Source of the DNA: a virus
Length of the DNA: 64,000 nt
Strand: one strand, 5' to 3'
Virus record (IMG/VR): IMGVR_UViG_3300023184_000086
Span: 1 to 64,000 of that record
Shown one piece after another: positions 1 through 64,000 of the stretch (the first letter of the stretch is position 1; each line of letters begins with the position of its first letter). The notes beneath the pieces are model-generated. The model saw only the letters and a list, made by a program, of their open reading frames with translations. It searched no databases and was not told the DNA's origin. The position numbers were made by a program, and so were the translations under genes.

Positions 1-528
1 TATTTCATTTTGAAGGCGAGTACGTTCTTTCTGCTGGGACTTTCGCATAGCCACAGCTTTTTCGGCACCCGTTTCTGTTGTTGAGCGGCCCAGTACTTGG
101 TCCACTCCCTCATCCATCTGTTTAAGTGCCTTACGGTTTGCTTCAATATTCTCTTTCTCGGTTTTGATCTTTTCATCATATACAGCAATTTTACTTTGAA
201 CATCACCACTAACTAAATTTTGATCCATATGTGCTTTACTTAGGAATCCAAATATACCCATGCTGGTAATAATCATTAATACTACAATAGCAGCAAAGAG
301 ATATGTTTTAATTAGCAGTGGAGCAGTCTTCCAATTTTGTTTAAGCCATACTGTGGCTACTAATTTACTAATCTCTAATGTAGTTCCCATGATGATGATG
401 GGAACAACTGCGGCGGCAAAGATAGCAGTAAGCCCTACTACGCTATAGTAAACAGCCACCGCTGATATACTTAGACCGCTTAGTAGTGCAAGGTATGCTA
501 TAAATTTTTCATTTAATGTGGGTTTCAT
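1..528 (-). CDS. Membrane protein with three N-terminal TM helices and a coiled coil (runs off the window)
   Basis: Not in the ORF track because it is truncated; my translation from ATG 528 reads MKPTLNEKFIAYLALLSGLSISAVAVYYSVVGL...ITSMGIFGFLSKAH...DEKIKTEKENIE, open to position 1; TAAATA motif just upstream. Confidence 0.8.
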   Translation of the reverse strand, partial: MKPTLNEKFIAYLALLSGLSISAVAVYYSVVGLTAIFAAAVVPIIIMGTTLEISKLVATVWLKQNWKTAPLLIKTYLFAAIVVLMIITSMGIFGFLSKAHMDQNLVSGDVQSKIAVYDEKIKTEKENIEANRKALKQMDEGVDQVLGRSTTETGAEKAVAMRKSQQKERTRLQNEI

Positions 529-536
529 AAGAATAT

Positions 537-965
537 TTATAGTCGAGAATAGTCGGCAATCTCACAGCACATTTGAATAAATTCATCAACAGACATTTCT
601 CCTCTTGCCTTGTTAATTTGCTGGCTAACTACTTGTACATTCTTCATACTATATCCGTTGTTATTATCTATTCTATCTAAACTCGGCCCGTCTCTATGAT
701 TGATTTCTAGAACTAATTCTCTTCCTGATAATTGACAAGTTTTAGTTTCTTTAATTAATTTATGTACATCGTCTTCAGTTAGATTCCAATCATATCCTCG
801 ACTTAGTGCGCCGGCCTTTTGTTTAGAATATTTCATCTGAGCAAACTTAGTTGGATCTGAATTAGTCTGTTTAACTCGACGATCATATTTCTCGTCCATA
901 AGTTTTCGATATGCTATAGGATCTTCTTCTCTTAATTTTTTATACCAATCACCTGATTTAGACAT
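537..965 (-). CDS. Putative HNH/His-Me finger type endonuclease
   Basis: C-x2-(S)G...PSLDRIDNNNGYSMKNVQVV...N motif typical of phage HNH-like nucleases. Confidence 0.6.
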   Translation of the reverse strand: MSKSGDWYKKLREEDPIAYRKLMDEKYDRRVKQTNSDPTKFAQMKYSKQKAGALSRGYDWNLTEDDVHKLIKETKTCQLSGRELVLEINHRDGPSLDRIDNNNGYSMKNVQVVSQQINKARGEMSVDEFIQMCCEIADYSRL

Positions 966-966
966 A

Positions 967-1359
967 TTATCTCCTCATCTTAGAAATGTCAATTGCTTCT
1001 TCATCACTAAAAACAGGCACAGCATTGCTCTTATGCATAGTAGCAATGCCTTTAACTTTGGTGCCAGTATATACTTTAGCAGGTGCCAAGGTTGCTACCC
1101 CACCAACTGTATTAAGACTCGGTATATGTTTGGTATTAGTACGACCTACCGGTGTCTCAAGTTTATATACCAACGGCTCAGCAGCCATAGCACGTTTTCT
1201 TTTTCGTTCTTCTTGTTCAACGCCTTGTCGTTTAAGAAGTTCTTTCCATGCGAAATCAAGTTCACGAGCACGTTGAGCCTCGGCGGCATTACGGAATTTA
1301 ATCTTGCCTTTTTTCTTTCCAGTCGTGGTAAGGGCAGGCCCACATAGATGCATGGACAT
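967..1359 (-). CDS. Basic hypothetical phage protein
   Basis: 130-aa ORF coupled to neighbours; C-terminal KVYTG..KGIATMHKSNAVPVF motif familiar from large myovirus hypothetical proteins. Confidence 0.7.
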   Translation of the reverse strand: MSMHLCGPALTTTGKKKGKIKFRNAAEAQRARELDFAWKELLKRQGVEQEERKRKRAMAAEPLVYKLETPVGRTNTKHIPSLNTVGGVATLAPAKVYTGTKVKGIATMHKSNAVPVFSDEEAIDISKMRR

Positions 1360-1670
1360 TATGCTATCTCTTTATCAAAAATAATTGAATTAACAGATTC
1401 AAACGTAACTTGTAGTTTGCGAGGCATACCAGTCCAACGCAGAATTGTTCCATTGGGACTAATCTTAAGAGAACCAGCAACAACCCAGATTTGGTGCCCG
1501 CTGGGATCGATACCTGCTAGTTTACGAACCACACCATTGATCAAACCATTAGCAGTATCCTTGCCTCGATTCCAATGATAGGTAGTACCTTTGTTTGTCC
1601 AGATTTGGAAGTCTTTGGAATCGGATAAACAATATTGTTTTACGTTAAGTAGAGTAGTTTCAGCATTCAT
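1359..1670 (-). CDS. Hypothetical protein (early gene)
   Basis: AGGAGA RBS and consensus sigma70 promoter directly upstream. Confidence 0.75.
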   Translation of the reverse strand: MNAETTLLNVKQYCLSDSKDFQIWTNKGTTYHWNRGKDTANGLINGVVRKLAGIDPSGHQIWVVAGSLKISPNGTILRWTGMPRKLQVTFESVNSIIFDKEIA

Positions 1671-1692
1671 AAAGTTAATCTCCTATGCAATA

Positions 1693-1721
1693 ATTATAAC
1701 TACTTTTTACCAGTTTGTCAA
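1693..1721 (-). promoter_or_regulatory. Consensus sigma70 (early) promoter
   Basis: TTGACA-N17-TATAAT on minus strand. Confidence 0.85.
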
Positions 1722-1741
1722 TGTTAATTTTTACCAAAAGA

Positions 1742-1761
1742 AAAGGCCCCGAAGGGCCTTA
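1742..1761 (-). terminator. Intrinsic terminator after porin
   Basis: AAGGCCC-TTCG-GGGCCTT hairpin followed by T-run on minus strand. Confidence 0.85.
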
Positions 1762-1781
1762 CTTACAAATCTAATTTTGGA

Positions 1782-2669
1782 TTAGAAACTGTATTCTAGA
1801 CCAACGCCATAACGTGTGGTATCTGTGGCTGCTGTCTCTTTCAAGTAACGAGCCAATACTTTGGTATTTTTACCCAAAGTATAGTTAGCACCTACGTTGT
1901 AAGCGGTACGGTCACCATTTACACCATAACTAGCCATTGCGGATAGGGTTGGAGTTACAGTTTGAGTAATACCCATGCTCTTACCTTGACTGGTTACATT
2001 GGCTACTTTGTTGTCAGAGTATAGACCAAAAACTGTTGTACCTGTTTTAGCAAGTTCAAACTTAGCACCAACTGCATCGCTTACACTAGTTGTTCCGTTA
2101 TCGAAACGAGCATAAGTAACACCTAGAGGGCCAGTAGAATATACTAGGCTAAGAGATTGAGGATTTGGTGTTCCAGCAACTTCACTATTGGAAATTACAT
2201 AATTACCTGTAAGTCCTTGAACAAGTGTAGCAGATGCAAATACTGCATTGCTTAAACGTGCTCCATGATACGAATGGATAGCGGCTGCGCTAGAACCAAA
2301 CACATCTCCGCCCATAGCATCAAATGAATCCAATGATCTAGTTAGAGCAGTTTTGTCACGACCAAAACCAATTGATCCCATCTTGTGTGATAGGCCGACA
2401 ATAGCGTTACGATCACCAAGGGTGCTGGCTGCTGGAGCATCTACACCAACATTGGTTTCAACAATAGCAAATGCTGTTAAACCATTGCCGACAGCGTCGG
2501 ATGCTTTGAAACCAATACGACTTTTGTCATTGGTTAGAGATGTTACAGATGCTGCTGTGCCTACTGTAGAAGATTCTTCATAGACACGTGCCATTCCGTA
2601 AACGGATACATCAGCCTGGGCGAATCCCATAAGACCGATTAATAACGCAGAGATTGCGATTTTTTTCAT
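1782..2669 (-). CDS. Outer-membrane porin (Gram-negative/Burkholderiales type)
   Basis: Signal peptide ending AQA, N-terminal DVSVYG, SRIGFKA and R-x-A-x-VGL motifs, alternating beta strands, C-terminal GVGLEYSF beta-signal. Confidence 0.9.
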   Translation of the reverse strand: MKKIAISALLIGLMGFAQADVSVYGMARVYEESSTVGTAASVTSLTNDKSRIGFKASDAVGNGLTAFAIVETNVGVDAPAASTLGDRNAIVGLSHKMGSIGFGRDKTALTRSLDSFDAMGGDVFGSSAAAIHSYHGARLSNAVFASATLVQGLTGNYVISNSEVAGTPNPQSLSLVYSTGPLGVTYARFDNGTTSVSDAVGAKFELAKTGTTVFGLYSDNKVANVTSQGKSMGITQTVTPTLSAMASYGVNGDRTAYNVGANYTLGKNTKVLARYLKETAATDTTRYGVGLEYSF

Positions 2670-2712
2670 ATTAAATTTCCTTTTGTTTTATACAGTCTTA
2701 CGACCATACTAT

Positions 2713-2741
2713 ATTATATATCTCTTTTAGACAAAGGTCAA
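2713..2741 (-). promoter_or_regulatory. sigma70-like promoter for porin
   Basis: TTGACC-N17-TATAAT. Confidence 0.7.
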
Positions 2742-2751
2742 TATATTTCTT

Positions 2752-3393
2752 TTACTTGTTAGCCAAAGGATTATCGATTGCTTTTTGGATTTTTTGATCA
2801 ATTTCTTTCTTCAAAACTTCCACATCTTTGGTAACTTCCTTCTTCAACTGCTGAGTTTCAGCGTTGATCTCTCTACGTGCTTGAGCCATTTCGGTACGTA
2901 CAGCATTGGCCTCTGCACGGGCTTTGTCCAAATCTTCTCTAACACCTTTACGCATTTCACGCATTTCACCTTCGGAATCACGCTGTGCTGCTTTAACAAA
3001 CCGTTCAACTTGCTCAGTAACTGATTCGTTTCTGCGTAGATCACTTTTTAGATCATTTTTAATATCACGTGTATATCCATTTGCCTCTGTAACTGAATCT
3101 TCGGCCTTCTTAATCTTTTGGTCAAGTATGGATATACGCTTATCGAACTCAGTCAAGTCTGGTGCTGAATATTCGGATATCTTTTTCTTCATACCCACGT
3201 AGTCTTTATAAACTTCAAAGGCTCCATACAATCCACCAAGTAATGATGATACCAATGTAAATGCTACCATTAGTTTAGCAGGAGTAAATTCATATCCACC
3301 AATGCTGATCACTGTATCCTTGCTAGCGTACTGTTTTACTGCTGCTTCTGCTTCGTCAATCTTAGCATTGACGTCTTTAATTTGTTCTGTCAT
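2752..3393 (-). CDS. Single-TM coiled-coil membrane protein
   Basis: Hydrophobic segment LMVAFTLVSSLLGGLYGAF followed by long heptad-rich region. Confidence 0.8.
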   Translation of the reverse strand: MTEQIKDVNAKIDEAEAAVKQYASKDTVISIGGYEFTPAKLMVAFTLVSSLLGGLYGAFEVYKDYVGMKKKISEYSAPDLTEFDKRISILDQKIKKAEDSVTEANGYTRDIKNDLKSDLRRNESVTEQVERFVKAAQRDSEGEMREMRKGVREDLDKARAEANAVRTEMAQARREINAETQQLKKEVTKDVEVLKKEIDQKIQKAIDNPLANK

Positions 3394-3395
3394 TT

Positions 3396-5228
3396 TTATC
3401 TCCTGTATTGTAGGTCTATCATATCTTGATGTAACCTGTCGCTGCTTAATGATCGTAACGCACGAGCGTTATCGATTGTCTTTTGATTTCCGTATATATC
3501 TTTAGGTGGATAAAATATACCATCCTTCATTATTGTTGTTGCATATACATCAAACCCTTTTGGCTGTGCGGCTATTGCTGCAATATCTACACCACCTGCT
3601 AACTCATTTGGTTCTACATTCTTTTTAACTGTTTCAGTTTTTTGTTCAGTTTGATTTGTTTCTATATTAACTTTTGTTTCTACTATTTCAGTAACTGATG
3701 CACTACGTGATATTGAACTAGTAACAGGCATTACAGGCACATCAGGCTCGAGTGATTTAGTTTCTATTTTTGTTGTTTGTACAGGTGCAGTTTCTGCAAC
3801 AGGTTGTATAGATAATATCGAACTCAATTGTTGATTATTGTATGTAGGTCCCAATTGATTTCTATTTGCAGAATTAGCCGCCGTTAAAAAAGACGAATTT
3901 GAATTAGCGGGTGCTTGATAACTAATTTGATTGGTTTGCTGTGCGGTATTAACAGTGGTTGAATTCATTGATTGAGTTGAAGCAGTCATTAAACTTTGTA
4001 ATGATGTTGTTGTAGGACCTTGCAATTGAACTGCTGAAGTACTAGTTGGCTGTGCAGGTGGGGCAGACATCTGTGCAGTAGATGCAGTTTGAACCTGTGA
4101 TGCTTGACTGCTGGCCATGCTCATAGCATTTAGATTATCCACTGTGGCCATTGCTTGTTCTTGTGCCTTGGCACTACTTGTAGCAGCAACTTGATTGGCA
4201 TTTTGTACAGCCGCTGCCTGTGTGGCTTTATCTGCCGCTTGTATTTGTCCAATTAGATTCATAATCAAACTCATGTTAGGAGCAGACTTATTTGACTGCT
4301 GTTGAGATTGCACAGCACTTGATGCTGGCGGTTGTTGAATCTGTGTTGGTTGAGATTGCTGTGTTATTGCCTGTACATCCTTTAACACTTGTGGAACATT
4401 ATCAGGGGCAGTAATAACTCCAGTTGTTGATAACTGAACACCTCCTACATTTATTATAGGGGTACCAGATGATCCAGCATCATTAGTTGTTAAACCTGCT
4501 AGAGATATTCCAGACGGAACAACCACATTGGTTGATTTAATTAAATTGTTAAACCCAGGACATGTTGGGCTAGACGCCGGATTGGCTACACATGGATCTA
4601 CTCTATAGTTTAAACTAAAACTTACATTCATAATTTCTGGACCATAGTTACCAGCCCAAAAATTATTATCTTTACCTACAAACCCAAACTGTGCTGCGCC
4701 TAATTTATTAATATTATAAGGTTTGTCAAATGTTTCAGTAAAATTAAAATCACTCCAATTATATTTCCTATTGGTGTATTGTGTATAATCGTAATTTTCA
4801 ACAACCTTGCCAGCACTATTGTATATATTAACATATGCTGCAAGGTAGTCTTGTCTGCCGTCATCCCAGCCGTTACCATTCTTAGCACGGAAGCCAAAAT
4901 TAAACCCGCTTAGTTGAACTCCTGTACCTGCTGCTGCAAGAGCATTGTTTATATTAACCACTTGATTGAGATTTACATTACCATAAGAGAAATTAATACT
5001 TCCCGATTCCGCACGTATGCTAGGATTTGGGCCGCAGTTACCTGGCTCACCAGCATGAAAACATAACTGATTAACCAAGACACCATTGACCCAATTGCCC
5101 GTCGTGGCAGTAGGACTACCGGTAAAATTTACTAGGTTACCAGTAGTTGAATCTACTTGAGCATTAGAATAGTTTGAACACAAGAGCACCAAGCAAAGCG
5201 CCAATGCCCACTTTCTGATAAGTGTCAT
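3396..5228 (-). CDS. Exported protein with beta-sandwich-like N-domain and Q/S/T/A-rich stalk
   Basis: Signal-peptide-like N-terminus, Cys pairs (DPC...PTCPG), long low-complexity region; start overlaps upstream gene by 65 nt. Confidence 0.8.
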   Translation of the reverse strand: MTLIRKWALALCLVLLCSNYSNAQVDSTTGNLVNFTGSPTATTGNWVNGVLVNQLCFHAGEPGNCGPNPSIRAESGSINFSYGNVNLNQVVNINNALAAAGTGVQLSGFNFGFRAKNGNGWDDGRQDYLAAYVNIYNSAGKVVENYDYTQYTNRKYNWSDFNFTETFDKPYNINKLGAAQFGFVGKDNNFWAGNYGPEIMNVSFSLNYRVDPCVANPASSPTCPGFNNLIKSTNVVVPSGISLAGLTTNDAGSSGTPIINVGGVQLSTTGVITAPDNVPQVLKDVQAITQQSQPTQIQQPPASSAVQSQQQSNKSAPNMSLIMNLIGQIQAADKATQAAAVQNANQVAATSSAKAQEQAMATVDNLNAMSMASSQASQVQTASTAQMSAPPAQPTSTSAVQLQGPTTTSLQSLMTASTQSMNSTTVNTAQQTNQISYQAPANSNSSFLTAANSANRNQLGPTYNNQQLSSILSIQPVAETAPVQTTKIETKSLEPDVPVMPVTSSISRSASVTEIVETKVNIETNQTEQKTETVKKNVEPNELAGGVDIAAIAAQPKGFDVYATTIMKDGIFYPPKDIYGNQKTIDNARALRSLSSDRLHQDMIDLQYRR

Positions 5229-6420
5229 CTATTTTTACCTCATCCATTTTAGGAATTTGATCTTTATTTTCATTCCACGCCGCACGGGCTGCTTCACCAA
5301 TTTTGCCATCATATGGGCAAGGTGTTCCTGCTGCCAACATAGCATCAAACACTCTACGGTCTTGGCACATGGTAGCAACTGCTGCTACTTTCATACCCAT
5401 ATCATATAATGTTTTGCTTAGTTTTAGTCGTTCGCAATTCATGTCACGTACAGTACCACCGCTACTAACACCAAATATCTGTGTTTGTACGCTGCCACTT
5501 GTACCGGTACTACATAGGTCAGCATTGCCGCCACTCATCATTGTTGGAGCAACTGCGGTTGGTGGTGGTTGAATAATACGCTGTGTAATCTCAGTGGTAT
5601 TGATGTTACGATTAGTCATATCACCTGTATTGACATTGTTGTTTTGATTAACATTGTTGTTTTTGTTTTCACTGGTACTTGTGTTAGTATTGGTATTTTT
5701 GTTGTCGCTAGTGGATGTATTATTGTTATTGTTGGTCATTGTACCAGTATTAACATTGTTGTTATTGTTGGTCATCGTGCCGCTATTAACATTATTGTTT
5801 GTATTAACATTAGTAGAAGTACTAGTATTGGCATTAACATTGTTGTTGTTATTAGTCATTGTACCGCTGTTTATGTTATTATTGGTATTGACATTAGTAG
5901 CAGTGCTAGTATTGGAATTTTGATTAATGTTGGTCATTGTACCACTATTAATGTTATTGTTTGTATTAACATTGGTATTAGCACTAGTGTTTTGATTAAT
6001 GTTGGTCATTGTACCACTATTAATGTTATTGTTTGTATTAACATTAGTGCTGCTACTAGTATTCTGATTGATGTTGGTCATTGAGCCTGTATTAACATTA
6101 TTATTGTTATAGGTCATTGTGCCGGTATTAACATTGTTGTTATTATTGGTCATTGTGCCAGTATTAACATTGTTGTTATTATTGGTCATTGTGCCAGTAT
6201 TAACATTGTTGTTATTATTGGTATTGACACTTGTACTGCCAACAGTAGTTTGATTAATATTGGTTATTGTACCACTATTAACATTGTTGGTATTGACTGT
6301 GCTAGTGCTAGTAGATGTGTTGTTAGTATCTACTAGTGTTTTGCTATCATATGTAGTTTGCGCCCAAACCATACACATAAAAAACATGGCCGCTAGCCAT
6401 GATAGAACTTTCTTGAACAT
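5164..6420 (-). CDS. Exported Asn/Thr-rich repeat protein with Cys-containing C-domain and C-terminal TM anchor
   Basis: Signal peptide ending VWA; about ten NNN(V/I)N(T/S)G(T/S)MT repeats; domain DLC..G.SG.VQTQ..G.S.G....D.NCERLKL...MCQD.RV..AM..AGTPCP; C-terminal hydrophobic tail. Confidence 0.85.
   Translation of the reverse strand: MFKKVLSWLAAMFFMCMVWAQTTYDSKTLVDTNNTSTSTSTVNTNNVNSGTITNINQTTVGSTSVNTNNNNNVNTGTMTNNNNNVNTGTMTNNNNNVNTGTMTYNNNNVNTGSMTNINQNTSSSTNVNTNNNINSGTMTNINQNTSANTNVNTNNNINSGTMTNINQNSNTSTATNVNTNNNINSGTMTNNNNNVNANTSTSTNVNTNNNVNSGTMTNNNNNVNTGTMTNNNNNTSTSDNKNTNTNTSTSENKNNNVNQNNNVNTGDMTNRNINTTEITQRIIQPPPTAVAPTMMSGGNADLCSTGTSGSVQTQIFGVSSGGTVRDMNCERLKLSKTLYDMGMKVAAVATMCQDRRVFDAMLAAGTPCPYDGKIGEAARAAWNENKDQIPKMDEVKIDDTYQKVGIGALLGALVFKLF
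5600..6290 (-). repeat. Coding tandem repeats (36-nt / 12-aa units and longer variants)
   Basis: Recurrent ggtcattgt(g/a)cc(a/g)...ttaa(c/t)(a/g)tt units on the plus strand. Confidence 0.9.
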
Positions 6421-6492
6421 TGTATATAACCCCCGTTATGATATATTTACTTAGGGGTTTGCTACAATTAACCTAGTAGATTACAAATAATA

Positions 6493-6511
6493 AACCCGCA
6501 CTAGGCGGGTT
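6493..6511 (-). terminator. Intrinsic terminator
   Basis: AACCCGC-N5-GCGGGTT hairpin followed by T-rich tract on minus strand. Confidence 0.7.
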
Positions 6512-6758
6512 CATTATTTTTTTGATATAGTCTCATAGCCTTTGCTCGGGCTAGTGCTAACCTAACTATAACATAATCGGACAATTCATCTTCATCATGA
6601 TGACATTTATCATCACATGTTATTAGAGTTGGACGACGATATGCAACATGAAAATCAACGTCGTCATATTCATCGTCGTCGTCGTCATCTATTTCGGATG
6701 GATTACTTCTTTGCAGGCTCAGCAGTTTTTGCTTCGACCTTGGCAGCAGGTGCTTCAC
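6501..6758 (-). CDS. Acidic hypothetical protein, start uncertain
   Basis: Poly-Asp stretch and helical C-terminus; only candidate start is a GTG inside the upstream gene. Confidence 0.4.
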   Translation of the reverse strand: MKHLLPRSKQKLLSLQRSNPSEIDDDDDDEYDDVDFHVAYRRPTLITCDDKCHHDEDELSDYVIVRLALARAKAMRLYQKNNEPA

Positions 6759-6939
6759 TTTTGACAGGCGTTGCCTTTGCCTCTACCTTGCAAGTTTTGT
6801 CTTTAGCAGGATCACACTTTGCTGGAGCAGCAGCGGCACTAGCAGCAGGTGCCGGAGCAGGTGTAGCAGTCTTAGCAGGCTCAGTAGCGAAAGCAGCGGT
6901 TGCTACCAAAGTAGCGATAAGAGTAGCGATTGTTTTCAT
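6703..6939 (-). CDS. Small periplasmic Ala/Pro/Lys-rich protein
   Basis: Signal peptide MKTIATLIATLVATAAFA, AAGGAA RBS, one Cys pair, disordered mature part. Confidence 0.85.
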   Translation of the reverse strand: MKTIATLIATLVATAAFATEPAKTATPAPAPAASAAAAPAKCDPAKDKTCKVEAKATPVKSEAPAAKVEAKTAEPAKK

Positions 6940-7131
6940 TTGAAGTTTCCTTTAAAGTTAATGAAATTTATGCTTGACATTATCAACTCGACGACATGGA
7001 ACACTACGTCTTTCATCACAATTGGATAATCTCCAATCATAACTAGTAGGCAAATATTGTTCCAAAAACGGTTCGGTTTTATCCTTTTCCGGTTTATCGT
7101 AGTCAAGTTGTTTTTTGTCTTGCATATATAT

Positions 7132-7161
7132 ATAACGCGGTAGCAAGACAAAAAGTTTACA
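7132..7161 (-). promoter_or_regulatory. Possible ECF-sigma promoter inside an inverted repeat
   Basis: TGTAAAC-N17-CGTT (AAC/CGT pattern of ECF promoters). Confidence 0.4.
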
Positions 7162-7172
7162 ATATTTCTAAA

Positions 7173-7307
7173 TTAAATATCCATTTCTTCGTAATCTGCT
7201 TTACCTACACCGCATTCCGGGCAAGCAAAATCATCATGTAACTCTTCCCATTTTCCTTCAGTTTCTTCATTGTGTACATGGCCACATACTACGCAAACGT
7301 GTTTCAT
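7173..7307 (-). CDS. Rubredoxin (44 aa)
   Basis: Below track cutoff; MKHVCVVCGHVHNEETEGKWEELHDDFACPECGVGKADYEEMDI with two CxxCG knuckles; TAATG overlap with rubrerythrin stop. Confidence 0.93.
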   Translation of the reverse strand: MKHVCVVCGHVHNEETEGKWEELHDDFACPECGVGKADYEEMDI

Positions 7308-7756
7308 TATAGTTTCTCCAATACTGCTTGATATGCTTGAGCGTGACGTTTTTCAACACTCTTCAAAGCCGCAAAACGCTTTTCTGCTTTGGCAAGAACT
7401 TGTGCAAATTGTTTTGCATGTTCTTTACTTTCGGCAATTTGTTCTTTTGCTTCTTCTTCTGCTCTCCAATTTTTTTCAACTGTAGCATCTGCTAGCATAT
7501 TTGGATACATTGTGGTAAATTCAAATGTTTCACCTTCAATGGCTTTTTCCAAACATTCCTTAGTTGATGGTTTGCCAATAAGCAATTCCAAATGACCCCA
7601 CGCATGTAATAGTTCTTGATCTGCGGTATGTTCGAAATGTTTTGCAATATCTTCATGCCCTTCTTCTCGAGCAATCTTTGCAAAGTAGCGATATTTAATA
7701 TGTGCTTGGCTTTCTCCTGCCAATGCACTTTCCAAGTTTCTAACGGTAATTGACAT
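7307..7756 (-). CDS. Rubrerythrin family di-iron protein (short form, no fused rubredoxin domain)
   Basis: NL..A.AGESQAH.KY, ExxH motifs (QELLH, ESKEH, VEKRH), GETFEFTTMYP. Confidence 0.92.
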   Translation of the reverse strand: MSITVRNLESALAGESQAHIKYRYFAKIAREEGHEDIAKHFEHTADQELLHAWGHLELLIGKPSTKECLEKAIEGETFEFTTMYPNMLADATVEKNWRAEEEAKEQIAESKEHAKQFAQVLAKAEKRFAALKSVEKRHAQAYQAVLEKL

Positions 7757-7809
7757 CTTTTCTCCTTGTGTGTGATTGTCTTACAATGTTAATTGTACAT
7801 TTATTTACT

Positions 7810-7866
7810 ATAGTAATCAACTATAAAATGATATTTTTCAATTGTAAATTCCTATTACAATAATAG
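7810..7866. promoter_or_regulatory. OxyR-like operator upstream of rubrerythrin-rubredoxin
   Basis: ATAG-N7-CTAT (7810-7824), then ATTG-N7-CTAT-N7-ATAG (7841-7866). Confidence 0.6.
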
Positions 7867-7870
7867 GCAA

Positions 7871-8214
7871 GAGAAACCCGCCGAAGCGGGTTCTGGTTGT
7901 TTCTTTTATACAGTAAGTCCTACTGCACCTTAGCCTTAAGCGGCCATGGAATATAAACTATCGTTTGCCTTTAGTTTGATTTGCTTGATTTACGGTCATC
8001 GCCTACCGAGTTGCCGTCGCTGACTATTTGCCCAATCGATTACCAGAGCAGGCCCATTATAAAACATACTACAAGGTATCCAGACTTCCAACCCCGGGTA
8101 ATCAACGTTTTACCGGTCGCCGATTTAGTAATATGCTTTATGGTGGACCTGGCCGGATTCGAACCGGCGTCTTGAACACATCCTCTTTGAAGGGATTACA
8201 ACTATTAACTTACA
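7871..8214 (-). ncRNA. ssrA: Circularly permuted (two-piece) tmRNA gene
   Basis: Order on minus strand: T-arm and acceptor 3' end GACGCCGGTTCGAATCCGGCCAGGTCCACCA (8171-8141), 85-nt spacer, 5' end GGGCCTG (8055), pk1-like region, tag frame 7968-7936 ANDSLYSMAA*, terminator. GGGCCTG/CAGGTCC gives a 7-bp stem with G3-U70. Outer 5' boundary is approximate. Confidence 0.93.
7873..7894 (-). terminator. Terminator of tmRNA gene
   Basis: AACCCGC-TTCG-GCGGGTT hairpin then TCTCTT. Confidence 0.85.
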
Positions 8215-8222
8215 GTATATAT

Positions 8223-8654
8223 TTATTTTGTAGCGTCTGCAAGTTCTTTATATCCAGCCCAACTTGGATGAATATTATCTGTTTGCACACGGGTAATTGG
8301 TAATACTATATCACCATTTTCACCAGCAACTACTTTAACAAAACTTTGTATCCAATCTATTTCTAAACTACTAGATGGATTGTTACCGTGCGGAAGTATC
8401 CAAAATACACGATCGGCTTTAACAGCCTTGCGTATCTGTTGTAGTTCTAAAATAGTTCTTACACCTGTGTGATCGTTAGAACCCAAACTGATGATTACAG
8501 TCTTGGCAACAGGCAAGGCACCTTGATCACTTTCGAGATATTTCTTACGCCATTGTTGGCTATTGATACCGCCACGAGCATAGGCCACACATTCTGGTCT
8601 ATATTTGGCTGTACCTACGGCTATGCTATCACCTAGAATTAAACAGTCCAACAT
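8223..8654 (-). CDS. SGNH/GDSL hydrolase
   Basis: ILGDSIA (block I), SLGSND (block III), DNIHP (block V). Confidence 0.88.
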   Translation of the reverse strand: MLDCLILGDSIAVGTAKYRPECVAYARGGINSQQWRKKYLESDQGALPVAKTVIISLGSNDHTGVRTILELQQIRKAVKADRVFWILPHGNNPSSSLEIDWIQSFVKVVAGENGDIVLPITRVQTDNIHPSWAGYKELADATK

Positions 8655-8656
8655 GA

Positions 8657-8761
8657 TTATTTTTTCTTCTTAGCGGCTCGTTTAGCCATAGTCTTTACAG
8701 TTTTTGGCTTAGGTGGTTTTTTACCTTTAAGGATCTGACTTACTCTACGGGGGCTTGGCAT
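8657..8761 (-). CDS. Very basic 34-aa peptide
   Basis: MPSPRRVSQILKGKKPPKPKTVKTMAKRAAKKKK with AGGAAA RBS; fills the gap between neighbours. Confidence 0.6.
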   Translation of the reverse strand: MPSPRRVSQILKGKKPPKPKTVKTMAKRAAKKKK

Positions 8762-8776
8762 AATGATATTTCCTAA

Positions 8777-8923
8777 TTAGTCAATACGAGAATAGTTAAG
8801 AACCATACCGGAACCGTACTGTGCTTCGGCAATCATTTTGGCTTGCCAATCGTTATCGGCACTGACTACAACATTAGCAGTTTGATATTGATTAAGACGA
8901 ACCCAAACAGTGTAACGGTACAT
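8777..8923 (-). CDS. Small hypothetical early protein (48 aa)
   Basis: MYRYTVWVRLNQYQTANVVVSADNDWQAKMIAEAQYGSGMVLNYSRID, AAGGAG RBS, consensus promoter upstream. Confidence 0.8.
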   Translation of the reverse strand: MYRYTVWVRLNQYQTANVVVSADNDWQAKMIAEAQYGSGMVLNYSRID

Positions 8924-8952
8924 AGTAGACTCCTTTGTGTTGTTAAGTACTA

Positions 8953-8981
8953 ATTATAACAAGGTTTTACCTATTTGTCAA
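8953..8981 (-). promoter_or_regulatory. Consensus sigma70 (early) promoter
   Basis: TTGACA-N17-TATAAT. Confidence 0.85.
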
Positions 8982-9006
8982 CAGATATTTCACCAAAAAG
9001 TGGAGA

Positions 9007-9082
9007 AATCTGCAAGAATTGGCTTCTCCTGCCTCCCGGACTTGCACCTTCCAAAATGCTATGCATTATACCCTTGCAGACT
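9007..9082 (-). ncRNA. Candidate structured intergenic RNA
   Basis: 12-bp closing stem AGTCTGCAAGGG/TTCTTGCAGATT with G-U pairs on minus strand enclosing two sub-helices. Confidence 0.4.
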
Positions 9083-9089
9083 ATAATAC

Positions 9090-9953
9090 TTATGTTTTTG
9101 TCGGTCGCCAGCAACTAACCCAATTTGCATTACTAGCAGCAGTCCCGCCCGGATAAGAAATAGTTATATCTCCATCGTCGGGATTATTCTTACCACCACT
9201 AGGAGTTTGATTACCGCCAACAAAACTATATTTTCCATTAGCGGCGGTATAAACAAAATTTACATGTCTATAACTCCAAAATGCAATATCTCCGGGTCTT
9301 GCTTCGGCTTTAGGTACTTGTACTGCTCCCCACTTTTCTGGATTGGTAGTGATAAGTGCAGCACTGGCAGTTTGAACATATCTGTAACCTGAGTTTTTAA
9401 GAGCAAAATTAATAAATCCCATACACCAAGCAGTTTGATCTGTAGTCCATGGGTTAGCAGAAGGATATCCAAGATTGGCCCATATGCTAGTAATTTTAGG
9501 ATTACTCGGTTTACCACCTTGTCCTGTCTCTCTCCAGGTACCCGATCCCGTTTCTGCAATTCTTGCTTCTAAGAATGGTATGATATCAGATGCAGTGGGA
9601 TCAGTTGCTATTGTTCCGTCTGGAACAGAAGCAGGATCGGATACTTCTGGAGTACCTGCATAGTTACCTTTAACACCATCGGCAGCAGCCGCAGGTTTAT
9701 AATACGCATTAGGTTCTCCATTTTGAGCAGCAATAGTATCATTGACCAATGTTTCAGCCGCTGCCTGATCACCTGGGGGAATAGTAACAGTAACTGATAC
9801 TGATGCCATTCCGAAAATTCCTGCACTACCGGGGGAACCGTAGGGTACTACAGGAACATTATTTACAAATACATTTGAACTTTGATAAACGTCTTCAACA
9901 CCGATCCCGCCATAAATTGCTTGGGCGGCATTTCCTGGTTTATATCCTGGCAT
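9090..9953 (-). CDS. CHAP/NlpC-P60-type peptidoglycan hydrolase (TIGR02594-like), probably virion associated
   Basis: TAWCMGF (Cys), PGDI, HVNFV (His), GGNQ; N-terminal SSNVFVNN resembles PAAR-type strand. Confidence 0.8.
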   Translation of the reverse strand: MPGYKPGNAAQAIYGGIGVEDVYQSSNVFVNNVPVVPYGSPGSAGIFGMASVSVTVTIPPGDQAAAETLVNDTIAAQNGEPNAYYKPAAAADGVKGNYAGTPEVSDPASVPDGTIATDPTASDIIPFLEARIAETGSGTWRETGQGGKPSNPKITSIWANLGYPSANPWTTDQTAWCMGFINFALKNSGYRYVQTASAALITTNPEKWGAVQVPKAEARPGDIAFWSYRHVNFVYTAANGKYSFVGGNQTPSGGKNNPDDGDITISYPGGTAASNANWVSCWRPTKT

Positions 9954-9974
9954 ACCATTCTCCTAATCTAATAT

Positions 9975-10262
9975 TTACCTTAGGGCAATATCAGTAGTAC
10001 TGTCTCTATATTGGTCTGCGGCCTCGTGCTTGCTAGTCATCATGGCAAATATATGTGACTTGTTTAAAGTTACTTCTTTGCCATTGCCGAGAAACATCCA
10101 AGGCATTAGTCCAACACCTTGACCATTAAGTGTAACACATAATGGTTTAATAATTTTAACCGTATCAGCAGTTTCGCTTTCAAAACGTGCTATAAGTTCC
10201 TCACCGTTGATTAGTTTTAAACTAACAACATCGGCAGATGTAAATCCTCTTTCTATTAACAT
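9975..10262 (-). CDS. Sm-like fold hypothetical protein
   Basis: VVSLKLINGEELIAR...KP...LMPWM pattern of phage Sm-like proteins. Confidence 0.55.
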   Translation of the reverse strand: MLIERGFTSADVVSLKLINGEELIARFESETADTVKIIKPLCVTLNGQGVGLMPWMFLGNGKEVTLNKSHIFAMMTSKHEAADQYRDSTTDIALR

Positions 10263-10263
10263 T

Positions 10264-10725
10264 TTATTCCTTTTCTTCTTTTGGTAATTCGCATAAAGCC
10301 TCTAAGGTCTTATAGTGATTGTATGCTTTCTTCAACGCTTCAAAGTGTTCTAATTTTTCTGGGTCTGGTACTAGTATGGCCAAACGCTTGGATATTGTTT
10401 CCATAAACTCGCCGAGATCGTGACCGTTTACTTTAACCTTGCCTTCAAACTCTGCATCACCCTTAACATTCAGTGATGATTGACTGTTACTGTTATTGAT
10501 AGTTGCCCAACTTGGCAGGCCGCTACCGTTGGTGGTAAAAACAGTACCGTTCATATTAGTAGTTGGAATTGTTCCGCCACTGCTGCCCGCAGCACCCACA
10601 TTGTATTGCGGGTATGGACCTATCATACTAGAAGTTAGATAGGGTATATTAGTTGTGTCTAATGTAATAGTATCAGCACCTATACTGGATATAGTTATGA
10701 TATCTTCGGGGATAGGAGAACTCAT
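10264..10725 (-). CDS. Hypothetical protein
   Basis: Coupled ORF; C-terminal RLAILVPDPEKLEHFEALKKAY helix. Confidence 0.7.
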   Translation of the reverse strand: MSSPIPEDIITISSIGADTITLDTTNIPYLTSSMIGPYPQYNVGAAGSSGGTIPTTNMNGTVFTTNGSGLPSWATINNSNSQSSLNVKGDAEFEGKVKVNGHDLGEFMETISKRLAILVPDPEKLEHFEALKKAYNHYKTLEALCELPKEEKE

Positions 10726-10943
10726 TTTAGATATTCCCTAAGTTCAGTAAATCCACCAACATGAGCCTCTTCAATAAAAATTTGAGGAAGAGTTCGTGCA
10801 TTAGGTACTGCTTCTAATAGTTCTTCTTTTGTATAACCATCACCAATCTTACGTTCTTCAATTTGATAACCTTTAGACTTTAGTAATGCGTGTGCTTGAT
10901 CACAGTAAGGGCAGTGATACTTACTCCATAATATTGCTTTCAT
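10722..10943 (-). CDS. Glutaredoxin
   Basis: CPYC active site, TLPQIF and GGF motifs; start reassigned to MKAILWSK (10943); downstream of nrdAB. Confidence 0.93.
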   Translation of the reverse strand: MKAILWSKYHCPYCDQAHALLKSKGYQIEERKIGDGYTKEELLEAVPNARTLPQIFIEEAHVGGFTELREYLK

Positions 10944-10945
10944 TT

Positions 10946-11575
10946 TTATCCTTTTATATATGATGCTTTGTAATAGGTTGATGCAACCATTGACCAACCT
11001 GCGTTTAAAAGATGTGATCTAATGACATTGTGATCATAATAATCTACAACATCGTCGTAAACAAATATTGCTCCTTTAGGTGCCCTTGGTTCAAAAAATA
11101 ATGTTTCATTAAGTGTGGTCTCTAAACTATGAGGCCCATCAAAATGTACTAATGAGTATTCATTAATTATCTGCTTACCCTTATCAAAATAAACAGGAAC
11201 ACCATCTGCAAATCTTTTAAAAAATTCTGTATCTTCCATTGGATACAGATAAAAATTAATGTTAGGATTTTCTATACAATATTGCGACATAGAAATCATA
11301 ATTCTATCACGCATATTATTTGTGTAATCTGTTTCTGCTGGAATAATATTCTCTTTCCAGAAATATGGAATCTCACCATAGGGGTCTATAGCAATATGTG
11401 TACGCGGCGCTATTTTTGTTTGAAGTGCATCTAATATACGTTTTGTTCCACCTCCGGCACGTAATCCTATTTCACAAGTAATACCAGGAACATCTCTAAC
11501 CATCATAGCAGCATCATACAATATGTAATAATCGCCACAACCGTCTTCAAATTCTCCTGCTTTGAAATCACTCAT
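10946..11575 (-). CDS. Class I SAM-dependent methyltransferase (Methyltransf_24-like)
   Basis: CEIGLRAGGG motif I, AIDPY, VHFDGPH, VYDD. Confidence 0.82.
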   Translation of the reverse strand: MSDFKAGEFEDGCGDYYILYDAAMMVRDVPGITCEIGLRAGGGTKRILDALQTKIAPRTHIAIDPYGEIPYFWKENIIPAETDYTNNMRDRIMISMSQYCIENPNINFYLYPMEDTEFFKRFADGVPVYFDKGKQIINEYSLVHFDGPHSLETTLNETLFFEPRAPKGAIFVYDDVVDYYDHNVIRSHLLNAGWSMVASTYYKASYIKG

Positions 11576-11577
11576 TC

Positions 11578-11742
11578 TTATCCTCGTCTATTAATTGCTG
11601 AGGCTATCTGATTAACCTCGCTGCGTCTGCGACTGTTTTCTCTTTCTAATAAACCAATACGTTGATTTAATTCTTGATTTTGTTTAATCAATTGTTCAAC
11701 ATGTTGTTCAAGTTTTTTAATTTTATCAGTTTCGGTAGACAT
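11578..11742 (-). CDS. Small coiled-coil protein (54 aa)
   Basis: MSTETDKIKKLEQHVEQLIKQNQELNQRIGLLERENSRRRSEVNQIASAINRRG; TAATG overlap with nrdB stop. Confidence 0.75.
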   Translation of the reverse strand: MSTETDKIKKLEQHVEQLIKQNQELNQRIGLLERENSRRRSEVNQIASAINRRG

Positions 11743-12845
11743 TATAGATCCGGTAGTTCGTCATAACTAACATTATCACTCATTACACCGATTACATAAT
11801 TAGTGCTTTCGGTTTCTTGTAATGCACTTTGTTTCTTGCCAATATTGACATGTTTATTAAACCATGGAATAGGACTTGAACGTGGATGCTCTTCAGCATA
11901 TTTGATACCAATGTCTTTTAGTCTAACGAATGCTGTATAATCCACAAAGTCTTTAAGGATAGCAGCATTGAGGCCAATCACTGGACCTTTCTTGAACAAG
12001 TAATCTGCCCAGGCCTTTTCTTCCGCTATGACCTCCATATACATAGCATACACTTCTTCCTTGCATTCTTCTACCACTTCGGCAAACCGTTCATCATCTT
12101 TTACCACATTATTAATTAACCAAGCAGTCCATTCTGCATGTAATAACTCATCCTGCAAAATTAAACTAATAATATTGCCGTTGCCAATATAGATTTTATT
12201 TTCAACCATGGCTAAACTTGTAGCAAATGAAACCATAAAGCGGAATGCCTCTAATGCATAACTAGCATTTAATGCTAGCCAAATTGCTTTAATATGACTT
12301 TTTTCGTTTACTGTTTTTGGATTGAGTTCTTTAAAACAATTTAGTTCATGCAGTTTGTCATAGTAGCGTCCAATGCTGGCAGACATGTCTACAATTTCTT
12401 TAGTGTCGTGAATCTTGTTAAATTCTTCTTTGGGCACACTATATACATTACGTATGATGTGACTATAACTCTTGCTATGTATATTAGTTTCAAAGAAACT
12501 CCAATTGCTTACCAAGGCTTCAAGTTCTGGTATGCTGATAACTGGACTAAAGATTTGACTTGGAGCACGACCTTGTATACTGTCCAATGCTGTTTGACGT
12601 AATAGATTGCTGGTGAAAATATGTTTGACAGCATCACTGGCATCCTTGTGATCCATCTTGTCTTTGGTCAAACTGATTTCTTCTGGTACCCAAAAGAATC
12701 CACGGGCTAATTCTTCAAACTTAGCGATCTTAGGATATTTGACTTCTTCAAAACGCTGGACGGTTACTGGACCCTCTATGTCCAAAAACATCTTGCGTTT
12801 GAGATAGTTTGTTTGTTTTGATAAATCGTATTGTTCTTTACTCAT
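11742..12845 (-). CDS. nrdB: Ribonucleotide reductase class Ia beta subunit
   Basis: FFWVPEE, LDSIQGR, ETNIHSKSY, LEAFRF, DELLH di-iron/tyrosyl radical motifs; start MSKEQY. Confidence 0.96.
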   Translation of the reverse strand: MSKEQYDLSKQTNYLKRKMFLDIEGPVTVQRFEEVKYPKIAKFEELARGFFWVPEEISLTKDKMDHKDASDAVKHIFTSNLLRQTALDSIQGRAPSQIFSPVISIPELEALVSNWSFFETNIHSKSYSHIIRNVYSVPKEEFNKIHDTKEIVDMSASIGRYYDKLHELNCFKELNPKTVNEKSHIKAIWLALNASYALEAFRFMVSFATSLAMVENKIYIGNGNIISLILQDELLHAEWTAWLINNVVKDDERFAEVVEECKEEVYAMYMEVIAEEKAWADYLFKKGPVIGLNAAILKDFVDYTAFVRLKDIGIKYAEEHPRSSPIPWFNKHVNIGKKQSALQETESTNYVIGVMSDNVSYDELPDL

Positions 12846-15166
12846 AATTTGCACGCCTCGCAGTCATCTTCATCACTATATATTGTAATAGGTTCTACAG
12901 CCAATAGTCGTTCGCTTTGGGTGTTTAATATATTCTTACTACCTACTTTATCTATTAGGCTATAATACATAGTCTTTAATCCCCACTTGTATGCCAACAT
13001 TAAATTTTTGGCAATCAATGTGCCCGGAACTTTTCCGTCTCTAAAATGTCGAGGACTGTAGAATGTATTTGTACTTAGACTTTGATCGATGTACGCTGCT
13101 AATACTGCTGATGTTTTTAAGTAGTCAACACAATCAGATTGTTCCCACATTAGTTGATATCGATTCTTTAAACGTTTATATTCAGGAACAACTTGTGTAA
13201 ATGAACCTGCTTTGCTTTCTTTAACACTAATTAGTTCCATGGGCATTTCAATACCATTGGTACTGTTTAATACAACACTACTAGATTCAACGGGAGCAAC
13301 TGCCATAAGTGTAGCATTACGTATGCCATATTTCTTCATACGTTCACGCAATGGTTCCCAATCTATACTAGGTGTAAAGTCAGTTAATTCATTAACACCT
13401 GCTGCTCTACGTTCCCAAGGAAATATTCCCTTACCGTAGTAAGTGTGTTCGCTACGCTTACATGGGCCACGCTCTTGGGCCAGTTCCACACTTGCTTCGG
13501 TAAGGTAATATGCTTGATGTTCCATCCAGCGTTTGACTTCTGCCAATGCATCTGCTTCGCCATATTTAAAACTCTTACGTGCATGCCAGTATGCTAAGTT
13601 TGTAATGCCAACACCTAGCGGCTCAAAATCTTCGTTGGCTAATTTACTTTGTATGCTCAGGAAGTCTTGATATTGTAACAAGTTACTTAGACTGCGAACC
13701 AATACACGACACGCTTTACGCATTTCTTGTGGGTTACGGAAAGCACCCCAATTTACGGACCCAAGAGTACAAAGAGCAATGCGTCCCTCTGGATCTTCAA
13801 TTCTCTGGAAAGGTTTCGTGGGTAAAAGTATTTCTTGGCATAAATTTGATTGATATATTGGGTCAAGCCTAGTGTCAAACGGCCCCTGGTTGATAACGTT
13901 GTCGATATTGACAAGATAGATGCGCCCAGTATCAGTACGTTCTTTAAGGATACCATTTTTGAATATCTCATCTGCCGATATGCGTTTCTTTTTAATTGTC
14001 GGATGCTTCTCATAGTTTACATACAATGTTTCAAATTCTTTACTGTCTCTGTAATAAGATTCATATAAATCAGGCACTTCTGCAGGATCAAACAATGTGA
14101 TCATTTCGCCACGTTTATAACGATTCCAAAACATGGCGTTGACCACTACGCTGTAATCCATTTGACGCACACGGGTTTCGTCAGTACCTTGATTGTTTTT
14201 TAATACAATAAGATCTTCAAACTGATAATGCCACACAGGAAATGTTACAGTACAACTAGCATTACGAATACCACCCTGACTACAACTACGGAGGTCGGCA
14301 AACCATTTCTTCAAGAACGGAATCATACCAGTGTGTTTAATTTCACCATTACGTATTGGGGCACCTAATGGACGAATACGTCCGATCTCTAATCCTATAC
14401 CAGCACGTTTACTGGCATATTTGGCCATCATTTCACCACTTGCAAAGATACTGTCCAAAGTATCATCGCTACTGATAAGCACACAACTACTGAACTGCTT
14501 AGTAGTAGTACCGAGACCAGCAAGCACAGGTGTAGCCAACGTAAAATGACCCGCGCTAGCACATTCGTAATATTCTTTGACATATTTTAATCTTGCCTCC
14601 TTAGATTCATTATGGAATGCTGTGGCAGAAGCAACAGCATAGCGTACCTGAGGAGTTTCAAATATCTGTCCAGTGGCACGATTCTGTACTAGATACTTTT
14701 CACATAACTGTGCTATAGCAGCATAGGTATATGTTTCATCTTTATCGTGATCAATAAAGAGATCTATAATATTCCATTCATCTTCTGTATACCACTCTAG
14801 TAGTTCAGGAGTATACATACCTAACTCTACATTTTTCTGTATAATGCTATATAATTTAGGAGGTTCATATTGTCCATATACTTCTTTACGTAGCATACTA
14901 ACACGTTGTCTACCTGCTACATATTGATAGTTGACATTATTAATTTCTGGATTTTCACTTTCATCAACTAAATCTACCATTGCTTTGAGCAATAGTTCAT
15001 CAATTGTTTCAGTAGTCATACCATCATGTAGTTCAATTTGCGCTTTGATTTCGATCATACTAGGACTAACTCCGTCTATACCCTTACAAGAGTATGCTAC
15101 CTGTCTTTGTATTTTTTCAATATCAATGGGGACGCGATTCCCATTACGCTTTACTACTGTAATCAT
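12842..15166 (-). CDS. nrdA: Ribonucleotide reductase class Ia alpha subunit
   Basis: ATP cone (VVKRNG), FSSC, SNLCQEI, KTMYY, C-terminal CEAC. Confidence 0.97.
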   Translation of the reverse strand: MITVVKRNGNRVPIDIEKIQRQVAYSCKGIDGVSPSMIEIKAQIELHDGMTTETIDELLLKAMVDLVDESENPEINNVNYQYVAGRQRVSMLRKEVYGQYEPPKLYSIIQKNVELGMYTPELLEWYTEDEWNIIDLFIDHDKDETYTYAAIAQLCEKYLVQNRATGQIFETPQVRYAVASATAFHNESKEARLKYVKEYYECASAGHFTLATPVLAGLGTTTKQFSSCVLISSDDTLDSIFASGEMMAKYASKRAGIGLEIGRIRPLGAPIRNGEIKHTGMIPFLKKWFADLRSCSQGGIRNASCTVTFPVWHYQFEDLIVLKNNQGTDETRVRQMDYSVVVNAMFWNRYKRGEMITLFDPAEVPDLYESYYRDSKEFETLYVNYEKHPTIKKKRISADEIFKNGILKERTDTGRIYLVNIDNVINQGPFDTRLDPIYQSNLCQEILLPTKPFQRIEDPEGRIALCTLGSVNWGAFRNPQEMRKACRVLVRSLSNLLQYQDFLSIQSKLANEDFEPLGVGITNLAYWHARKSFKYGEADALAEVKRWMEHQAYYLTEASVELAQERGPCKRSEHTYYGKGIFPWERRAAGVNELTDFTPSIDWEPLRERMKKYGIRNATLMAVAPVESSSVVLNSTNGIEMPMELISVKESKAGSFTQVVPEYKRLKNRYQLMWEQSDCVDYLKTSAVLAAYIDQSLSTNTFYSPRHFRDGKVPGTLIAKNLMLAYKWGLKTMYYSLIDKVGSKNILNTQSERLLAVEPITIYSDEDDCEACKL

Positions 15167-15198
15167 TGCCTAACCTTTTTATTGTTCTTAGATGATAT

Positions 15199-15633
15199 TT
15201 ACCTAGGACCTAAAACTTCTATTATATTTTCAAGTTTAAATCCGTCATTTATTTCTAATACAGAAACCGGACCATTATCATTATAATTAATAGCCCAAGT
15301 ATTATCAACACATATTACATTGTACTGTCTAGTCCGATTAGAATCAACCATTGTTTTAATTTCTATTTTAGAATCTTTAAATTTTTTTGTCAATTTCAAA
15401 GTCCAACTAATCATCAATGCTTTAGTAAAATCATCGTATAGATTAGTCTCTATGATCTCCCAGGGTGTAGGCCAACTTTTTTGATGGTACGGATCGATAT
15501 TTCTATTATGTGGAATGAATGGAGCAGTTTGCCAAAATTCCCAAACTGCCTGCAATGGATCGGAACTGTTATCCAATTTTTTTCTATGTTTGATCCACTC
15601 TGTTAGTCTTTGATCAACAGGTTGGTTAAACAT
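15199..15633 (-). CDS. Hypothetical protein
   Basis: Coupled to upstream structural gene; WPTPWEII motif. Confidence 0.7.
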   Translation of the reverse strand: MFNQPVDQRLTEWIKHRKKLDNSSDPLQAVWEFWQTAPFIPHNRNIDPYHQKSWPTPWEIIETNLYDDFTKALMISWTLKLTKKFKDSKIEIKTMVDSNRTRQYNVICVDNTWAINYNDNGPVSVLEINDGFKLENIIEVLGPR

Positions 15634-15635
15634 AA

Positions 15636-17321
15636 TTAAAGCATTATTATTGGGTGTATATTCATACTAGCGCCATTAGTATATCCTGCTGGTGGTGTGT
15701 AAGTGCATTGTATATCAAAACGGCCTTTTCCATAATCTACATACATACTCCAAATTACAAGTCCAGGGTCTACATTAAATGAATAATCATCAACTATATT
15801 ACCAGTTTGTAATGTTATTCTTAGAGTTCCCATTCTGTCAACAGATGCCGTTGGTATCTTAGTGACCGGATCATACGATGCGGCAAAAATATTATATTTT
15901 ATAATTATCTGTTGTGCATCAAATGATGTTGGTAATCTTAGTATTCTGTTGAGGGCATTGTCATTAAGTGATGCTCTAAGAACTGGAAGTTCTAATATTG
16001 TTGGTCCCTGAACTAACGGTTGGTAATAAAAATCTTCAGCTATTCCGTTATTACGTTTATAAAATCTATCAAAGTAATCATTAACAGTACGATTTCCGGT
16101 TGTTTTATAATTTATAACCGGAGCGGTAGCAACCAATTCACTTTGTCCTAAATTACCTACATTATAAAATTTATTATTTGAACTAACATGGTTTGTATCA
16201 CTAGTTCCATCACCTGCATAAATTGCTTCTAACTCTATATTCTTAAATAGATTATTATCAATTGTTGCATATTTTGGTCCAGTATCTGCTTGGGAATTTT
16301 TTGGGTTATTGAATATAATTCCGTAAAGTGAATTATAAAATCTGCTATTTTGAATAGTGGTATAATACACATCATAATTTGATTGGATACTATTTCTAAG
16401 TCCAGTAAATTCGCATTCATCAATTAATATATTACTAGCAGATACTGTGTCACCGCCGTAACATCTTATATCAATCCCCACGTATGTTGATGTAGTTTGT
16501 CCACCCTGAGCACGATTTCCTAAAAATTTAACATTTCTAATTACAGAATTATCAGCACAATCTAAACTCATAAGAGACAGTGAAGTGGAGGTATTTGTTA
16601 GACTGCTATCATACCGAATTGTTAGTCCTTCAATATAAATGTCAGTTGGTTGACTTCCGCCGGAATTTATTCCACCAAACGCTAGATTATCAAATGTTGT
16701 TCTACCTGGTTCGTTTACGTTGTCCGGGTCTGCATCAATTGTTTGAAAAACATGACTAACATTAGATATTAGATTTATAATAGTTTTATCAGGACCTTCG
16801 CCTACAATTGTGGTATGTTTAGGGATAAAAATAGTAGTATCTATGTTGTATACTCCGGCAGGTAAATGTAATACCTTGGCAGAATTTTTCCCGTAATCGC
16901 TAGTTGTTTTTAAAGGATCTAAAAATAAATTATCAATGGCAACCTGCATAAGAGCAGATACTACTTCGTCACCACCCACACCGCTAACACCAAAGTCTGT
17001 GATACTAACTATATCATCGTTCTTTTTGTTTATAGGTCTTTCAAAAGGTACGCCGCCAAATGAGGGTGCTGTAATAGCAGGAGATGTGTCTCCTCTATAG
17101 GTATATCCTAAATCGGCTGTTGTTACTACATTGAATAGATCATTCTCTGTTAATATTCTAACATTGGCATCTCTTGCCCCGCCGTCATCTCTACGTAGAC
17201 CTATATATAGATGTTCAGTGTCAGCCGCCCAACCAAATTCGCCACCTGCTAATGTTGGTACGCCTGTTTGATTTTCTTGCCCACGACGGACCTGAATTCT
17301 TGAAATTTCTACTACAGCCAT
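15636..17321 (-). CDS. Structural protein with pectate-lyase-like beta-helix
   Basis: N-terminal ISRIQVRRG...LAGGEFGWAAD virion-attachment motif; VSITDFG, LHLPAGVY, TIVGEG and PbH1-like repeats. Confidence 0.75.
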   Translation of the reverse strand: MAVVEISRIQVRRGQENQTGVPTLAGGEFGWAADTEHLYIGLRRDDGGARDANVRILTENDLFNVVTTADLGYTYRGDTSPAITAPSFGGVPFERPINKKNDDIVSITDFGVSGVGGDEVVSALMQVAIDNLFLDPLKTTSDYGKNSAKVLHLPAGVYNIDTTIFIPKHTTIVGEGPDKTIINLISNVSHVFQTIDADPDNVNEPGRTTFDNLAFGGINSGGSQPTDIYIEGLTIRYDSSLTNTSTSLSLMSLDCADNSVIRNVKFLGNRAQGGQTTSTYVGIDIRCYGGDTVSASNILIDECEFTGLRNSIQSNYDVYYTTIQNSRFYNSLYGIIFNNPKNSQADTGPKYATIDNNLFKNIELEAIYAGDGTSDTNHVSSNNKFYNVGNLGQSELVATAPVINYKTTGNRTVNDYFDRFYKRNNGIAEDFYYQPLVQGPTILELPVLRASLNDNALNRILRLPTSFDAQQIIIKYNIFAASYDPVTKIPTASVDRMGTLRITLQTGNIVDDYSFNVDPGLVIWSMYVDYGKGRFDIQCTYTPPAGYTNGASMNIHPIIML

Positions 17322-17359
17322 AATAATATCCCCTATATAGGATATTTATCATAACTGGA

Positions 17360-18061
17360 TTACTTAATTAAGGCGTAATACTCTTCAACTTTGTTTAACC
17401 AAGCATCTTGCCATTTGTTAAAGTCTTTAGGTTCTAGTGTAAATTGTTGATATTGTAAATCTCTGCTACACATGAATATAACACCCTTGCGTATGTCGGT
17501 TTTATATACTTCATTATGTGCTAGTATATAGGCCATGAGTTGTATATAGTAGTCATCAACCCATTCTAGTTTTTTAGGTTTATTAGTTTGCTTGTGGTCG
17601 CAAACTGCTGGCTCGCCTTCGTGTATACCAATTAGGTCAGTAGTACCACTATATAGTCCGGGAAAGTAAAGACTTTGTTCCATAGCCCAAACTTCACTCA
17701 TTTTACTAAGACCGTTTTCAATAATGATGTCAGCCATTTTGTTAGCCTGTACATGTACTGGATTGCTGCCGGGTTGACGTTGTTCACCAATTAAAAAACG
17801 TTCTAAATTGGCATGCATTGCTGTTCCAACTCCCGCCGCTTCAGAAGTAATTTGTTGTGCCTTATCGTGTCCAACACGATCTCTCCATGCATTAAGATGA
17901 GTTTGATCTTTAGTAGCACCTAGGATGGTAGTTACGCTAGGTAACTTTTCTCCATCGGGTGTGCGATACACTCTTTTTCGAGTTACCGGGTCGTTAATTT
18001 GAACACAGTTTTTATATTGGAAACGTTCAACGAACGCAGGAGGAGTATAGGTTGTTGTCAT
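17360..18061 (-). CDS. PD-(D/E)XK exonuclease
   Basis: PSVTTIL, GTAMH, E...YSGTTD, DHK, QLMAY motifs. Confidence 0.88.
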   Translation of the reverse strand: MTTTYTPPAFVERFQYKNCVQINDPVTRKRVYRTPDGEKLPSVTTILGATKDQTHLNAWRDRVGHDKAQQITSEAAGVGTAMHANLERFLIGEQRQPGSNPVHVQANKMADIIIENGLSKMSEVWAMEQSLYFPGLYSGTTDLIGIHEGEPAVCDHKQTNKPKKLEWVDDYYIQLMAYILAHNEVYKTDIRKGVIFMCSRDLQYQQFTLEPKDFNKWQDAWLNKVEEYYALIK

Positions 18062-18070
18062 ATAGTGTTA

Positions 18071-18099
18071 ATTATAACACTACAGATTATAAAGGTCAA
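18071..18099 (-). promoter_or_regulatory. sigma70-like promoter for exonuclease
   Basis: TTGACC-N17-TATAAT, 9 nt before ATG. Confidence 0.7.
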
Positions 18100-18443
18100 A
18101 TATCTGGCTTTAAATTCTTAGCATTTCTTGATGCCATAGCATCTACTGTTGAACTTGTTCCGCCTGCTTGTGCGGCTTTATCTTTATTTGGATTTTCTGT
18201 TTTAGTTTTAAGTAATACTGTACCGTCATCTAATATATCAGAAATAACATCACCTGCTGGATCGACTGCATTCTTAAGTGCTATCAAACCATCAGGTGTG
18301 CTTATACCCAATCCATAGGGTTTTAAAATATTCATTACTACAGGGAAAGGCAATGAAGAAGGTTGATCGGCTCTATTAGCCTGTCCTTGTAATACGGCTA
18401 AAACATCCCTAGCCGATCCTAGATCAACTTCAAATAATCTCAT
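18096..18443 (-). CDS. Probable head/core protein
   Basis: MRLFE N-terminus typical of protease-processed internal proteins of large myoviruses. Confidence 0.55.
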   Translation of the reverse strand: MRLFEVDLGSARDVLAVLQGQANRADQPSSLPFPVVMNILKPYGLGISTPDGLIALKNAVDPAGDVISDILDDGTVLLKTKTENPNKDKAAQAGGTSSTVDAMASRNAKNLKPDI

Positions 18444-19754
18444 TTACTTTGCCAATGAGGCCATGATGTCATGCGATTCTTTAAGTTTTTTAACAAACTT
18501 GTTTTCACGCATTTCACGTCCAGTTGTTCCCATACCTGCTGCTGCATCTGCTGCACCAAATTCATCCCCCCCTGGTGCTGGATTCATTGCGTCAGGGGCA
18601 CCGATATCCATTCCTGGTTCTGGAGGCATCTCTGGTTCCATACCCATTGCTGCATCCGGCGTGGCTTCTCCTGCTAATGCTGCAACTGCTCCACTCACCG
18701 CTTCACGTTGTTGAGTTAGTGTCTCAAGTGTAGCGGATAGTGCCGGACCAACTGCGGCTTTAAATGCTTCTGCTTCTTGCGCTCCAAAGTCTGCTTTAAT
18801 CGCGTCTGCTAATTCAATCATAGTTTTAGTTTGATATTGGCCAACACGTTGCATCCAACTTGTGAAATCATTAACCATATCACCTGCGCTTGTAATGGCC
18901 TTTGCCTTACCTTCTTCATCTTCCGCTAATAGATAGCCTAAACTTTCATTAACAAATTGAACATTGTGTTTAAAGGTATTGAAAGCCTCTTTAACTTTCT
19001 TTTTAGCACGTAGTTTTGCAAAATCGCTTTTCTCTAATTTGCCGTCATGATCAGCGTCAAGTTTACCCTGCTTGCCTTTTAAGCCTTCCATTGTACCCAT
19101 GCACTCTTTGCAATCGCAGCCCTTAGGATGTTTACCTGTTTCACCTAGTGGCTTCTTATCTTTTTTAGCAGGCATTGTCTTTGCTGGACGACGTGCATCT
19201 TCCGGTGGCTTCTTGTAATCAGATTGATTACCATATGAACTGCCTTTAACTGTTCTACTTGGTAGATCAGCCATCTTAACTTCTTTAATATTATCAGAGG
19301 TTGCTTTGGCAATAGCCTTCTTTTTAGGAACACCTCCTGCTGTCATACGAGCAACTTGAACATCGTCAAAGTTTTTCTTACCATCGCCGGTCTTGTCGTC
19401 GCCTGAGCCTTTGGCTTTTTTAGTATGTTTAACATCACGAACACCTTTTTTAGCCTCGCTCAATTGATCCATTTTGTCACGTAGTTTTTTAATGTCTTCG
19501 CCTAGCATTTCTTTAATCCTTGTATTAAGCAAGTCCAACATGGCCTTGTCTTTTTGATATGTTTCGTTGGTTAGCAAATCATTGATACCTGCTGAACCCT
19601 CTTGTTGGAAAACCCGGGTACGTAATTTGTTACGCATGTCTTCTAGTTGTTCTCTAGAATAATTCTCTAACTTAACTCTTACACCGAACATCTTGTTCAT
19701 GTTTTCGTTTAGTTTTTTGCTTGTTAGCGGAGATGTAAAATCAGTTGTTTTCAT
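18444..19754 (-). CDS. Probable prohead core/scaffold protein
   Basis: Charged helical protein, many L/I/V-x-E sites, EF-hand-like loops DKTGDGKKNFDD and DADHDGKLEKSD. Confidence 0.6.
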   Translation of the reverse strand: MKTTDFTSPLTSKKLNENMNKMFGVRVKLENYSREQLEDMRNKLRTRVFQQEGSAGINDLLTNETYQKDKAMLDLLNTRIKEMLGEDIKKLRDKMDQLSEAKKGVRDVKHTKKAKGSGDDKTGDGKKNFDDVQVARMTAGGVPKKKAIAKATSDNIKEVKMADLPSRTVKGSSYGNQSDYKKPPEDARRPAKTMPAKKDKKPLGETGKHPKGCDCKECMGTMEGLKGKQGKLDADHDGKLEKSDFAKLRAKKKVKEAFNTFKHNVQFVNESLGYLLAEDEEGKAKAITSAGDMVNDFTSWMQRVGQYQTKTMIELADAIKADFGAQEAEAFKAAVGPALSATLETLTQQREAVSGAVAALAGEATPDAAMGMEPEMPPEPGMDIGAPDAMNPAPGGDEFGAADAAAGMGTTGREMRENKFVKKLKESHDIMASLAK

Positions 19755-19784
19755 AATTAATCCCAGAAAGATCGATAGTATTAT

Positions 19785-20255
19785 TTAGTTAAATCGAATA
19801 AGTTTATTAAAACTTCTCATAACAGTTTTCATATATTCTTCTTTCTTTTCTTTAGAAATTCTAGATTTAACCGTCATAATATCCATGCGATCTAATGATT
19901 TTGATGCCAAGTTTTTCTCTGCTAGTTTATTATGTAGTTCCTCATCAAACAATGCGTATCCGTATTTTGTATCGGCCTCAAGCAGATCATCATTTACAAA
20001 TTTGCCCAATGCTAGCCTATTGGCTAGCACAGCCGCAGTTTGTGGAAGATTTATATTATCTATAATTATATCTTTTTCAAAATCTAATATACAATAAAAT
20101 CCGTTTTTTTTGCGTTTAATGTAATAACGTCCTACACTAATAGTGCCATCGTTATTTTTTACAGGAATTATTACTCCTTGTTGAAGCAATTTTTCTTTTG
20201 AATTTTTACTTAGTTCTTCTATTTTTGAATAGAGGTCATTTGGTCGTAGTTTCAT
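19785..20255 (-). CDS. Hypothetical protein
   Basis: 156-aa ORF in coupled run. Confidence 0.7.
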   Translation of the reverse strand: MKLRPNDLYSKIEELSKNSKEKLLQQGVIIPVKNNDGTISVGRYYIKRKKNGFYCILDFEKDIIIDNINLPQTAAVLANRLALGKFVNDDLLEADTKYGYALFDEELHNKLAEKNLASKSLDRMDIMTVKSRISKEKKEEYMKTVMRSFNKLIRFN

Positions 20256-20448
20256 CTAGTTGTTTTATTAAAGTTGTACTATCATTACTTATTGCGTAAA
20301 GTCCCTTGCGAACAAGGTTTTGAGCAAGCCATTGATCATGCTCATCTAAACTAGTAATAGATACATTATCTTTATGTCTACGGAGGAAAGATTGTTCTTC
20401 ATTGGTGAGAACAATATGCATCCCCGATAATAACTGACCTATTTTCAT
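20236..20448 (-). CDS. Hypothetical protein
   Basis: Coupled ORF, LTNEE...AQNLVRKG. Confidence 0.7.
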   Translation of the reverse strand: MKIGQLLSGMHIVLTNEEQSFLRRHKDNVSITSLDEHDQWLAQNLVRKGLYAISNDSTTLIKQLDETTTK

Positions 20449-20819
20449 ACTGTCGGTGGTTGCTGCATCTGCTGCTGCATCTGTTGTTGTTTTTGTTTTA
20501 GACCTACAATCTGTGCGGCAATCTTATCAAGGTCTGTCATTGTATCTTTCATACCTTGTTGCATTGCGGGAGGTTGTCCTATTGGTTGTCCTGCTGGCTG
20601 CTGATTGCCTAATGTTGGAGCAGGTTGTCCAGGAGCAGGTGGAGGTGTTTGTCCAGGTGGAGGTGTTTGTCCAGGTGGAGGTGTTTGTCCAGGTGGAGGT
20701 GTTTGTCCAGGTGGAGGTGTTTGTCCAGGTGGAGTTGATTTTGATAATCCATTAGGATTAACAGGATCAGTTGTTGTTCCTACTGGTGCTACTGCTTCAA
20801 CTAACTCTGATATACGCAT
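20445..20819 (-). CDS. Pro/Gln-rich probable head protein
   Basis: MRISELVE N-terminus; (PPPGQT)n repeat. Confidence 0.7.
   Translation of the reverse strand: MRISELVEAVAPVGTTTDPVNPNGLSKSTPPGQTPPPGQTPPPGQTPPPGQTPPPGQTPPPAPGQPAPTLGNQQPAGQPIGQPPAMQQGMKDTMTDLDKIAAQIVGLKQKQQQMQQQMQQPPTV
20636..20734. repeat. Perfect 18-bp tandem repeat x5.5
   Basis: Unit caggtggaggtgtttgtc. Confidence 0.95.
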
Positions 20820-20820
20820 A

Positions 20821-21141
20821 TTATTTTAAAATGCCTAGTATTGTTTCAGCATGTGCTGTAATCCAACCTAACGCTGCTAATGCTCCTGCACCAAGATAGA
20901 CCCATTTTGTTTTAAATTGCTCAAGTTCTTTAATTTTACCGGCCATATCAGTGTGTTGATCAACATTTACTTTATGCATTACGGCAAGTTGATCCATGAT
21001 ACTGTCACGAGTACGATCTAGGCAATCATGCATATCTTTGACATCTGTTTTGAGATTGTCAATCTTTTCTTCAATGTTATCTACTTTTGTTTCTAGTACG
21101 CTAACACGTTCTGGAACGGTTGCCAGTGCTGCTCGAGCCAT
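20821..21141 (-). CDS. Coiled-coil protein with C-terminal TM helix
   Basis: ERVSVLETKV...heptads, then WVYLGAGALAALGWI; AGGAGA RBS. Confidence 0.75.
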   Translation of the reverse strand: MARAALATVPERVSVLETKVDNIEEKIDNLKTDVKDMHDCLDRTRDSIMDQLAVMHKVNVDQHTDMAGKIKELEQFKTKWVYLGAGALAALGWITAHAETILGILK

Positions 21142-21184
21142 TTAAGTCATCTCCTTTAAGGTGTACGAATTTCCGACTAGTTGC

Positions 21185-21610
21185 CTAAATTGTGCCTTTG
21201 ATTGCCTTAATGACTGTATTCTTGGAAGACGCATCTATTAGTTCGAAAATGGCCTTCTCGATATTTATCGTTTCAGTTAACTTTTTAATAATTGGAACAC
21301 CCTGCATATCTTCGTACAAACATCCTAGTTCATGTAGACCATCTGAGTACACATCGGATCTGTCTGGATTAAATCTAAATGTCCATACGGCATGTTTGCC
21401 TTTGAACTTAGTTCCAAACCCTAAATCTTTAATATCAATAACTTGCATCTCCGGAGCAAAGTCATAAGATATAATTGATCTAATTTCAATACATTGTTTT
21501 AATGTAACAAAATTTCTATACTGGTCATGTTCTAATGTGGTACCTTGATTAGGTCTTGCAACCTTTGTATCAGTGATATCTATTAAAGTTTTAATTTCTA
21601 TTGTTTGCAT
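21185..21610 (-). CDS. Hypothetical protein
   Basis: Start reassigned to MQTIEIKTLIDIT, downstream of terminator and TAAATA motif. Confidence 0.7.
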   Translation of the reverse strand: MQTIEIKTLIDITDTKVARPNQGTTLEHDQYRNFVTLKQCIEIRSIISYDFAPEMQVIDIKDLGFGTKFKGKHAVWTFRFNPDRSDVYSDGLHELGCLYEDMQGVPIIKKLTETINIEKAIFELIDASSKNTVIKAIKGTI

Positions 21611-21643
21611 AATATACCTATATAATATATTTATGTCAAAGAA

Positions 21644-21667
21644 AAAGGGAGTTAAAAAACTCCCTTT
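21644..21667 (-). terminator. Intrinsic terminator
   Basis: AAAGGGAGTT/AACTCCCTTT hairpin with T-run on minus strand. Confidence 0.8.
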
Positions 21668-21686
21668 CATTTTCTAATAGTTTAGA

Positions 21687-22115
21687 TTAGAATGTTGTGC
21701 CGTTAACACCAAGTGCTGTAGTTACAGTACCAAGGTCAAAACCTTGCCATGTACCTTGAGCGCGGATTAAACGCTTAACGTAATCAATGAATGACTCGCT
21801 GTTTGTACCATCCCACTTGATTGTTCCAGCAAATGCGCCGCCTGGTGCTGAAAGAGCAATTGCAAGAATTGTGTTACCAGAACTACCTAAATTGTATTGT
21901 GGTGTACCAATTAGTTCAATTGTTGCTACTTGAGTAACTGCTTCCAATGCTACTGCGATTGGGCTGCGTGATGCACTTGGATAAGTTGTTGTATCGGTAT
22001 CTAACATTGCTGTCAAGTCGCTGCTTGGGAAAGTAATAGTAAGAAACTGTAAAGTTACGCCGTTCTTGTAAAACGGTGCTACTACCGTTTCATTCTTTTT
22101 TGTTAATGTTGCCAT
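21687..22115 (-). CDS. Probable small virion structural protein
   Basis: Own TAAATA promoter, strong RBS and terminator; A/T/G-rich composition. Confidence 0.6.
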   Translation of the reverse strand: MATLTKKNETVVAPFYKNGVTLQFLTITFPSSDLTAMLDTDTTTYPSASRSPIAVALEAVTQVATIELIGTPQYNLGSSGNTILAIALSAPGGAFAGTIKWDGTNSESFIDYVKRLIRAQGTWQGFDLGTVTTALGVNGTTF

Positions 22116-22209
22116 TTTAAATATCTCCTGATCTTGTTTTTAAGTTTCCCTATGAAACTTATTATGTTTTTATTTATCTCAATTGAAAGAAATTAAGCCA
22201 AATGCCCTA

Positions 22210-22548
22210 TTAATCGTCGTTTTTGACATCACCTTCTATGATTTTAAGATGTTTAGCGGTTTCTTTATTATCCCTTAATTTACGTATGCCACGAGTAAAT
22301 TTGTTAGGATCTGATGCTTTAATACTGTTAATAAGCCTGCGTTCTAACTCATAAGCATCTTCTGGGGAGAAATTTTCTTTAATAAGTGCTAATAGATTGA
22401 TAGCACTATCAATAACATGTGTAGCCCTTGATTCAATAATGGCTTCGCTATTCTTCTTTTCCGTTATGGAATTAAGTTCTTCTAACAGACTACGAGTTGT
22501 TCTTTTCAAGATGTTATCCTTGTTATGGTATTTAGTAGAGTATAGCAC
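22210..22548 (-). CDS. Hypothetical protein (true start probably TTG 22509)
   Basis: TRSLLEELN...ESRA..VI.SAINL...ELERRLINSIK..D..KF.RG; TAAATA motif at about 22528-22534. Confidence 0.7.
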   Translation of the reverse strand: MLYSTKYHNKDNILKRTTRSLLEELNSITEKKNSEAIIESRATHVIDSAINLLALIKENFSPEDAYELERRLINSIKASDPNKFTRGIRKLRDNKETAKHLKIIEGDVKNDD

Positions 22549-22578
22549 ATACCTTTGGAGAAATAAAGACTTGTAAAT

Positions 22579-22642
22579 TGTGCGGTCGCAGCATACAATG
22601 TATAAATACTTTACTCAGTAGAAACCATGAGAGACTACTGAG
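22579..22642 (+). promoter_or_regulatory. Island control region: TGC-N4-GCAGCA box, TATAAATA promoter, leader hairpin
   Basis: TGTGCGGTCGCAGCA (22579-22593); TATAAATA (22601-22608); CTCAGTAG/CTACTGAG stem (22614-22642). Confidence 0.5.
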
Positions 22643-22671
22643 AATATGTTATATACAAAGGAAAATAAAAT

Positions 22672-22845
22672 ATGTTAAACACAATCACTGAATACTTCCA
22701 AAAGATGTTTCAGAATTTCAGTAAGCCACAAACTTACAGTTCCGCATTAGAAGAATACATTGTTAGACACGCACCCACAGATTCTTGTGATGTAGATCGT
22801 CTAACCCGTCAATTTGATATAATACATTCACGCAGAGGATGGTAA
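22672..22845 (+). CDS. Small amphipathic protein (57 aa; loosely DUF3563-like)
   Basis: MLNTITEYFQKMFQNFSKPQTYSSALEEYIVRHAPTDSCDVDRLTRQFDIIHSRRGW, AAGGAA RBS; below track cutoff. Confidence 0.75.
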   Translation: MLNTITEYFQKMFQNFSKPQTYSSALEEYIVRHAPTDSCDVDRLTRQFDIIHSRRGW

Positions 22846-22847
22846 TC

Positions 22848-22982
22848 ATGAAAATAGTAAAAGCAATCTATAACTTTTTAGGCGAGATGGGTAAGGCCCA
22901 TGCTGCTTCAAATTTAGCACGTAGCGGAGATTATAAGGGCGCAAAACGTCTTATGATGGAAGATTTTAAGGGCTGGATTTAA
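22848..22982 (+). CDS. Small amphipathic protein (44 aa)
   Basis: MKIVKAIYNFLGEMGKAHAASNLARSGDYKGAKRLMMEDFKGWI, GAGGA RBS. Confidence 0.7.
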   Translation: MKIVKAIYNFLGEMGKAHAASNLARSGDYKGAKRLMMEDFKGWI

Positions 22983-23055
22983 TTGCTCATTAAATTTGCA
23001 ATATAAATAACAATGCAGTACAATTACTGCTAGACACATACACAAGGAAATAAAA

Positions 23056-23337
23056 ATGTTTAATAAAATGTTCGCACCATACCTAACGCTTGAAGCACAT
23101 ATCGAAGCGTTCCAAGAAACCAAGCGAGGCCTAACAGATAAGATCATTACTGATCCTACGCTGAACAAGGCAGCACACGATTATATTGATGCTCAGACTG
23201 AATTTGCTAAAATGTTAGCACATAACTTTACTGACATCGCAAAGTATTCTATGGATTCCATTGCTGGTAAATGGTTTCCTAAGAATGAAGAAGCAGTTGA
23301 GGCTAAGACTGCACGTAGCAAGACGGCTGCTGCCTAA
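23056..23337 (+). CDS. Helical protein, phasin-like
   Basis: All-alpha amphipathic, YIDAQTEFAK core, K/A-rich tail; TATAAATA promoter and AAGGAA RBS. Confidence 0.6.
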   Translation: MFNKMFAPYLTLEAHIEAFQETKRGLTDKIITDPTLNKAAHDYIDAQTEFAKMLAHNFTDIAKYSMDSIAGKWFPKNEEAVEAKTARSKTAAA

Positions 23338-23362
23338 GACATACACACACAAGGAGAAAATT

Positions 23363-23638
23363 ATGTCAAACACAATTAAAGCACCTGAAGTAAAATTCAA
23401 CAAGAACGGTTATGAAATCCGTACAGACATTCTAGACATGGCTAAAGGACTAGTTAGTGAACAATATCACTCTAAGTTCCGCGGCTGGGAAATGTCAGTT
23501 CAGAAAGATCCAAAGACTGGCCAAGTGGTTACTACTGTAGCAATGCCAGAATTTCCAGGACTTGAAAAAGTTTTAGAAACAGCAGAAAAAATGTATTCAT
23601 TTGTTAATGCTGGTAGTACTACCACATCTAAAAAATAA
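23363..23638 (+). CDS. Hypothetical protein
   Basis: Start reassigned to MSNTIKAP (AAGGAG RBS); KNGYEIR.DIL.MAK...P....VLE.A.K.Y.FV pattern. Confidence 0.8.
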   Translation: MSNTIKAPEVKFNKNGYEIRTDILDMAKGLVSEQYHSKFRGWEMSVQKDPKTGQVVTTVAMPEFPGLEKVLETAEKMYSFVNAGSTTTSKK

Positions 23639-23668
23639 TATAATAAAAATATATAGGACGTAGTCCAG

Positions 23669-23697
23669 AAGCCCCGGCATTAGATCGGGGCTTTTTT
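23669..23697 (+). terminator. Intrinsic terminator closing the plus-strand island
   Basis: AAGCCCCG...CGGGGCTTTTTT. Confidence 0.85.
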
Positions 23698-23698
23698 A

Positions 23699-24430
23699 TT
23701 ACCAAGTCATTTGTTTATGATATTTCCATTTAACTATCTTCCACCCAAAGAAGTCAGATAATGCACCAGTACCGTCAATTTTAAGAGTGTTCATTAAATT
23801 AACATAATATTCTCTGTAAGATATTTTACAAAGATATAATTTATTATGTCCCATAGCAAATGGTACAAGTGTGGGATTCATACTGTTAAATTTTACCCAA
23901 CCCTCGAGCACTCCTGTCCACCAGTGGTTCATTATATCATCTAATATAACTACACCCTCATTACTAATAATAGTATTAGCAAGTGCTAGATCATTCATTA
24001 CATGGATAGGCGTATGCCCACCATCTATTGAAAAGAATTTAATTGAGCCCGGCTGAATCATTTTAGTTAATTGTAAACTAGAATCGGTGCTATCACCCTG
24101 TATGATAAGTGTATTGCGTCCTTGGTGTCTATCAAGAGTTTCTAAATTTTTTCTAAAAGAAACAAGTTGTCCTGCACCTGATTTATCTACGTTAAGATGT
24201 TGATCATTGAATATATCAATAGCATATGATTTAAAATTTTCATCTACAGTTTGATTTAACAGTAAAAATAATTTGCCATCTTGTATACCAATTTCAGCAA
24301 CCCCACCTCTTTGATTTATGGGTTGTGTGGATAATATATCAAGTGTGTTAAAAATATCATCATAACACCATCCGTGTACTGTTTCAAAATGAGGGTAATA
24401 TTGTTCTATGTAGGGATTGATAAATGCCAT
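23699..24430 (-). CDS. Class I SAM-dependent methyltransferase (Methyltransf_24-like)
   Basis: VAEIGIQDG, AIDIF, GDS, FSIDGGH, ILDD. Confidence 0.85.
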   Translation of the reverse strand: MAFINPYIEQYYPHFETVHGWCYDDIFNTLDILSTQPINQRGGVAEIGIQDGKLFLLLNQTVDENFKSYAIDIFNDQHLNVDKSGAGQLVSFRKNLETLDRHQGRNTLIIQGDSTDSSLQLTKMIQPGSIKFFSIDGGHTPIHVMNDLALANTIISNEGVVILDDIMNHWWTGVLEGWVKFNSMNPTLVPFAMGHNKLYLCKISYREYYVNLMNTLKIDGTGALSDFFGWKIVKWKYHKQMTW

Positions 24431-24433
24431 TTT

Positions 24434-24838
24434 TTAAATTGGGTTACTTCGAAGAAATTCAGGATGCCGTTTATTGAAGTGACGCATAATAACGCCAGCA
24501 ATTTCGTGTGCTTGATTTTCTTCTGGAGATCCTGTTTCACCACTATTGTCATTTAATTCATTACGTATATCTTGTCTAAAATGTACGAGTTCGTGAGCAA
24601 CAGTTCTAAGTATATCTACAGGATGACGATTAAGTATAGCAACATGTAAAGTTTTTTCATCATTAACATACATACCAAAACTAGGCTGGCCGCCCGAATC
24701 TATTTCTGATTCAAAGTTCATTTTAGGTAATCTGTTAATTTCTAATATCTGCATAGCCAAGGGAAGAAACTTCTTGAACATATCAACGAATGTTGCTTTG
24801 GATTCTCTACCTTCAACTAATAACTCAACAATTTGCAT
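24434..24838 (-). CDS. Zincin-like metallopeptidase domain protein
   Basis: RTVAHELVH (HExxH) and E-x-x-A downstream. Confidence 0.75.
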   Translation of the reverse strand: MQIVELLVEGRESKATFVDMFKKFLPLAMQILEINRLPKMNFESEIDSGGQPSFGMYVNDEKTLHVAILNRHPVDILRTVAHELVHFRQDIRNELNDNSGETGSPEENQAHEIAGVIMRHFNKRHPEFLRSNPI

Positions 24839-24849
24839 ACTGTATTTAG

Positions 24850-24941
24850 TGCCGGTTACTTTATCCGGCGCACACTAACGAGGTGCAGTTCAATTGCTCG
24901 GACGCCTATAACCGTGACGACTAACGTGCCCTAAGGTGGGT
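24850..24941. ncRNA. Candidate structured GC-rich intergenic element
   Basis: Several hairpins in a GC-rich stretch within AT-rich DNA. Confidence 0.35.
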
Positions 24942-25580
24942 TCTTAAATATTCTTCTGTTTTATCAGTATATATACCTGTGACCTGTAAAGTTGCCCTAG
25001 GTACATGCCCTGCATTGGCAGTAGAATGCGGTACATTCATCCAGTCAAACGTAGTTACAGAGCCTGCTTCCCAGCGTGACCACATGTAATTACCATAACT
25101 CCAAAAGTGTCCCATTTGCCAATCTGTTAATTGTATAAAATAACGTACCACTTGGCTAGGATCTTCCGGCATCCATTTTTCTAATTTATCTAAGTGCAGA
25201 TTCCAAACTTGTCCCGGATGCTGAACATGTATGCGTGCCATACATGAATCAAGACCAAATTGATCTGCAATGTTTTGAAACACAGGTGCTAGTTCATAGT
25301 TTAGATTTGTTACTATATAATCCTTACTCATGCCGTATGATTCTAAATCATATTCTTCGCGATCGTGTTCTTCACTACTACGAACTTTAGCATCGTTGGG
25401 TTTGCCTCTTGTACGCCATGTTACAGGTTTACTAGTTTCTATTGCTTCTGCAAGTTCTACTTTCCAGTTAGGTTCTATGTGTCCAAGACGTTCAACTCTA
25501 TCCCATTTTGGATTCCAACGTTCTGTATCAAAATGATACTGGCTACGCTGTTTAGTTAATTCCCAATTTGAATCAGACAT
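24921..25580 (-). CDS. 2OG-Fe(II) dioxygenase (Asp/Asn beta-hydroxylase-like cupin)
   Basis: PGQ...HLD, distal PHSTANAG...R. Confidence 0.75.
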   Translation of the reverse strand: MSDSNWELTKQRSQYHFDTERWNPKWDRVERLGHIEPNWKVELAEAIETSKPVTWRTRGKPNDAKVRSSEEHDREEYDLESYGMSKDYIVTNLNYELAPVFQNIADQFGLDSCMARIHVQHPGQVWNLHLDKLEKWMPEDPSQVVRYFIQLTDWQMGHFWSYGNYMWSRWEAGSVTTFDWMNVPHSTANAGHVPRATLQVTGIYTDKTEEYLRTHLRAR

Positions 25581-26277
25581 ATGATTTTAATCTTTCTAAT
25601 GTTGATATATATTTTTGATAGAATGGGCGTATTAAATCATATTTATAATTTTCCAACTCTACAAATTCATAGCAAGTTCTCAATGAAGATTCAAACTTCT
25701 CTTCATTGAGAAAATCAGTTGAATCCCATTCAAACTTTGAACTTGAAAATACATTTATTTTTTCACAAAGAGTTTTTTCAGAGGCTCTTAGTTTTTCAAA
25801 ATTAGGAAATACTTTTAAGTGTGGATACTTTTTTTTAAGATCGAGTATATCGGTTGCTCCCCATCTCCATTTAACAAAGTTAAAATTATTTTTAAATATA
25901 AGCAATTTTGGTTGAGACCAAATATTTAAAAAATTATCAACCATTGACGTATTATGTGCAACTACAAAAAACTTTTTATCTTCTTTTGATATCTTATCAA
26001 TCGTACCAGGATATGACTCGGGAGATTCTGGGGTGTTACCATATAAAAATCTACATCCTAAATCTAAATCATTCCATATATTTCCAACTTTATCCAGTCT
26101 ATTCAACAATTCTATTTGTTTTGCTTCTGGAGTAAGATTACCTAATATTTGTTTTTCAACTAATTTTACATCTTGCAAATATGCTTGATCACTTATACCT
26201 AAACAGTTTATTAAAAATCTCCCACCACTCCATTGTGGATATATTGCCATAACTAGTGAGGTAGACTGTTTGTTCAT
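25573..26277 (-). CDS. AT-rich hypothetical protein, possibly sulfotransferase-fold
   Basis: N-terminal YPQWSGGRFLINCL loop; coupled on both sides. Confidence 0.55.
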   Translation of the reverse strand: MNKQSTSLVMAIYPQWSGGRFLINCLGISDQAYLQDVKLVEKQILGNLTPEAKQIELLNRLDKVGNIWNDLDLGCRFLYGNTPESPESYPGTIDKISKEDKKFFVVAHNTSMVDNFLNIWSQPKLLIFKNNFNFVKWRWGATDILDLKKKYPHLKVFPNFEKLRASEKTLCEKINVFSSSKFEWDSTDFLNEEKFESSLRTCYEFVELENYKYDLIRPFYQKYISTLERLKSYV

Positions 26278-26903
26278 ATTACTGTTACCCTTATATCTGA
26301 TTTGATATAATCTTGATAATCATCTGGAGGGGCATCAATGTTTAATATTGTTGCCAGTTGTTGATTAGTCTGTGGCTGCTGCCCCGGGTAGTTCAAAGTG
26401 CCTTTGACAATACCGATGTTTTGTGCTTCAATGATCTTGGCCATGACACGTAGGTTTTGATAATTTTGATAGTTTGGATAGGTAATATCAAAATGTCCGC
26501 ATTTTACCCACCACCCTAAACAAGCGTCATCGGGCCTGTGTACCAGGACCAATGGACATTCGGGCCAGGTCTTTTTTATAAACTCAATGTGTTGAGTATA
26601 ACTGAACCAATGACTTTTGATTATGCGAATGCCTTCACCGCTAAATGGGCGGTCAAATTCTAATTCGTGTTCTTCTTTACTACGTTGTCCTAGTCCTGGA
26701 TAATTCAAAAACCAATCGCCGAATTCCATACCCGGATCAAAGTATGCACCCATGTGCATGAGTTCTGTGCGACCAGTTGCATCATGAAAATAGGTGCGTT
26801 CAAGACTGTAGTCGCTGCGATCAATGCTGGAACTATAGTAGATGTTTTTAACTACGCTTGACCATTTACTTCCTGGAGCGCCGGCTACAAATATATATTT
26901 CAT
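26274..26903 (-). CDS. P-loop/sulfotransferase-like protein
   Basis: IFVAGAPGSKWS, IIKSH, LVLVHR motifs; start MKYIFV overlaps Bug stop (ATGA). Confidence 0.6.
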   Translation of the reverse strand: MKYIFVAGAPGSKWSSVVKNIYYSSSIDRSDYSLERTYFHDATGRTELMHMGAYFDPGMEFGDWFLNYPGLGQRSKEEHELEFDRPFSGEGIRIIKSHWFSYTQHIEFIKKTWPECPLVLVHRPDDACLGWWVKCGHFDITYPNYQNYQNLRVMAKIIEAQNIGIVKGTLNYPGQQPQTNQQLATILNIDAPPDDYQDYIKSDIRVTVI

Positions 26904-27856
26904 TCTGGTTTGAACTTTCTGGCAATAGGTTGCCAATCGTTTCTTAATTTTGTCATACTATTATTTAATCCCTCAGGAGTATGCTCTTTAGGAGTTATAA
27001 ACATCATATTCTCATCAAACTTTTCTTTTGCTTCTTTGCTATTGATAGCAGGAATAAAGTTTGTTCTATACCATTCCTGTATATCTTTAGGAGTTCCTTT
27101 GGGTAATATTAAATTCCAGCAACCATATATGTTTAATCCCGGTAGGTAATCTTTCATTAAAGGAACCTTTTCCAAACCGCGTAACGGAACTTCTCCGGCA
27201 ATTCCGATTAGTTTTAGTTTACCTGCTTGTAGGTGTGGATATCCTACTGCTACCGGTGTAACTCCAAATTCAACATGCCCTCCCATTACATCCATCAAAG
27301 CCTGTGCTGGGCCCTTATACATAGCAGTTTCAACTCGATCTCCACCCGGCACATTTAGTTTAGTGGTTAAGTATTCTACAGCAAGTTTATGTCCACCCCC
27401 GCCGATAGCAAAATTAATTTGTCGTTGTTTTGATCTAATTTCATTTATTAATTCTTCAGGTGTGTTTACTTTACTGTTAGGAGTGGCCCAAAATGCTAAA
27501 GGACTTTTAGCAATATTGGCTACAGGTTCGAAATCAAATATGTTAAATTTAATCATTTGTGGATACCATACTTCGGCTGTTACCCATTGACTATTACAAG
27601 CAGGTACTGATATAGTATATCCATCATTTGCCACAGTATTAAAATGGTTAGTGGCCAGATTACCATCAGCACCTGGTTTATATTCGGATACAAACTTAGC
27701 ACCTGTATTCTTTTCTATCATATCCGCTACAATACGAAAACTGATTTCGTTGCCCGCACCTGGGCCGTTTGGAAATATTACAGTAATTGGTTTGGTTGGT
27801 TGCCAAGCAAATGCTAGTGCCGGTATTAGTAATAATATGCCTAAAATCTTCTTCAT
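26900..27856 (-). CDS. Bug/TctC tripartite tricarboxylate transporter substrate-binding protein
   Basis: Signal peptide, WQPTKPITVI.P.GPG.G, KPGADG, DGYTI, YKG..QALMDVMGGHV, LPKGTP; start reassigned to MKKILG with AGGAGA RBS. Confidence 0.9.
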   Translation of the reverse strand: MKKILGILLLIPALAFAWQPTKPITVIFPNGPGAGNEISFRIVADMIEKNTGAKFVSEYKPGADGNLATNHFNTVANDGYTISVPACNSQWVTAEVWYPQMIKFNIFDFEPVANIAKSPLAFWATPNSKVNTPEELINEIRSKQRQINFAIGGGGHKLAVEYLTTKLNVPGGDRVETAMYKGPAQALMDVMGGHVEFGVTPVAVGYPHLQAGKLKLIGIAGEVPLRGLEKVPLMKDYLPGLNIYGCWNLILPKGTPKDIQEWYRTNFIPAINSKEAKEKFDENMMFITPKEHTPEGLNNSMTKLRNDWQPIARKFKPE

Positions 27857-27869
27857 GTTGTATCTCCTA

Positions 27870-27899
27870 TATAAATATTCACAACTGCAAATATTTATA
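27870..27899. promoter_or_regulatory. Face-to-face TATAAATA late-type promoters
   Basis: TATAAATA on plus (27870-27877) and on minus (27892-27899). Confidence 0.6.
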
Positions 27900-27939
27900 G
27901 CATTGCTACAAAAAAATGCTAGAATGTGAAGAAAATTAT

Positions 27940-28668
27940 ATGAACACAAAAATTTTTAACTTAATCAAAGAAAATTTACAACTTGCTTTTAATTTACCCA
28001 AATATAGTAAAATTTCTATAGATGAATCTACTCTAGTAGATCAATTGCCTTGGACGCCTGCACGTTATTCTAAATTTAAAGATGCTATAGAAGCAGAACT
28101 TAGTTTGCCCTGCGAATACAGAGGCACACTAAAAGAGATTGTTAACGATCTATCTGAACGCTATATTCTACGTTTCTTTAGTGAGATTTGGAAACCTAGA
28201 ACAGGTGATTATGAGCATACTGGTTGGGATCTTGCTGACGAGATTAACAAACTAAATCCAACTAAAGTTTTAGATGTTGGGTGCGGATATCATCCATTTA
28301 AAGGACGTATACAGAATTTGATTGGGATTGATCCGTATAACAACTGTTCTGATTACGAAGTAGATATACTAGACTATAAAGTAAAACCCAACAGTCATGA
28401 TGTTATCATAGCCCTGGGCAGCATTAATTTTAATAGTAGAGATGAAATTGAAGCACGATTTGAACACTGTGTCAATATACTGAAGGAAGGTGGGAAATTC
28501 TTTCTAAGAGCCAATCCAGGAATTCCACACAAAACTGGTCCGTATGTTGATATATTTCCTTGGACATTTGAAGTGGTTAATGATTTTGCTGAAAAATACA
28601 ATCTAAAGTTAGACACATTTAAACGTGATGCTAATGATAGATTATACTTTGTATATACTAAACTTTAA
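27940..28668 (+). CDS. Class I SAM methyltransferase with N-terminal small helical (ACP-like) domain
   Basis: VLDVGCG, IGIDP, DVIIALGSINF; start MNTKIF. Confidence 0.8.
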   Translation: MNTKIFNLIKENLQLAFNLPKYSKISIDESTLVDQLPWTPARYSKFKDAIEAELSLPCEYRGTLKEIVNDLSERYILRFFSEIWKPRTGDYEHTGWDLADEINKLNPTKVLDVGCGYHPFKGRIQNLIGIDPYNNCSDYEVDILDYKVKPNSHDVIIALGSINFNSRDEIEARFEHCVNILKEGGKFFLRANPGIPHKTGPYVDIFPWTFEVVNDFAEKYNLKLDTFKRDANDRLYFVYTKL

Positions 28669-29480
28669 TCTGCATTCTTTCCGCATTTAGTACGTTTAGC
28701 ATTTGTAAGTGCTCCGAAATCTACAGGCCATTCTTGTCCTGGATTGAGTTCTTTGTATCCCGGTGGAAGTGCATATATCACACCTGCTTCGGTTTGAATC
28801 TGTGAAACTGGAATACGAAACGCTTTGAGATCATTACCTAAATTGGGATAAGGTGCAACATGGGGGAAACGCCAGCCTGCAACTTCTTTGGTTGTGTTAT
28901 TAATAACAATTTTATAATATCCATGAGGAACAATTACACCATTTCCTATTCTTTTATCGCCAGCACCGTAAAATGCACCAACAAAGATTGTAAATGGTTG
29001 GTTTAATTGAACTGTCCAACCACGAACACTAGTTTCTAATAGTTTCCAGATTCCTCTATTTAATGATCCTGCTTGTGGATACATATTAGTCATTAAGAAA
29101 CTTTCGTACTCTACAATTTGACTCCAACTTAGATCGCCGTCTGGAGCAGCATGTCCTTTGTCATAGCCTGTGCCAGCATAGTCATCTGGACGAGCACCGC
29201 CCTGTATGCTTTGATCTACAACAAAAGCATTTGTGCGCGGCCAGCATCCTATAGCATTTTGTGGTAGCAATGTATATGCTACATATATTGGAATCTTGAC
29301 AGGAGCATCATATGCTACTAAGTATGCTTCACGGCAGATAGGCTGTGCTGCTCGTTGGGTAGTGGCAAATCCGTATGGGCTATGTACTTGACATGCGACC
29401 GGTTGTAATGGAGCACGTTGGTCCCAGGCTTGTGCCAATCCTGCTACGAATAGCAGAGCAATTATTAATAGTTTTTTCAT
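28665..29480 (-). CDS. Secreted DNA/RNA non-specific endonuclease (NucA/EndoG family)
   Basis: Signal peptide ending AQA; YDKGH, NMYPQ...LN.GIW..LE, VPHGYYKIV. Confidence 0.92.
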   Translation of the reverse strand: MKKLLIIALLFVAGLAQAWDQRAPLQPVACQVHSPYGFATTQRAAQPICREAYLVAYDAPVKIPIYVAYTLLPQNAIGCWPRTNAFVVDQSIQGGARPDDYAGTGYDKGHAAPDGDLSWSQIVEYESFLMTNMYPQAGSLNRGIWKLLETSVRGWTVQLNQPFTIFVGAFYGAGDKRIGNGVIVPHGYYKIVINNTTKEVAGWRFPHVAPYPNLGNDLKAFRIPVSQIQTEAGVIYALPPGYKELNPGQEWPVDFGALTNAKRTKCGKNAD

Positions 29481-29509
29481 GGTAGTCCTTTAAACTACCA
29501 GTATTTATG

Positions 29510-32500
29510 TTATCTACGTACAAAATGATAGTCACCATCGGGGCCGTTGTTACTAAACAATCCTAAACAATCATATCCCAATGAATCCATATATTCTATA
29601 ACAACATCTTTTAAAGGAGCACCCTTGTTATATTCTACTACCTGTAATTCTAATATAATATGTTTTGCAGTTTTAATAGTTTCCTGTGCACCTTTAAGTA
29701 CATCCATTTCTGCCCCTTGCACATCCATTTTAATCAAGTCAGGGGGTGGATATTGTTTAAGATTTACTATAGCATCTAATGTAATTGTACGTAATCTTTT
29801 ACGATGTGATTCATTAAAATATTGAGGTGCTTCAGGATTAACTATTTCGTTTTCTATGTAATAACTATTCCCTCCAGGGTGATTATCATTTTGATAAAAA
29901 TCTACTTCTTTACCGCTTTCGTTACTGAGCAATCCCATGTGATATTTTAAACCGCGTTCTTGATATAAGAATTCGCAACTATCCATTGCTTCAAATGCTA
30001 TATATTCCGAGTCTGGCCATATACGTTGTGCTTCATTAGTCCAATGTAATACACACGAACCAATATCAAATATAATCTTTGGTTCGAACCCTGAATTTTT
30101 TAAGTTTGCAAGATAATTAACATGATCTGCCGGAATCAATCTTTGACTGCCTAGTTCACGTAATCTTGTTTTAATATCAATAACAACATCTTCTGTTTCT
30201 ATTACTGGTATAGTACTATCCACATTAAATGTAAAACTTCCTATATGTCTGCATAATACGCTAGGATCTGCCCAAATTTTAAAACCATTGTCTTTAGCCT
30301 TTCTACAGAAATCTACATCTTCTGATACAGTTTCATTCATGCTAATAGCACTATAATATTTAAATTGAGGATATCCTATTTTACGCATAACTTCTGCTTT
30401 GATAAGAGCACAACCAAATCCACAACCTGCTACTTCTACTAAAGGTCTACCTTTTAATTTTCCATAAGGCATATTAGTAACCCCACCTGTAGCAGTATGT
30501 TCATATATTTCTAAAATGTGTTGTCCCGGTTTACGCTGTATATATAACCCACTTACAACATCTTTATCATGTGCTAACATCTTACTCAATGTATCGGGTG
30601 TGAATGCGATATCACTATCTACAGAAAATAGATAATCATATCCGCTGACTACCCAATCTGCAATTAGGTTACGTATTTGATCTATATTGTATCCATAAAA
30701 ATATTGAAATGTAGTTTCATAGCCTTCGGGGACAATTAAATCGTATATACTTTTAAATGTATCGGGTTCAATATTTTTAGCAGTAGGTATTGCTATCAGT
30801 ATCTTTTTTTTAGGTTGATTCATTTTATTAACTATTTCTTTCGCATTTTTAGTTTGTTCGTCGCCATTAACCTTATAATCATTTAATGGACTTGCATCAT
30901 TATAATTATATACTATATCTTGTATACATTTTATTTTATTAGGATCTGCTGATTCTATCAGTGCATAAAATACACTACCATCTCCTCCTGCTTTATACCA
31001 GTTACCTGTTGAGTCTTGAAATTGACTATCATCGATATTATTAAGCAGACTTTTCTTAAATGTTCTTAGATGTGTATAGGGTAATATCCAATTGAAGTGA
31101 TGGCTTCTGTATGATTTATTTTGTTTTACTTCATCCGGATAAGGTTGACTAATTAAAGGAATGCTATCAACCATACTCCAACATGACCCATAGGTAAATT
31201 CTGTTGTACCATCATATATGGAATTGTAATAGGATAATACAGTATTATCACTGATTAAACTATCATCACCGTCAAGCAACATCACTATGCTATCATCGCT
31301 AATTAGTGATCTAATATTTTGTATCTGATTCCTAACTGCACCTAAATTTTCACTATTAGATATAACAGTAAATTTATTTTTAACATCTGTAGGTAATAAA
31401 TTTAATGTTGCTAGTATAACTTCTAAGGTGTTATCTGTACTTGCATCATCAATGAGAATGTGTTGATAATTATCATAGTCTTGGGATGCTACACTAATTA
31501 TGCAACGAGCAATATAATTAGCACAATTATAGAATGGGCTAATTATTGCTATCTTTTGTTCGTTACCTGATTTATAATTTTCTAACTCAATTGGATTAGT
31601 AAATCTTCTATTCCAAACTTTATGTACTCTGCGATTAATCTTTGATACTGCACGGAATTCATCTCTAGGCAAATACATGCCTAACCGCTGTACCATTAAT
31701 TGTTTCCACTGTAATGCTACACTATCCCATCCTGCGATGTCTTTGACAATATTACAGTAGTATTGTTTTTGTTGATGTAGATACTTGTTATGATATGCCT
31801 GTATTGTTAAATTTACAAACTTATCAATTTGTTCAGATGTATTGATGTCGGGAAATAGCCCATTAGGTTCAATAGCGTAATCAATTAGATAGCAAGCACC
31901 TTCTAATGCAATCTCTTCCAATGCACCAAATCTACAAGTAATAATAGGAGTATTGTATAGTAGACTTTCTAATGATGATATACCAAACGTTTCTGGAAAG
32001 AGTGCAGGATATATCATATAACTAGCAGTTGTTAGTATATCGGCAATTTCTTTTTGAGGTATAACTCCTGTATATTCTATACCTAGTTCTTGATTACGTG
32101 GATCGGCGGCCATAATACGCCAATCTTTTTCTTGTTGATCTGGTTCTGAATTTTGACTGAATCTGTAATAGCCGCCGATGACTTTTAATCTTGCACTAGG
32201 TATATGTGCTTTAACACGAGGCCATATTTGTTTGATAAGTGGAACCATACCTTTAGTCACACTAGCATTGTAAACAAACAGATTAGGATCTTTGGCTTTT
32301 ATATCAACTTCAGTTTTATAATTACGGGCACCATTACGTGTGATAAACAATTTACGTTTTAGTACTTCAAAGTTACGTCTGCGTCCGTGATTGCAATTGG
32401 CCACATAGGTTAGATGGAAATCGCTGAGTGTGAATATATCCGTGATGCGATTTTCCACAGCAAGTTCTTCTATGAGATTATCCCCAAGACAAAAGGTATC

Positions 32501-32881
32501 ATGCATCCATAATATACGCATTTTAGCCTTGCTAACAACCCTATCATATAAATTCATGCTTTGGAATGGCATTGCCCTACCATCACCTAATTTATGATAG
32601 TCTTCTGGTTTGGTAAATGGTATTATTGTTCTAGAACTGATAATAATATCAAACTCATGATCTAATGCTAAATCAGCAAGTAACCGATACTCTACTCCGT
32701 TATAGTTACCCGCTTGAGCATGATCTATTCCGCAGTTGTTAAAAATGGTAACAGAGAATCCAATGTTATTGAGTTCTCTGGCCATTAGGGTAACAGCACT
32801 TTCGCTGCCGCCGAGTCCTTGATTATCTACGGTATTACCATCGTAAGGTATACCAATTATATCTATAATAGCAAGTTTCAT
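29510..32881 (-). CDS. Multidomain glycosyltransferase (GT-B + two GT-A) fused to FkbM methyltransferase
   Basis: GLGGSE and YP..F.ETFGISSLE (GT4-like); IISPFYN, IDDASTD, LDGDD (GT2); VDSDI, GFGCALI, SEDVDFC (GT-A); DIGS, FEA, LIKMDVQGAE (FkbM). Confidence 0.9.
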   Translation of the reverse strand: MKLAIIDIIGIPYDGNTVDNQGLGGSESAVTLMARELNNIGFSVTIFNNCGIDHAQAGNYNGVEYRLLADLALDHEFDIIISSRTIIPFTKPEDYHKLGDGRAMPFQSMNLYDRVVSKAKMRILWMHDTFCLGDNLIEELAVENRITDIFTLSDFHLTYVANCNHGRRRNFEVLKRKLFITRNGARNYKTEVDIKAKDPNLFVYNASVTKGMVPLIKQIWPRVKAHIPSARLKVIGGYYRFSQNSEPDQQEKDWRIMAADPRNQELGIEYTGVIPQKEIADILTTASYMIYPALFPETFGISSLESLLYNTPIITCRFGALEEIALEGACYLIDYAIEPNGLFPDINTSEQIDKFVNLTIQAYHNKYLHQQKQYYCNIVKDIAGWDSVALQWKQLMVQRLGMYLPRDEFRAVSKINRRVHKVWNRRFTNPIELENYKSGNEQKIAIISPFYNCANYIARCIISVASQDYDNYQHILIDDASTDNTLEVILATLNLLPTDVKNKFTVISNSENLGAVRNQIQNIRSLISDDSIVMLLDGDDSLISDNTVLSYYNSIYDGTTEFTYGSCWSMVDSIPLISQPYPDEVKQNKSYRSHHFNWILPYTHLRTFKKSLLNNIDDSQFQDSTGNWYKAGGDGSVFYALIESADPNKIKCIQDIVYNYNDASPLNDYKVNGDEQTKNAKEIVNKMNQPKKKILIAIPTAKNIEPDTFKSIYDLIVPEGYETTFQYFYGYNIDQIRNLIADWVVSGYDYLFSVDSDIAFTPDTLSKMLAHDKDVVSGLYIQRKPGQHILEIYEHTATGGVTNMPYGKLKGRPLVEVAGCGFGCALIKAEVMRKIGYPQFKYYSAISMNETVSEDVDFCRKAKDNGFKIWADPSVLCRHIGSFTFNVDSTIPVIETEDVVIDIKTRLRELGSQRLIPADHVNYLANLKNSGFEPKIIFDIGSCVLHWTNEAQRIWPDSEYIAFEAMDSCEFLYQERGLKYHMGLLSNESGKEVDFYQNDNHPGGNSYYIENEIVNPEAPQYFNESHRKRLRTITLDAIVNLKQYPPPDLIKMDVQGAEMDVLKGAQETIKTAKHIILELQVVEYNKGAPLKDVVIEYMDSLGYDCLGLFSNNGPDGDYHFVRR

Positions 32882-32890
32882 ATGCTATTA

Positions 32891-32918
32891 ATTATACATT
32901 CTTTAATCCCAATGTCAA
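32891..32918 (-). promoter_or_regulatory. sigma70-like promoter for glycosyltransferase
   Basis: TTGACA-N16-TATAAT, 9 nt before ATG. Confidence 0.7.
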
Positions 32919-32919
32919 A

Positions 32920-35900
32920 TTATTTGAGTTGTGGTTTATAAGTAGGTGCGGTAAATGTAGAAGTATAACGTGCAATACCATTAGTGATTCTTAAATCATC
33001 CATATATCCATTCCAACATAAATTGTCATATGACCCACCAACAGTTATGAACGGGCTTGTATAACCTGTAGTATTTGACGCAGTATTGTTTGATACTACA
33101 CCATTAACGTACATATACATTATTCCGCTTCTTCTAACTACTGCTACATGATTCCACGCATTCGTTGTTACGGTAGCAGTTACAACATATGATGTATTTT
33201 CTTTCCAACCTATTACGGCACCTTCTGTTAAAATAGTTCCATTATATCCAAAACGTACTAACCCTGCTCCATTTCCAGTAGTCCTTGCGTCTAACAATGC
33301 AGGAGCATTTCCTGTATTATATACTGTTGTCGGATACATCCACATTTCTACTGTAAAATCACCACCTCCTAAACTAACTGAAGTATTGGTGCTTAAACTT
33401 ATTATATCACTTGCTCCGTCAAAAAACATACTCATATTATTATATTTTTTTACATCGGATACTAAACCAGTATCTCCGGATGTAGACATATCAATGTTTA
33501 AAGACGCATCTACAATTTTAGCATTGGTAAAATTAAGTAATAAATTAGTAGTGGTTGAACTAGCAACTACTGGTGCTGTGGGAATTGTATATGTCTGTAT
33601 ATTATCAACAAGTGTTCCGGATGCAAGGAATGTATGTACAGTATATCCACTTATATTGGTTGTTACATCACCACCAACTGCTCGTTGTGGTCCTGAATAG
33701 CGTATAATAACTATACCAGAACCGCCTGACCCGCCTGCACCACCTCCTCCGGTATTTGTGCCGCCAGCAGTTGTAGCGGCGTTTCGGCCGCCGGTGCCAG
33801 GGGAGCCAAAGGAAAATCCAACACCGTATCCACCACCTCCAATACCACCATCACCTCCCATACCGCCACCACCGGCGCCACCACCGCCACCTGAATAATA
33901 ATATCCCAGGCCATCTATGTTTGAATATGCTCCAGGTCCTCCGGTGAGTCCCGATGAAACGCCACCGGCACCTCCACCTCCGCCACCTCCGTCGTATCCC
34001 TGAGCAGGAATGGTAGCAGGTGTATTACCAGCAGCACCAGATCCACCGGATCCTCCAGCAATGCCACCACCACCGCCACCTGCTGATACTATGTTTATAC
34101 CGCCGCCAACTAAAGATGAATTACCACCGCTAGAAGCACCACCATTTCCCACAGTAATAGTATAAATTGCTCCTGATTGCGTAGTGATAACAGTACCTGT
34201 TCTAAATCCACCACCACCACCAGTATTACCGCCGCCGCCTGCAACTATTAGGTATTCGAAAGTTGTACCTAAACTAAGGTTAGTAGTAACAACACTATCA
34301 GATATCACACCTTTTAATACTCTTAGGTTAGACATGTAACCTGGATAAAAATAAATAGAACTTGAACTTCCAGCCGGTTTCCCAATAGTCAATGGATAAC
34401 TAGCAGATGTAGCAGTAAATGTTGCTGTAGTAGTAGCAGTGGTTGCTACCTTAACTCCATTTACATATAAATTTGTTGTCTTATTGCTGCTAGCAAATGT
34501 ACATGCAATATGACTCCAGGCATTAGGTTTAATAATACTGCCATTGCTAGACACAAAAGCATAACTACTACCGTCACCTTTGCATATTTCCCAGTAAAAA
34601 CTGCCATTATTATAATAATTTAGACTTATTCCTGCACCACTAAGAACACCCGAAGTACTAATTAATGTTTTTTGACCAGAAGTTGTTAGAGGATATACCC
34701 AACCTTCTATAGTATAGTCAGTGGTGCCATCGTGTAAATATGTCCAATTTGGGGTAAGTGTATTAATAGTACTTGTACTGTTAATGGCGATCCAATCTGA
34801 ACTTCCATTAAAATATGCACTGCCGCCTACCAATGTTGGATTGTATGAACCTACATTGGCAAAGGGTGAAAATTTCTTAACAACAGGTATGCCAGACTGA
34901 TTTATTTTCCAACTGTAACTACTTTTATCTATTAAATTACTACCAGCACAAGTTAATAGTAATGTGTTATTAACTAATGACAATGGAGCAATTGCTGGGG
35001 TAAAATTACTTGTATAGTATGCTGTGCCTTTTAATATACGTATGTTTGATAAGTATCCGTTGAAATAAGTACTGGTTGATATACCTATATTTAAAGCAGT
35101 AGTGGTAGCATATATAGTAGATGCACTTGTAACAGATGCGCCTACTACACCATTTAAATAACTAGTGAATGTTGAACCATTACGTACTAATGCAATATGA
35201 TACCATCTTCCAGCAGTTACATATCCAAATCCATTACCATTAAACATATTATAACTGGTACCATTTGAACTAATATAAAAACTTAAATAACCAGATGAAC
35301 TAAACGCTATTTGCCATGCATAACCACCATGTCCTATTAATTGTCCAGATGATATATCATTAAAATATACCCAACCTTCAATGGTAAAATTACTATTGCC
35401 TAAATTTAATCCCGTTGTGCCGTATGATGCACTATTTGGTATTGATAGATTACTACTTCCATTAAAATATGTACTCCAATTTGCGGTGTATGGATTAAAT
35501 GATCCTTGAGTTAGTTGAGTGGCAGGTGATGCTATATAACTATTAGCACTGCTATCTGTCACTAGATTATTGCTCAATGATGGATTAAACACTATTCCAC
35601 CTGAACCATTGAATATATAAACCCTAAAACCGCTGGTTGTAATTATAACAGGATTTCCAAGTAACGTAGGAATTGAATTAGAAACAGGTTCCCAAAGTAT
35701 AGCAATACCCGAACCTCCAGCACTACTATAACCACCACCACCATTACCTAAGTTTGCAGCAGCAGTCCCATTATAGTTTCCAACGCCACCAGCAGCATAT
35801 ATTTTTGTATAATCTGCACTTGGTGTATTGACGAATAATCCGGCACCAGCAGCATAGTTAGCCCCGCCGGCGCCGCCAGCACCACCACCACCACCGGAAT

Positions 35901-37995
35901 TAGAACCATTACCACCACCCGCATTGCCATATCCTCCATACACCGTGGATGGTTGTGTTGCTGCGCCGCCGGCTGCACCTGTTCGTGCATAACTCCCACC
36001 ACCACCACCACCAGAACCACCTGCGCCGCCGGCGGCGCCTGTGCCACCACCTGGATCACCGTTGCCGCCCGCACCACCACCAAATGCTATTTTATTTGCA
36101 TAATTACCACCAAACAATGTATTGCCACCTGTGGCAGCAACTCCGCCTCCTGCGCCCACCGTTATTGTTAATAAATTAGAAATATTTGTTATAGTAAATG
36201 TACCTGTAATGAGTCCGCCAGAACCTCCGCCACCGCCGTTCACCTGACCCGCGTAGCCGCCGCCGCCTCCACCGCCAACTAATAGATAACGTATAGGAGA
36301 TGATACAATACCTGCACCTGTAACTGCACCTAATGCACCATCAACTGGTGCAAATGTTTGCAGTACCGCAGTCGTTGTAAATGTATGATAAACATAATTT
36401 GATACTGTAGAAATAGTTCCACCTGTAGCCAGTACATTGGTTCCAGAATAACGGACTATAACAACACCACTACCACCGGCACGTCCTGCGTAACTTGAAG
36501 GTCCACCATTATTACCACCACCGGCACCACCATTTCCTGTATTTGCGGTCCCATTTAAATTAGTAGTATCGGTATTTTGCCCAGTACCTCCAGCAGCATA
36601 CGAGTTACCATCTAACCATTGCAGACCAGAACCAGGTGCGCCGCCTGTGTTATTACCACCCGCACTACCTACACTACCAGCTCCACCACCACCACCGCCT
36701 ACAGCCAATGTGTAATCTGCTGGTCTATAACCGCCAGTTCCTCCAAAATTTCCTCTACTTATATCCACTGATGATACTTGGATGCTAGTTCCGGAAGTTC
36801 GATCACCGCCCCAAGAGCCGCCGCCTCCACCGCCGGAACCACCTGCTTTACCTGGTGATCCAGAACTATCATTACCAGTTCCGCTGTTTCCACCTCCACC
36901 GCCGCCATAGGCGACAATAGTTGAAGTGGTAAAATTCCACATTCCTGAATTTACAATAGATGTGTTATTTCCAGTTACACTAGTTGTTGCGCCTCCAGCA
37001 CCAATAGTAACACGAATTATATTTGTAGATGTTAATAAAACATTAGTAATAGTTCCATAGACTAATCCGCCAGCACCACCACCACCGCCAATGTGACCAG
37101 CACCAAATGAACCTATTTGACTACTTCCCCCCGCACCACCACCGCCTACTGCTATATATTCAATTTTTGGAATTACATTAGTACTAATTGCTGCAGGAGT
37201 GGTTACATTCAAGTCTTGATTGCTGAGTAAAAGACTAACATAATTAAAATATGGATCATTTAGTGGAACTAGGCTAACAACTGGGGTTGGATATCTTATA
37301 ACAATAATACCAGATCCACCAGATCCACCTGCAAACGGTCCGTTAACATTAAGATCGCTGGCACCGCCACCGCCACCGCCAAAGCCGGCAGTACCATTGC
37401 TACCCGCAGTACCTCCATTGCCGCCTGTACCGCCACCACCTAGGCCGCCGCTTCCACTTACACCATTTTTCGATCCCCCGCCACCACCACCATAATAAGT
37501 GGCAGAACCATTCAAATAATTATTAGTAATACCATCGCCGCCCGTTGGGTTACCAACAGTTCCATATGCTCCGCTAGCACCTAATCCTGTACTACCAGAT
37601 CCGCCGGTGGCGGTGGTTGCATATGAAACAGTACTTCCTACAATAGAACTTGAACCGCCGGCAGCAAGGTTACTAGCACCGCCTGCTCCAACTGTGACTA
37701 GATATTGTCCAGATAATAAGGTAGTACTAGTTGTACGAACTTGCCCTGCATCTCCACCTGCGCCATAAGATAGACCTCCATACGATGTGGTTCCACCTTG
37801 GCCGCCGCCTACTAATAATATATCAGCCTGTATCGGAGCAAATATTGTTAAAAGACTGCTGGCATATGTTGATAAAAAAGAATGTACAGTATAAGAAATA
37901 CCACCACTGGTGTAATAGGAGATAGTTCCACCTATGGCAGAATAGGTGGGATATGTATATCGTTGCCGTTTAATTACACCAAGGTCGAACGTCAT
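32920..37995 (-). CDS. Tail fibre/adhesin with Gly-rich and ConA/LamG lectin domains
   Basis: Four Y/L-L-V-GGGG...GGSG(I/V)VI(I/V)RY Gly-rich domains; three FT(I/V)E.W.Y...W.H(I/V)A...G Y...R LamG domains. Confidence 0.85.
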   Translation of the reverse strand: MTFDLGVIKRQRYTYPTYSAIGGTISYYTSGGISYTVHSFLSTYASSLLTIFAPIQADILLVGGGQGGTTSYGGLSYGAGGDAGQVRTTSTTLLSGQYLVTVGAGGASNLAAGGSSSIVGSTVSYATTATGGSGSTGLGASGAYGTVGNPTGGDGITNNYLNGSATYYGGGGGGSKNGVSGSGGLGGGGTGGNGGTAGSNGTAGFGGGGGGASDLNVNGPFAGGSGGSGIIVIRYPTPVVSLVPLNDPYFNYVSLLLSNQDLNVTTPAAISTNVIPKIEYIAVGGGGAGGSSQIGSFGAGHIGGGGGAGGLVYGTITNVLLTSTNIIRVTIGAGGATTSVTGNNTSIVNSGMWNFTTSTIVAYGGGGGGNSGTGNDSSGSPGKAGGSGGGGGGSWGGDRTSGTSIQVSSVDISRGNFGGTGGYRPADYTLAVGGGGGGAGSVGSAGGNNTGGAPGSGLQWLDGNSYAAGGTGQNTDTTNLNGTANTGNGGAGGGNNGGPSSYAGRAGGSGVVIVRYSGTNVLATGGTISTVSNYVYHTFTTTAVLQTFAPVDGALGAVTGAGIVSSPIRYLLVGGGGGGGYAGQVNGGGGGSGGLITGTFTITNISNLLTITVGAGGGVAATGGNTLFGGNYANKIAFGGGAGGNGDPGGGTGAAGGAGGSGGGGGGSYARTGAAGGAATQPSTVYGGYGNAGGGNGSNSGGGGGAGGAGGANYAAGAGLFVNTPSADYTKIYAAGGVGNYNGTAAANLGNGGGGYSSAGGSGIAILWEPVSNSIPTLLGNPVIITTSGFRVYIFNGSGGIVFNPSLSNNLVTDSSANSYIASPATQLTQGSFNPYTANWSTYFNGSSNLSIPNSASYGTTGLNLGNSNFTIEGWVYFNDISSGQLIGHGGYAWQIAFSSSGYLSFYISSNGTSYNMFNGNGFGYVTAGRWYHIALVRNGSTFTSYLNGVVGASVTSASTIYATTTALNIGISTSTYFNGYLSNIRILKGTAYYTSNFTPAIAPLSLVNNTLLLTCAGSNLIDKSSYSWKINQSGIPVVKKFSPFANVGSYNPTLVGGSAYFNGSSDWIAINSTSTINTLTPNWTYLHDGTTDYTIEGWVYPLTTSGQKTLISTSGVLSGAGISLNYYNNGSFYWEICKGDGSSYAFVSSNGSIIKPNAWSHIACTFASSNKTTNLYVNGVKVATTATTTATFTATSASYPLTIGKPAGSSSSIYFYPGYMSNLRVLKGVISDSVVTTNLSLGTTFEYLIVAGGGGNTGGGGGFRTGTVITTQSGAIYTITVGNGGASSGGNSSLVGGGINIVSAGGGGGGIAGGSGGSGAAGNTPATIPAQGYDGGGGGGGAGGVSSGLTGGPGAYSNIDGLGYYYSGGGGGAGGGGMGGDGGIGGGGYGVGFSFGSPGTGGRNAATTAGGTNTGGGGAGGSGGSGIVIIRYSGPQRAVGGDVTTNISGYTVHTFLASGTLVDNIQTYTIPTAPVVASSTTTNLLLNFTNAKIVDASLNIDMSTSGDTGLVSDVKKYNNMSMFFDGASDIISLSTNTSVSLGGGDFTVEMWMYPTTVYNTGNAPALLDARTTGNGAGLVRFGYNGTILTEGAVIGWKENTSYVVTATVTTNAWNHVAVVRRSGIMYMYVNGVVSNNTASNTTGYTSPFITVGGSYDNLCWNGYMDDLRITNGIARYTSTFTAPTYKPQLK

Positions 37996-38009
37996 TATTT
38001 TTGATCGAT

Positions 38010-38384
38010 TTATTCAGTGGTGATAGTTTGCATGTCATGAGAGACCCAAGATAAATTTGGCTCGTCCCAAGTATAATACTTACCTTCAACTACGTCTGGC
38101 ATAGCGACTGGCGCCGCCCATTGGCATGTTTCTTCATTCAATACCCAACTAACATATGGTTTAGGAGCATAAAAAGCATCTCGTTCTTTATCATATGTAT
38201 ATCCAATTCCCGCATAGTTTTTACGTAAAGGAGTTCCACCTAACTTGTGCTCACCGGCGTAGGTATTATAACTAGTTTGAACCCACATACTAGGGTCTCC
38301 CCAATATCCTGTGTTAAGCACGTCTTGTTCAATAACAATTACCTGTGTAACTATGCCGTTTTCAACTTTTGCAAAATGACTCAT
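38010..38384 (-). CDS. Small tail-fibre-associated protein
   Basis: MSHFAK...WVQTSYN...RKNYAGIGYTYD...W.AP motif commonly next to Gly-rich fibre genes. Confidence 0.75.
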   Translation of the reverse strand: MSHFAKVENGIVTQVIVIEQDVLNTGYWGDPSMWVQTSYNTYAGEHKLGGTPLRKNYAGIGYTYDKERDAFYAPKPYVSWVLNEETCQWAAPVAMPDVVEGKYYTWDEPNLSWVSHDMQTITTE

Positions 38385-38476
38385 ATTAAAATTCCTTATT
38401 ATAAAATAATGTTATAGTTATTTATAACATTGTAATTTATCCATTTGTTAATATTTAAATTCACATTTTTGAATAA

Positions 38477-41400
38477 TTAATACCACATTTGACCACCTGA
38501 TGTTACTGCTGTAACAAATTGCGAATCACTTCCAGTTACACCAACAACGAAATTTTGAACACGTACAGTAATTAATCTAGGATCATTGGCAGGTGTAATT
38601 TCCTGTATAAATTGATAATTTCCAGGTTGATCCCAACTAGCAATCAATTGCGGATCACTATTTTTCAACATCATTTCGTGATCCGTAATATAAGTTGTAA
38701 TTTGAATGTTACTAGCAAGTACAGATAACGATTGTGATTCTTTAGTTGCTGTTAACTCCTGTACATTATATACCACAGGTACCTTAGTTGTAATACTTTG
38801 ATAGTTTAATCCTTGATATGGAGTTACAATATTATCAATTTGATTCACTAATACTCGATTTGAAGTAGTTGAAGCCACTAACAATATACTACTAGCAGTA
38901 TTAACAGTATTTGATACTAATGGCATAATATTTGGATATGAATAAGTAGATGCTGTAGTATTATATACTATCAATAAAGCACCCGATGCCCCATTTCCTG
39001 TGGTGGTATCAACTGATGATACCGCTGCACCAGCGCCACCACCACCATATAATCCACCGTTGCCACCAACTCCGGGTTTACCACCACCGTTAGAGATGAA
39101 TGTTGATCCAGCAGTTCCCGGTGAATTAACAGCACCAGCACTACCACTATTGCTTAAACCGTAGATATCTACACCACCACCACCGCTAGTAGATGTGGTA
39201 ACTGATGTTCCACCACCACCACCACTACCACTCGACCCTGGATATCCACTACCCAATGACGATCCAGGTGATCCAAGGCCACCTGAACTACCAACCCAAT
39301 TCCCGCCACCGCCACCGCCACCACCGTATGGACCGCCCGGTCCTCCATTCTGTTGAGGATTTACGGGCGAGGGGTTTAATGTAAGAACATCACTTGAGAA
39401 AAATGCATGTGCTGTATAAACAGTAGTTCCAGAAGTATATGAATATACAGTTCCTCCAGTGGCTTTTTGTAGTCCTGCATAACGTATAATAACAGCACCA
39501 CTACCACCACTACCACCGGGGTTAGTTAAGTTATAGTGTGAACTACCACCGCCACCACCACCAGTATTAGCACCAGCACTACCACCTGCTACGTTTGTTT
39601 GAGCAACCAAAGTACCTGCTATTGCATTGGATCCAGCATTTATACCCTGTGTATTACCATAACCACCTCCAGTACCGGAGACGCTGCCTCCATTAAGTGG
39701 AGCACCACCACCACCTCCGCCTGCACCGCCATTACCGGCAATATTGCTGTAGCCAGCACCACCACCACCACCTGCCCAGTAATATGTAGTTCCTAATAAA
39801 GAACTTGAAAAACCATCACCACCTTTGGCACCTGTACCTACTCCACTTGTACCGACTAAAACGGCGCCGCCACCTCCACCTGGATAATAACTACCACCTG
39901 AAGCACCACCTTGATTACCTTGACCTGTTATACCTAGTCCAAAAGTTACACTGGAAGATCCAGCAACCCCGCCACCTGATCCACCAAAAGCGGCTGGACT
40001 ATTATTATTAACATATTCTGAAGCCCCACCACCACCACCGACTACAGTATTATATGCATTAAATGGATTCCATAATAATGAGGTAGGACTTCCTGCTAAC
40101 AAACCATTTGCTACTAATGCAAAACTACTGGTACTATAATCTTTAGTATATGTACTACTTGAACATGCTAATAAAATTGTATTGGTAACAGTGGTTAATG
40201 GTATAGATGATGGAGTAAAAGTTCCTGTATATAATGCAGTGCCATTAGTAACTCTAACATTTGAAATATAACCCTGTGTGCTACCTGAGGCTTGGACTCC
40301 TAACGCTCCTATATAGAAAATAGCATTGTATCCAAGAGTAGTTACATTTGATGCTGTTGTAGCAGAGGCAATACCGTTTAAATAAACTGAAATAATACCA
40401 CTTCTACGAACTAATGCCACATGATTCCAAGTTTGAATTGCAGGGACTCTATCAGTTACAACAAGATTAGCAGTAGCATTATTTAAATAAATGTTAAAAC
40501 CTGTTCCTGGGTTAACATTTATTGCAAAATACGGACTTACGCCTTGAAGTATCATAGAAGCATCACCGGTTGCAAATCTATATAGCCAACCTTCAACAGT
40601 AAAATCTCCAGCCAATAAAAATGCCGCAGAAGCCGGCGTGCTTATTGATTGTGACCCTTGAAACATAACACTATATGAAACAGTATTAGCAGTACTAATA
40701 AGCATACTATCAGTACCATTAGTACCACGTATCTGACTAACACCTGCTGGTGCTCCACTACCTCCACTACCTACTGTTATAGCATATGTACCGGGGCTTA
40801 GATATTGATTACTAGTAGTTAGACCACCCGCGCCACCGCCGCCACCCATATCGGATCCACCACCGCCGCCACCGGCTACCAGCAAAACATCTACTAATGC
40901 TCCATAATTTGCTAAAGGTGCTGAAGACGATACCGGTGTACCAAAATTTATGTAGCCTGATGCTGTAAAAATATATGTTGTATAAGTACCGGATGATACA
41001 GAAAAATTAGCATTAGTAATAACAGACGCAGAAGTTGTTATAGTTCTTAGTAAGACTACTCCAGTGCCACCATTACCTCCAAGTAGACCAGCAGCATTAC
41101 CGCCACCACCGCCGCCGCCACCGGTATAGTTAATTCCACTAGTTCCACTACCCCCGGCGGCACCGGCACCGCCAGCACCTCCACCACCAACACCACCGAT
41201 AGCAGGAGTAGCACCTTGACTAGTACCACCGCCACCACCACCGCCAGCAAAGTATACAGCATTAGTAGCAGTTACATATTGTCCTATACCCAATGATATC
41301 GCAGTAGTTGTACTAATTAAAGTTGTAAAAGTTCCAGTACCACCTTTACCAGATACTGAGCCGGTTCCCGCTATACCAGCAGCACCGGCACCACCACCAC

Positions 41401-41803
41401 CCCCCGCAGGGTACGGACTTGTAACATTATTATTACCACCTGCATAACCTTCAACTGGGCTATATGATCCGATATTTCCAGAACCACCTGCAAAACTACT
41501 ACTTGATCCAGGACCACCTGCACCTGATCCACCAGACCCACCTGCTGCATTAAGAGATCCAGCACCACCACCCGAAGCAGATATTGTAGCAAATGTACTG
41601 GTAGAACCTGCAAAAGAAGAAACAGCAGTTGTGCCTGTACCGCCTTTTCCCACAGTAACATTATATGTTAAACCTTGTACTACGGTGGATAATGTACCTG
41701 AACGAACACCACCAGCACCACCGGGAGAACCGCCGTTGGCGCCGCCGGTGCCGCCACCGCCACCACCAACTATAAAATAATCAACATTTACATAATTAGG
41801 CAT
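38477..41803 (-). CDS. Gly-rich tail fibre protein with LamG domain
   Basis: Gly-rich domains plus DFTVEGW...WNHVALVR...GYISNVR. Confidence 0.82.
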   Translation of the reverse strand: MPNYVNVDYFIVGGGGGGTGGANGGSPGGAGGVRSGTLSTVVQGLTYNVTVGKGGTGTTAVSSFAGSTSTFATISASGGGAGSLNAAGGSGGSGAGGPGSSSSFAGGSGNIGSYSPVEGYAGGNNNVTSPYPAGGGGGAGAAGIAGTGSVSGKGGTGTFTTLISTTTAISLGIGQYVTATNAVYFAGGGGGGGTSQGATPAIGGVGGGGAGGAGAAGGSGTSGINYTGGGGGGGGNAAGLLGGNGGTGVVLLRTITTSASVITNANFSVSSGTYTTYIFTASGYINFGTPVSSSAPLANYGALVDVLLVAGGGGGGSDMGGGGGAGGLTTSNQYLSPGTYAITVGSGGSGAPAGVSQIRGTNGTDSMLISTANTVSYSVMFQGSQSISTPASAAFLLAGDFTVEGWLYRFATGDASMILQGVSPYFAINVNPGTGFNIYLNNATANLVVTDRVPAIQTWNHVALVRRSGIISVYLNGIASATTASNVTTLGYNAIFYIGALGVQASGSTQGYISNVRVTNGTALYTGTFTPSSIPLTTVTNTILLACSSSTYTKDYSTSSFALVANGLLAGSPTSLLWNPFNAYNTVVGGGGGASEYVNNNSPAAFGGSGGGVAGSSSVTFGLGITGQGNQGGASGGSYYPGGGGGAVLVGTSGVGTGAKGGDGFSSSLLGTTYYWAGGGGGAGYSNIAGNGGAGGGGGGAPLNGGSVSGTGGGYGNTQGINAGSNAIAGTLVAQTNVAGGSAGANTGGGGGGSSHYNLTNPGGSGGSGAVIIRYAGLQKATGGTVYSYTSGTTVYTAHAFFSSDVLTLNPSPVNPQQNGGPGGPYGGGGGGGGNWVGSSGGLGSPGSSLGSGYPGSSGSGGGGGTSVTTSTSGGGGVDIYGLSNSGSAGAVNSPGTAGSTFISNGGGKPGVGGNGGLYGGGGAGAAVSSVDTTTGNGASGALLIVYNTTASTYSYPNIMPLVSNTVNTASSILLVASTTSNRVLVNQIDNIVTPYQGLNYQSITTKVPVVYNVQELTATKESQSLSVLASNIQITTYITDHEMMLKNSDPQLIASWDQPGNYQFIQEITPANDPRLITVRVQNFVVGVTGSDSQFVTAVTSGGQMWY

Positions 41804-42231
41804 AATTTTTAATTAAATATAATTGATCCGGTACTAGTGAAAACATATGTTCTAAACCCACCTGACACTATATATGTCGGATTCCCTAAGGGTGTTGTTG
41901 CAGCAGCCGCTGTATCAGCGTAACTAATAATAACGATTCCACCAGCACCAGCACCCCCGCCGCCACCACCACCAGCAGTGTATCCCCCGCCGCCACCTCC
42001 GCCACCTGTATAACCCTGAGCAGCAGTACCACGCACACCCTGTCCACCTGTTGCGTTACCTCCACCCCCTGGACCACCAACACCTGGTATTGTTCCATTA
42101 CTATATTGGTATGATGCACCTCCCCCGCCGCCAGCAAAATATATAGCGTTAGTAGCAGTTACATATTGTCCTATACCCAATGATATCGCAGTAGTTGTAC
42201 TAATTAAAGTTGTAAAAGTTCCAGTACCACC
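41262..42231. repeat. 83-bp perfect direct repeat shared by two adjacent fibre genes (41262-41344 and 42149-42231)
   Basis: ttagtagcagttacatattg...gttccagtaccacc identical in both copies. Confidence 0.9.
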
Positions 42232-43626
42232 ATTACCACCTCTAGTACTGGCTACAGCAGGTTGTCCGACACTAAAAGCCCCACCACCACCACCTGCAAC
42301 ATAACCATTTACGCCTAATCCAGCACCACCATTATTACCTTGACCAGCAGTACCACCAGCACCAGCATATGTGGTGTTAGTTTCACTTGAGCCGCCGCCG
42401 CCGCCCGAACCGCCTGATGTATTGGATCCGCCGGCATTTAGGTATGAACCACCACCACCCCCACCTAGTGCAGTTAAACCAAGCGCAGAAGAACTTTGTC
42501 CAGTTAATCCAATAGTAGAATCTGCTGCTGCTGATTGTGCTGCGCCTCCACCGACAGTAATAGTATATGTAGCTCCAGGAGTAATATTAGCAGTACCACT
42601 TAAAAGTCCGCCAGCACCGCCACCACCACCGAATGATGCGCCACCACTTCCACCTCCACCAACTATCAAGTAACTTGCTAGTCTTACCTTAAGAATTTTA
42701 AGAGTAAACGGTTTTGTTATAGTTTGAGTTCCATTTGTTGCAGAAATGTTAAAAGGCGTATATTCAGTATCTGCTAATAAATTTTGAAATGTCCATGATA
42801 TAGCACCTGTACTGGTATTAAAACTAGCACCGCTAGGTAATGAGCCGGAACTAATTGAATATGTAATGTTACCTCCAGCAGGATCATATGCTGATTGAGT
42901 AGTAACTATTCCGCTAGCATCTGTATATGATGCTGTACCAATACTATTTGATAGCCAATATATAGAATCCCCACCAGCACCACCTTGTGCAATAACTATG
43001 GGCACATTACTGCCCGGTAATAGCATATATGTACTGCTACCGTTAAGTCCAAAAGTTGACCCAGTTACACCGCCGCCACCTACCACAATGGTACAAGTTG
43101 TACCTGGTGTTACTGATATTGAATTTGAATAACTTATTAAGCCTCCGCCACCACCACTTCCACCTGTTGTTTTTTGTGAGCCGCCGCCGCCCCCACCAAC
43201 TCCTGCTACACTTATACTAGTAACACCCTCTGGAACTGTCCAACTATATGTTCCAGGTGTATTGAATAATTGACTACTAAAATTAGTAGCAGTTGCGGTC
43301 AATGATCCAAAATCTGTTCCAACTTGTTTATTAAAACTTGAATAACCACTAGCGGGTGGTGTACTGTAAAATGATAAAGGGGTATCTACAGGGTTAAACA
43401 GTTGTGTTCCGCCCATGTTATCAGCAATGGATCTAGTTACATTTAATTCTGCTGATATTTGAGTGCCGACTTGTTTTATTCCAACTGATTTATTATAAAC
43501 AGTAATTTGTGTATTACCAGGGGCAATATCTCCCACCAATCTATCAGAGGGATTAATACCAACTCTTGCAAAGATAGTTACTTGATTTTGTGTTACAAGA
43601 TCAATGGCACCTAAGTATGTTCCCAT
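41809..43626 (-). CDS. Gly-rich tail protein with Ig-like domain
   Basis: TPGTYSWTVP.GVTSIS, YSISSGSLPSGASFNTSTGAI (Ig-like), C-terminal Gly-rich domain. Confidence 0.82.
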   Translation of the reverse strand: MGTYLGAIDLVTQNQVTIFARVGINPSDRLVGDIAPGNTQITVYNKSVGIKQVGTQISAELNVTRSIADNMGGTQLFNPVDTPLSFYSTPPASGYSSFNKQVGTDFGSLTATATNFSSQLFNTPGTYSWTVPEGVTSISVAGVGGGGGGSQKTTGGSGGGGGLISYSNSISVTPGTTCTIVVGGGGVTGSTFGLNGSSTYMLLPGSNVPIVIAQGGAGGDSIYWLSNSIGTASYTDASGIVTTQSAYDPAGGNITYSISSGSLPSGASFNTSTGAISWTFQNLLADTEYTPFNISATNGTQTITKPFTLKILKVRLASYLIVGGGGSGGASFGGGGGAGGLLSGTANITPGATYTITVGGGAAQSAAADSTIGLTGQSSSALGLTALGGGGGGSYLNAGGSNTSGGSGGGGGSSETNTTYAGAGGTAGQGNNGGAGLGVNGYVAGGGGGAFSVGQPAVASTRGGNGGTGTFTTLISTTTAISLGIGQYVTATNAIYFAGGGGGASYQYSNGTIPGVGGPGGGGNATGGQGVRGTAAQGYTGGGGGGGGYTAGGGGGGGAGAGGIVIISYADTAAAATTPLGNPTYIVSGGFRTYVFTSTGSIIFN

Positions 43627-45791
43627 TATGAAACTACAGCACTGGCAATGATATTGCTCACGCCGCCTCCGGTAATAGTAATAGGAACTACGGTATCGCC
43701 TGAAGCGGAAGTTGTTATAGTTTTAGTCAGGTTACTACCAGCAAATGTCATTGCGCCGCCATCAATAACCAATTTAACTGAAGTTGCAATCCTTGCCCCA
43801 CTATAACTAAATGCATTCACAGTCAAGTTTGAACTGACAGTTGTACCTGCAAAATTATAACTAGTTGCATCAGGAGTAACTACAATTGATATAGGTACGT
43901 TTAATGTTAATAAATGTACTCTACCCCAACCTAATCCAGTATCCTGTGCCCATATACGACCTAAATTATCTCGACCTACAGCATTAAATTGATATGGGAA
44001 GTTTCCGGTCTGTGTCCAACCGCTGCTAGAACTAAAAGTATATACATAGAAGTTAGCATGACAGAATATACCTAAAATAGTTCTATCATCGCTAAGCCAT
44101 ACTATATTTTTAGCAGTCGCCGGTACTTCAATTTTACCAGTGTATGTTAATGTCTTATATGTTGATGTATCAACACTATATGTAGGGAATGTACGCATTA
44201 ACGGATAATTATCAAACACGCCACCAGCACCATGCAATTGCATGAATATTAGATATCTAATACCACCAGACACAAATGTTTCATTATACCAAACACGTTG
44301 CATTCCGTATTGACTATCAAGTGAAGTACCACTGAAGGTATCATTAGTCCAATAAGAACTTTGACTATTTCCTGTAGGATATACTACTGTTATGTCAGTT
44401 AAACGAGTAAAGATATCATTACTCTGATTCCATCGATAATACAATGGATTATAAAATCCTTTATTATCTACAAATGGAATATAAAATCCCAGTGTAGTAG
44501 CGGTACTAGTATCTGTAAATGTTTTACTAGCAAACTTTGGAATATATCCACCAAAACTCGATGTTCTATCTCCTCCTGCATTAGTTCCTTGCCCTAAAGA
44601 AACAATTGTAGTACCTGTATAAGCAGGATATGATATAGAACCGATAGTAGTACCAGTAGAGAAATTAGCCGATATTTGAGTAATAGTCATCCCTACTGCT
44701 AATGTACCAGTAGTTGCACCAACCACGTTTAATACACTGCCCGATACTGTAGCGGTTCCAGAAAAAGTAGAAGTATAATTGGTAGCGGTAAACACAAACC
44801 ACCATGTAGATGTACTGAAGTTTAACGCAGCAGTACTAGTAGAAGTACTAAGATTATAAGTACCAACTCCACCAACGCCTGCTGCTGTTGGTTGAGAAGT
44901 AAAACTATTTAATGTTGAGTATGTATTATTTGTATCAAAATATTTGTAAAAATAAGAAACACCGTCATATTGTACAGACTGGTGTAATTGAATTGTAAAA
45001 TTATCTAATTTACTAACACCCACTAATTGATTAGAATAATTTCTACTAACACCCACTGCTTGTCTATTTGCTGATGCGGTAAATATAGGAGCAAATGCAG
45101 CACCAACAATGGCAGTAGGAGTCCAACCATAACTAGAGGTATATTGGTCATTGTTACCCCAGTAGTCATGTGCAATCCATACTAGGTTATTAGTTGCTGG
45201 ATTTCTATATACAGGAAATCCGCCACACCCAGTACCACCTGCAACGTTTGATCCAAAATTACCACCTGACGAGTAAATGCCAGTTAGATATCCAGATGAA
45301 TATAAATCCTTGCTGCTGGTATTTAATTTTGTCCAAGTTACCGGGAAACAGGCGTTATATATAGTTTGAGTAGCACCTGTAGGGTTTGCATAGTTATAAT
45401 TTGATATTACAAGATTGTTAGTGCCATCTGTAAAATATTTTACAGGAAATGGTTTATTAACGCCATCCATGACAACAAATGGTGCGAAATCTAAATTATT
45501 GGCCTGAGTGTTAACTGTATTAAATGTACTATGTCTTACATGAGTAGTTTCGCCATTTAACTGCAAAATACCACCAATTCTGTATTGGTCAGGTAAACCA
45601 GAATATCCAAAAGTATTACCAGTACCTATAGTACCAGCGGTAGAATAAATCATTCCGATATCATGCAATGGTGCTAAAGTAGTCTTAGTATATGCATCAT
45701 ACTGAAAATAAAGATAATCAGATCCTGGAACAGGATCTTCAAATACAGAATTTACATTTATTGGATTTCTAATTGTTTTAATTACAGCCAT
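43626..45791 (-). CDS. Beta-rich virion protein, paralogue 1
   Basis: Shares FEDP.PGSD, YRNP.TNN, YLxFMQLHGAG, AVGRD.LGR with two upstream genes. Confidence 0.8.
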   Translation of the reverse strand: MAVIKTIRNPINVNSVFEDPVPGSDYLYFQYDAYTKTTLAPLHDIGMIYSTAGTIGTGNTFGYSGLPDQYRIGGILQLNGETTHVRHSTFNTVNTQANNLDFAPFVVMDGVNKPFPVKYFTDGTNNLVISNYNYANPTGATQTIYNACFPVTWTKLNTSSKDLYSSGYLTGIYSSGGNFGSNVAGGTGCGGFPVYRNPATNNLVWIAHDYWGNNDQYTSSYGWTPTAIVGAAFAPIFTASANRQAVGVSRNYSNQLVGVSKLDNFTIQLHQSVQYDGVSYFYKYFDTNNTYSTLNSFTSQPTAAGVGGVGTYNLSTSTSTAALNFSTSTWWFVFTATNYTSTFSGTATVSGSVLNVVGATTGTLAVGMTITQISANFSTGTTIGSISYPAYTGTTIVSLGQGTNAGGDRTSSFGGYIPKFASKTFTDTSTATTLGFYIPFVDNKGFYNPLYYRWNQSNDIFTRLTDITVVYPTGNSQSSYWTNDTFSGTSLDSQYGMQRVWYNETFVSGGIRYLIFMQLHGAGGVFDNYPLMRTFPTYSVDTSTYKTLTYTGKIEVPATAKNIVWLSDDRTILGIFCHANFYVYTFSSSSGWTQTGNFPYQFNAVGRDNLGRIWAQDTGLGWGRVHLLTLNVPISIVVTPDATSYNFAGTTVSSNLTVNAFSYSGARIATSVKLVIDGGAMTFAGSNLTKTITTSASGDTVVPITITGGGVSNIIASAVVS

Positions 45792-45808
45792 TTTAAGTAT
45801 CTCTTAGT

Positions 45809-46063
45809 TTATGATAAGAATGAGTCTTTAACTGATTCTAACCAAGCGGCAGCATCTTCTTCAGTAGTGAAATTTTCTCTGCTACCGTCGGGGTGGCATT
45901 TCCAAGGTTGTTGCATTATTAATACTTCAATCTCTTGCTCGGCTTCATCAGTTCTAACCTCACTGATGTTTAATACTGTTCCATTAAGTCTGGACACATA
46001 TTTTTTTATATGTACTTGATTTAAAGCATCAACATGTATAACTTTTTCAGTTGTAAACGCCAT
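45809..46063 (-). CDS. Small acidic hypothetical protein
   Basis: QPW...PDG.R..F...E.A..W; lies between paralogues. Confidence 0.7.
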   Translation of the reverse strand: MAFTTEKVIHVDALNQVHIKKYVSRLNGTVLNISEVRTDEAEQEIEVLIMQQPWKCHPDGSRENFTTEEDAAAWLESVKDSFLS

Positions 46064-46078
46064 TTTTATTATATCCTT

Positions 46079-48211
46079 TTATATTGTTATTGTGGTTGTA
46101 ATATTGCTATAACCATTAGTGATCACAGTTCCATATGCTACTGTACTAGTCGAATTACTAGTAACTACAGTTAGCGAATTAAAATAGTTTGTACTTCCAC
46201 TACTTGTTGTTAATTTTAGAGAATTTCCTACTACAGACAGATTAATAGTTGCAGTCATTCTGCTACCGGTTAAATCGTATGCATCAACTAAGAAAGATGT
46301 AGGAATTGCGGTACCAGCATAATTGTATGAACTTGCTGTTGATACTACAGAAACAGTTGCCGGTACCCCGGACAATAGATGCAATCTACCATAACCTGTA
46401 AATCCAGCATCGTGTGCCCATACTCTACCTAAATTATCTCTACCTACAGCATTGTATTGATATGGGAATGTTGCTGTATTAGTCCAACCAGTGGATGTAT
46501 TAAAAGTATATATATATGTTGCGCTATGACAAATTACTGATAATAATGTACGATCATCAGTTAGCCAACATATATTTTTAGGTGTCTGAGGAATAATAAG
46601 ATTGCTATGGAAAAATAATTGTCTATAACTGGACGTATTAATAGTATACGTCATAAACGTTCTTTGTTTTTCGTTTGAATCAGCAACACCACCAGCACCA
46701 TGCAATTGCATAAATGTTAGATATCTTTTATTATCACTACCTACGAATGTTTCATTATACCAAGCACGTTGCATTCCATATTGAGTATCAACTGATGTAG
46801 CACTATAGGTATCATGTAACCAATAAGTTGCAAGATTTGTAGTAGTATTTGTTGCAGTATAATACATTCCTATGTCTGTATAACGTGCAATAAAATCTCT
46901 AGTTTTATCCCAATTAAAATACATAGGGTGATATCTACCAGCCGCATCAACGTATGGAACATAGAATCCCACTGAATTGGTAACTGTGGTACTGATAGTA
47001 TCTGTAAATAGTTTACTGGCAAACTTCGGAATATACCCACCATAGTTTGTTGTTCTATCACCTGTTATAATTGTACTTGTAGTAAATGACAATACTGTAG
47101 TACCAGTGATTATTCCAGTTCCGGACAATGTTTGTCCCACAGCAATTAATCCAGAGGAAGTACTAGTAACGGTAAGAAAGTTACCATTAATAAAACCAGT
47201 CACACTGGCTGCACCTACACCTGTACCGGTAATTGTTGTGCTAGCCACAGATCCTTGGTATCTACTAACTACATAAGTACCAATACCACCTGTACCTGAC
47301 GGATATGGTTGAGTAGTATAACTGTTTAATGTTGAGTATGTATTATTACTGTCATTATATTTGTAAAAGTAATGATAGTAATCATACTGTACAGAAGTAT
47401 TCAATTGTAGGGTAAAGTTATCTAATACACTGGGCCCCATGAATTGCCCAGTATAATTTCTATTAACACCTACTGCTTGTCTTGAATAACTAGCGGCAAA
47501 AATAGGAGTTGTTGCGGCACCGAGAATGGCAGTCGGAGTCCAAGCATAGTTAGAAGTATATTGGTTATTGTCACCCCAGTAGTCATGTGCAATCCATACT
47601 AGGTTATTAGTTGCCGGATTTCTATATATAGGATATCCGCCGCACCCAGTACCACCTGCAACGGTTGATCCAAAATTACCACCACTACTGGCAATCCAAG
47701 TTAGATATCCAGAATTTGCTAGATCAGATGGGGTAGTATTTAATTTTGCCCAAGTTACTGGGTAGCAATTGTTATATATAGTTTGAGTACCTGGAGTTGG
47801 ATCTATGTAATTATAATTTGCCACTACAAGATTGTTAGTACCATCTGTGAAATACTTCATCGGTGTTGGTTTATAATTTGTATCCATAGATACAAATGGT
47901 GCAAAATCTAAATTGTTTTGATGGTTATTAACTGTATTGAATAAAGAGTGACGTACATGAGTTGTTTCACCTGCAAGCATTAATATCCCACTCATTCTAT
48001 AAGAAGTTATTAGGGGATTAGAATAGCCAAAACCATTACTGGTACTTATAGTACCATTAGTAGAAAGAACAAGTCCTCCATTAAATATAGGATTCAATGT
48101 AGTTTTACTATATTGATCATGCTGTATATATATGTAATCCGATCCAGGCTGCGGATCTTCAAACATAGATGCTACATTTACTGGATTCCTAATAGTTTTA
48201 ATTATAGCCAT
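46079..48211 (-). CDS. Beta-rich virion protein, paralogue 2
   Basis: As paralogue 1; TAAATA motif upstream. Confidence 0.8.
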   Translation of the reverse strand: MAIIKTIRNPVNVASMFEDPQPGSDYIYIQHDQYSKTTLNPIFNGGLVLSTNGTISTSNGFGYSNPLITSYRMSGILMLAGETTHVRHSLFNTVNNHQNNLDFAPFVSMDTNYKPTPMKYFTDGTNNLVVANYNYIDPTPGTQTIYNNCYPVTWAKLNTTPSDLANSGYLTWIASSGGNFGSTVAGGTGCGGYPIYRNPATNNLVWIAHDYWGDNNQYTSNYAWTPTAILGAATTPIFAASYSRQAVGVNRNYTGQFMGPSVLDNFTLQLNTSVQYDYYHYFYKYNDSNNTYSTLNSYTTQPYPSGTGGIGTYVVSRYQGSVASTTITGTGVGAASVTGFINGNFLTVTSTSSGLIAVGQTLSGTGIITGTTVLSFTTSTIITGDRTTNYGGYIPKFASKLFTDTISTTVTNSVGFYVPYVDAAGRYHPMYFNWDKTRDFIARYTDIGMYYTATNTTTNLATYWLHDTYSATSVDTQYGMQRAWYNETFVGSDNKRYLTFMQLHGAGGVADSNEKQRTFMTYTINTSSYRQLFFHSNLIIPQTPKNICWLTDDRTLLSVICHSATYIYTFNTSTGWTNTATFPYQYNAVGRDNLGRVWAHDAGFTGYGRLHLLSGVPATVSVVSTASSYNYAGTAIPTSFLVDAYDLTGSRMTATINLSVVGNSLKLTTSSGSTNYFNSLTVVTSNSTSTVAYGTVITNGYSNITTTITI

Positions 48212-48236
48212 TTATTTTATCTCTTTTCCATATTTA

Positions 48237-50264
48237 TCATAGAGCAATAGTGGTTGATATGCTACTCGGACCAGCAGCAATAATAGCAGCATTAATTATT
48301 GTACTTGTACTAGCACTTGTGGAAGTGGTGTACGAAGTATACTGATTATTTGCTCCATCTAATATTCTTAAAGAATTTCCAGTTACAGTTAAAGTAACCG
48401 ATACCGCTATTCTAGCACTTAACGAATTGAATGCATCTAATGTAAATGTAAATAATTGATTAGTTCCAGTGTAGTTAAACATTTGTTGACTTGGAACCAA
48501 CGATATAGTAGCAGGTATTGAGGTTGCATCACTTAAAATTACATGTGCTCTACCACCACCTAGCGGGCCAGAGTCCATACCCCATACTCTACCTAAACTA
48601 TCTCTACCTACAGCACTAAACGCATATGGTTCAGTTTTAACCAAAGTCCAACCGGCTGCTGTGAAACTATAAATCCAGAACGCTGTGTGACCAAATACAC
48701 CAACAGATGTTCTAGTGTCATTTAACCAAACTATATTTTTAGGAGTAGCAGGAATTACAACACTACTATGATATGTCAATGTTTTATAAGTTGATGTATC
48801 AACCACATAGGTCATAAACGTTCTTTGTTTATCACTTGCATCCAGGACTGTACCAGCACCATGCAACTGCATGAATGTTAGGTATCTAACATTGTTATAT
48901 ATAAATGATTCATTATACCAAGCACGTTGTGAACCATACGTTACATTCACTGAAGTACCGCTGGCAGTTTCAGGTGTCCAATATGTTAACATGTTAGATG
49001 CAGTATATAATACTCTAATATCTTGATTTCTAACAAAGTTATCAGTTATGGTATTCCATTGATAATAGAATGGTTGGAAAGTGCTATTTGTATCAAAGAA
49101 AGGAAGATAGAATCCACGGGTTGTTGAAGTAGATAAATCAACAAATGTCGAACTAGCATATTTTGGTAGATATGCATTAGTTCTAATACCACCCGCATTA
49201 GTAGTAACATTAGTACCTGTAGAAACTATAGTAGTACCTGTAATTATACCAGTACCTGATATAGTTTGACCAACAGCTATGAATCCAGAGGTAACGCCTG
49301 TAACGCTAAGTGTTCTTCCAACTACATATCCAGTTACGCTGGCTGCGGGGCTTGTACCTGTAACTGTAATACTACCTGTAAGGGTTTGATGATAAGTGCT
49401 TATTTGATAAACACCGATACCGTTTGTACTAGTTGTTTGTATCGGAAGGTTATATGTATTAAGAGTAACAGCAGTATTAGCACTGTCATTATATCTATAA
49501 AATGTTTGAGTGTAATCATTGTTAACATCATTAACTAATGTAAGACCCAATCCACCAACTCCGACACCGACAAATTGGCAGGATGCGTTGGTTACAGCAG
49601 TAACCCCATTAACAGTTGGAGTGGAAACAGTGAAGGCATTGTTTATATTATATCCAGCATATGCACCGGGATGATATGCACTAGCATTATAATTCCCCAC
49701 ACATACTATATTATTAGTTGTTGGATTTCTATATACAGGAAATGCTGTATTACTAGTGGAAGACGGATTTGCATTATATGTAGGATTTCCAACGTTTAAA
49801 TTGAATGCGGTATTTTGTCTACGTAGCCAGACTGTATAATTATTTCCACCCGCAGTACCTTGAACATTTTGAAACGCCTGTACTAAATTATTAGTTCCAT
49901 TGGTATAATATTGTATGGGTTTTATCTTATTGGTAAGATCCATTGATGCCCAGGGCGAATGATCTAAATTATTTCTATAATCATTAACTGCCACACTTAA
50001 ATGTTTACAGTGAGTAACTTCGCCATTGAGTACCAGTGCGCCTTGCCAGTACCAACCATCTGTATTTTGTTGAAAGTTTGAAGTACCCCAGGTGCTATAC
50101 CCGGTACCTGCTACATTATATGATATGGTAGTATTGAAAATAGCACCTAATGTGCTTGATTTATAGCCCTCATTTTGAAAAAATATAAGATCAGCACCGG
50201 GAGTAGGATCCTCTATCACAGTAGGAAGGTTTGCTGAGTAATAATTTGTTCTTAAAATTGTCAT
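48237..50264 (-). CDS. Beta-rich virion protein, paralogue 3
   Basis: As paralogue 1; TATAAATA upstream. Confidence 0.8.
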   Translation of the reverse strand: MTILRTNYYSANLPTVIEDPTPGADLIFFQNEGYKSSTLGAIFNTTISYNVAGTGYSTWGTSNFQQNTDGWYWQGALVLNGEVTHCKHLSVAVNDYRNNLDHSPWASMDLTNKIKPIQYYTNGTNNLVQAFQNVQGTAGGNNYTVWLRRQNTAFNLNVGNPTYNANPSSTSNTAFPVYRNPTTNNIVCVGNYNASAYHPGAYAGYNINNAFTVSTPTVNGVTAVTNASCQFVGVGVGGLGLTLVNDVNNDYTQTFYRYNDSANTAVTLNTYNLPIQTTSTNGIGVYQISTYHQTLTGSITVTGTSPAASVTGYVVGRTLSVTGVTSGFIAVGQTISGTGIITGTTIVSTGTNVTTNAGGIRTNAYLPKYASSTFVDLSTSTTRGFYLPFFDTNSTFQPFYYQWNTITDNFVRNQDIRVLYTASNMLTYWTPETASGTSVNVTYGSQRAWYNESFIYNNVRYLTFMQLHGAGTVLDASDKQRTFMTYVVDTSTYKTLTYHSSVVIPATPKNIVWLNDTRTSVGVFGHTAFWIYSFTAAGWTLVKTEPYAFSAVGRDSLGRVWGMDSGPLGGGRAHVILSDATSIPATISLVPSQQMFNYTGTNQLFTFTLDAFNSLSARIAVSVTLTVTGNSLRILDGANNQYTSYTTSTSASTSTIINAAIIAAGPSSISTTIAL

Positions 50265-50294
50265 TTTGGAAGTTCTTTTAAATATTTATACCAT

Positions 50295-51002
50295 TTATGC
50301 CGCTTGATATTTAAACTGTACATACAAATTAGTTGCTGTAGTAGTCTGCGGAAGAATGGGAGTAACATCTACCGTAAGATAATCATCCTCAACCATGTAT
50401 AACGGTGTTGTATAAGTTGTTCCACTAGTTGCTGCACCATTAATTGTTATATTAATAGTAGCTGTAGAGTTGCGATTTATAGTAATAAGATTAGCGTTAC
50501 TACCTGCAGTTCCAACTTTGGTTTTAATAGAAGTAATATTTAAATTATAAGGTGCATACCAACGCTGTGTTCCCTGTGTAACACTTAAAAATCCAGATTG
50601 GTACATGGTTATTGAACCAGATGCCGATCCAGCAGCAGTAGCAACTGCAACACCATTTTGATAAATGGTACCTGCTACATATAAATTTTTACCAATTCCA
50701 GCCCCACCTGCAACTACCAATGCACCTGTATTACTCGAAGTTGAACTGGCAGTATTTGTAATACTAATAGTACCTGCAACAGTGCCGCCATTAAATGTTG
50801 TACCGCTAGTTAATACAGGTAAACCACCGCTATAAATGGTATTACCATAGATAGTACCACCAACATATAAATCTTTGCCTACCCCTGCACCACCTGCTAC
50901 AATTAATGCACCTGTACTAGTAGAATTACTAGCCGTGGTTGTTGTGATCGTTATCTGACCCGCAACATTATCAATAAAGGATAATTGACTGGCTTGACTC
51001 AT
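50295..51002 (-). CDS. Short tail-fibre-like protein
   Basis: Two TGAL(I/V)VAGGAG(V/I)GK.LYV repeats and a C-terminal beta-sandwich. Confidence 0.78.
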   Translation of the reverse strand: MSQASQLSFIDNVAGQITITTTTASNSTSTGALIVAGGAGVGKDLYVGGTIYGNTIYSGGLPVLTSGTTFNGGTVAGTISITNTASSTSSNTGALVVAGGAGIGKNLYVAGTIYQNGVAVATAAGSASGSITMYQSGFLSVTQGTQRWYAPYNLNITSIKTKVGTAGSNANLITINRNSTATINITINGAATSGTTYTTPLYMVEDDYLTVDVTPILPQTTTATNLYVQFKYQAA

Positions 51003-54000
51003 TATGCTTGTGCCTCACCCCAACGTAAAACTAAGTTAGTTTGTATACTTGGACCAGAGGTTAAGTAAACATTAATAAACAATGTGTCTGGTCCGTTTGG
51101 ATATGTACCTCTACCACCTAATGGTGTATTAGTTAATTCTTTCAATGATGTTAATTCTAATGTATCTTTATTAGCAGGACTGGATATGAATGAGAAAATT
51201 GTTTCTCCGGGAACTGCCCAATTATTTCGATAGAATGTTATTGGCGTGTTATTTTGTAAAGTACTCAGCAATGGTTGTGTTAATAAAATCGTATTATTAC
51301 CGATAGCCTGTACTAGGGTATTTCCTTGAATACCTGTACCACCTGGTGTTGAATTTGTAGTAACAATTGCATCACCTATAGCAATACTAGCCGTACTTGC
51401 TACAGATATTGTATATGTACCAGTTGACATAGTTTGACTTAATTGTGTACCTGTAGTAAAACTTCCATCAAAGTTAATATAATTACTAGGAGCAATTTGT
51501 GCAAAACTAGGTTGTCCTGAACCAATTTGACTACCACCCGCTACTCCACCTTGTAATGAGTACCATGTAATATTAGTTACTGTGTTAGGAAAATTACTCG
51601 GATTTAAAACCCCTTCAATAACAATAGCCTGACTACCTGCGGCAACACCCGCTGTATTTTCAATTGTCTGTAACAACAATTGGCTTCGATTAATTAAATC
51701 TCTTACTCCTAAATCACCTACAGTAGCATTACTTACGCTAGGTGCTAGTCTAATTGCAAAGGCCGCTTTCTTTACAGTACTTACGGTGATGTTAGGCGAC
51801 TGATAGTTAAAAATATATCCACGATCTTGATCAAATCCGCCATCTGTTAAGAATGCACTTCCCCAATGACTAATAGTCGGACTAGCAGTTTGACTAACTA
51901 ATATTACTCCAGTTCCGGCAGTATGTGATGCTGCGGTACCTGCTGTGAAATTTTGTGTACTACCATTTACCCACGGTGTTAATGCTGCTGCTCTAGTTAA
52001 TCCATTTAATGTGTTAGTAGCGGTAGTTTTACTTGTGTAACTAATTAATTCATTGTCAACATAGACTGTTCCCGAAGCAGGAAAATATGTAACATTAGTC
52101 AATGTCATTGCAGTAGTCACATTGTTAATTGCTACTGACAGCATATCACGGGCACCTTCATTGATAACTTCATAACGAACAGGTTGATTACCAGTACGCA
52201 TATATGCTTCTTTATTAATATTACTATTTTTTATACGATGGACGGTCATGTAATTACCATCTGGGCCACGTAACATCCAATCAATAAATCCAGCACCGTA
52301 CCATGTCCACTGTAATCCGATCATTTGCAATGAATAGGGTAATAAATTATATCCGCTGGGATTAAATGCGTTATTGGTGCCATCGCAACGATCCATATTC
52401 CATTGACTCTGTGGAACTAAAATATCAGTAACTTTAACCATTTTAGCGTTAGTACTAGTAGTACTACCTCGATAATCTGGATTTACATACATATATGTTG
52501 CGCTAGTGATAGCAGATACTGTATGAGTCATGCCTTTAATAACCACGCGGTCGCCTGCAACTAATTGGTTAGTAAATTGTGTATTATATCCAGTGATCAA
52601 ATTTGAATCAGGCGTAGCAGTCACTGTTCCCGTTAATTGTAATGTACTAGTTCTTAGTCCAATAGCCATTTGCATACCATCATATTGCCAATATATTCCA
52701 TTCTGTTCATCAAATGTACCTGCTCTAACTGTAGATCCATGCCATGTTGTATGAGACAAATATGTGTTAACACCAAACACTGCGGTTGTTGTACTAAGAA
52801 CAGAAGTAGCGGTAACAGTAATAGAACGTTCATCTACTATACTTGCTACTGTATATATACCGTTATATCCGGTGCTAGTAATATTATTTAAAATAACACC
52901 AGACCCTGCTTGCAATCCATGATCTAAATCATCGACTGTAACAGTGATGGTACTACCTGTAGTAAGTCCTGTTGAAATAATACTTCTAATATTATAATTA
53001 GGAGCAAAAAGAGCAGCAGTATTATAGTTAATGGCTTTGCCTGATTGATAACGTATATATTTTTTACTCATACGTGCTGCTTGACTACCGTGATTAGGAC
53101 CGCCTGCACCTAAACTCACCCCGCCGTCAAATGGTCTATGTGTATAGAAACTATCTGCTCTTGAATATAAAACACCTGTTGGAGTGCCGGTAAATGCACC
53201 TACGTTTCTTGCTTTATATGTTAATGTAGTCGGACTAGGTACTGATTGTACATAAAATGGTCCTTGAGCAAGTGTATGATTATTACTACCATTATCACTA
53301 TTAATCACTGCAAGTATACCCGACCCCGGTGTTAATCCGTGATTGTTAACAAATGTTACTGTAATAGTGGCTGTGGTACTGGAGCCGCCAGTTCCGTTAT
53401 CACTAAATGTTGTTGAGCCAATAGCAGAACCGGTATAGAATCCACCTCGACGTACAATAGTATACGCAGTTAAAATACTAGAACCCACTGTTGTTGATAC
53501 CTGTGCTCTAGCATAATATGTAAATGTATAAGTATTAATTATAGAATTTACAATAAATGAACCCTGAGCACGATCTGCTCCTGATATAGTTGCATCTAAA
53601 TTTTGTATAGTTATTGCTGTTCCTGTGCTTAATTGATGTGGAACTGAAGAAGTTACTGTGATTAGACTTTCAACATTTGGATTAGAGCCACCACCACTAG
53701 CATTTGTAGTTATAGATAATATGGTTAAATCAGTACCTGGAATTTCATAAATGCCCGGATAACCACGCACAGTACTAATGGTTTGCCATTTTGTGGGTTG
53801 TAGTCCATATTCAAAGTCAGCATCCAACATACTTTGTGGGCTAGCGGTACGTGTACGTTCAAACGCATCTGTGCCCATAGCCCACGGTCTTGTAATAGTT
53901 TCAGCACGTTCGACAAATATTTGTAGAGAATCACCACTACTATAACCAGTAGTGTTTATTGCTAGATTAATTGTAGTAGTTCCATCACTACCTTGTAATG

Positions 54001-54208
54001 CTTGTGGAAAATTAGTGCTATTGGCACGATTAAATGTTACACTAGTTCCAATAAAAGCAGCATCTGCAAAATTATATAAAAAAGTATTTCGTGTGACATT
54101 AGTGATCAAAGTGATCTGTTCCAGGGCCCATCTGCCCATTATTTCCACAGTTCCACTTCCGGCAATGCCTGGAGTGAATACATATGATCTTATCAATTGT
54201 TTTGACAT
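51002..54208 (-). CDS. Large virion structural protein (baseplate/fibre type)
   Basis: ITLITNVTRN..LYNFAD, DADFEYGLQPTKW, RYQSGK, WYGAG, SHWGS; repeated H.L..G..I beta modules. Confidence 0.75.
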   Translation of the reverse strand: MSKQLIRSYVFTPGIAGSGTVEIMGRWALEQITLITNVTRNTFLYNFADAAFIGTSVTFNRANSTNFPQALQGSDGTTTINLAINTTGYSSGDSLQIFVERAETITRPWAMGTDAFERTRTASPQSMLDADFEYGLQPTKWQTISTVRGYPGIYEIPGTDLTILSITTNASGGGSNPNVESLITVTSSVPHQLSTGTAITIQNLDATISGADRAQGSFIVNSIINTYTFTYYARAQVSTTVGSSILTAYTIVRRGGFYTGSAIGSTTFSDNGTGGSSTTATITVTFVNNHGLTPGSGILAVINSDNGSNNHTLAQGPFYVQSVPSPTTLTYKARNVGAFTGTPTGVLYSRADSFYTHRPFDGGVSLGAGGPNHGSQAARMSKKYIRYQSGKAINYNTAALFAPNYNIRSIISTGLTTGSTITVTVDDLDHGLQAGSGVILNNITSTGYNGIYTVASIVDERSITVTATSVLSTTTAVFGVNTYLSHTTWHGSTVRAGTFDEQNGIYWQYDGMQMAIGLRTSTLQLTGTVTATPDSNLITGYNTQFTNQLVAGDRVVIKGMTHTVSAITSATYMYVNPDYRGSTTSTNAKMVKVTDILVPQSQWNMDRCDGTNNAFNPSGYNLLPYSLQMIGLQWTWYGAGFIDWMLRGPDGNYMTVHRIKNSNINKEAYMRTGNQPVRYEVINEGARDMLSVAINNVTTAMTLTNVTYFPASGTVYVDNELISYTSKTTATNTLNGLTRAAALTPWVNGSTQNFTAGTAASHTAGTGVILVSQTASPTISHWGSAFLTDGGFDQDRGYIFNYQSPNITVSTVKKAAFAIRLAPSVSNATVGDLGVRDLINRSQLLLQTIENTAGVAAGSQAIVIEGVLNPSNFPNTVTNITWYSLQGGVAGGSQIGSGQPSFAQIAPSNYINFDGSFTTGTQLSQTMSTGTYTISVASTASIAIGDAIVTTNSTPGGTGIQGNTLVQAIGNNTILLTQPLLSTLQNNTPITFYRNNWAVPGETIFSFISSPANKDTLELTSLKELTNTPLGGRGTYPNGPDTLFINVYLTSGPSIQTNLVLRWGEAQA

Positions 54209-54244
54209 TTTATTAGTTGTCCTCGGTTACTACTTAATTATCCA

Positions 54245-57200
54245 TTATCCGCCCATTGCTACACTCATTGCGATACTAAATGCCTTAATATTGTTAACGC
54301 CCGTGCTACTAACCCCTGCAATAACCCTAATAATATCACCTGTAGTTCTACCTTGATACAGAACAATAGTAGTACCATTTGATGCTGTAAAATCTCCGTT
54401 ACCTAAAGCAACACCGTTAGCAAAAACTTGTACTGTTCCCACAGTATATGCGCTACTAGGAGTGAATATAGTTTGCCCGCTAGTAGCAGTAAATTCTTGT
54501 ATAGTAGTTGGTATTACTTGTGAACCATTACTTACATATAAATTATTACCTATATATACAGAACCGCCAATTCCAACTCCACCTTGTACTATCAATGCAC
54601 CTGTAGTGGTTGATCCCCCAGTTGTAGTATTTAATACACTAAACGGAGTGGTTGTAGCAGTACTATATGATCCAGTATATCCTGTAGCAGTACTAGCAGA
54701 TCCAGTATAACCTACTGATCCCCAATACCCCGATTCCCCTTGTGTACCAGTTGAACCTGTAAATCCTATTACACCTTGTGTACCAGTTGAACCAGTATAA
54801 CCACTGATACCTTGTGTACCTGTTGAACCTGTGTAGCCTACAGAACCCCAATATCCTTGTGAACCAGCATAACCGGCAGTATAAGTAGCAGGTCCAGCAA
54901 ATGTCCATTCATTTACTCCAATTTTTATCAAAGTACCGATACTATACTGATTTGTTAATATAGGACTATCGCTACTATGTAATGTAACACCTGAAACTGG
55001 ACTAACAATTACAGGACCTGTATTACCCTGTGTTAAATCAATACGTTGACCAACATTAAAATTAACACTACTATCCAAAGGAATAGCAACAGTGGTACCA
55101 ACTGAGTTAATAAAATTAATTAAATAACCAGCATCTGTTAATACCAAGGTATATGCGGTACCTGTTTGCGTACTAATAACCTGCGTGGCTTCAAAACCAC
55201 CTCTACTGCCAGTATAACCAATTGTACCAGTTGACCCTGTATAGCCAGCACTACCTTGGTATCCAGCAGCAGTAGCCGAAGGTCCGGCAAAGGTCCATTC
55301 ATTTGCTCCGATTTTTATCAAAGTACCGATACTATACTGATTTGTTAATATAGGACTATCGGTACTATGTAATGTAACACCGGCACCTGGACTAACAACT
55401 ACGGGACCTACATTGTATTGTTCTAAATCAATACGTTGACCAATATTAAAGTTAACACTACTATCAGCCGGTACTGTAACCGTAGTTCCTGCTGCATTAG
55501 AAAAGTTAATTAATACACCTGCATCTGCTAATGCTAGGGTATATGAGGTACCTGTCTGTGTACTAATAACTTGTGTGGCGTCAAAACCACCTCTACTTCC
55601 ACTATAACCCAACGTACCAGTTGACCCTGTATAGCCAACACTACCTTGATATCCTGCTGCACTAGTTGCAGGGCCGGCAAATGTCCATTCATTTGCTCCA
55701 ATTTTTATCAAAGTACCGATACTATACTGATTTGTTAATATAGGACTATCGGTACTATGTAATGTAACACCGACACTTGGACTAACAACTACGGGTCCTA
55801 CATTGTATTGTTCTAGATCTACACGTTGACCAATATTAAAGTTAACACTACTATCGGCCGGTATTGTAACCGTAGTTCCTGCTGCGTTAGAAAAGTTAAT
55901 TAAATAACCAGCATCTGTTAATGCTAGGGTATATGAGGTACCTGTCTGTGTACTAATAACTTGTGTGGCATCAAAACCACCTCTGCTACCGGTATAACCT
56001 TGACTACCGGTATATCCAGATGCTGTACTTGCGGACCCGGTGTATCCAGTACCTGTTGAACCTGTATAACCTTGTGTACCGGTAGAACCTGTATAACCAG
56101 CACTACCTGTCCAACCTTGAATACCTTGAGTACCAGTTGAACCAGTAAAACCGGCACCGTCTGCACCTTTACTTCCTGTGTAACCAACAAATGGGCCAGA
56201 ATCTGTAAATCCTACAATGTTTCCAGCGGCTGTAGTAGTAGTATATGTCCAAAGATGTCCATTAAAGGTAACGATGATACCATCACCCTTTTTAGGGATA
56301 GGATCAATAGCATTAAATGCTCCCGAAGTTGCAGTACTAGTACTACCAACAAGATTAACACTTACGCCTTCTGGACCAGTATCGCCTTTACTACCAGTAT
56401 AACCAGTTGCTGTGCTAGCACTACCAGTATAACCTGCACTACCTGTCCATCCTTTATCACCTTGAATACCTTGTGTACCTGTACTACCTGTGTACCCTAG
56501 TCCTACACTTTGTCCATTGATAAAAACTGCGGTTGCGGTAAAAGTTCCGCCAACAAATAAATTGCCGCCAATTCCAACCCCACCTGCAACTTGTAAAGCA
56601 CCTGTGTTAGTTGAAGTTGCATTAACTTTACTAGTAATTGTAGCAGTATTACCAACTACTAAATTTCCACCGATTCCAACCCCACCGACTACTTGTAGGG
56701 CACCAGTTGTAGTTGAAGTTGCAGTAGTTTCTCCTGCAATTCTTAAAACACTAGTACCTGGATTATAAGTAAAGTTAGAACCAGCATCTGATATAATACC
56801 CAATTGCCCCGATGAAGTCGAAACAAAAGTTACATAATAATTAGCATTATTACTTGCAGTAGATACTACGACATTTGTAGAAGTAACAGCATAACTTGCA
56901 GTTGATGCTAATCCAGTAAATGTTCCAACAAATGTTGTAGCAGTTATAATCCCGCCAACAACTAAATTTCCACCAATACCAACACCACCTACTATTTGTA
57001 AAGCACCTGAATTAGTTGAAGTTGCATTTAAAGTATTAGTAATTAAAATTGTATTAGTAGTTGAATTTCCTCTATCAGTAATGCTTTGTAATGTACTGGT
57101 ATTCCAAATATAAATTTGTGTACCGGAATTAGCACTAACTGCTGTATCAGTACCTGCATAAATTGCAGTTTGATTTGCATATTGATTAACACTGGCAGTA

Positions 57201-60200
57201 GTTAATACTTGTTGACCATTTTGATATAAGGAGCCACCGAGATACAAATCGCCGCCAATACCAACTCCGCCACGTACTGTTAATGCACCAGTAGATGTGC
57301 TGATAGAAGAAGTAGTGTTAGTTAATATTATACCACCAGTTTTGAATATTCCATATTCAGTTCCAGTAAATATGCCACCTATCTCAGTACCATTAGAATA
57401 CCATTCTAAATATCCCGAATCGTTGGCTAACCCTAAGAACGCATCTTTATCTTGGCTATTTTTATAATAGTGAAAAATGTAGCCAATATCTTTACCATCA
57501 TCTACTGTCCAAGTATGATCTGTAGTTGTACTATAATCTCTAGGTGTATGTATATTGATTAAGTTATCAGTATAGGACGTATTTGTAGAATATACATAAG
57601 TAGATGTACCGGCAAAAGTTACATTATTCAAGAACAATGCTTCGCCGGTGACCATTAATGATTTGCCAATGCCTAATCCACCTGCTATGTAAACAGCATT
57701 TTCTGTTACAGTTGCGGTGCTTGATAATGTGTTAGAAAATACAAATGTGCTAGATGTTGTGGTAGTTAGACCTTGTATACCTTGAGCGCCAGTAGCACCA
57801 GTAGCACCCCTCGGACCTTGACCACCTTGAATAGATTTTTCAAGGGCAACATAATCAATCCAGGTTCTATGTGCAGTATTACCAAAACTAACGTGATAAA
57901 TTCTAACCCAAACTTTTCCACCTGAAATATATGGTTGATCATCAATAACACCTTCGATGAATTGGAACCAACCAGTAGATCCAGAATATGAAGAAAATGT
58001 ATCCCAACTTAATGTTGTCCAATTGTATAAATCAATTTGTTGGGTATGCCCTGAATTTTGAGTATAGTTAATATTCAACACCATACGGTTAAAATCAACA
58101 ATACCAGTAAATCCTATATAGGTAATTGCTCCTGGGATAGTTGCTGCATCATGAATACTATAAAATCCAGTATTAGTTGCAGTATTATAGTCATTGAAAG
58201 TTGAAATATCAGCAGCACTACCGAAATCATATGTTCCATAAATTGTACTTGTTCCGGCAACTGCTATCAATCCAGTAACTACCCCGGGATTATTTGTAAT
58301 ATATGCTGCTGTATACGTAATTGTTTCTAAATCTGCTGCCGTTAGTATTTTTGCCCCATTTATGTAACTGGTATTTGCTACATTTAAAGTGCCACCAATA
58401 CCCACTCCGCCGTCAACTACTAATGCACCAGTAGTTGTCGATGTTGAAATTGTTGTATTAGTAATACGTACAGCATTAGTAGTAGTAGAACCTCTATTGG
58501 TAATAGTTTGTAATGTGCTAGTATTCCAAATTGTAATATTACCGGTGCTGGTGTTAATTGCTGTATCAGTACCTGCTGTAATTATTGTAGGAGTTACATA
58601 AGAAGTAATAGAAGATGTGGTAATTACCAACGATCCGTTAATATTAACATCACCACCAACAAATAAATTGCCGCCAATACCAACACCACCTGCTACTTGT
58701 AATGCACCTGAAGTAGTTGAAATTGCACTAGTTGTGTTGGTTATTAAAATTGTATTAGTAGTTGAATTACCTCTGCCAGTTACTGATTCTAATGTGCTGG
58801 TATTCCAAATAGTAATATTACCGGTGCTAGTATTAATTGATGTATCTGTGCCTGCTACAATTGTAGTCTGATTAGCAAATTGATTAACACTGGCAGTAGT
58901 TAATACTTGTTGACCATTTTGATACAAGGCCCCACCAATATATAAGTCACCACCAATACCAGCGCCGCCTGCGATTTGTAAAGCACCAGAATAGGTGTTA
59001 CTAGCATTAGTAGTATTATATGTTTGAATTACATCATCTGTTTTAATTAATGTAGTGGTAATTGTTGTATATTGAATAGTTAATTTTTGTGCAACTATTT
59101 CGCCACCAACAAATAAATTGCCGCCAATACCAATACCACCTGCTACTTGTAATGCACCTGAAGTAGTTGAAATTGCACTGGCTGTATTAGTAATTAAAAT
59201 TGTATTGGTAGTTGAATTTCCTCTGCCAGTAACTGATTCTAATGTGCTGGTATTCCAAATAGTGACATTACCAATTAATGATGATACAGCAGTATCAGTA
59301 CCCGCAGCAATTGATGTTACTGCTGAATTAGAAATAGATGAAGTAGTAATTACCAACGCACCATCAACAGTTAATGATCCACCTACATATAAATTTCTTC
59401 CAATACCAACACCACCTGTAATCGTTAATGCACCTGTATTGGTTGATGTTGAATTTGTAGTATCAGTAATTGATATAGCATTAGTTGTTGTATTTCCTCT
59501 ATCAGTAACTGATTGTAGTGTGCTGGTATTCCAAACAGTAATAGCACCAGTGCTGCTGCTTATTGCAGTATCAGTTCCAGCAGTTATAGTTGTAGCAACA
59601 ACACGTTGATCACCAGAGAATATTCCCCCACCAACATATAAATCGCCACCGATGCCAGCACCACCTGCTACTTGTAATGCACCTGAAGTAGTTGAAATTG
59701 CACTAGTTGTGTTGGTTATTAAAATTGTATTAGTAGTTGAATTTCCTCTGCCAGTAACTGATTCTAATGTGCTGGTGTTCCAAACAGTAAGTTCACCGGT
59801 GCTGGTACTTACTGCTGTATCAGTACCTGCTCTAATTAATGTTGCTGCTAACTTACTAATAGTTGCAGTAGTAACTACCAATGCACCGCCTACAATAGCA
59901 CCAGTAACATTTAAGTCACCACCAATAAAAACATTACCACCAATACCAACACCACCACCTACTTGTAACGCACCTGAAGTAGTTGAAATTGCACTAGTTG
60001 TGTTGGTTATTAAAATTGTATTAGTAGTTGAATTTCCTCTGCCAGTAACTGATTCTAATGTGCTGGTGTTCCAAATAGTAATGCTACCAGTACTAGTATT
60101 AATTGATGTATCTGTACCTGCTACAATTGTAGTCTGATTAGCAAATTGATTAACACTGGCAGTCGTTAATACTTCAGCGCCATTAATGAATATACGTTCA

Positions 60201-62272
60201 CCAACGTTTACTGTACCACCAATACCAGCGCCACCTGCTACTACTAATGCACCAGTAGTAGTTGACGTTGATGCATCAGTGCTCAATATCAATACGGCGT
60301 TGGTGGTGCTGCTGCCCCTATCAGTTACTGTTTGTAATGTACTAGTATTCCAAATCGTAATACTACCGATACTTCCAGATATTGCGGTGTCAGTGCCTGC
60401 CGTGATCGAAGTTACCGCAGATGAACTAATAGAAGCAGTGGTAACTACTAATGAACCATTTACGTTTAAATTCCCACCAATATTAACATTGCCGCCAATA
60501 CCAACCCCGCCTACCACAATCAACGCACCAGTGTCAGTCGATGTGCTAGGAGTAGCATTAAATGTTTTGATTATATCATCAGTTTCAACTATAGTAGTAG
60601 TTATAGTGGTATATTCAATGGTTAACTTTTGAGCAACTATTTCTCCGCCAACAAATAGATCGCCGCCAATACCAACACCACCTGCTACTTGTAACGCACC
60701 TGAATCAGTTGAAATTGCACTAGTTGTGTTGGTTATTAAAATTGTATTAGTAGTTGAATTACCTCTGCCAGTTACTGATTCTAATGTGCTGGTATTCCAA
60801 ATAGTAATATTACCGGTGCTGGTATTAATAGCAGTATCAGTACCGGCTGTTATAATCGTGGCAAATATCTGTTTATCGTTATTAAATAAATTACCTCCAA
60901 CTACTAAATTACCACCAATACCAACACTACCAACTACTTGTAACGCACCGGAATTAGTTGAAATTGTATAGGAAGTATCGGTAATTATTATAGCATTAGT
61001 AGTTGAATTGCCCCTATCAGTAACTGATTGTAATGTGCTAGTATTCCAAATGGTAATATTACCGGTACTGGTGCTTATTGCAGTATCAGTGCCCGCATTT
61101 ATACTTGTTTGATTTGCGTATTGATTGATAGTAGCAGTAGATAATATCTGCTGGTCATTTTGATATAATATGCCACCAACATATAAATCACCACCAACGC
61201 CAACACCACCTGATATAGTCAACGCACCCGAAGTGGTTGAAATTGCACTAGTTGTATTAGTAATTGATATAGCATTGGTTGTTGAATTACCCCTATCGCT
61301 TACAGTTTGTAGTGTGCTGGTATTCCATATCGTGATAGTTCCAGTATTGCTACTTACTGCGGTATCAGTACCAGCCGTTAAAGTTTGTACACCTAGATTA
61401 ATTATTGTAAAACTAGTTGAAGTCCCAGTTGATATTAAATCATCGATACCAATATACATTGACCCGGATGGAGTTACATTTGTAACTACTCTATTACCCA
61501 GGTCATAAATTTGATTTGCATATAATGCACCACCAACTCCTGCACCACCTATTACTTGTAATGCTCCCGAATCAGTTGAAGTTGCATCAGTTGTATTAGT
61601 AATTAAAATTATGTTAGTAGTTGAATTACCTCTGCCAGTTACTGATTCTAATGTGCTGGTATTCCAAATAGTAACTGCACCGGTGCTAGTACTAACTGCT
61701 GTATCGGTTCCAGCAGTAATTATAGTTACTGCTGATCCTGATATTGAAGCAGTTGTAAGTACCAATGCACCATTAACAGTTAATGTACCGCCGACAAATA
61801 AATCTCTTCCAATACCGATACCACCATTAACAATTAAAGCACCTGTATTAGTTGATGTTGAATTTGTAGTTGTACTAATTAATAATATTCGATTAATAAC
61901 AGATACACCTAATATACTGTTTAATCCGCTTTGTGTAGTTAAAACTTCAGCATTATTAAAATATGCTTTACCAGCAACATTTAAATATCCACCAATGGTA
62001 ACGCCACCAGATACCTGTAATGCATTACTAGAGGTAAATCCAAAATTTGATAAAGTAGATAATATGTTAACTGTTTCTGTATTAGCAGTTATTATATTCG
62101 ACCAAGTGCGTATTGCAGTTGAAGTTGAGCCAGTTAATAAACTACCTTCTAGAAAAGGTAATCCCAAATCTGGTTCTGCTTGGCTTGAATCTAGATATTC
62201 GTAGCGATCAACGGTGAGATTACCACCGCTTAATTTTTTTATCTTACCACTGAATAATCTACTTTTACTCAT
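54245..62272 (-). CDS. Giant (2675 aa) tail fibre with shaft repeats and collagen-like segments
   Basis: Many AGTDTA.....G.ITIWNTSTL..VT.RGNSTTN.I.IT.T....ST.SGALQV.GG.GIGG units; GYTGS triplet repeats. Confidence 0.88.
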   Translation of the reverse strand: MSKSRLFSGKIKKLSGGNLTVDRYEYLDSSQAEPDLGLPFLEGSLLTGSTSTAIRTWSNIITANTETVNILSTLSNFGFTSSNALQVSGGVTIGGYLNVAGKAYFNNAEVLTTQSGLNSILGVSVINRILLISTTTNSTSTNTGALIVNGGIGIGRDLFVGGTLTVNGALVLTTASISGSAVTIITAGTDTAVSTSTGAVTIWNTSTLESVTGRGNSTTNIILITNTTDATSTDSGALQVIGGAGVGGALYANQIYDLGNRVVTNVTPSGSMYIGIDDLISTGTSTSFTIINLGVQTLTAGTDTAVSSNTGTITIWNTSTLQTVSDRGNSTTNAISITNTTSAISTTSGALTISGGVGVGGDLYVGGILYQNDQQILSTATINQYANQTSINAGTDTAISTSTGNITIWNTSTLQSVTDRGNSTTNAIIITDTSYTISTNSGALQVVGSVGIGGNLVVGGNLFNNDKQIFATIITAGTDTAINTSTGNITIWNTSTLESVTGRGNSTTNTILITNTTSAISTDSGALQVAGGVGIGGDLFVGGEIVAQKLTIEYTTITTTIVETDDIIKTFNATPSTSTDTGALIVVGGVGIGGNVNIGGNLNVNGSLVVTTASISSSAVTSITAGTDTAISGSIGSITIWNTSTLQTVTDRGSSTTNAVLILSTDASTSTTTGALVVAGGAGIGGTVNVGERIFINGAEVLTTASVNQFANQTTIVAGTDTSINTSTGSITIWNTSTLESVTGRGNSTTNTILITNTTSAISTTSGALQVGGGVGIGGNVFIGGDLNVTGAIVGGALVVTTATISKLAATLIRAGTDTAVSTSTGELTVWNTSTLESVTGRGNSTTNTILITNTTSAISTTSGALQVAGGAGIGGDLYVGGGIFSGDQRVVATTITAGTDTAISSSTGAITVWNTSTLQSVTDRGNTTTNAISITDTTNSTSTNTGALTITGGVGIGRNLYVGGSLTVDGALVITTSSISNSAVTSIAAGTDTAVSSLIGNVTIWNTSTLESVTGRGNSTTNTILITNTASAISTTSGALQVAGGIGIGGNLFVGGEIVAQKLTIQYTTITTTLIKTDDVIQTYNTTNASNTYSGALQIAGGAGIGGDLYIGGALYQNGQQVLTTASVNQFANQTTIVAGTDTSINTSTGNITIWNTSTLESVTGRGNSTTNTILITNTTSAISTTSGALQVAGGVGIGGNLFVGGDVNINGSLVITTSSITSYVTPTIITAGTDTAINTSTGNITIWNTSTLQTITNRGSTTTNAVRITNTTISTSTTTGALVVDGGVGIGGTLNVANTSYINGAKILTAADLETITYTAAYITNNPGVVTGLIAVAGTSTIYGTYDFGSAADISTFNDYNTATNTGFYSIHDAATIPGAITYIGFTGIVDFNRMVLNINYTQNSGHTQQIDLYNWTTLSWDTFSSYSGSTGWFQFIEGVIDDQPYISGGKVWVRIYHVSFGNTAHRTWIDYVALEKSIQGGQGPRGATGATGAQGIQGLTTTTSSTFVFSNTLSSTATVTENAVYIAGGLGIGKSLMVTGEALFLNNVTFAGTSTYVYSTNTSYTDNLINIHTPRDYSTTTDHTWTVDDGKDIGYIFHYYKNSQDKDAFLGLANDSGYLEWYSNGTEIGGIFTGTEYGIFKTGGIILTNTTSSISTSTGALTVRGGVGIGGDLYLGGSLYQNGQQVLTTASVNQYANQTAIYAGTDTAVSANSGTQIYIWNTSTLQSITDRGNSTTNTILITNTLNATSTNSGALQIVGGVGIGGNLVVGGIITATTFVGTFTGLASTASYAVTSTNVVVSTASNNANYYVTFVSTSSGQLGIISDAGSNFTYNPGTSVLRIAGETTATSTTTGALQVVGGVGIGGNLVVGNTATITSKVNATSTNTGALQVAGGVGIGGNLFVGGTFTATAVFINGQSVGLGYTGSTGTQGIQGDKGWTGSAGYTGSASTATGYTGSKGDTGPEGVSVNLVGSTSTATSGAFNAIDPIPKKGDGIIVTFNGHLWTYTTTTAAGNIVGFTDSGPFVGYTGSKGADGAGFTGSTGTQGIQGWTGSAGYTGSTGTQGYTGSTGTGYTGSASTASGYTGSQGYTGSRGGFDATQVISTQTGTSYTLALTDAGYLINFSNAAGTTVTIPADSSVNFNIGQRVDLEQYNVGPVVVSPSVGVTLHSTDSPILTNQYSIGTLIKIGANEWTFAGPATSAAGYQGSVGYTGSTGTLGYSGSRGGFDATQVISTQTGTSYTLALADAGVLINFSNAAGTTVTVPADSSVNFNIGQRIDLEQYNVGPVVVSPGAGVTLHSTDSPILTNQYSIGTLIKIGANEWTFAGPSATAAGYQGSAGYTGSTGTIGYTGSRGGFEATQVISTQTGTAYTLVLTDAGYLINFINSVGTTVAIPLDSSVNFNVGQRIDLTQGNTGPVIVSPVSGVTLHSSDSPILTNQYSIGTLIKIGVNEWTFAGPATYTAGYAGSQGYWGSVGYTGSTGTQGISGYTGSTGTQGVIGFTGSTGTQGESGYWGSVGYTGSASTATGYTGSYSTATTTPFSVLNTTTGGSTTTGALIVQGGVGIGGSVYIGNNLYVSNGSQVIPTTIQEFTATSGQTIFTPSSAYTVGTVQVFANGVALGNGDFTASNGTTIVLYQGRTTGDIIRVIAGVSSTGVNNIKAFSIAMSVAMGG
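54890..55990 (-). repeat. Three tandem copies of a 360-bp domain module
   Basis: GGF(D/E)ATQVISTQTGT.YTL.L.DAG...PILTNQYSIGTLIKIG.NEWTFAG x3, near-identical DNA. Confidence 0.9.
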
Positions 62273-62600
62273 TGCTGGTTTCTAATATGCTTAAAACTAA
62301 GTTAACACTGTTGTTTGCACCAGCACTAGCAGTAATAGATGCACCACTTTCAATTACTAATTTTCCCGTAGTAACTTCGCAAGCATCATTAACTGGGATT
62401 TCAAAATCTTTAAGCATAACGAAATCAGTGGCATTTTTTACCAAAGTAAATTTTACAGTAACAGGAACTGCTCCAATATTAGTAGCCTGTGCACCGAGAA
62501 CAATAGTGGTAACAAGTTCAGGCGTGGTATAGATAGTTTGAGTACTAGTAGTTAATTCAAATGCTTTAGTTTTAAACGAGTTTAAGGGTAGTGTTGCCAT
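62265..62600 (-). CDS. Small virion-associated beta-sandwich protein
   Basis: N.FKT...IYT.P...GKLVIESG.SI...LSILE; coupled to fibre gene. Confidence 0.75.
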   Translation of the reverse strand: MATLPLNSFKTKAFELTTSTQTIYTTPELVTTIVLGAQATNIGAVPVTVKFTLVKNATDFVMLKDFEIPVNDACEVTTGKLVIESGASITASAGANNSVNLVLSILETSNE

Positions 62601-62608
62601 ATGTTATG

Positions 62609-64000
62609 TTATCCTCCGATTGCCAAAATATAAGGTGTCATAACCGCAAATAAACTTTTTGTAAATGTTCTTCCAGAAATTGTTCCTATACTGTTATTTA
62701 TAACCAAGTCATTTCCAATTCTAAAATCTCCCTGTTGGTCTGTACCTGTAAAATAAACTTTCCCGCCATTAATAGACACTGCTTGATGATCATTTAATGG
62801 TTCTCCTCCCAAGTAAGGCAATGCAGAGTTGATATTTGTACCTGCTCCGATCCATTCAAAATTATGTGCAGAACTTTGTATTTGACTATATTGATGGAAA
62901 GTTACAACTGTATTATCATTGATGGAAGATAGAACCGATGATTGTAATACAATAGTACTTGAATAATCGTTTTCTACTATATTAGAAACTATATCTACCA
63001 ATGATTGTGCTCTTGCAGATTCAGCCGGGGTAGCAGCAGGATAAGATATAACTTGAGATAATCCACTTACTAAAGGTGATACAATTGTATTAACTACTAC
63101 CTCGTCAATGATATCTTTAATGTATTCATATGCAGCAATAGTGGCTAATTTTTCGTTATTTGAAATCTGTAATACAGTTCCGTTATAATATGCATCAGCA
63201 GTCTTAGCAGTTTGACTATTGCCACCATACAATAAATCGTAACTCACAGCATCTATAATATATCCCACATCTCGCTTACATGTTGCTGTACTATAAACTA
63301 GTCCAACATAACTTGTATTAACATATGCAATAGTTTCTGCTTGTATAAATGCTCTATTGGCTAATAATAAATTAAATGCGTTTAGTACATTTGTAGTAGT
63401 ATTTGGTGTAAGAGAAATAGGTATTCTAGATGGAGCAACACTTGGACCATACTTAATAATATTTGTGATCGTAGATATTTTACTATTAATTAATCCAACT
63501 TCTACATTAGTAGCAGTATTGATACTTACTGTTTGTGTAACAGTAGATTGATAGGTGCCTGTTATTAAATTACCTTTAATAATATTTGCAGAAATATCTC
63601 TAATAAAGTTGTAAGCAGCGGTAGTTTGTGGGATTTCGTTAGCGATTACTGTAGAAGTACTGTCAAAACCATAATAATAAACGCCGCTCATTATACTTTG
63701 TCTATTACCACCATGCAAAAGATCAAATGCCACACTATCAACAATATATCCTACATCTCTATAACAAGTTGATGTATTGTAAGTAAAATCTGGATAATTA
63801 CTATCAATCCAAGAAACTGTATTACCTTGGATTGTAGATTTGTTGGCAATAATATCATTATAAGCAGCAACAATATATGTATCTGTACTAATAGCACCAT
63901 TAGGAACAATTAAATCACTAACACCAGCAGTACCTGAATTTAGAATAGTTAATAGTGTATTAAAATTATCAGTAACTGAAGTAGTAGCAGGTACTCCGCC
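62609..64000 (-). CDS. Large structural protein, C-terminal part (starts beyond window)
   Basis: Frame is open from 64000; repeats TC.RDVGYI.D.V..DLL.GGN.Q; C-terminal GKVYFTGTDQQGDFRIG. Confidence 0.85.
   Translation of the reverse strand, partial: GGVPATTSVTDNFNTLLTILNSGTAGVSDLIVPNGAISTDTYIVAAYNDIIANKSTIQGNTVSWIDSNYPDFTYNTSTCYRDVGYIVDSVAFDLLHGGNRQSIMSGVYYYGFDSTSTVIANEIPQTTAAYNFIRDISANIIKGNLITGTYQSTVTQTVSINTATNVEVGLINSKISTITNIIKYGPSVAPSRIPISLTPNTTTNVLNAFNLLLANRAFIQAETIAYVNTSYVGLVYSTATCKRDVGYIIDAVSYDLLYGGNSQTAKTADAYYNGTVLQISNNEKLATIAAYEYIKDIIDEVVVNTIVSPLVSGLSQVISYPAATPAESARAQSLVDIVSNIVENDYSSTIVLQSSVLSSINDNTVVTFHQYSQIQSSAHNFEWIGAGTNINSALPYLGGEPLNDHQAVSINGGKVYFTGTDQQGDFRIGNDLVINNSIGTISGRTFTKSLFAVMTPYILAIGG

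Follow-up and report, generated by a model that had tools for sequence, protein, structure and literature searches.

A permuted tmRNA gene of the beta type in a T4-like giant myophage of lakes

The minus strand of the viral DNA analyzed here carries, at positions 8255 to 7870, a circularly permuted (two-piece) gene for tmRNA, which releases stalled ribosomes and marks their incomplete proteins for destruction; by subtype, the gene is betaproteobacterial. The whole stretch of 64,000 nt, referred to as the window, covers the first 64 kb of the 77,234-bp IMG/VR record IMGVR_UViG_3300023184_000086. Infernal searches matched the complete Rfam beta_tmRNA model (RF01850, model positions 1 to 331) to 8255 to 7870 with 127.1 bits against a gathering score of 84 (E value, 2e-38), and the full tmRNA_permuted model (RF04321) to 8203 to 7936, also on the minus strand, with 118.3 bits against a gathering score of 47. 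The alpha and cyano permuted models reached 31.4 and 29.6 bits, below their thresholds of 50 and 70, respectively, and the subtype is therefore clearly beta. No other Rfam family attained its gathering score in the window or an E value of ≤1 between 7600 and 8500; a glutamine riboswitch in the 3′ domain, of the type found in phage Melnitz, was rejected on this basis. Thus, the main proposal of the initial annotation, a phage-encoded permuted tmRNA with its own tag frame, was borne out by two Rfam models, and all the sequence elements it named were read at their positions in the sequence. The outcome with ARAGORN was mixed. At default settings no tmRNA was reported in the window, whereas with the -ps option, at a threshold 5% lower, a permuted tmRNA was called at 7845 to 8233 with the identical tag, ANDSLYSMAA. 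This means that the miss at default settings was a threshold effect and that nothing is wrong with the gene.

The elements of the gene follow one another on the minus strand in the permuted order, with the CCA end at 8141, the start of the acceptor 5′ strand at 8055, and the tag at 7968 to 7936. The first ~45 nt of the RF01850 match (7870 to 8255) are a promoter-like leader that is included in the Rfam model. The structured part of the acceptor piece (8203 to 8141), as defined by the CM alignment and covariation counts, begins with the 5′ strand of the outer P2 helix (AGUUG, 8203 to 8199) and contains the 5′ strand of P2a (UGUUCAA, 8178 to 8172), both placed by the CM alignment and covariation. 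These are followed by three elements read from the sequence: the T arm (GCCGG/UUCGAAU/CCGGC, 8168 to 8152), the acceptor 3′ strand (CAGGUCC, 8151 to 8145), and the discriminator A with the encoded CCA (8144 to 8141). The intervening segment is an 85-nt spacer (8140 to 8056), predicted to be excised. The coding piece (8055 to 7870, by CM alignment and covariation) opens with the acceptor 5′ strand GGGCCUG (8055 to 8049, read from the sequence) and a D-loop-like segment, CUCUGGUAAUCGA, seen in the CM alignment. Next come the 3′ strands of P2a (UUGGGCA, 8035 to 8029) and of outer P2 (GGCAACU, 8015 to 8009) and a hairpin, CGGU/ACCG (8008 to 7993), all of which were located by the CM alignment and covariation. 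The tag frame (7968 to 7936) is preceded by CUAAAG and consists of ten codons, beginning with the resume codon GCA (7968 to 7966), and the stop codon UAA (7938 to 7936). A hairpin lies just past this stop (7926 to 7910), and the RF01850 model closes with an 8-bp GC-rich hairpin with a UUCG loop (7893 to 7874) followed by UUUCUCUU, which is terminator-like and delimits the coding piece at its 3′ end. The tRNA-Ala-like domain is complete, with a 7-bp GGGCCUG/CAGGUCC stem containing G3.U70, the discriminator A, CCA, and the T-loop UUCGAAU.

Further analysis showed that this architecture is conserved among related viruses. The exact 25-nt T-arm/acceptor segment was found in 17 other IMG/VR contigs, 16 of which gave Rfam tmRNA matches, and in the remaining one the match was cut by the contig end. 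A tmRNA of the window type is carried by no fewer than 19 related viral contigs, which come from many lake studies. When the CM-derived helices were projected onto an alignment of ten distinct homologue sequences, 89.2% of the cells were standard pairs and 12 pairs were changed on both sides; none of 500 shuffles reached the observed values, and slid partners were only 27 to 50% paired. The P2a helix, which had been predicted from the letters TTGGGCA/TGTTCAA, is paired in 10 out of 10 copies, with four combinations at the two outer pairs and two covarying pairs. In the outer P2 helix, too, two pairs covary, and its strands change together at a constant offset (AGUUG/CAACU, UGUUG/CAACA, and GACUGU/ACAGUC). 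The CM alignment shows weak pairing in the middle of P2 (AAGA with UC-A). The terminal hairpin has compensatory changes at five of its seven pairs, and the hairpin at 7926 to 7910 covaries as well. A good example of compensation is the acceptor stem of two homologues from a second scan, L034 and L035, which reads GGGGGUG/CACCUCC; here, a double compensatory swap occurred at pairs 4 and 5 and the G3.U70 pair was kept. The PK1-region hairpin CGGU/ACCG is present in seven of the nine homologues having letters there. For the second stem of PK1, which Rfam does not model, no convincing pairing was seen by eye across the variants. However, one proposed helix did not stand. The strings GTTGT (8202 to 8198) and ACAAC (7900 to 7896), which had been thought to join the two pieces at the permutation point, are both present, but their pairing showed no compensatory changes across the 10 distinct homologues, was 70.5% complete, and was equaled by 351 of 500 shuffles. 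This helix was rejected for want of covariation, and its 5′ strand is already used in the outer P2 helix, where the partner is CAACU at 8013 to 8009.

The tag frame, GCA AAC GAT AGT TTA TAT TCC ATG GCC GCT TAA, translates to ANDSLYSMAA followed by a stop, exactly as first read. Among the homologues, the tags ANDSLYSMAA, ANDELYSMAA, ANDELYSLAA, AANDAVWALAA, ANDEAFLMAA, ANAANDEVFALAA, and ATAITNEAYALAA were found, and ANDESYRIAA occurred twice, from different nucleotide sequences. The pattern A-N-D-x-x-(Y/F/W)-x-(M/L/I)-A-A was kept in ten homologues while the synonymous codons varied, and the stop that follows was TAA, TAG, or TGA. Residues that are conserved by varying synonymous codons and followed by varying stops show selection on the peptide, and the frame is therefore very probably translated. 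The YSMAA ending had been described as non-consensus; however, AUG GCC GCx UAA is the beta_tmRNA consensus, and the relatives alternate between M, L, and I.

The spacer showed a different kind of conservation. In the window it forms a 13-bp leader-trailer stem (8140 to 8128 with 8072 to 8060) that adjoins CCA on one side and is separated from G1 by 4 nt (UAAU) on the other, and its fold has a minimum free energy (MFE) of −22.6 kcal/mol (z score, −2.2). The spacer lengths were 85 nt in the window and 59 to 92 nt in the ten aligned homologues, compared to roughly 29 nt in the Rfam consensus. An outer stem of 7 to 13 bp was present in the MFE folds of all 10 homologues, with stem sequences that differ among copies, and in seven of them it follows CCA without a gap and leaves 4 nt (UAAU or UGAU) between its end and G1. 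An extreme example was found in L034 and L035, where a minimal 24-nt spacer consists of a 7-bp hairpin plus AGGU and where ACCU is encoded, not ACCA. L035 is otherwise a close relative of the window phage, sharing its downstream flank and having the tag ANDSLYSIAA. As judged from these differences in length and sequence, the minimal spacer of L035 included, the spacer interior is an indel hot spot in which the closing stem has been retained. Other contents of the spacer were considered and rejected. A nested tRNA was sought with ARAGORN -ps80 and found in none of 13 spacers, a repeat or mobile element was dismissed since neither the window, the retrieved loci, nor IMG/VR contained a second copy, and an Rfam scan of the spacer alone gave only chance matches (E value of about 8). 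The fold suggests that the spacer is discarded and that the leader-trailer stem may aid folding and processing of the precursor.

A sigma70-like promoter candidate was recognized in the sequence at 8242 to 8214 on the minus strand, with a −35 element TTGCAG (8242 to 8237), a 17-nt gap, and a −10 element TATACT (8219 to 8214). It overlaps the stop codon of the upstream open reading frame (ORF), and transcription from it is predicted to start near 8207. The candidate aligns with the TTGA..TAuAAU leader of the Rfam consensus, and two homologous loci, L015 and L017, have TTGACA-17-TATACT at the equivalent place. The −35 element of the window copy matches the consensus at only three of six positions, for which reason a promoter scanner did not list the candidate. 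The initial annotation had instead favored late expression from a TAAATA motif. This motif (8225 to 8220, within AATAAATA/TAAATA at 8227 to 8220) lacks one base of the T4 late box and overlaps the stop codon with which the upstream ORF ends. However, an exact TATAAATA late box was not found near the gene, and the window contains 9 such boxes compared to 13.6 expected, so that the motif is not enriched and a T4-type late transcription unit was rejected. With a conserved sigma70-like signal and no late box, early or middle expression of the host sigma70 type is a better guess than late expression. Parts of the tmRNA region were also present in three RNA-library runs, as assembled contigs that give neither RNA ends, strand, nor level. 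In one run (X18), the depth across the tmRNA gene was <4; in the other two (X19 and X20), the coverage follows the set of genes present in a variant genome, and carried-over DNA may be its source.

The phage that carries the gene is a T4-like giant myophage of lakes. The IMG/VR record is estimated to be 22% complete, and the window encodes a virion structural protein (phrog_5838, 872 bits), tail-fiber and baseplate proteins, both RNR subunits, and a nuclease. Compared by this virion protein, the phage has its nearest cultured relatives in the T4-like cyanomyophages S-CAM1 and S-CAM3, together with AG-345-P14 (~50% identity over the full length). Near-identical DNA recurs across lake and freshwater metagenomes of several studies. 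No SmpB gene was detected in the 77-kb record or in five related records, one of them 229,851 bp long, which extends the earlier observation that the window lacks smpB. Searches of the 77-kb record and the 230-kb relative revealed no tRNA genes, and no integrase was found in the 77-kb record. The tmRNA gene is surrounded by phage genes. Among the relatives, the genes on either side of it vary without a change in its place, and relatives join position 7872 directly to other genes. A constant place between changing flanks fits an autonomous unit.

As regards the host, the phage encodes a Porin_4 protein (77 bits, 1782 to 2669), which indicates a Gram-negative host but narrows the host no further. 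Homologues of its TctC protein are mostly viral and thus give no pointer, and the literature offered nothing decisive on the host. The beta subtype of the tmRNA is only suggestive in this respect; it is a weak host indicator because the same subtype occurs in phages of Pseudomonas, Stenotrophomonas, and Xanthomonas. Among 185,579 bacterial species genomes, the exact acceptor 25-mer was found in no tmRNA and only in unrelated tRNA genes. For instance, the five contigs with the 25-mer that might have been jumbo phages mis-binned in CPR MAGs proved by Rfam to carry ordinary tRNA genes, one of them beside an rRNA operon, and this origin was rejected.

Two related records, G003 and G004, gave a view of what may lie beyond the assembled sequence. 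Both have a gene for a full-length ClpX, with the ClpX zinc finger, AAA_2, and D2-small domains and scores of 495 and 486 bits (curated cutoff, 371), on the same strand as the tmRNA and 4.7 kb downstream of it, and both encode ClpS (90 to 96 bits) 14 to 17 kb downstream of the tmRNA. G004 is syntenic with the window, being 98% identical to positions 17365 to 7869 and 94.6% identical to positions 2741 to 1, and the window contig ends at G004 position 36,962, ~1.2 kb before the G004 ClpX gene. Neither ClpX nor ClpS was found within the 77-kb record itself, and this synteny suggests that the window phage probably has a ClpX gene just past the end of its assembly. In the 230-kb relative, G001, the tmRNA sits mid-contig and no gene for either Clp protein was found. 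No ClpP was found in G003 or G004. Among giant phages in GenBank, ClpX is present in Atu_ph07, Phosso, Bacillus phage G, Lak phages (Lak-A2), and LR756511, and phage G, Lak-A2, and LR756511 are also listed in the literature as tmRNA carriers.

The analysis established the identity of the tmRNA, its fold, its conservation, and selection at the peptide level, and the gene in the window is complete, intact, and under selection. It is very likely a functional ssrA of the permuted beta type that serves as an independent transcription unit of this T4-like giant lake myophage. From the sequence we infer a sequence of events that links promoter, processing sites, charging, reliance on host SmpB, and benefit to the phage. 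Host RNA polymerase would transcribe a precursor of ~340 nt, from the sigma70-like promoter to the hairpin at 7893 to 7874. In the folded precursor, the acceptor 3′ strand (8151 to 8145) would pair with the downstream 5′ strand (8055 to 8049), the leader-trailer stem keeping the 85-nt spacer as a stem-closed loop. RNase P would then cleave 5′ of G8055, 3′ trimming would proceed as far as the encoded CCA (8141), and the spacer would be lost. This would leave an acceptor piece of ~65 nt and a coding piece of ~185 nt, held together by the acceptor stem and the P2 helices. Host AlaRS may charge the RNA through G3.U70, and host SmpB and EF-Tu may bring it to ribosomes stalled on broken mRNAs. Translation would restart at GCA 7968 and append (A)ANDSLYSMAA, sending the product to Clp-type proteases. 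The phage would benefit because ribosomes are kept free and amino acids are recycled amid the truncated host mRNAs of infection. Ordinary trans-translation with host SmpB, AlaRS, and RNase P during infection is the most likely role; the lack of SmpB in the record and its five relatives is what points to dependence on these host factors.

Another possibility is that directed proteolysis, not ribosome rescue, is the main role of the RNA. The phage ClpX together with host ClpP would read the tag, and the phage ClpS would shift the traffic of ClpA, so that the host proteome is remodeled and its amino acids are recycled. The genes for ClpX and ClpS in G003 and G004, the close identity (95 to 98%) and synteny of G004 with a window contig that stops short of the ClpX position, and the giant phages in GenBank that combine ClpX with a tmRNA are in favor of this reading. 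Having ClpX and ClpS near the tmRNA of a near-identical relative also lends indirect support to the earlier idea that the phage retunes proteolysis. On the other hand, neither gene was seen in the window's own record, the 230-kb relative has the tmRNA and neither gene, and no ClpP was detected in either G003 or G004. We consider proteolysis as the main role unlikely. Since rescue and tagging are one reaction, it elaborates the preferred explanation of ordinary trans-translation and does not exclude it. An extended form would apply to a sub-lineage in which the virus supplies a tag-and-degrade function with the tmRNA as one part: the AND..Y.MAA tag would be read by the phage's own ClpX, ClpS would redirect host ClpA, and the long, hypervariable spacer would be a phage-specific maturation device that makes processing robust during infection. 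This form, too, is doubtful, to about the same degree.

Two further readings deny the RNA a productive role in tagging, and both are much harder to reconcile with the conserved features. In the first, the RNA would act as a decoy or inhibitor that blocks host trans-translation, either by titrating host SmpB or by taking up stalled ribosomes. Such a role has been proposed for the RNA of mycobacteriophage DS6A, which has only a tRNA-like domain (PMC4131195), and it would suit a phage that has no SmpB of its own in the record or in five relatives. However, the full coding piece is present with its resume context, tag frame, and stop, and the tag peptide is under purifying selection across the relatives, which a pure decoy would not need; this makes the reading quite improbable. 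Even less credible is a passive relic without a role in infection, either a captured copy of a host ssrA or the remnant of an attachment site. tmRNA genes are common integration sites, and prophage fragments of them are known (PMC9004378), but the gene in the window is complete rather than a 3′ fragment. Its conservation, compensatory changes included, extends over at least 19 viral contigs that come from many lake studies, and its exact acceptor 25-mer matches no bacterial tmRNA in the 185,579 species genomes. An attachment-site remnant in particular was rejected because no integrase was found in the record.

The gene was then placed among known tmRNAs. The betaproteobacterial two-piece lineage was defined by Sharkady and Williams (2004), as cited in PMC9004378, and the beta form is rare in bacteria, with 594 instances compared to 21,950 of the alpha form in Pseudomonadota (PMC11915505). 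With the bacterial genes, as represented by the RF01850 model, the phage-borne copy shares the order of acceptor piece, spacer, and coding piece as well as the helices, the UAAAx-GCx resume context, an AND...MAA-type tag, and the terminal hairpin. It differs in that CCA is fully encoded and in that its 85-nt spacer, compared to roughly 29 nt in the consensus, is closed by the long leader-trailer stem. The record of phage tmRNAs goes back to the Bxz1-type mycobacteriophages (PMC4131195), tmRNAs and in some cases SmpB are encoded by huge phages (PMC7162821), and a 2025 tmRNA database holds 79 phage sequences (PMC11915505). The survey by Buchholz et al. (2022) recorded 53 two-piece tmRNAs in a set of 402 phages with tmRNA, mostly aquatic, and one of them was described in a T4-like myophage (PMC9004378). 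Therefore, the novelty implied when the initial annotation listed only bacterial lineages for permuted tmRNAs does not hold, and the gene adds to a documented class of phage two-piece tmRNAs (Buchholz et al. 2022) and huge-phage tmRNAs (Al-Shayeb et al. 2020).

The phages of this class resemble the window phage to various degrees. The OM43 phage Melnitz and the pelagimyophages are T4-like aquatic myophages in which the two-piece ssrA is complete, of the alpha subtype, and not reported together with smpB; an early-type promoter has been proposed for Melnitz as well, but its tmRNA has a glutamine riboswitch in the 3′ domain (PMC9004378). The Bxz1-group mycobacteriophages and Bacillus phage G likewise have a phage ssrA without a phage smpB, but their tmRNA is the standard, unpermuted one-piece form, and the DS6A RNA differs from that of the window in having no tag frame (PMC4131195). 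S-CAM1 and S-CAM3 (Kyanoviridae) carry permuted tmRNAs of the cyano subtype (127 to 128 bits on RF01851), in which the spacer is only a few nucleotides long and the tmRNA lies within a tRNA cluster, whereas the window lineage shows no tRNA genes in the 77-kb record or the 230-kb relative. With these, Melnitz, and the window phage, each of the three permuted subtypes (cyano, alpha, and beta) is now known in T4-like myophages.

Beta-type genes were also found in cultured phages. The window tmRNA had no match among GenBank phages in megablast and blastn searches run at default stringency, and at an E value of ≤10 only weak matches appeared; to the cultured-phage copies described next, these were of ~77% identity and confined to the acceptor piece. 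Pseudomonas phage SM1/PaMx31 has a beta-type tmRNA that scores 111 bits on RF01850 and passes RF04321, and Stenotrophomonas phage vB_Sm_QDWS359 and Xanthomonas phage BUDD both pass RF04321. All three share with the window a long stem-closed spacer (110 to 127 nt) that ends with UGAU before G1, and SM1 and QDWS359 share the AND-type tag. They belong to other phage groups, however, and have gammaproteobacterial hosts. Pseudomonas, Stenotrophomonas, and Xanthomonas use one-piece tmRNA, and the beta subtype in their phages means that subtype is an unreliable marker of the host. The covarying leader-trailer stem around a long spacer, common to these phage beta-type copies, leads to a concrete hypothesis on processing. 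The interest of the window lineage is modest and lies in its conserved leader-trailer stem around a hypervariable spacer, its under-annotation, and the probable phage ClpX nearby. The practical value is in annotation. The window lineage sits just under the ARAGORN default threshold, and the tmRNA genes of SM1, QDWS359, and BUDD are either unannotated in GenBank or overlaid by spurious coding sequences labeled "hypothetical protein," so that beta-type phage tmRNAs are under-counted.

The region downstream of the tmRNA carries two blocks that a close relative lacks. The nearer of these is a cassette (window 7163-7868) that encodes a rubrerythrin (7756-7307; Pfam, 52 bits) and a 44-aa rubredoxin (7307-7173; 32 bits) and has its own promoter-like site. 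Position 7164 is joined straight to 7872 in the related virus record G004 (98% identical) and in variant contigs from two runs, and the cassette is an insertion in the window's phage. Farther downstream, a 3.8-kb block (2742-6533), which includes ORFs of 610 aa and 418 aa with no Pfam match, is missing in the near-identical G004, where 57 bp is found instead; it is a second lineage-specific insertion. On the other side, the 143-aa ORF directly upstream of the tmRNA (8223-8654, minus strand) weakly resembles GDSL lipases, with a score below the cutoff (27.7 versus 32.9 bits), and some variant contigs of the read data omit it, joining 8206 to 8714.

Close relatives also encode components of the Clp system. 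A full-length ClpX (zinc finger, AAA_2, and D2-small domains) is present in G003 and G004 (G004 38172-39353, or 14173-15354 of its stretch L044), scoring 486 to 495 bits on TIGR00382 and lying 4.7 kb from the tmRNA. Both records also contain ClpS (90 to 96 bits; at G004 47014-47247, or 4014-4247 of stretch L045). The window's contig stops ∼1.2 kb before the ClpX position, and both genes are absent from the 230-kb relative G001. No tRNA genes were detected in the 77-kb record containing the window or in G001, although both carry the tmRNA, whereas in the cyanophage relatives S-CAM1 and S-CAM3, the tmRNA lies inside a tRNA cluster.

Among IMG/VR contigs with the homologous tmRNA, L034 and L035 are short-spacer variants in which the acceptor stem shows a compensatory swap that retains G3.U70. 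They encode ACCU, not ACCA, which means that the terminal A would need to be added posttranscriptionally. In a third contig, L017, the tmRNA (5542-5927, minus strand) has a 90-nt spacer containing a T-arm-like motif, GCGGG-UUUGAGU-CCCGA. This motif may be a degraded remnant or may have arisen by chance, since ARAGORN found no tRNA in the spacer even at an 80% threshold.

Permuted tmRNA genes matching RF04321 (78 to 119 bits) were also found in the GenBank phages Pseudomonas phage SM1 (L026 546-937), Stenotrophomonas phage vB_Sm_QDWS359 (L028 569-870), and Xanthomonas phage BUDD (L027 533-906), in whose records they are unannotated or lie under "hypothetical protein" coding sequences. Their tags include ANDTSFDVRLAA and ANDSVYAQAIAA, and that of BUDD is probably AANDADYSVARYA.

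Two other genes bear on the host and on phage cargo. A Gram-negative-type porin homologue (1782-2669, minus strand; Pfam Porin_4, 77 bits), kept at 87% in G004, argues for a diderm host. A TctC/Bug-family periplasmic binding protein (26900-27949, minus strand; Pfam, 89 bits) is recurrent phage cargo because its closest ESM-Atlas clusters are themselves ∼90 to 100% viral.
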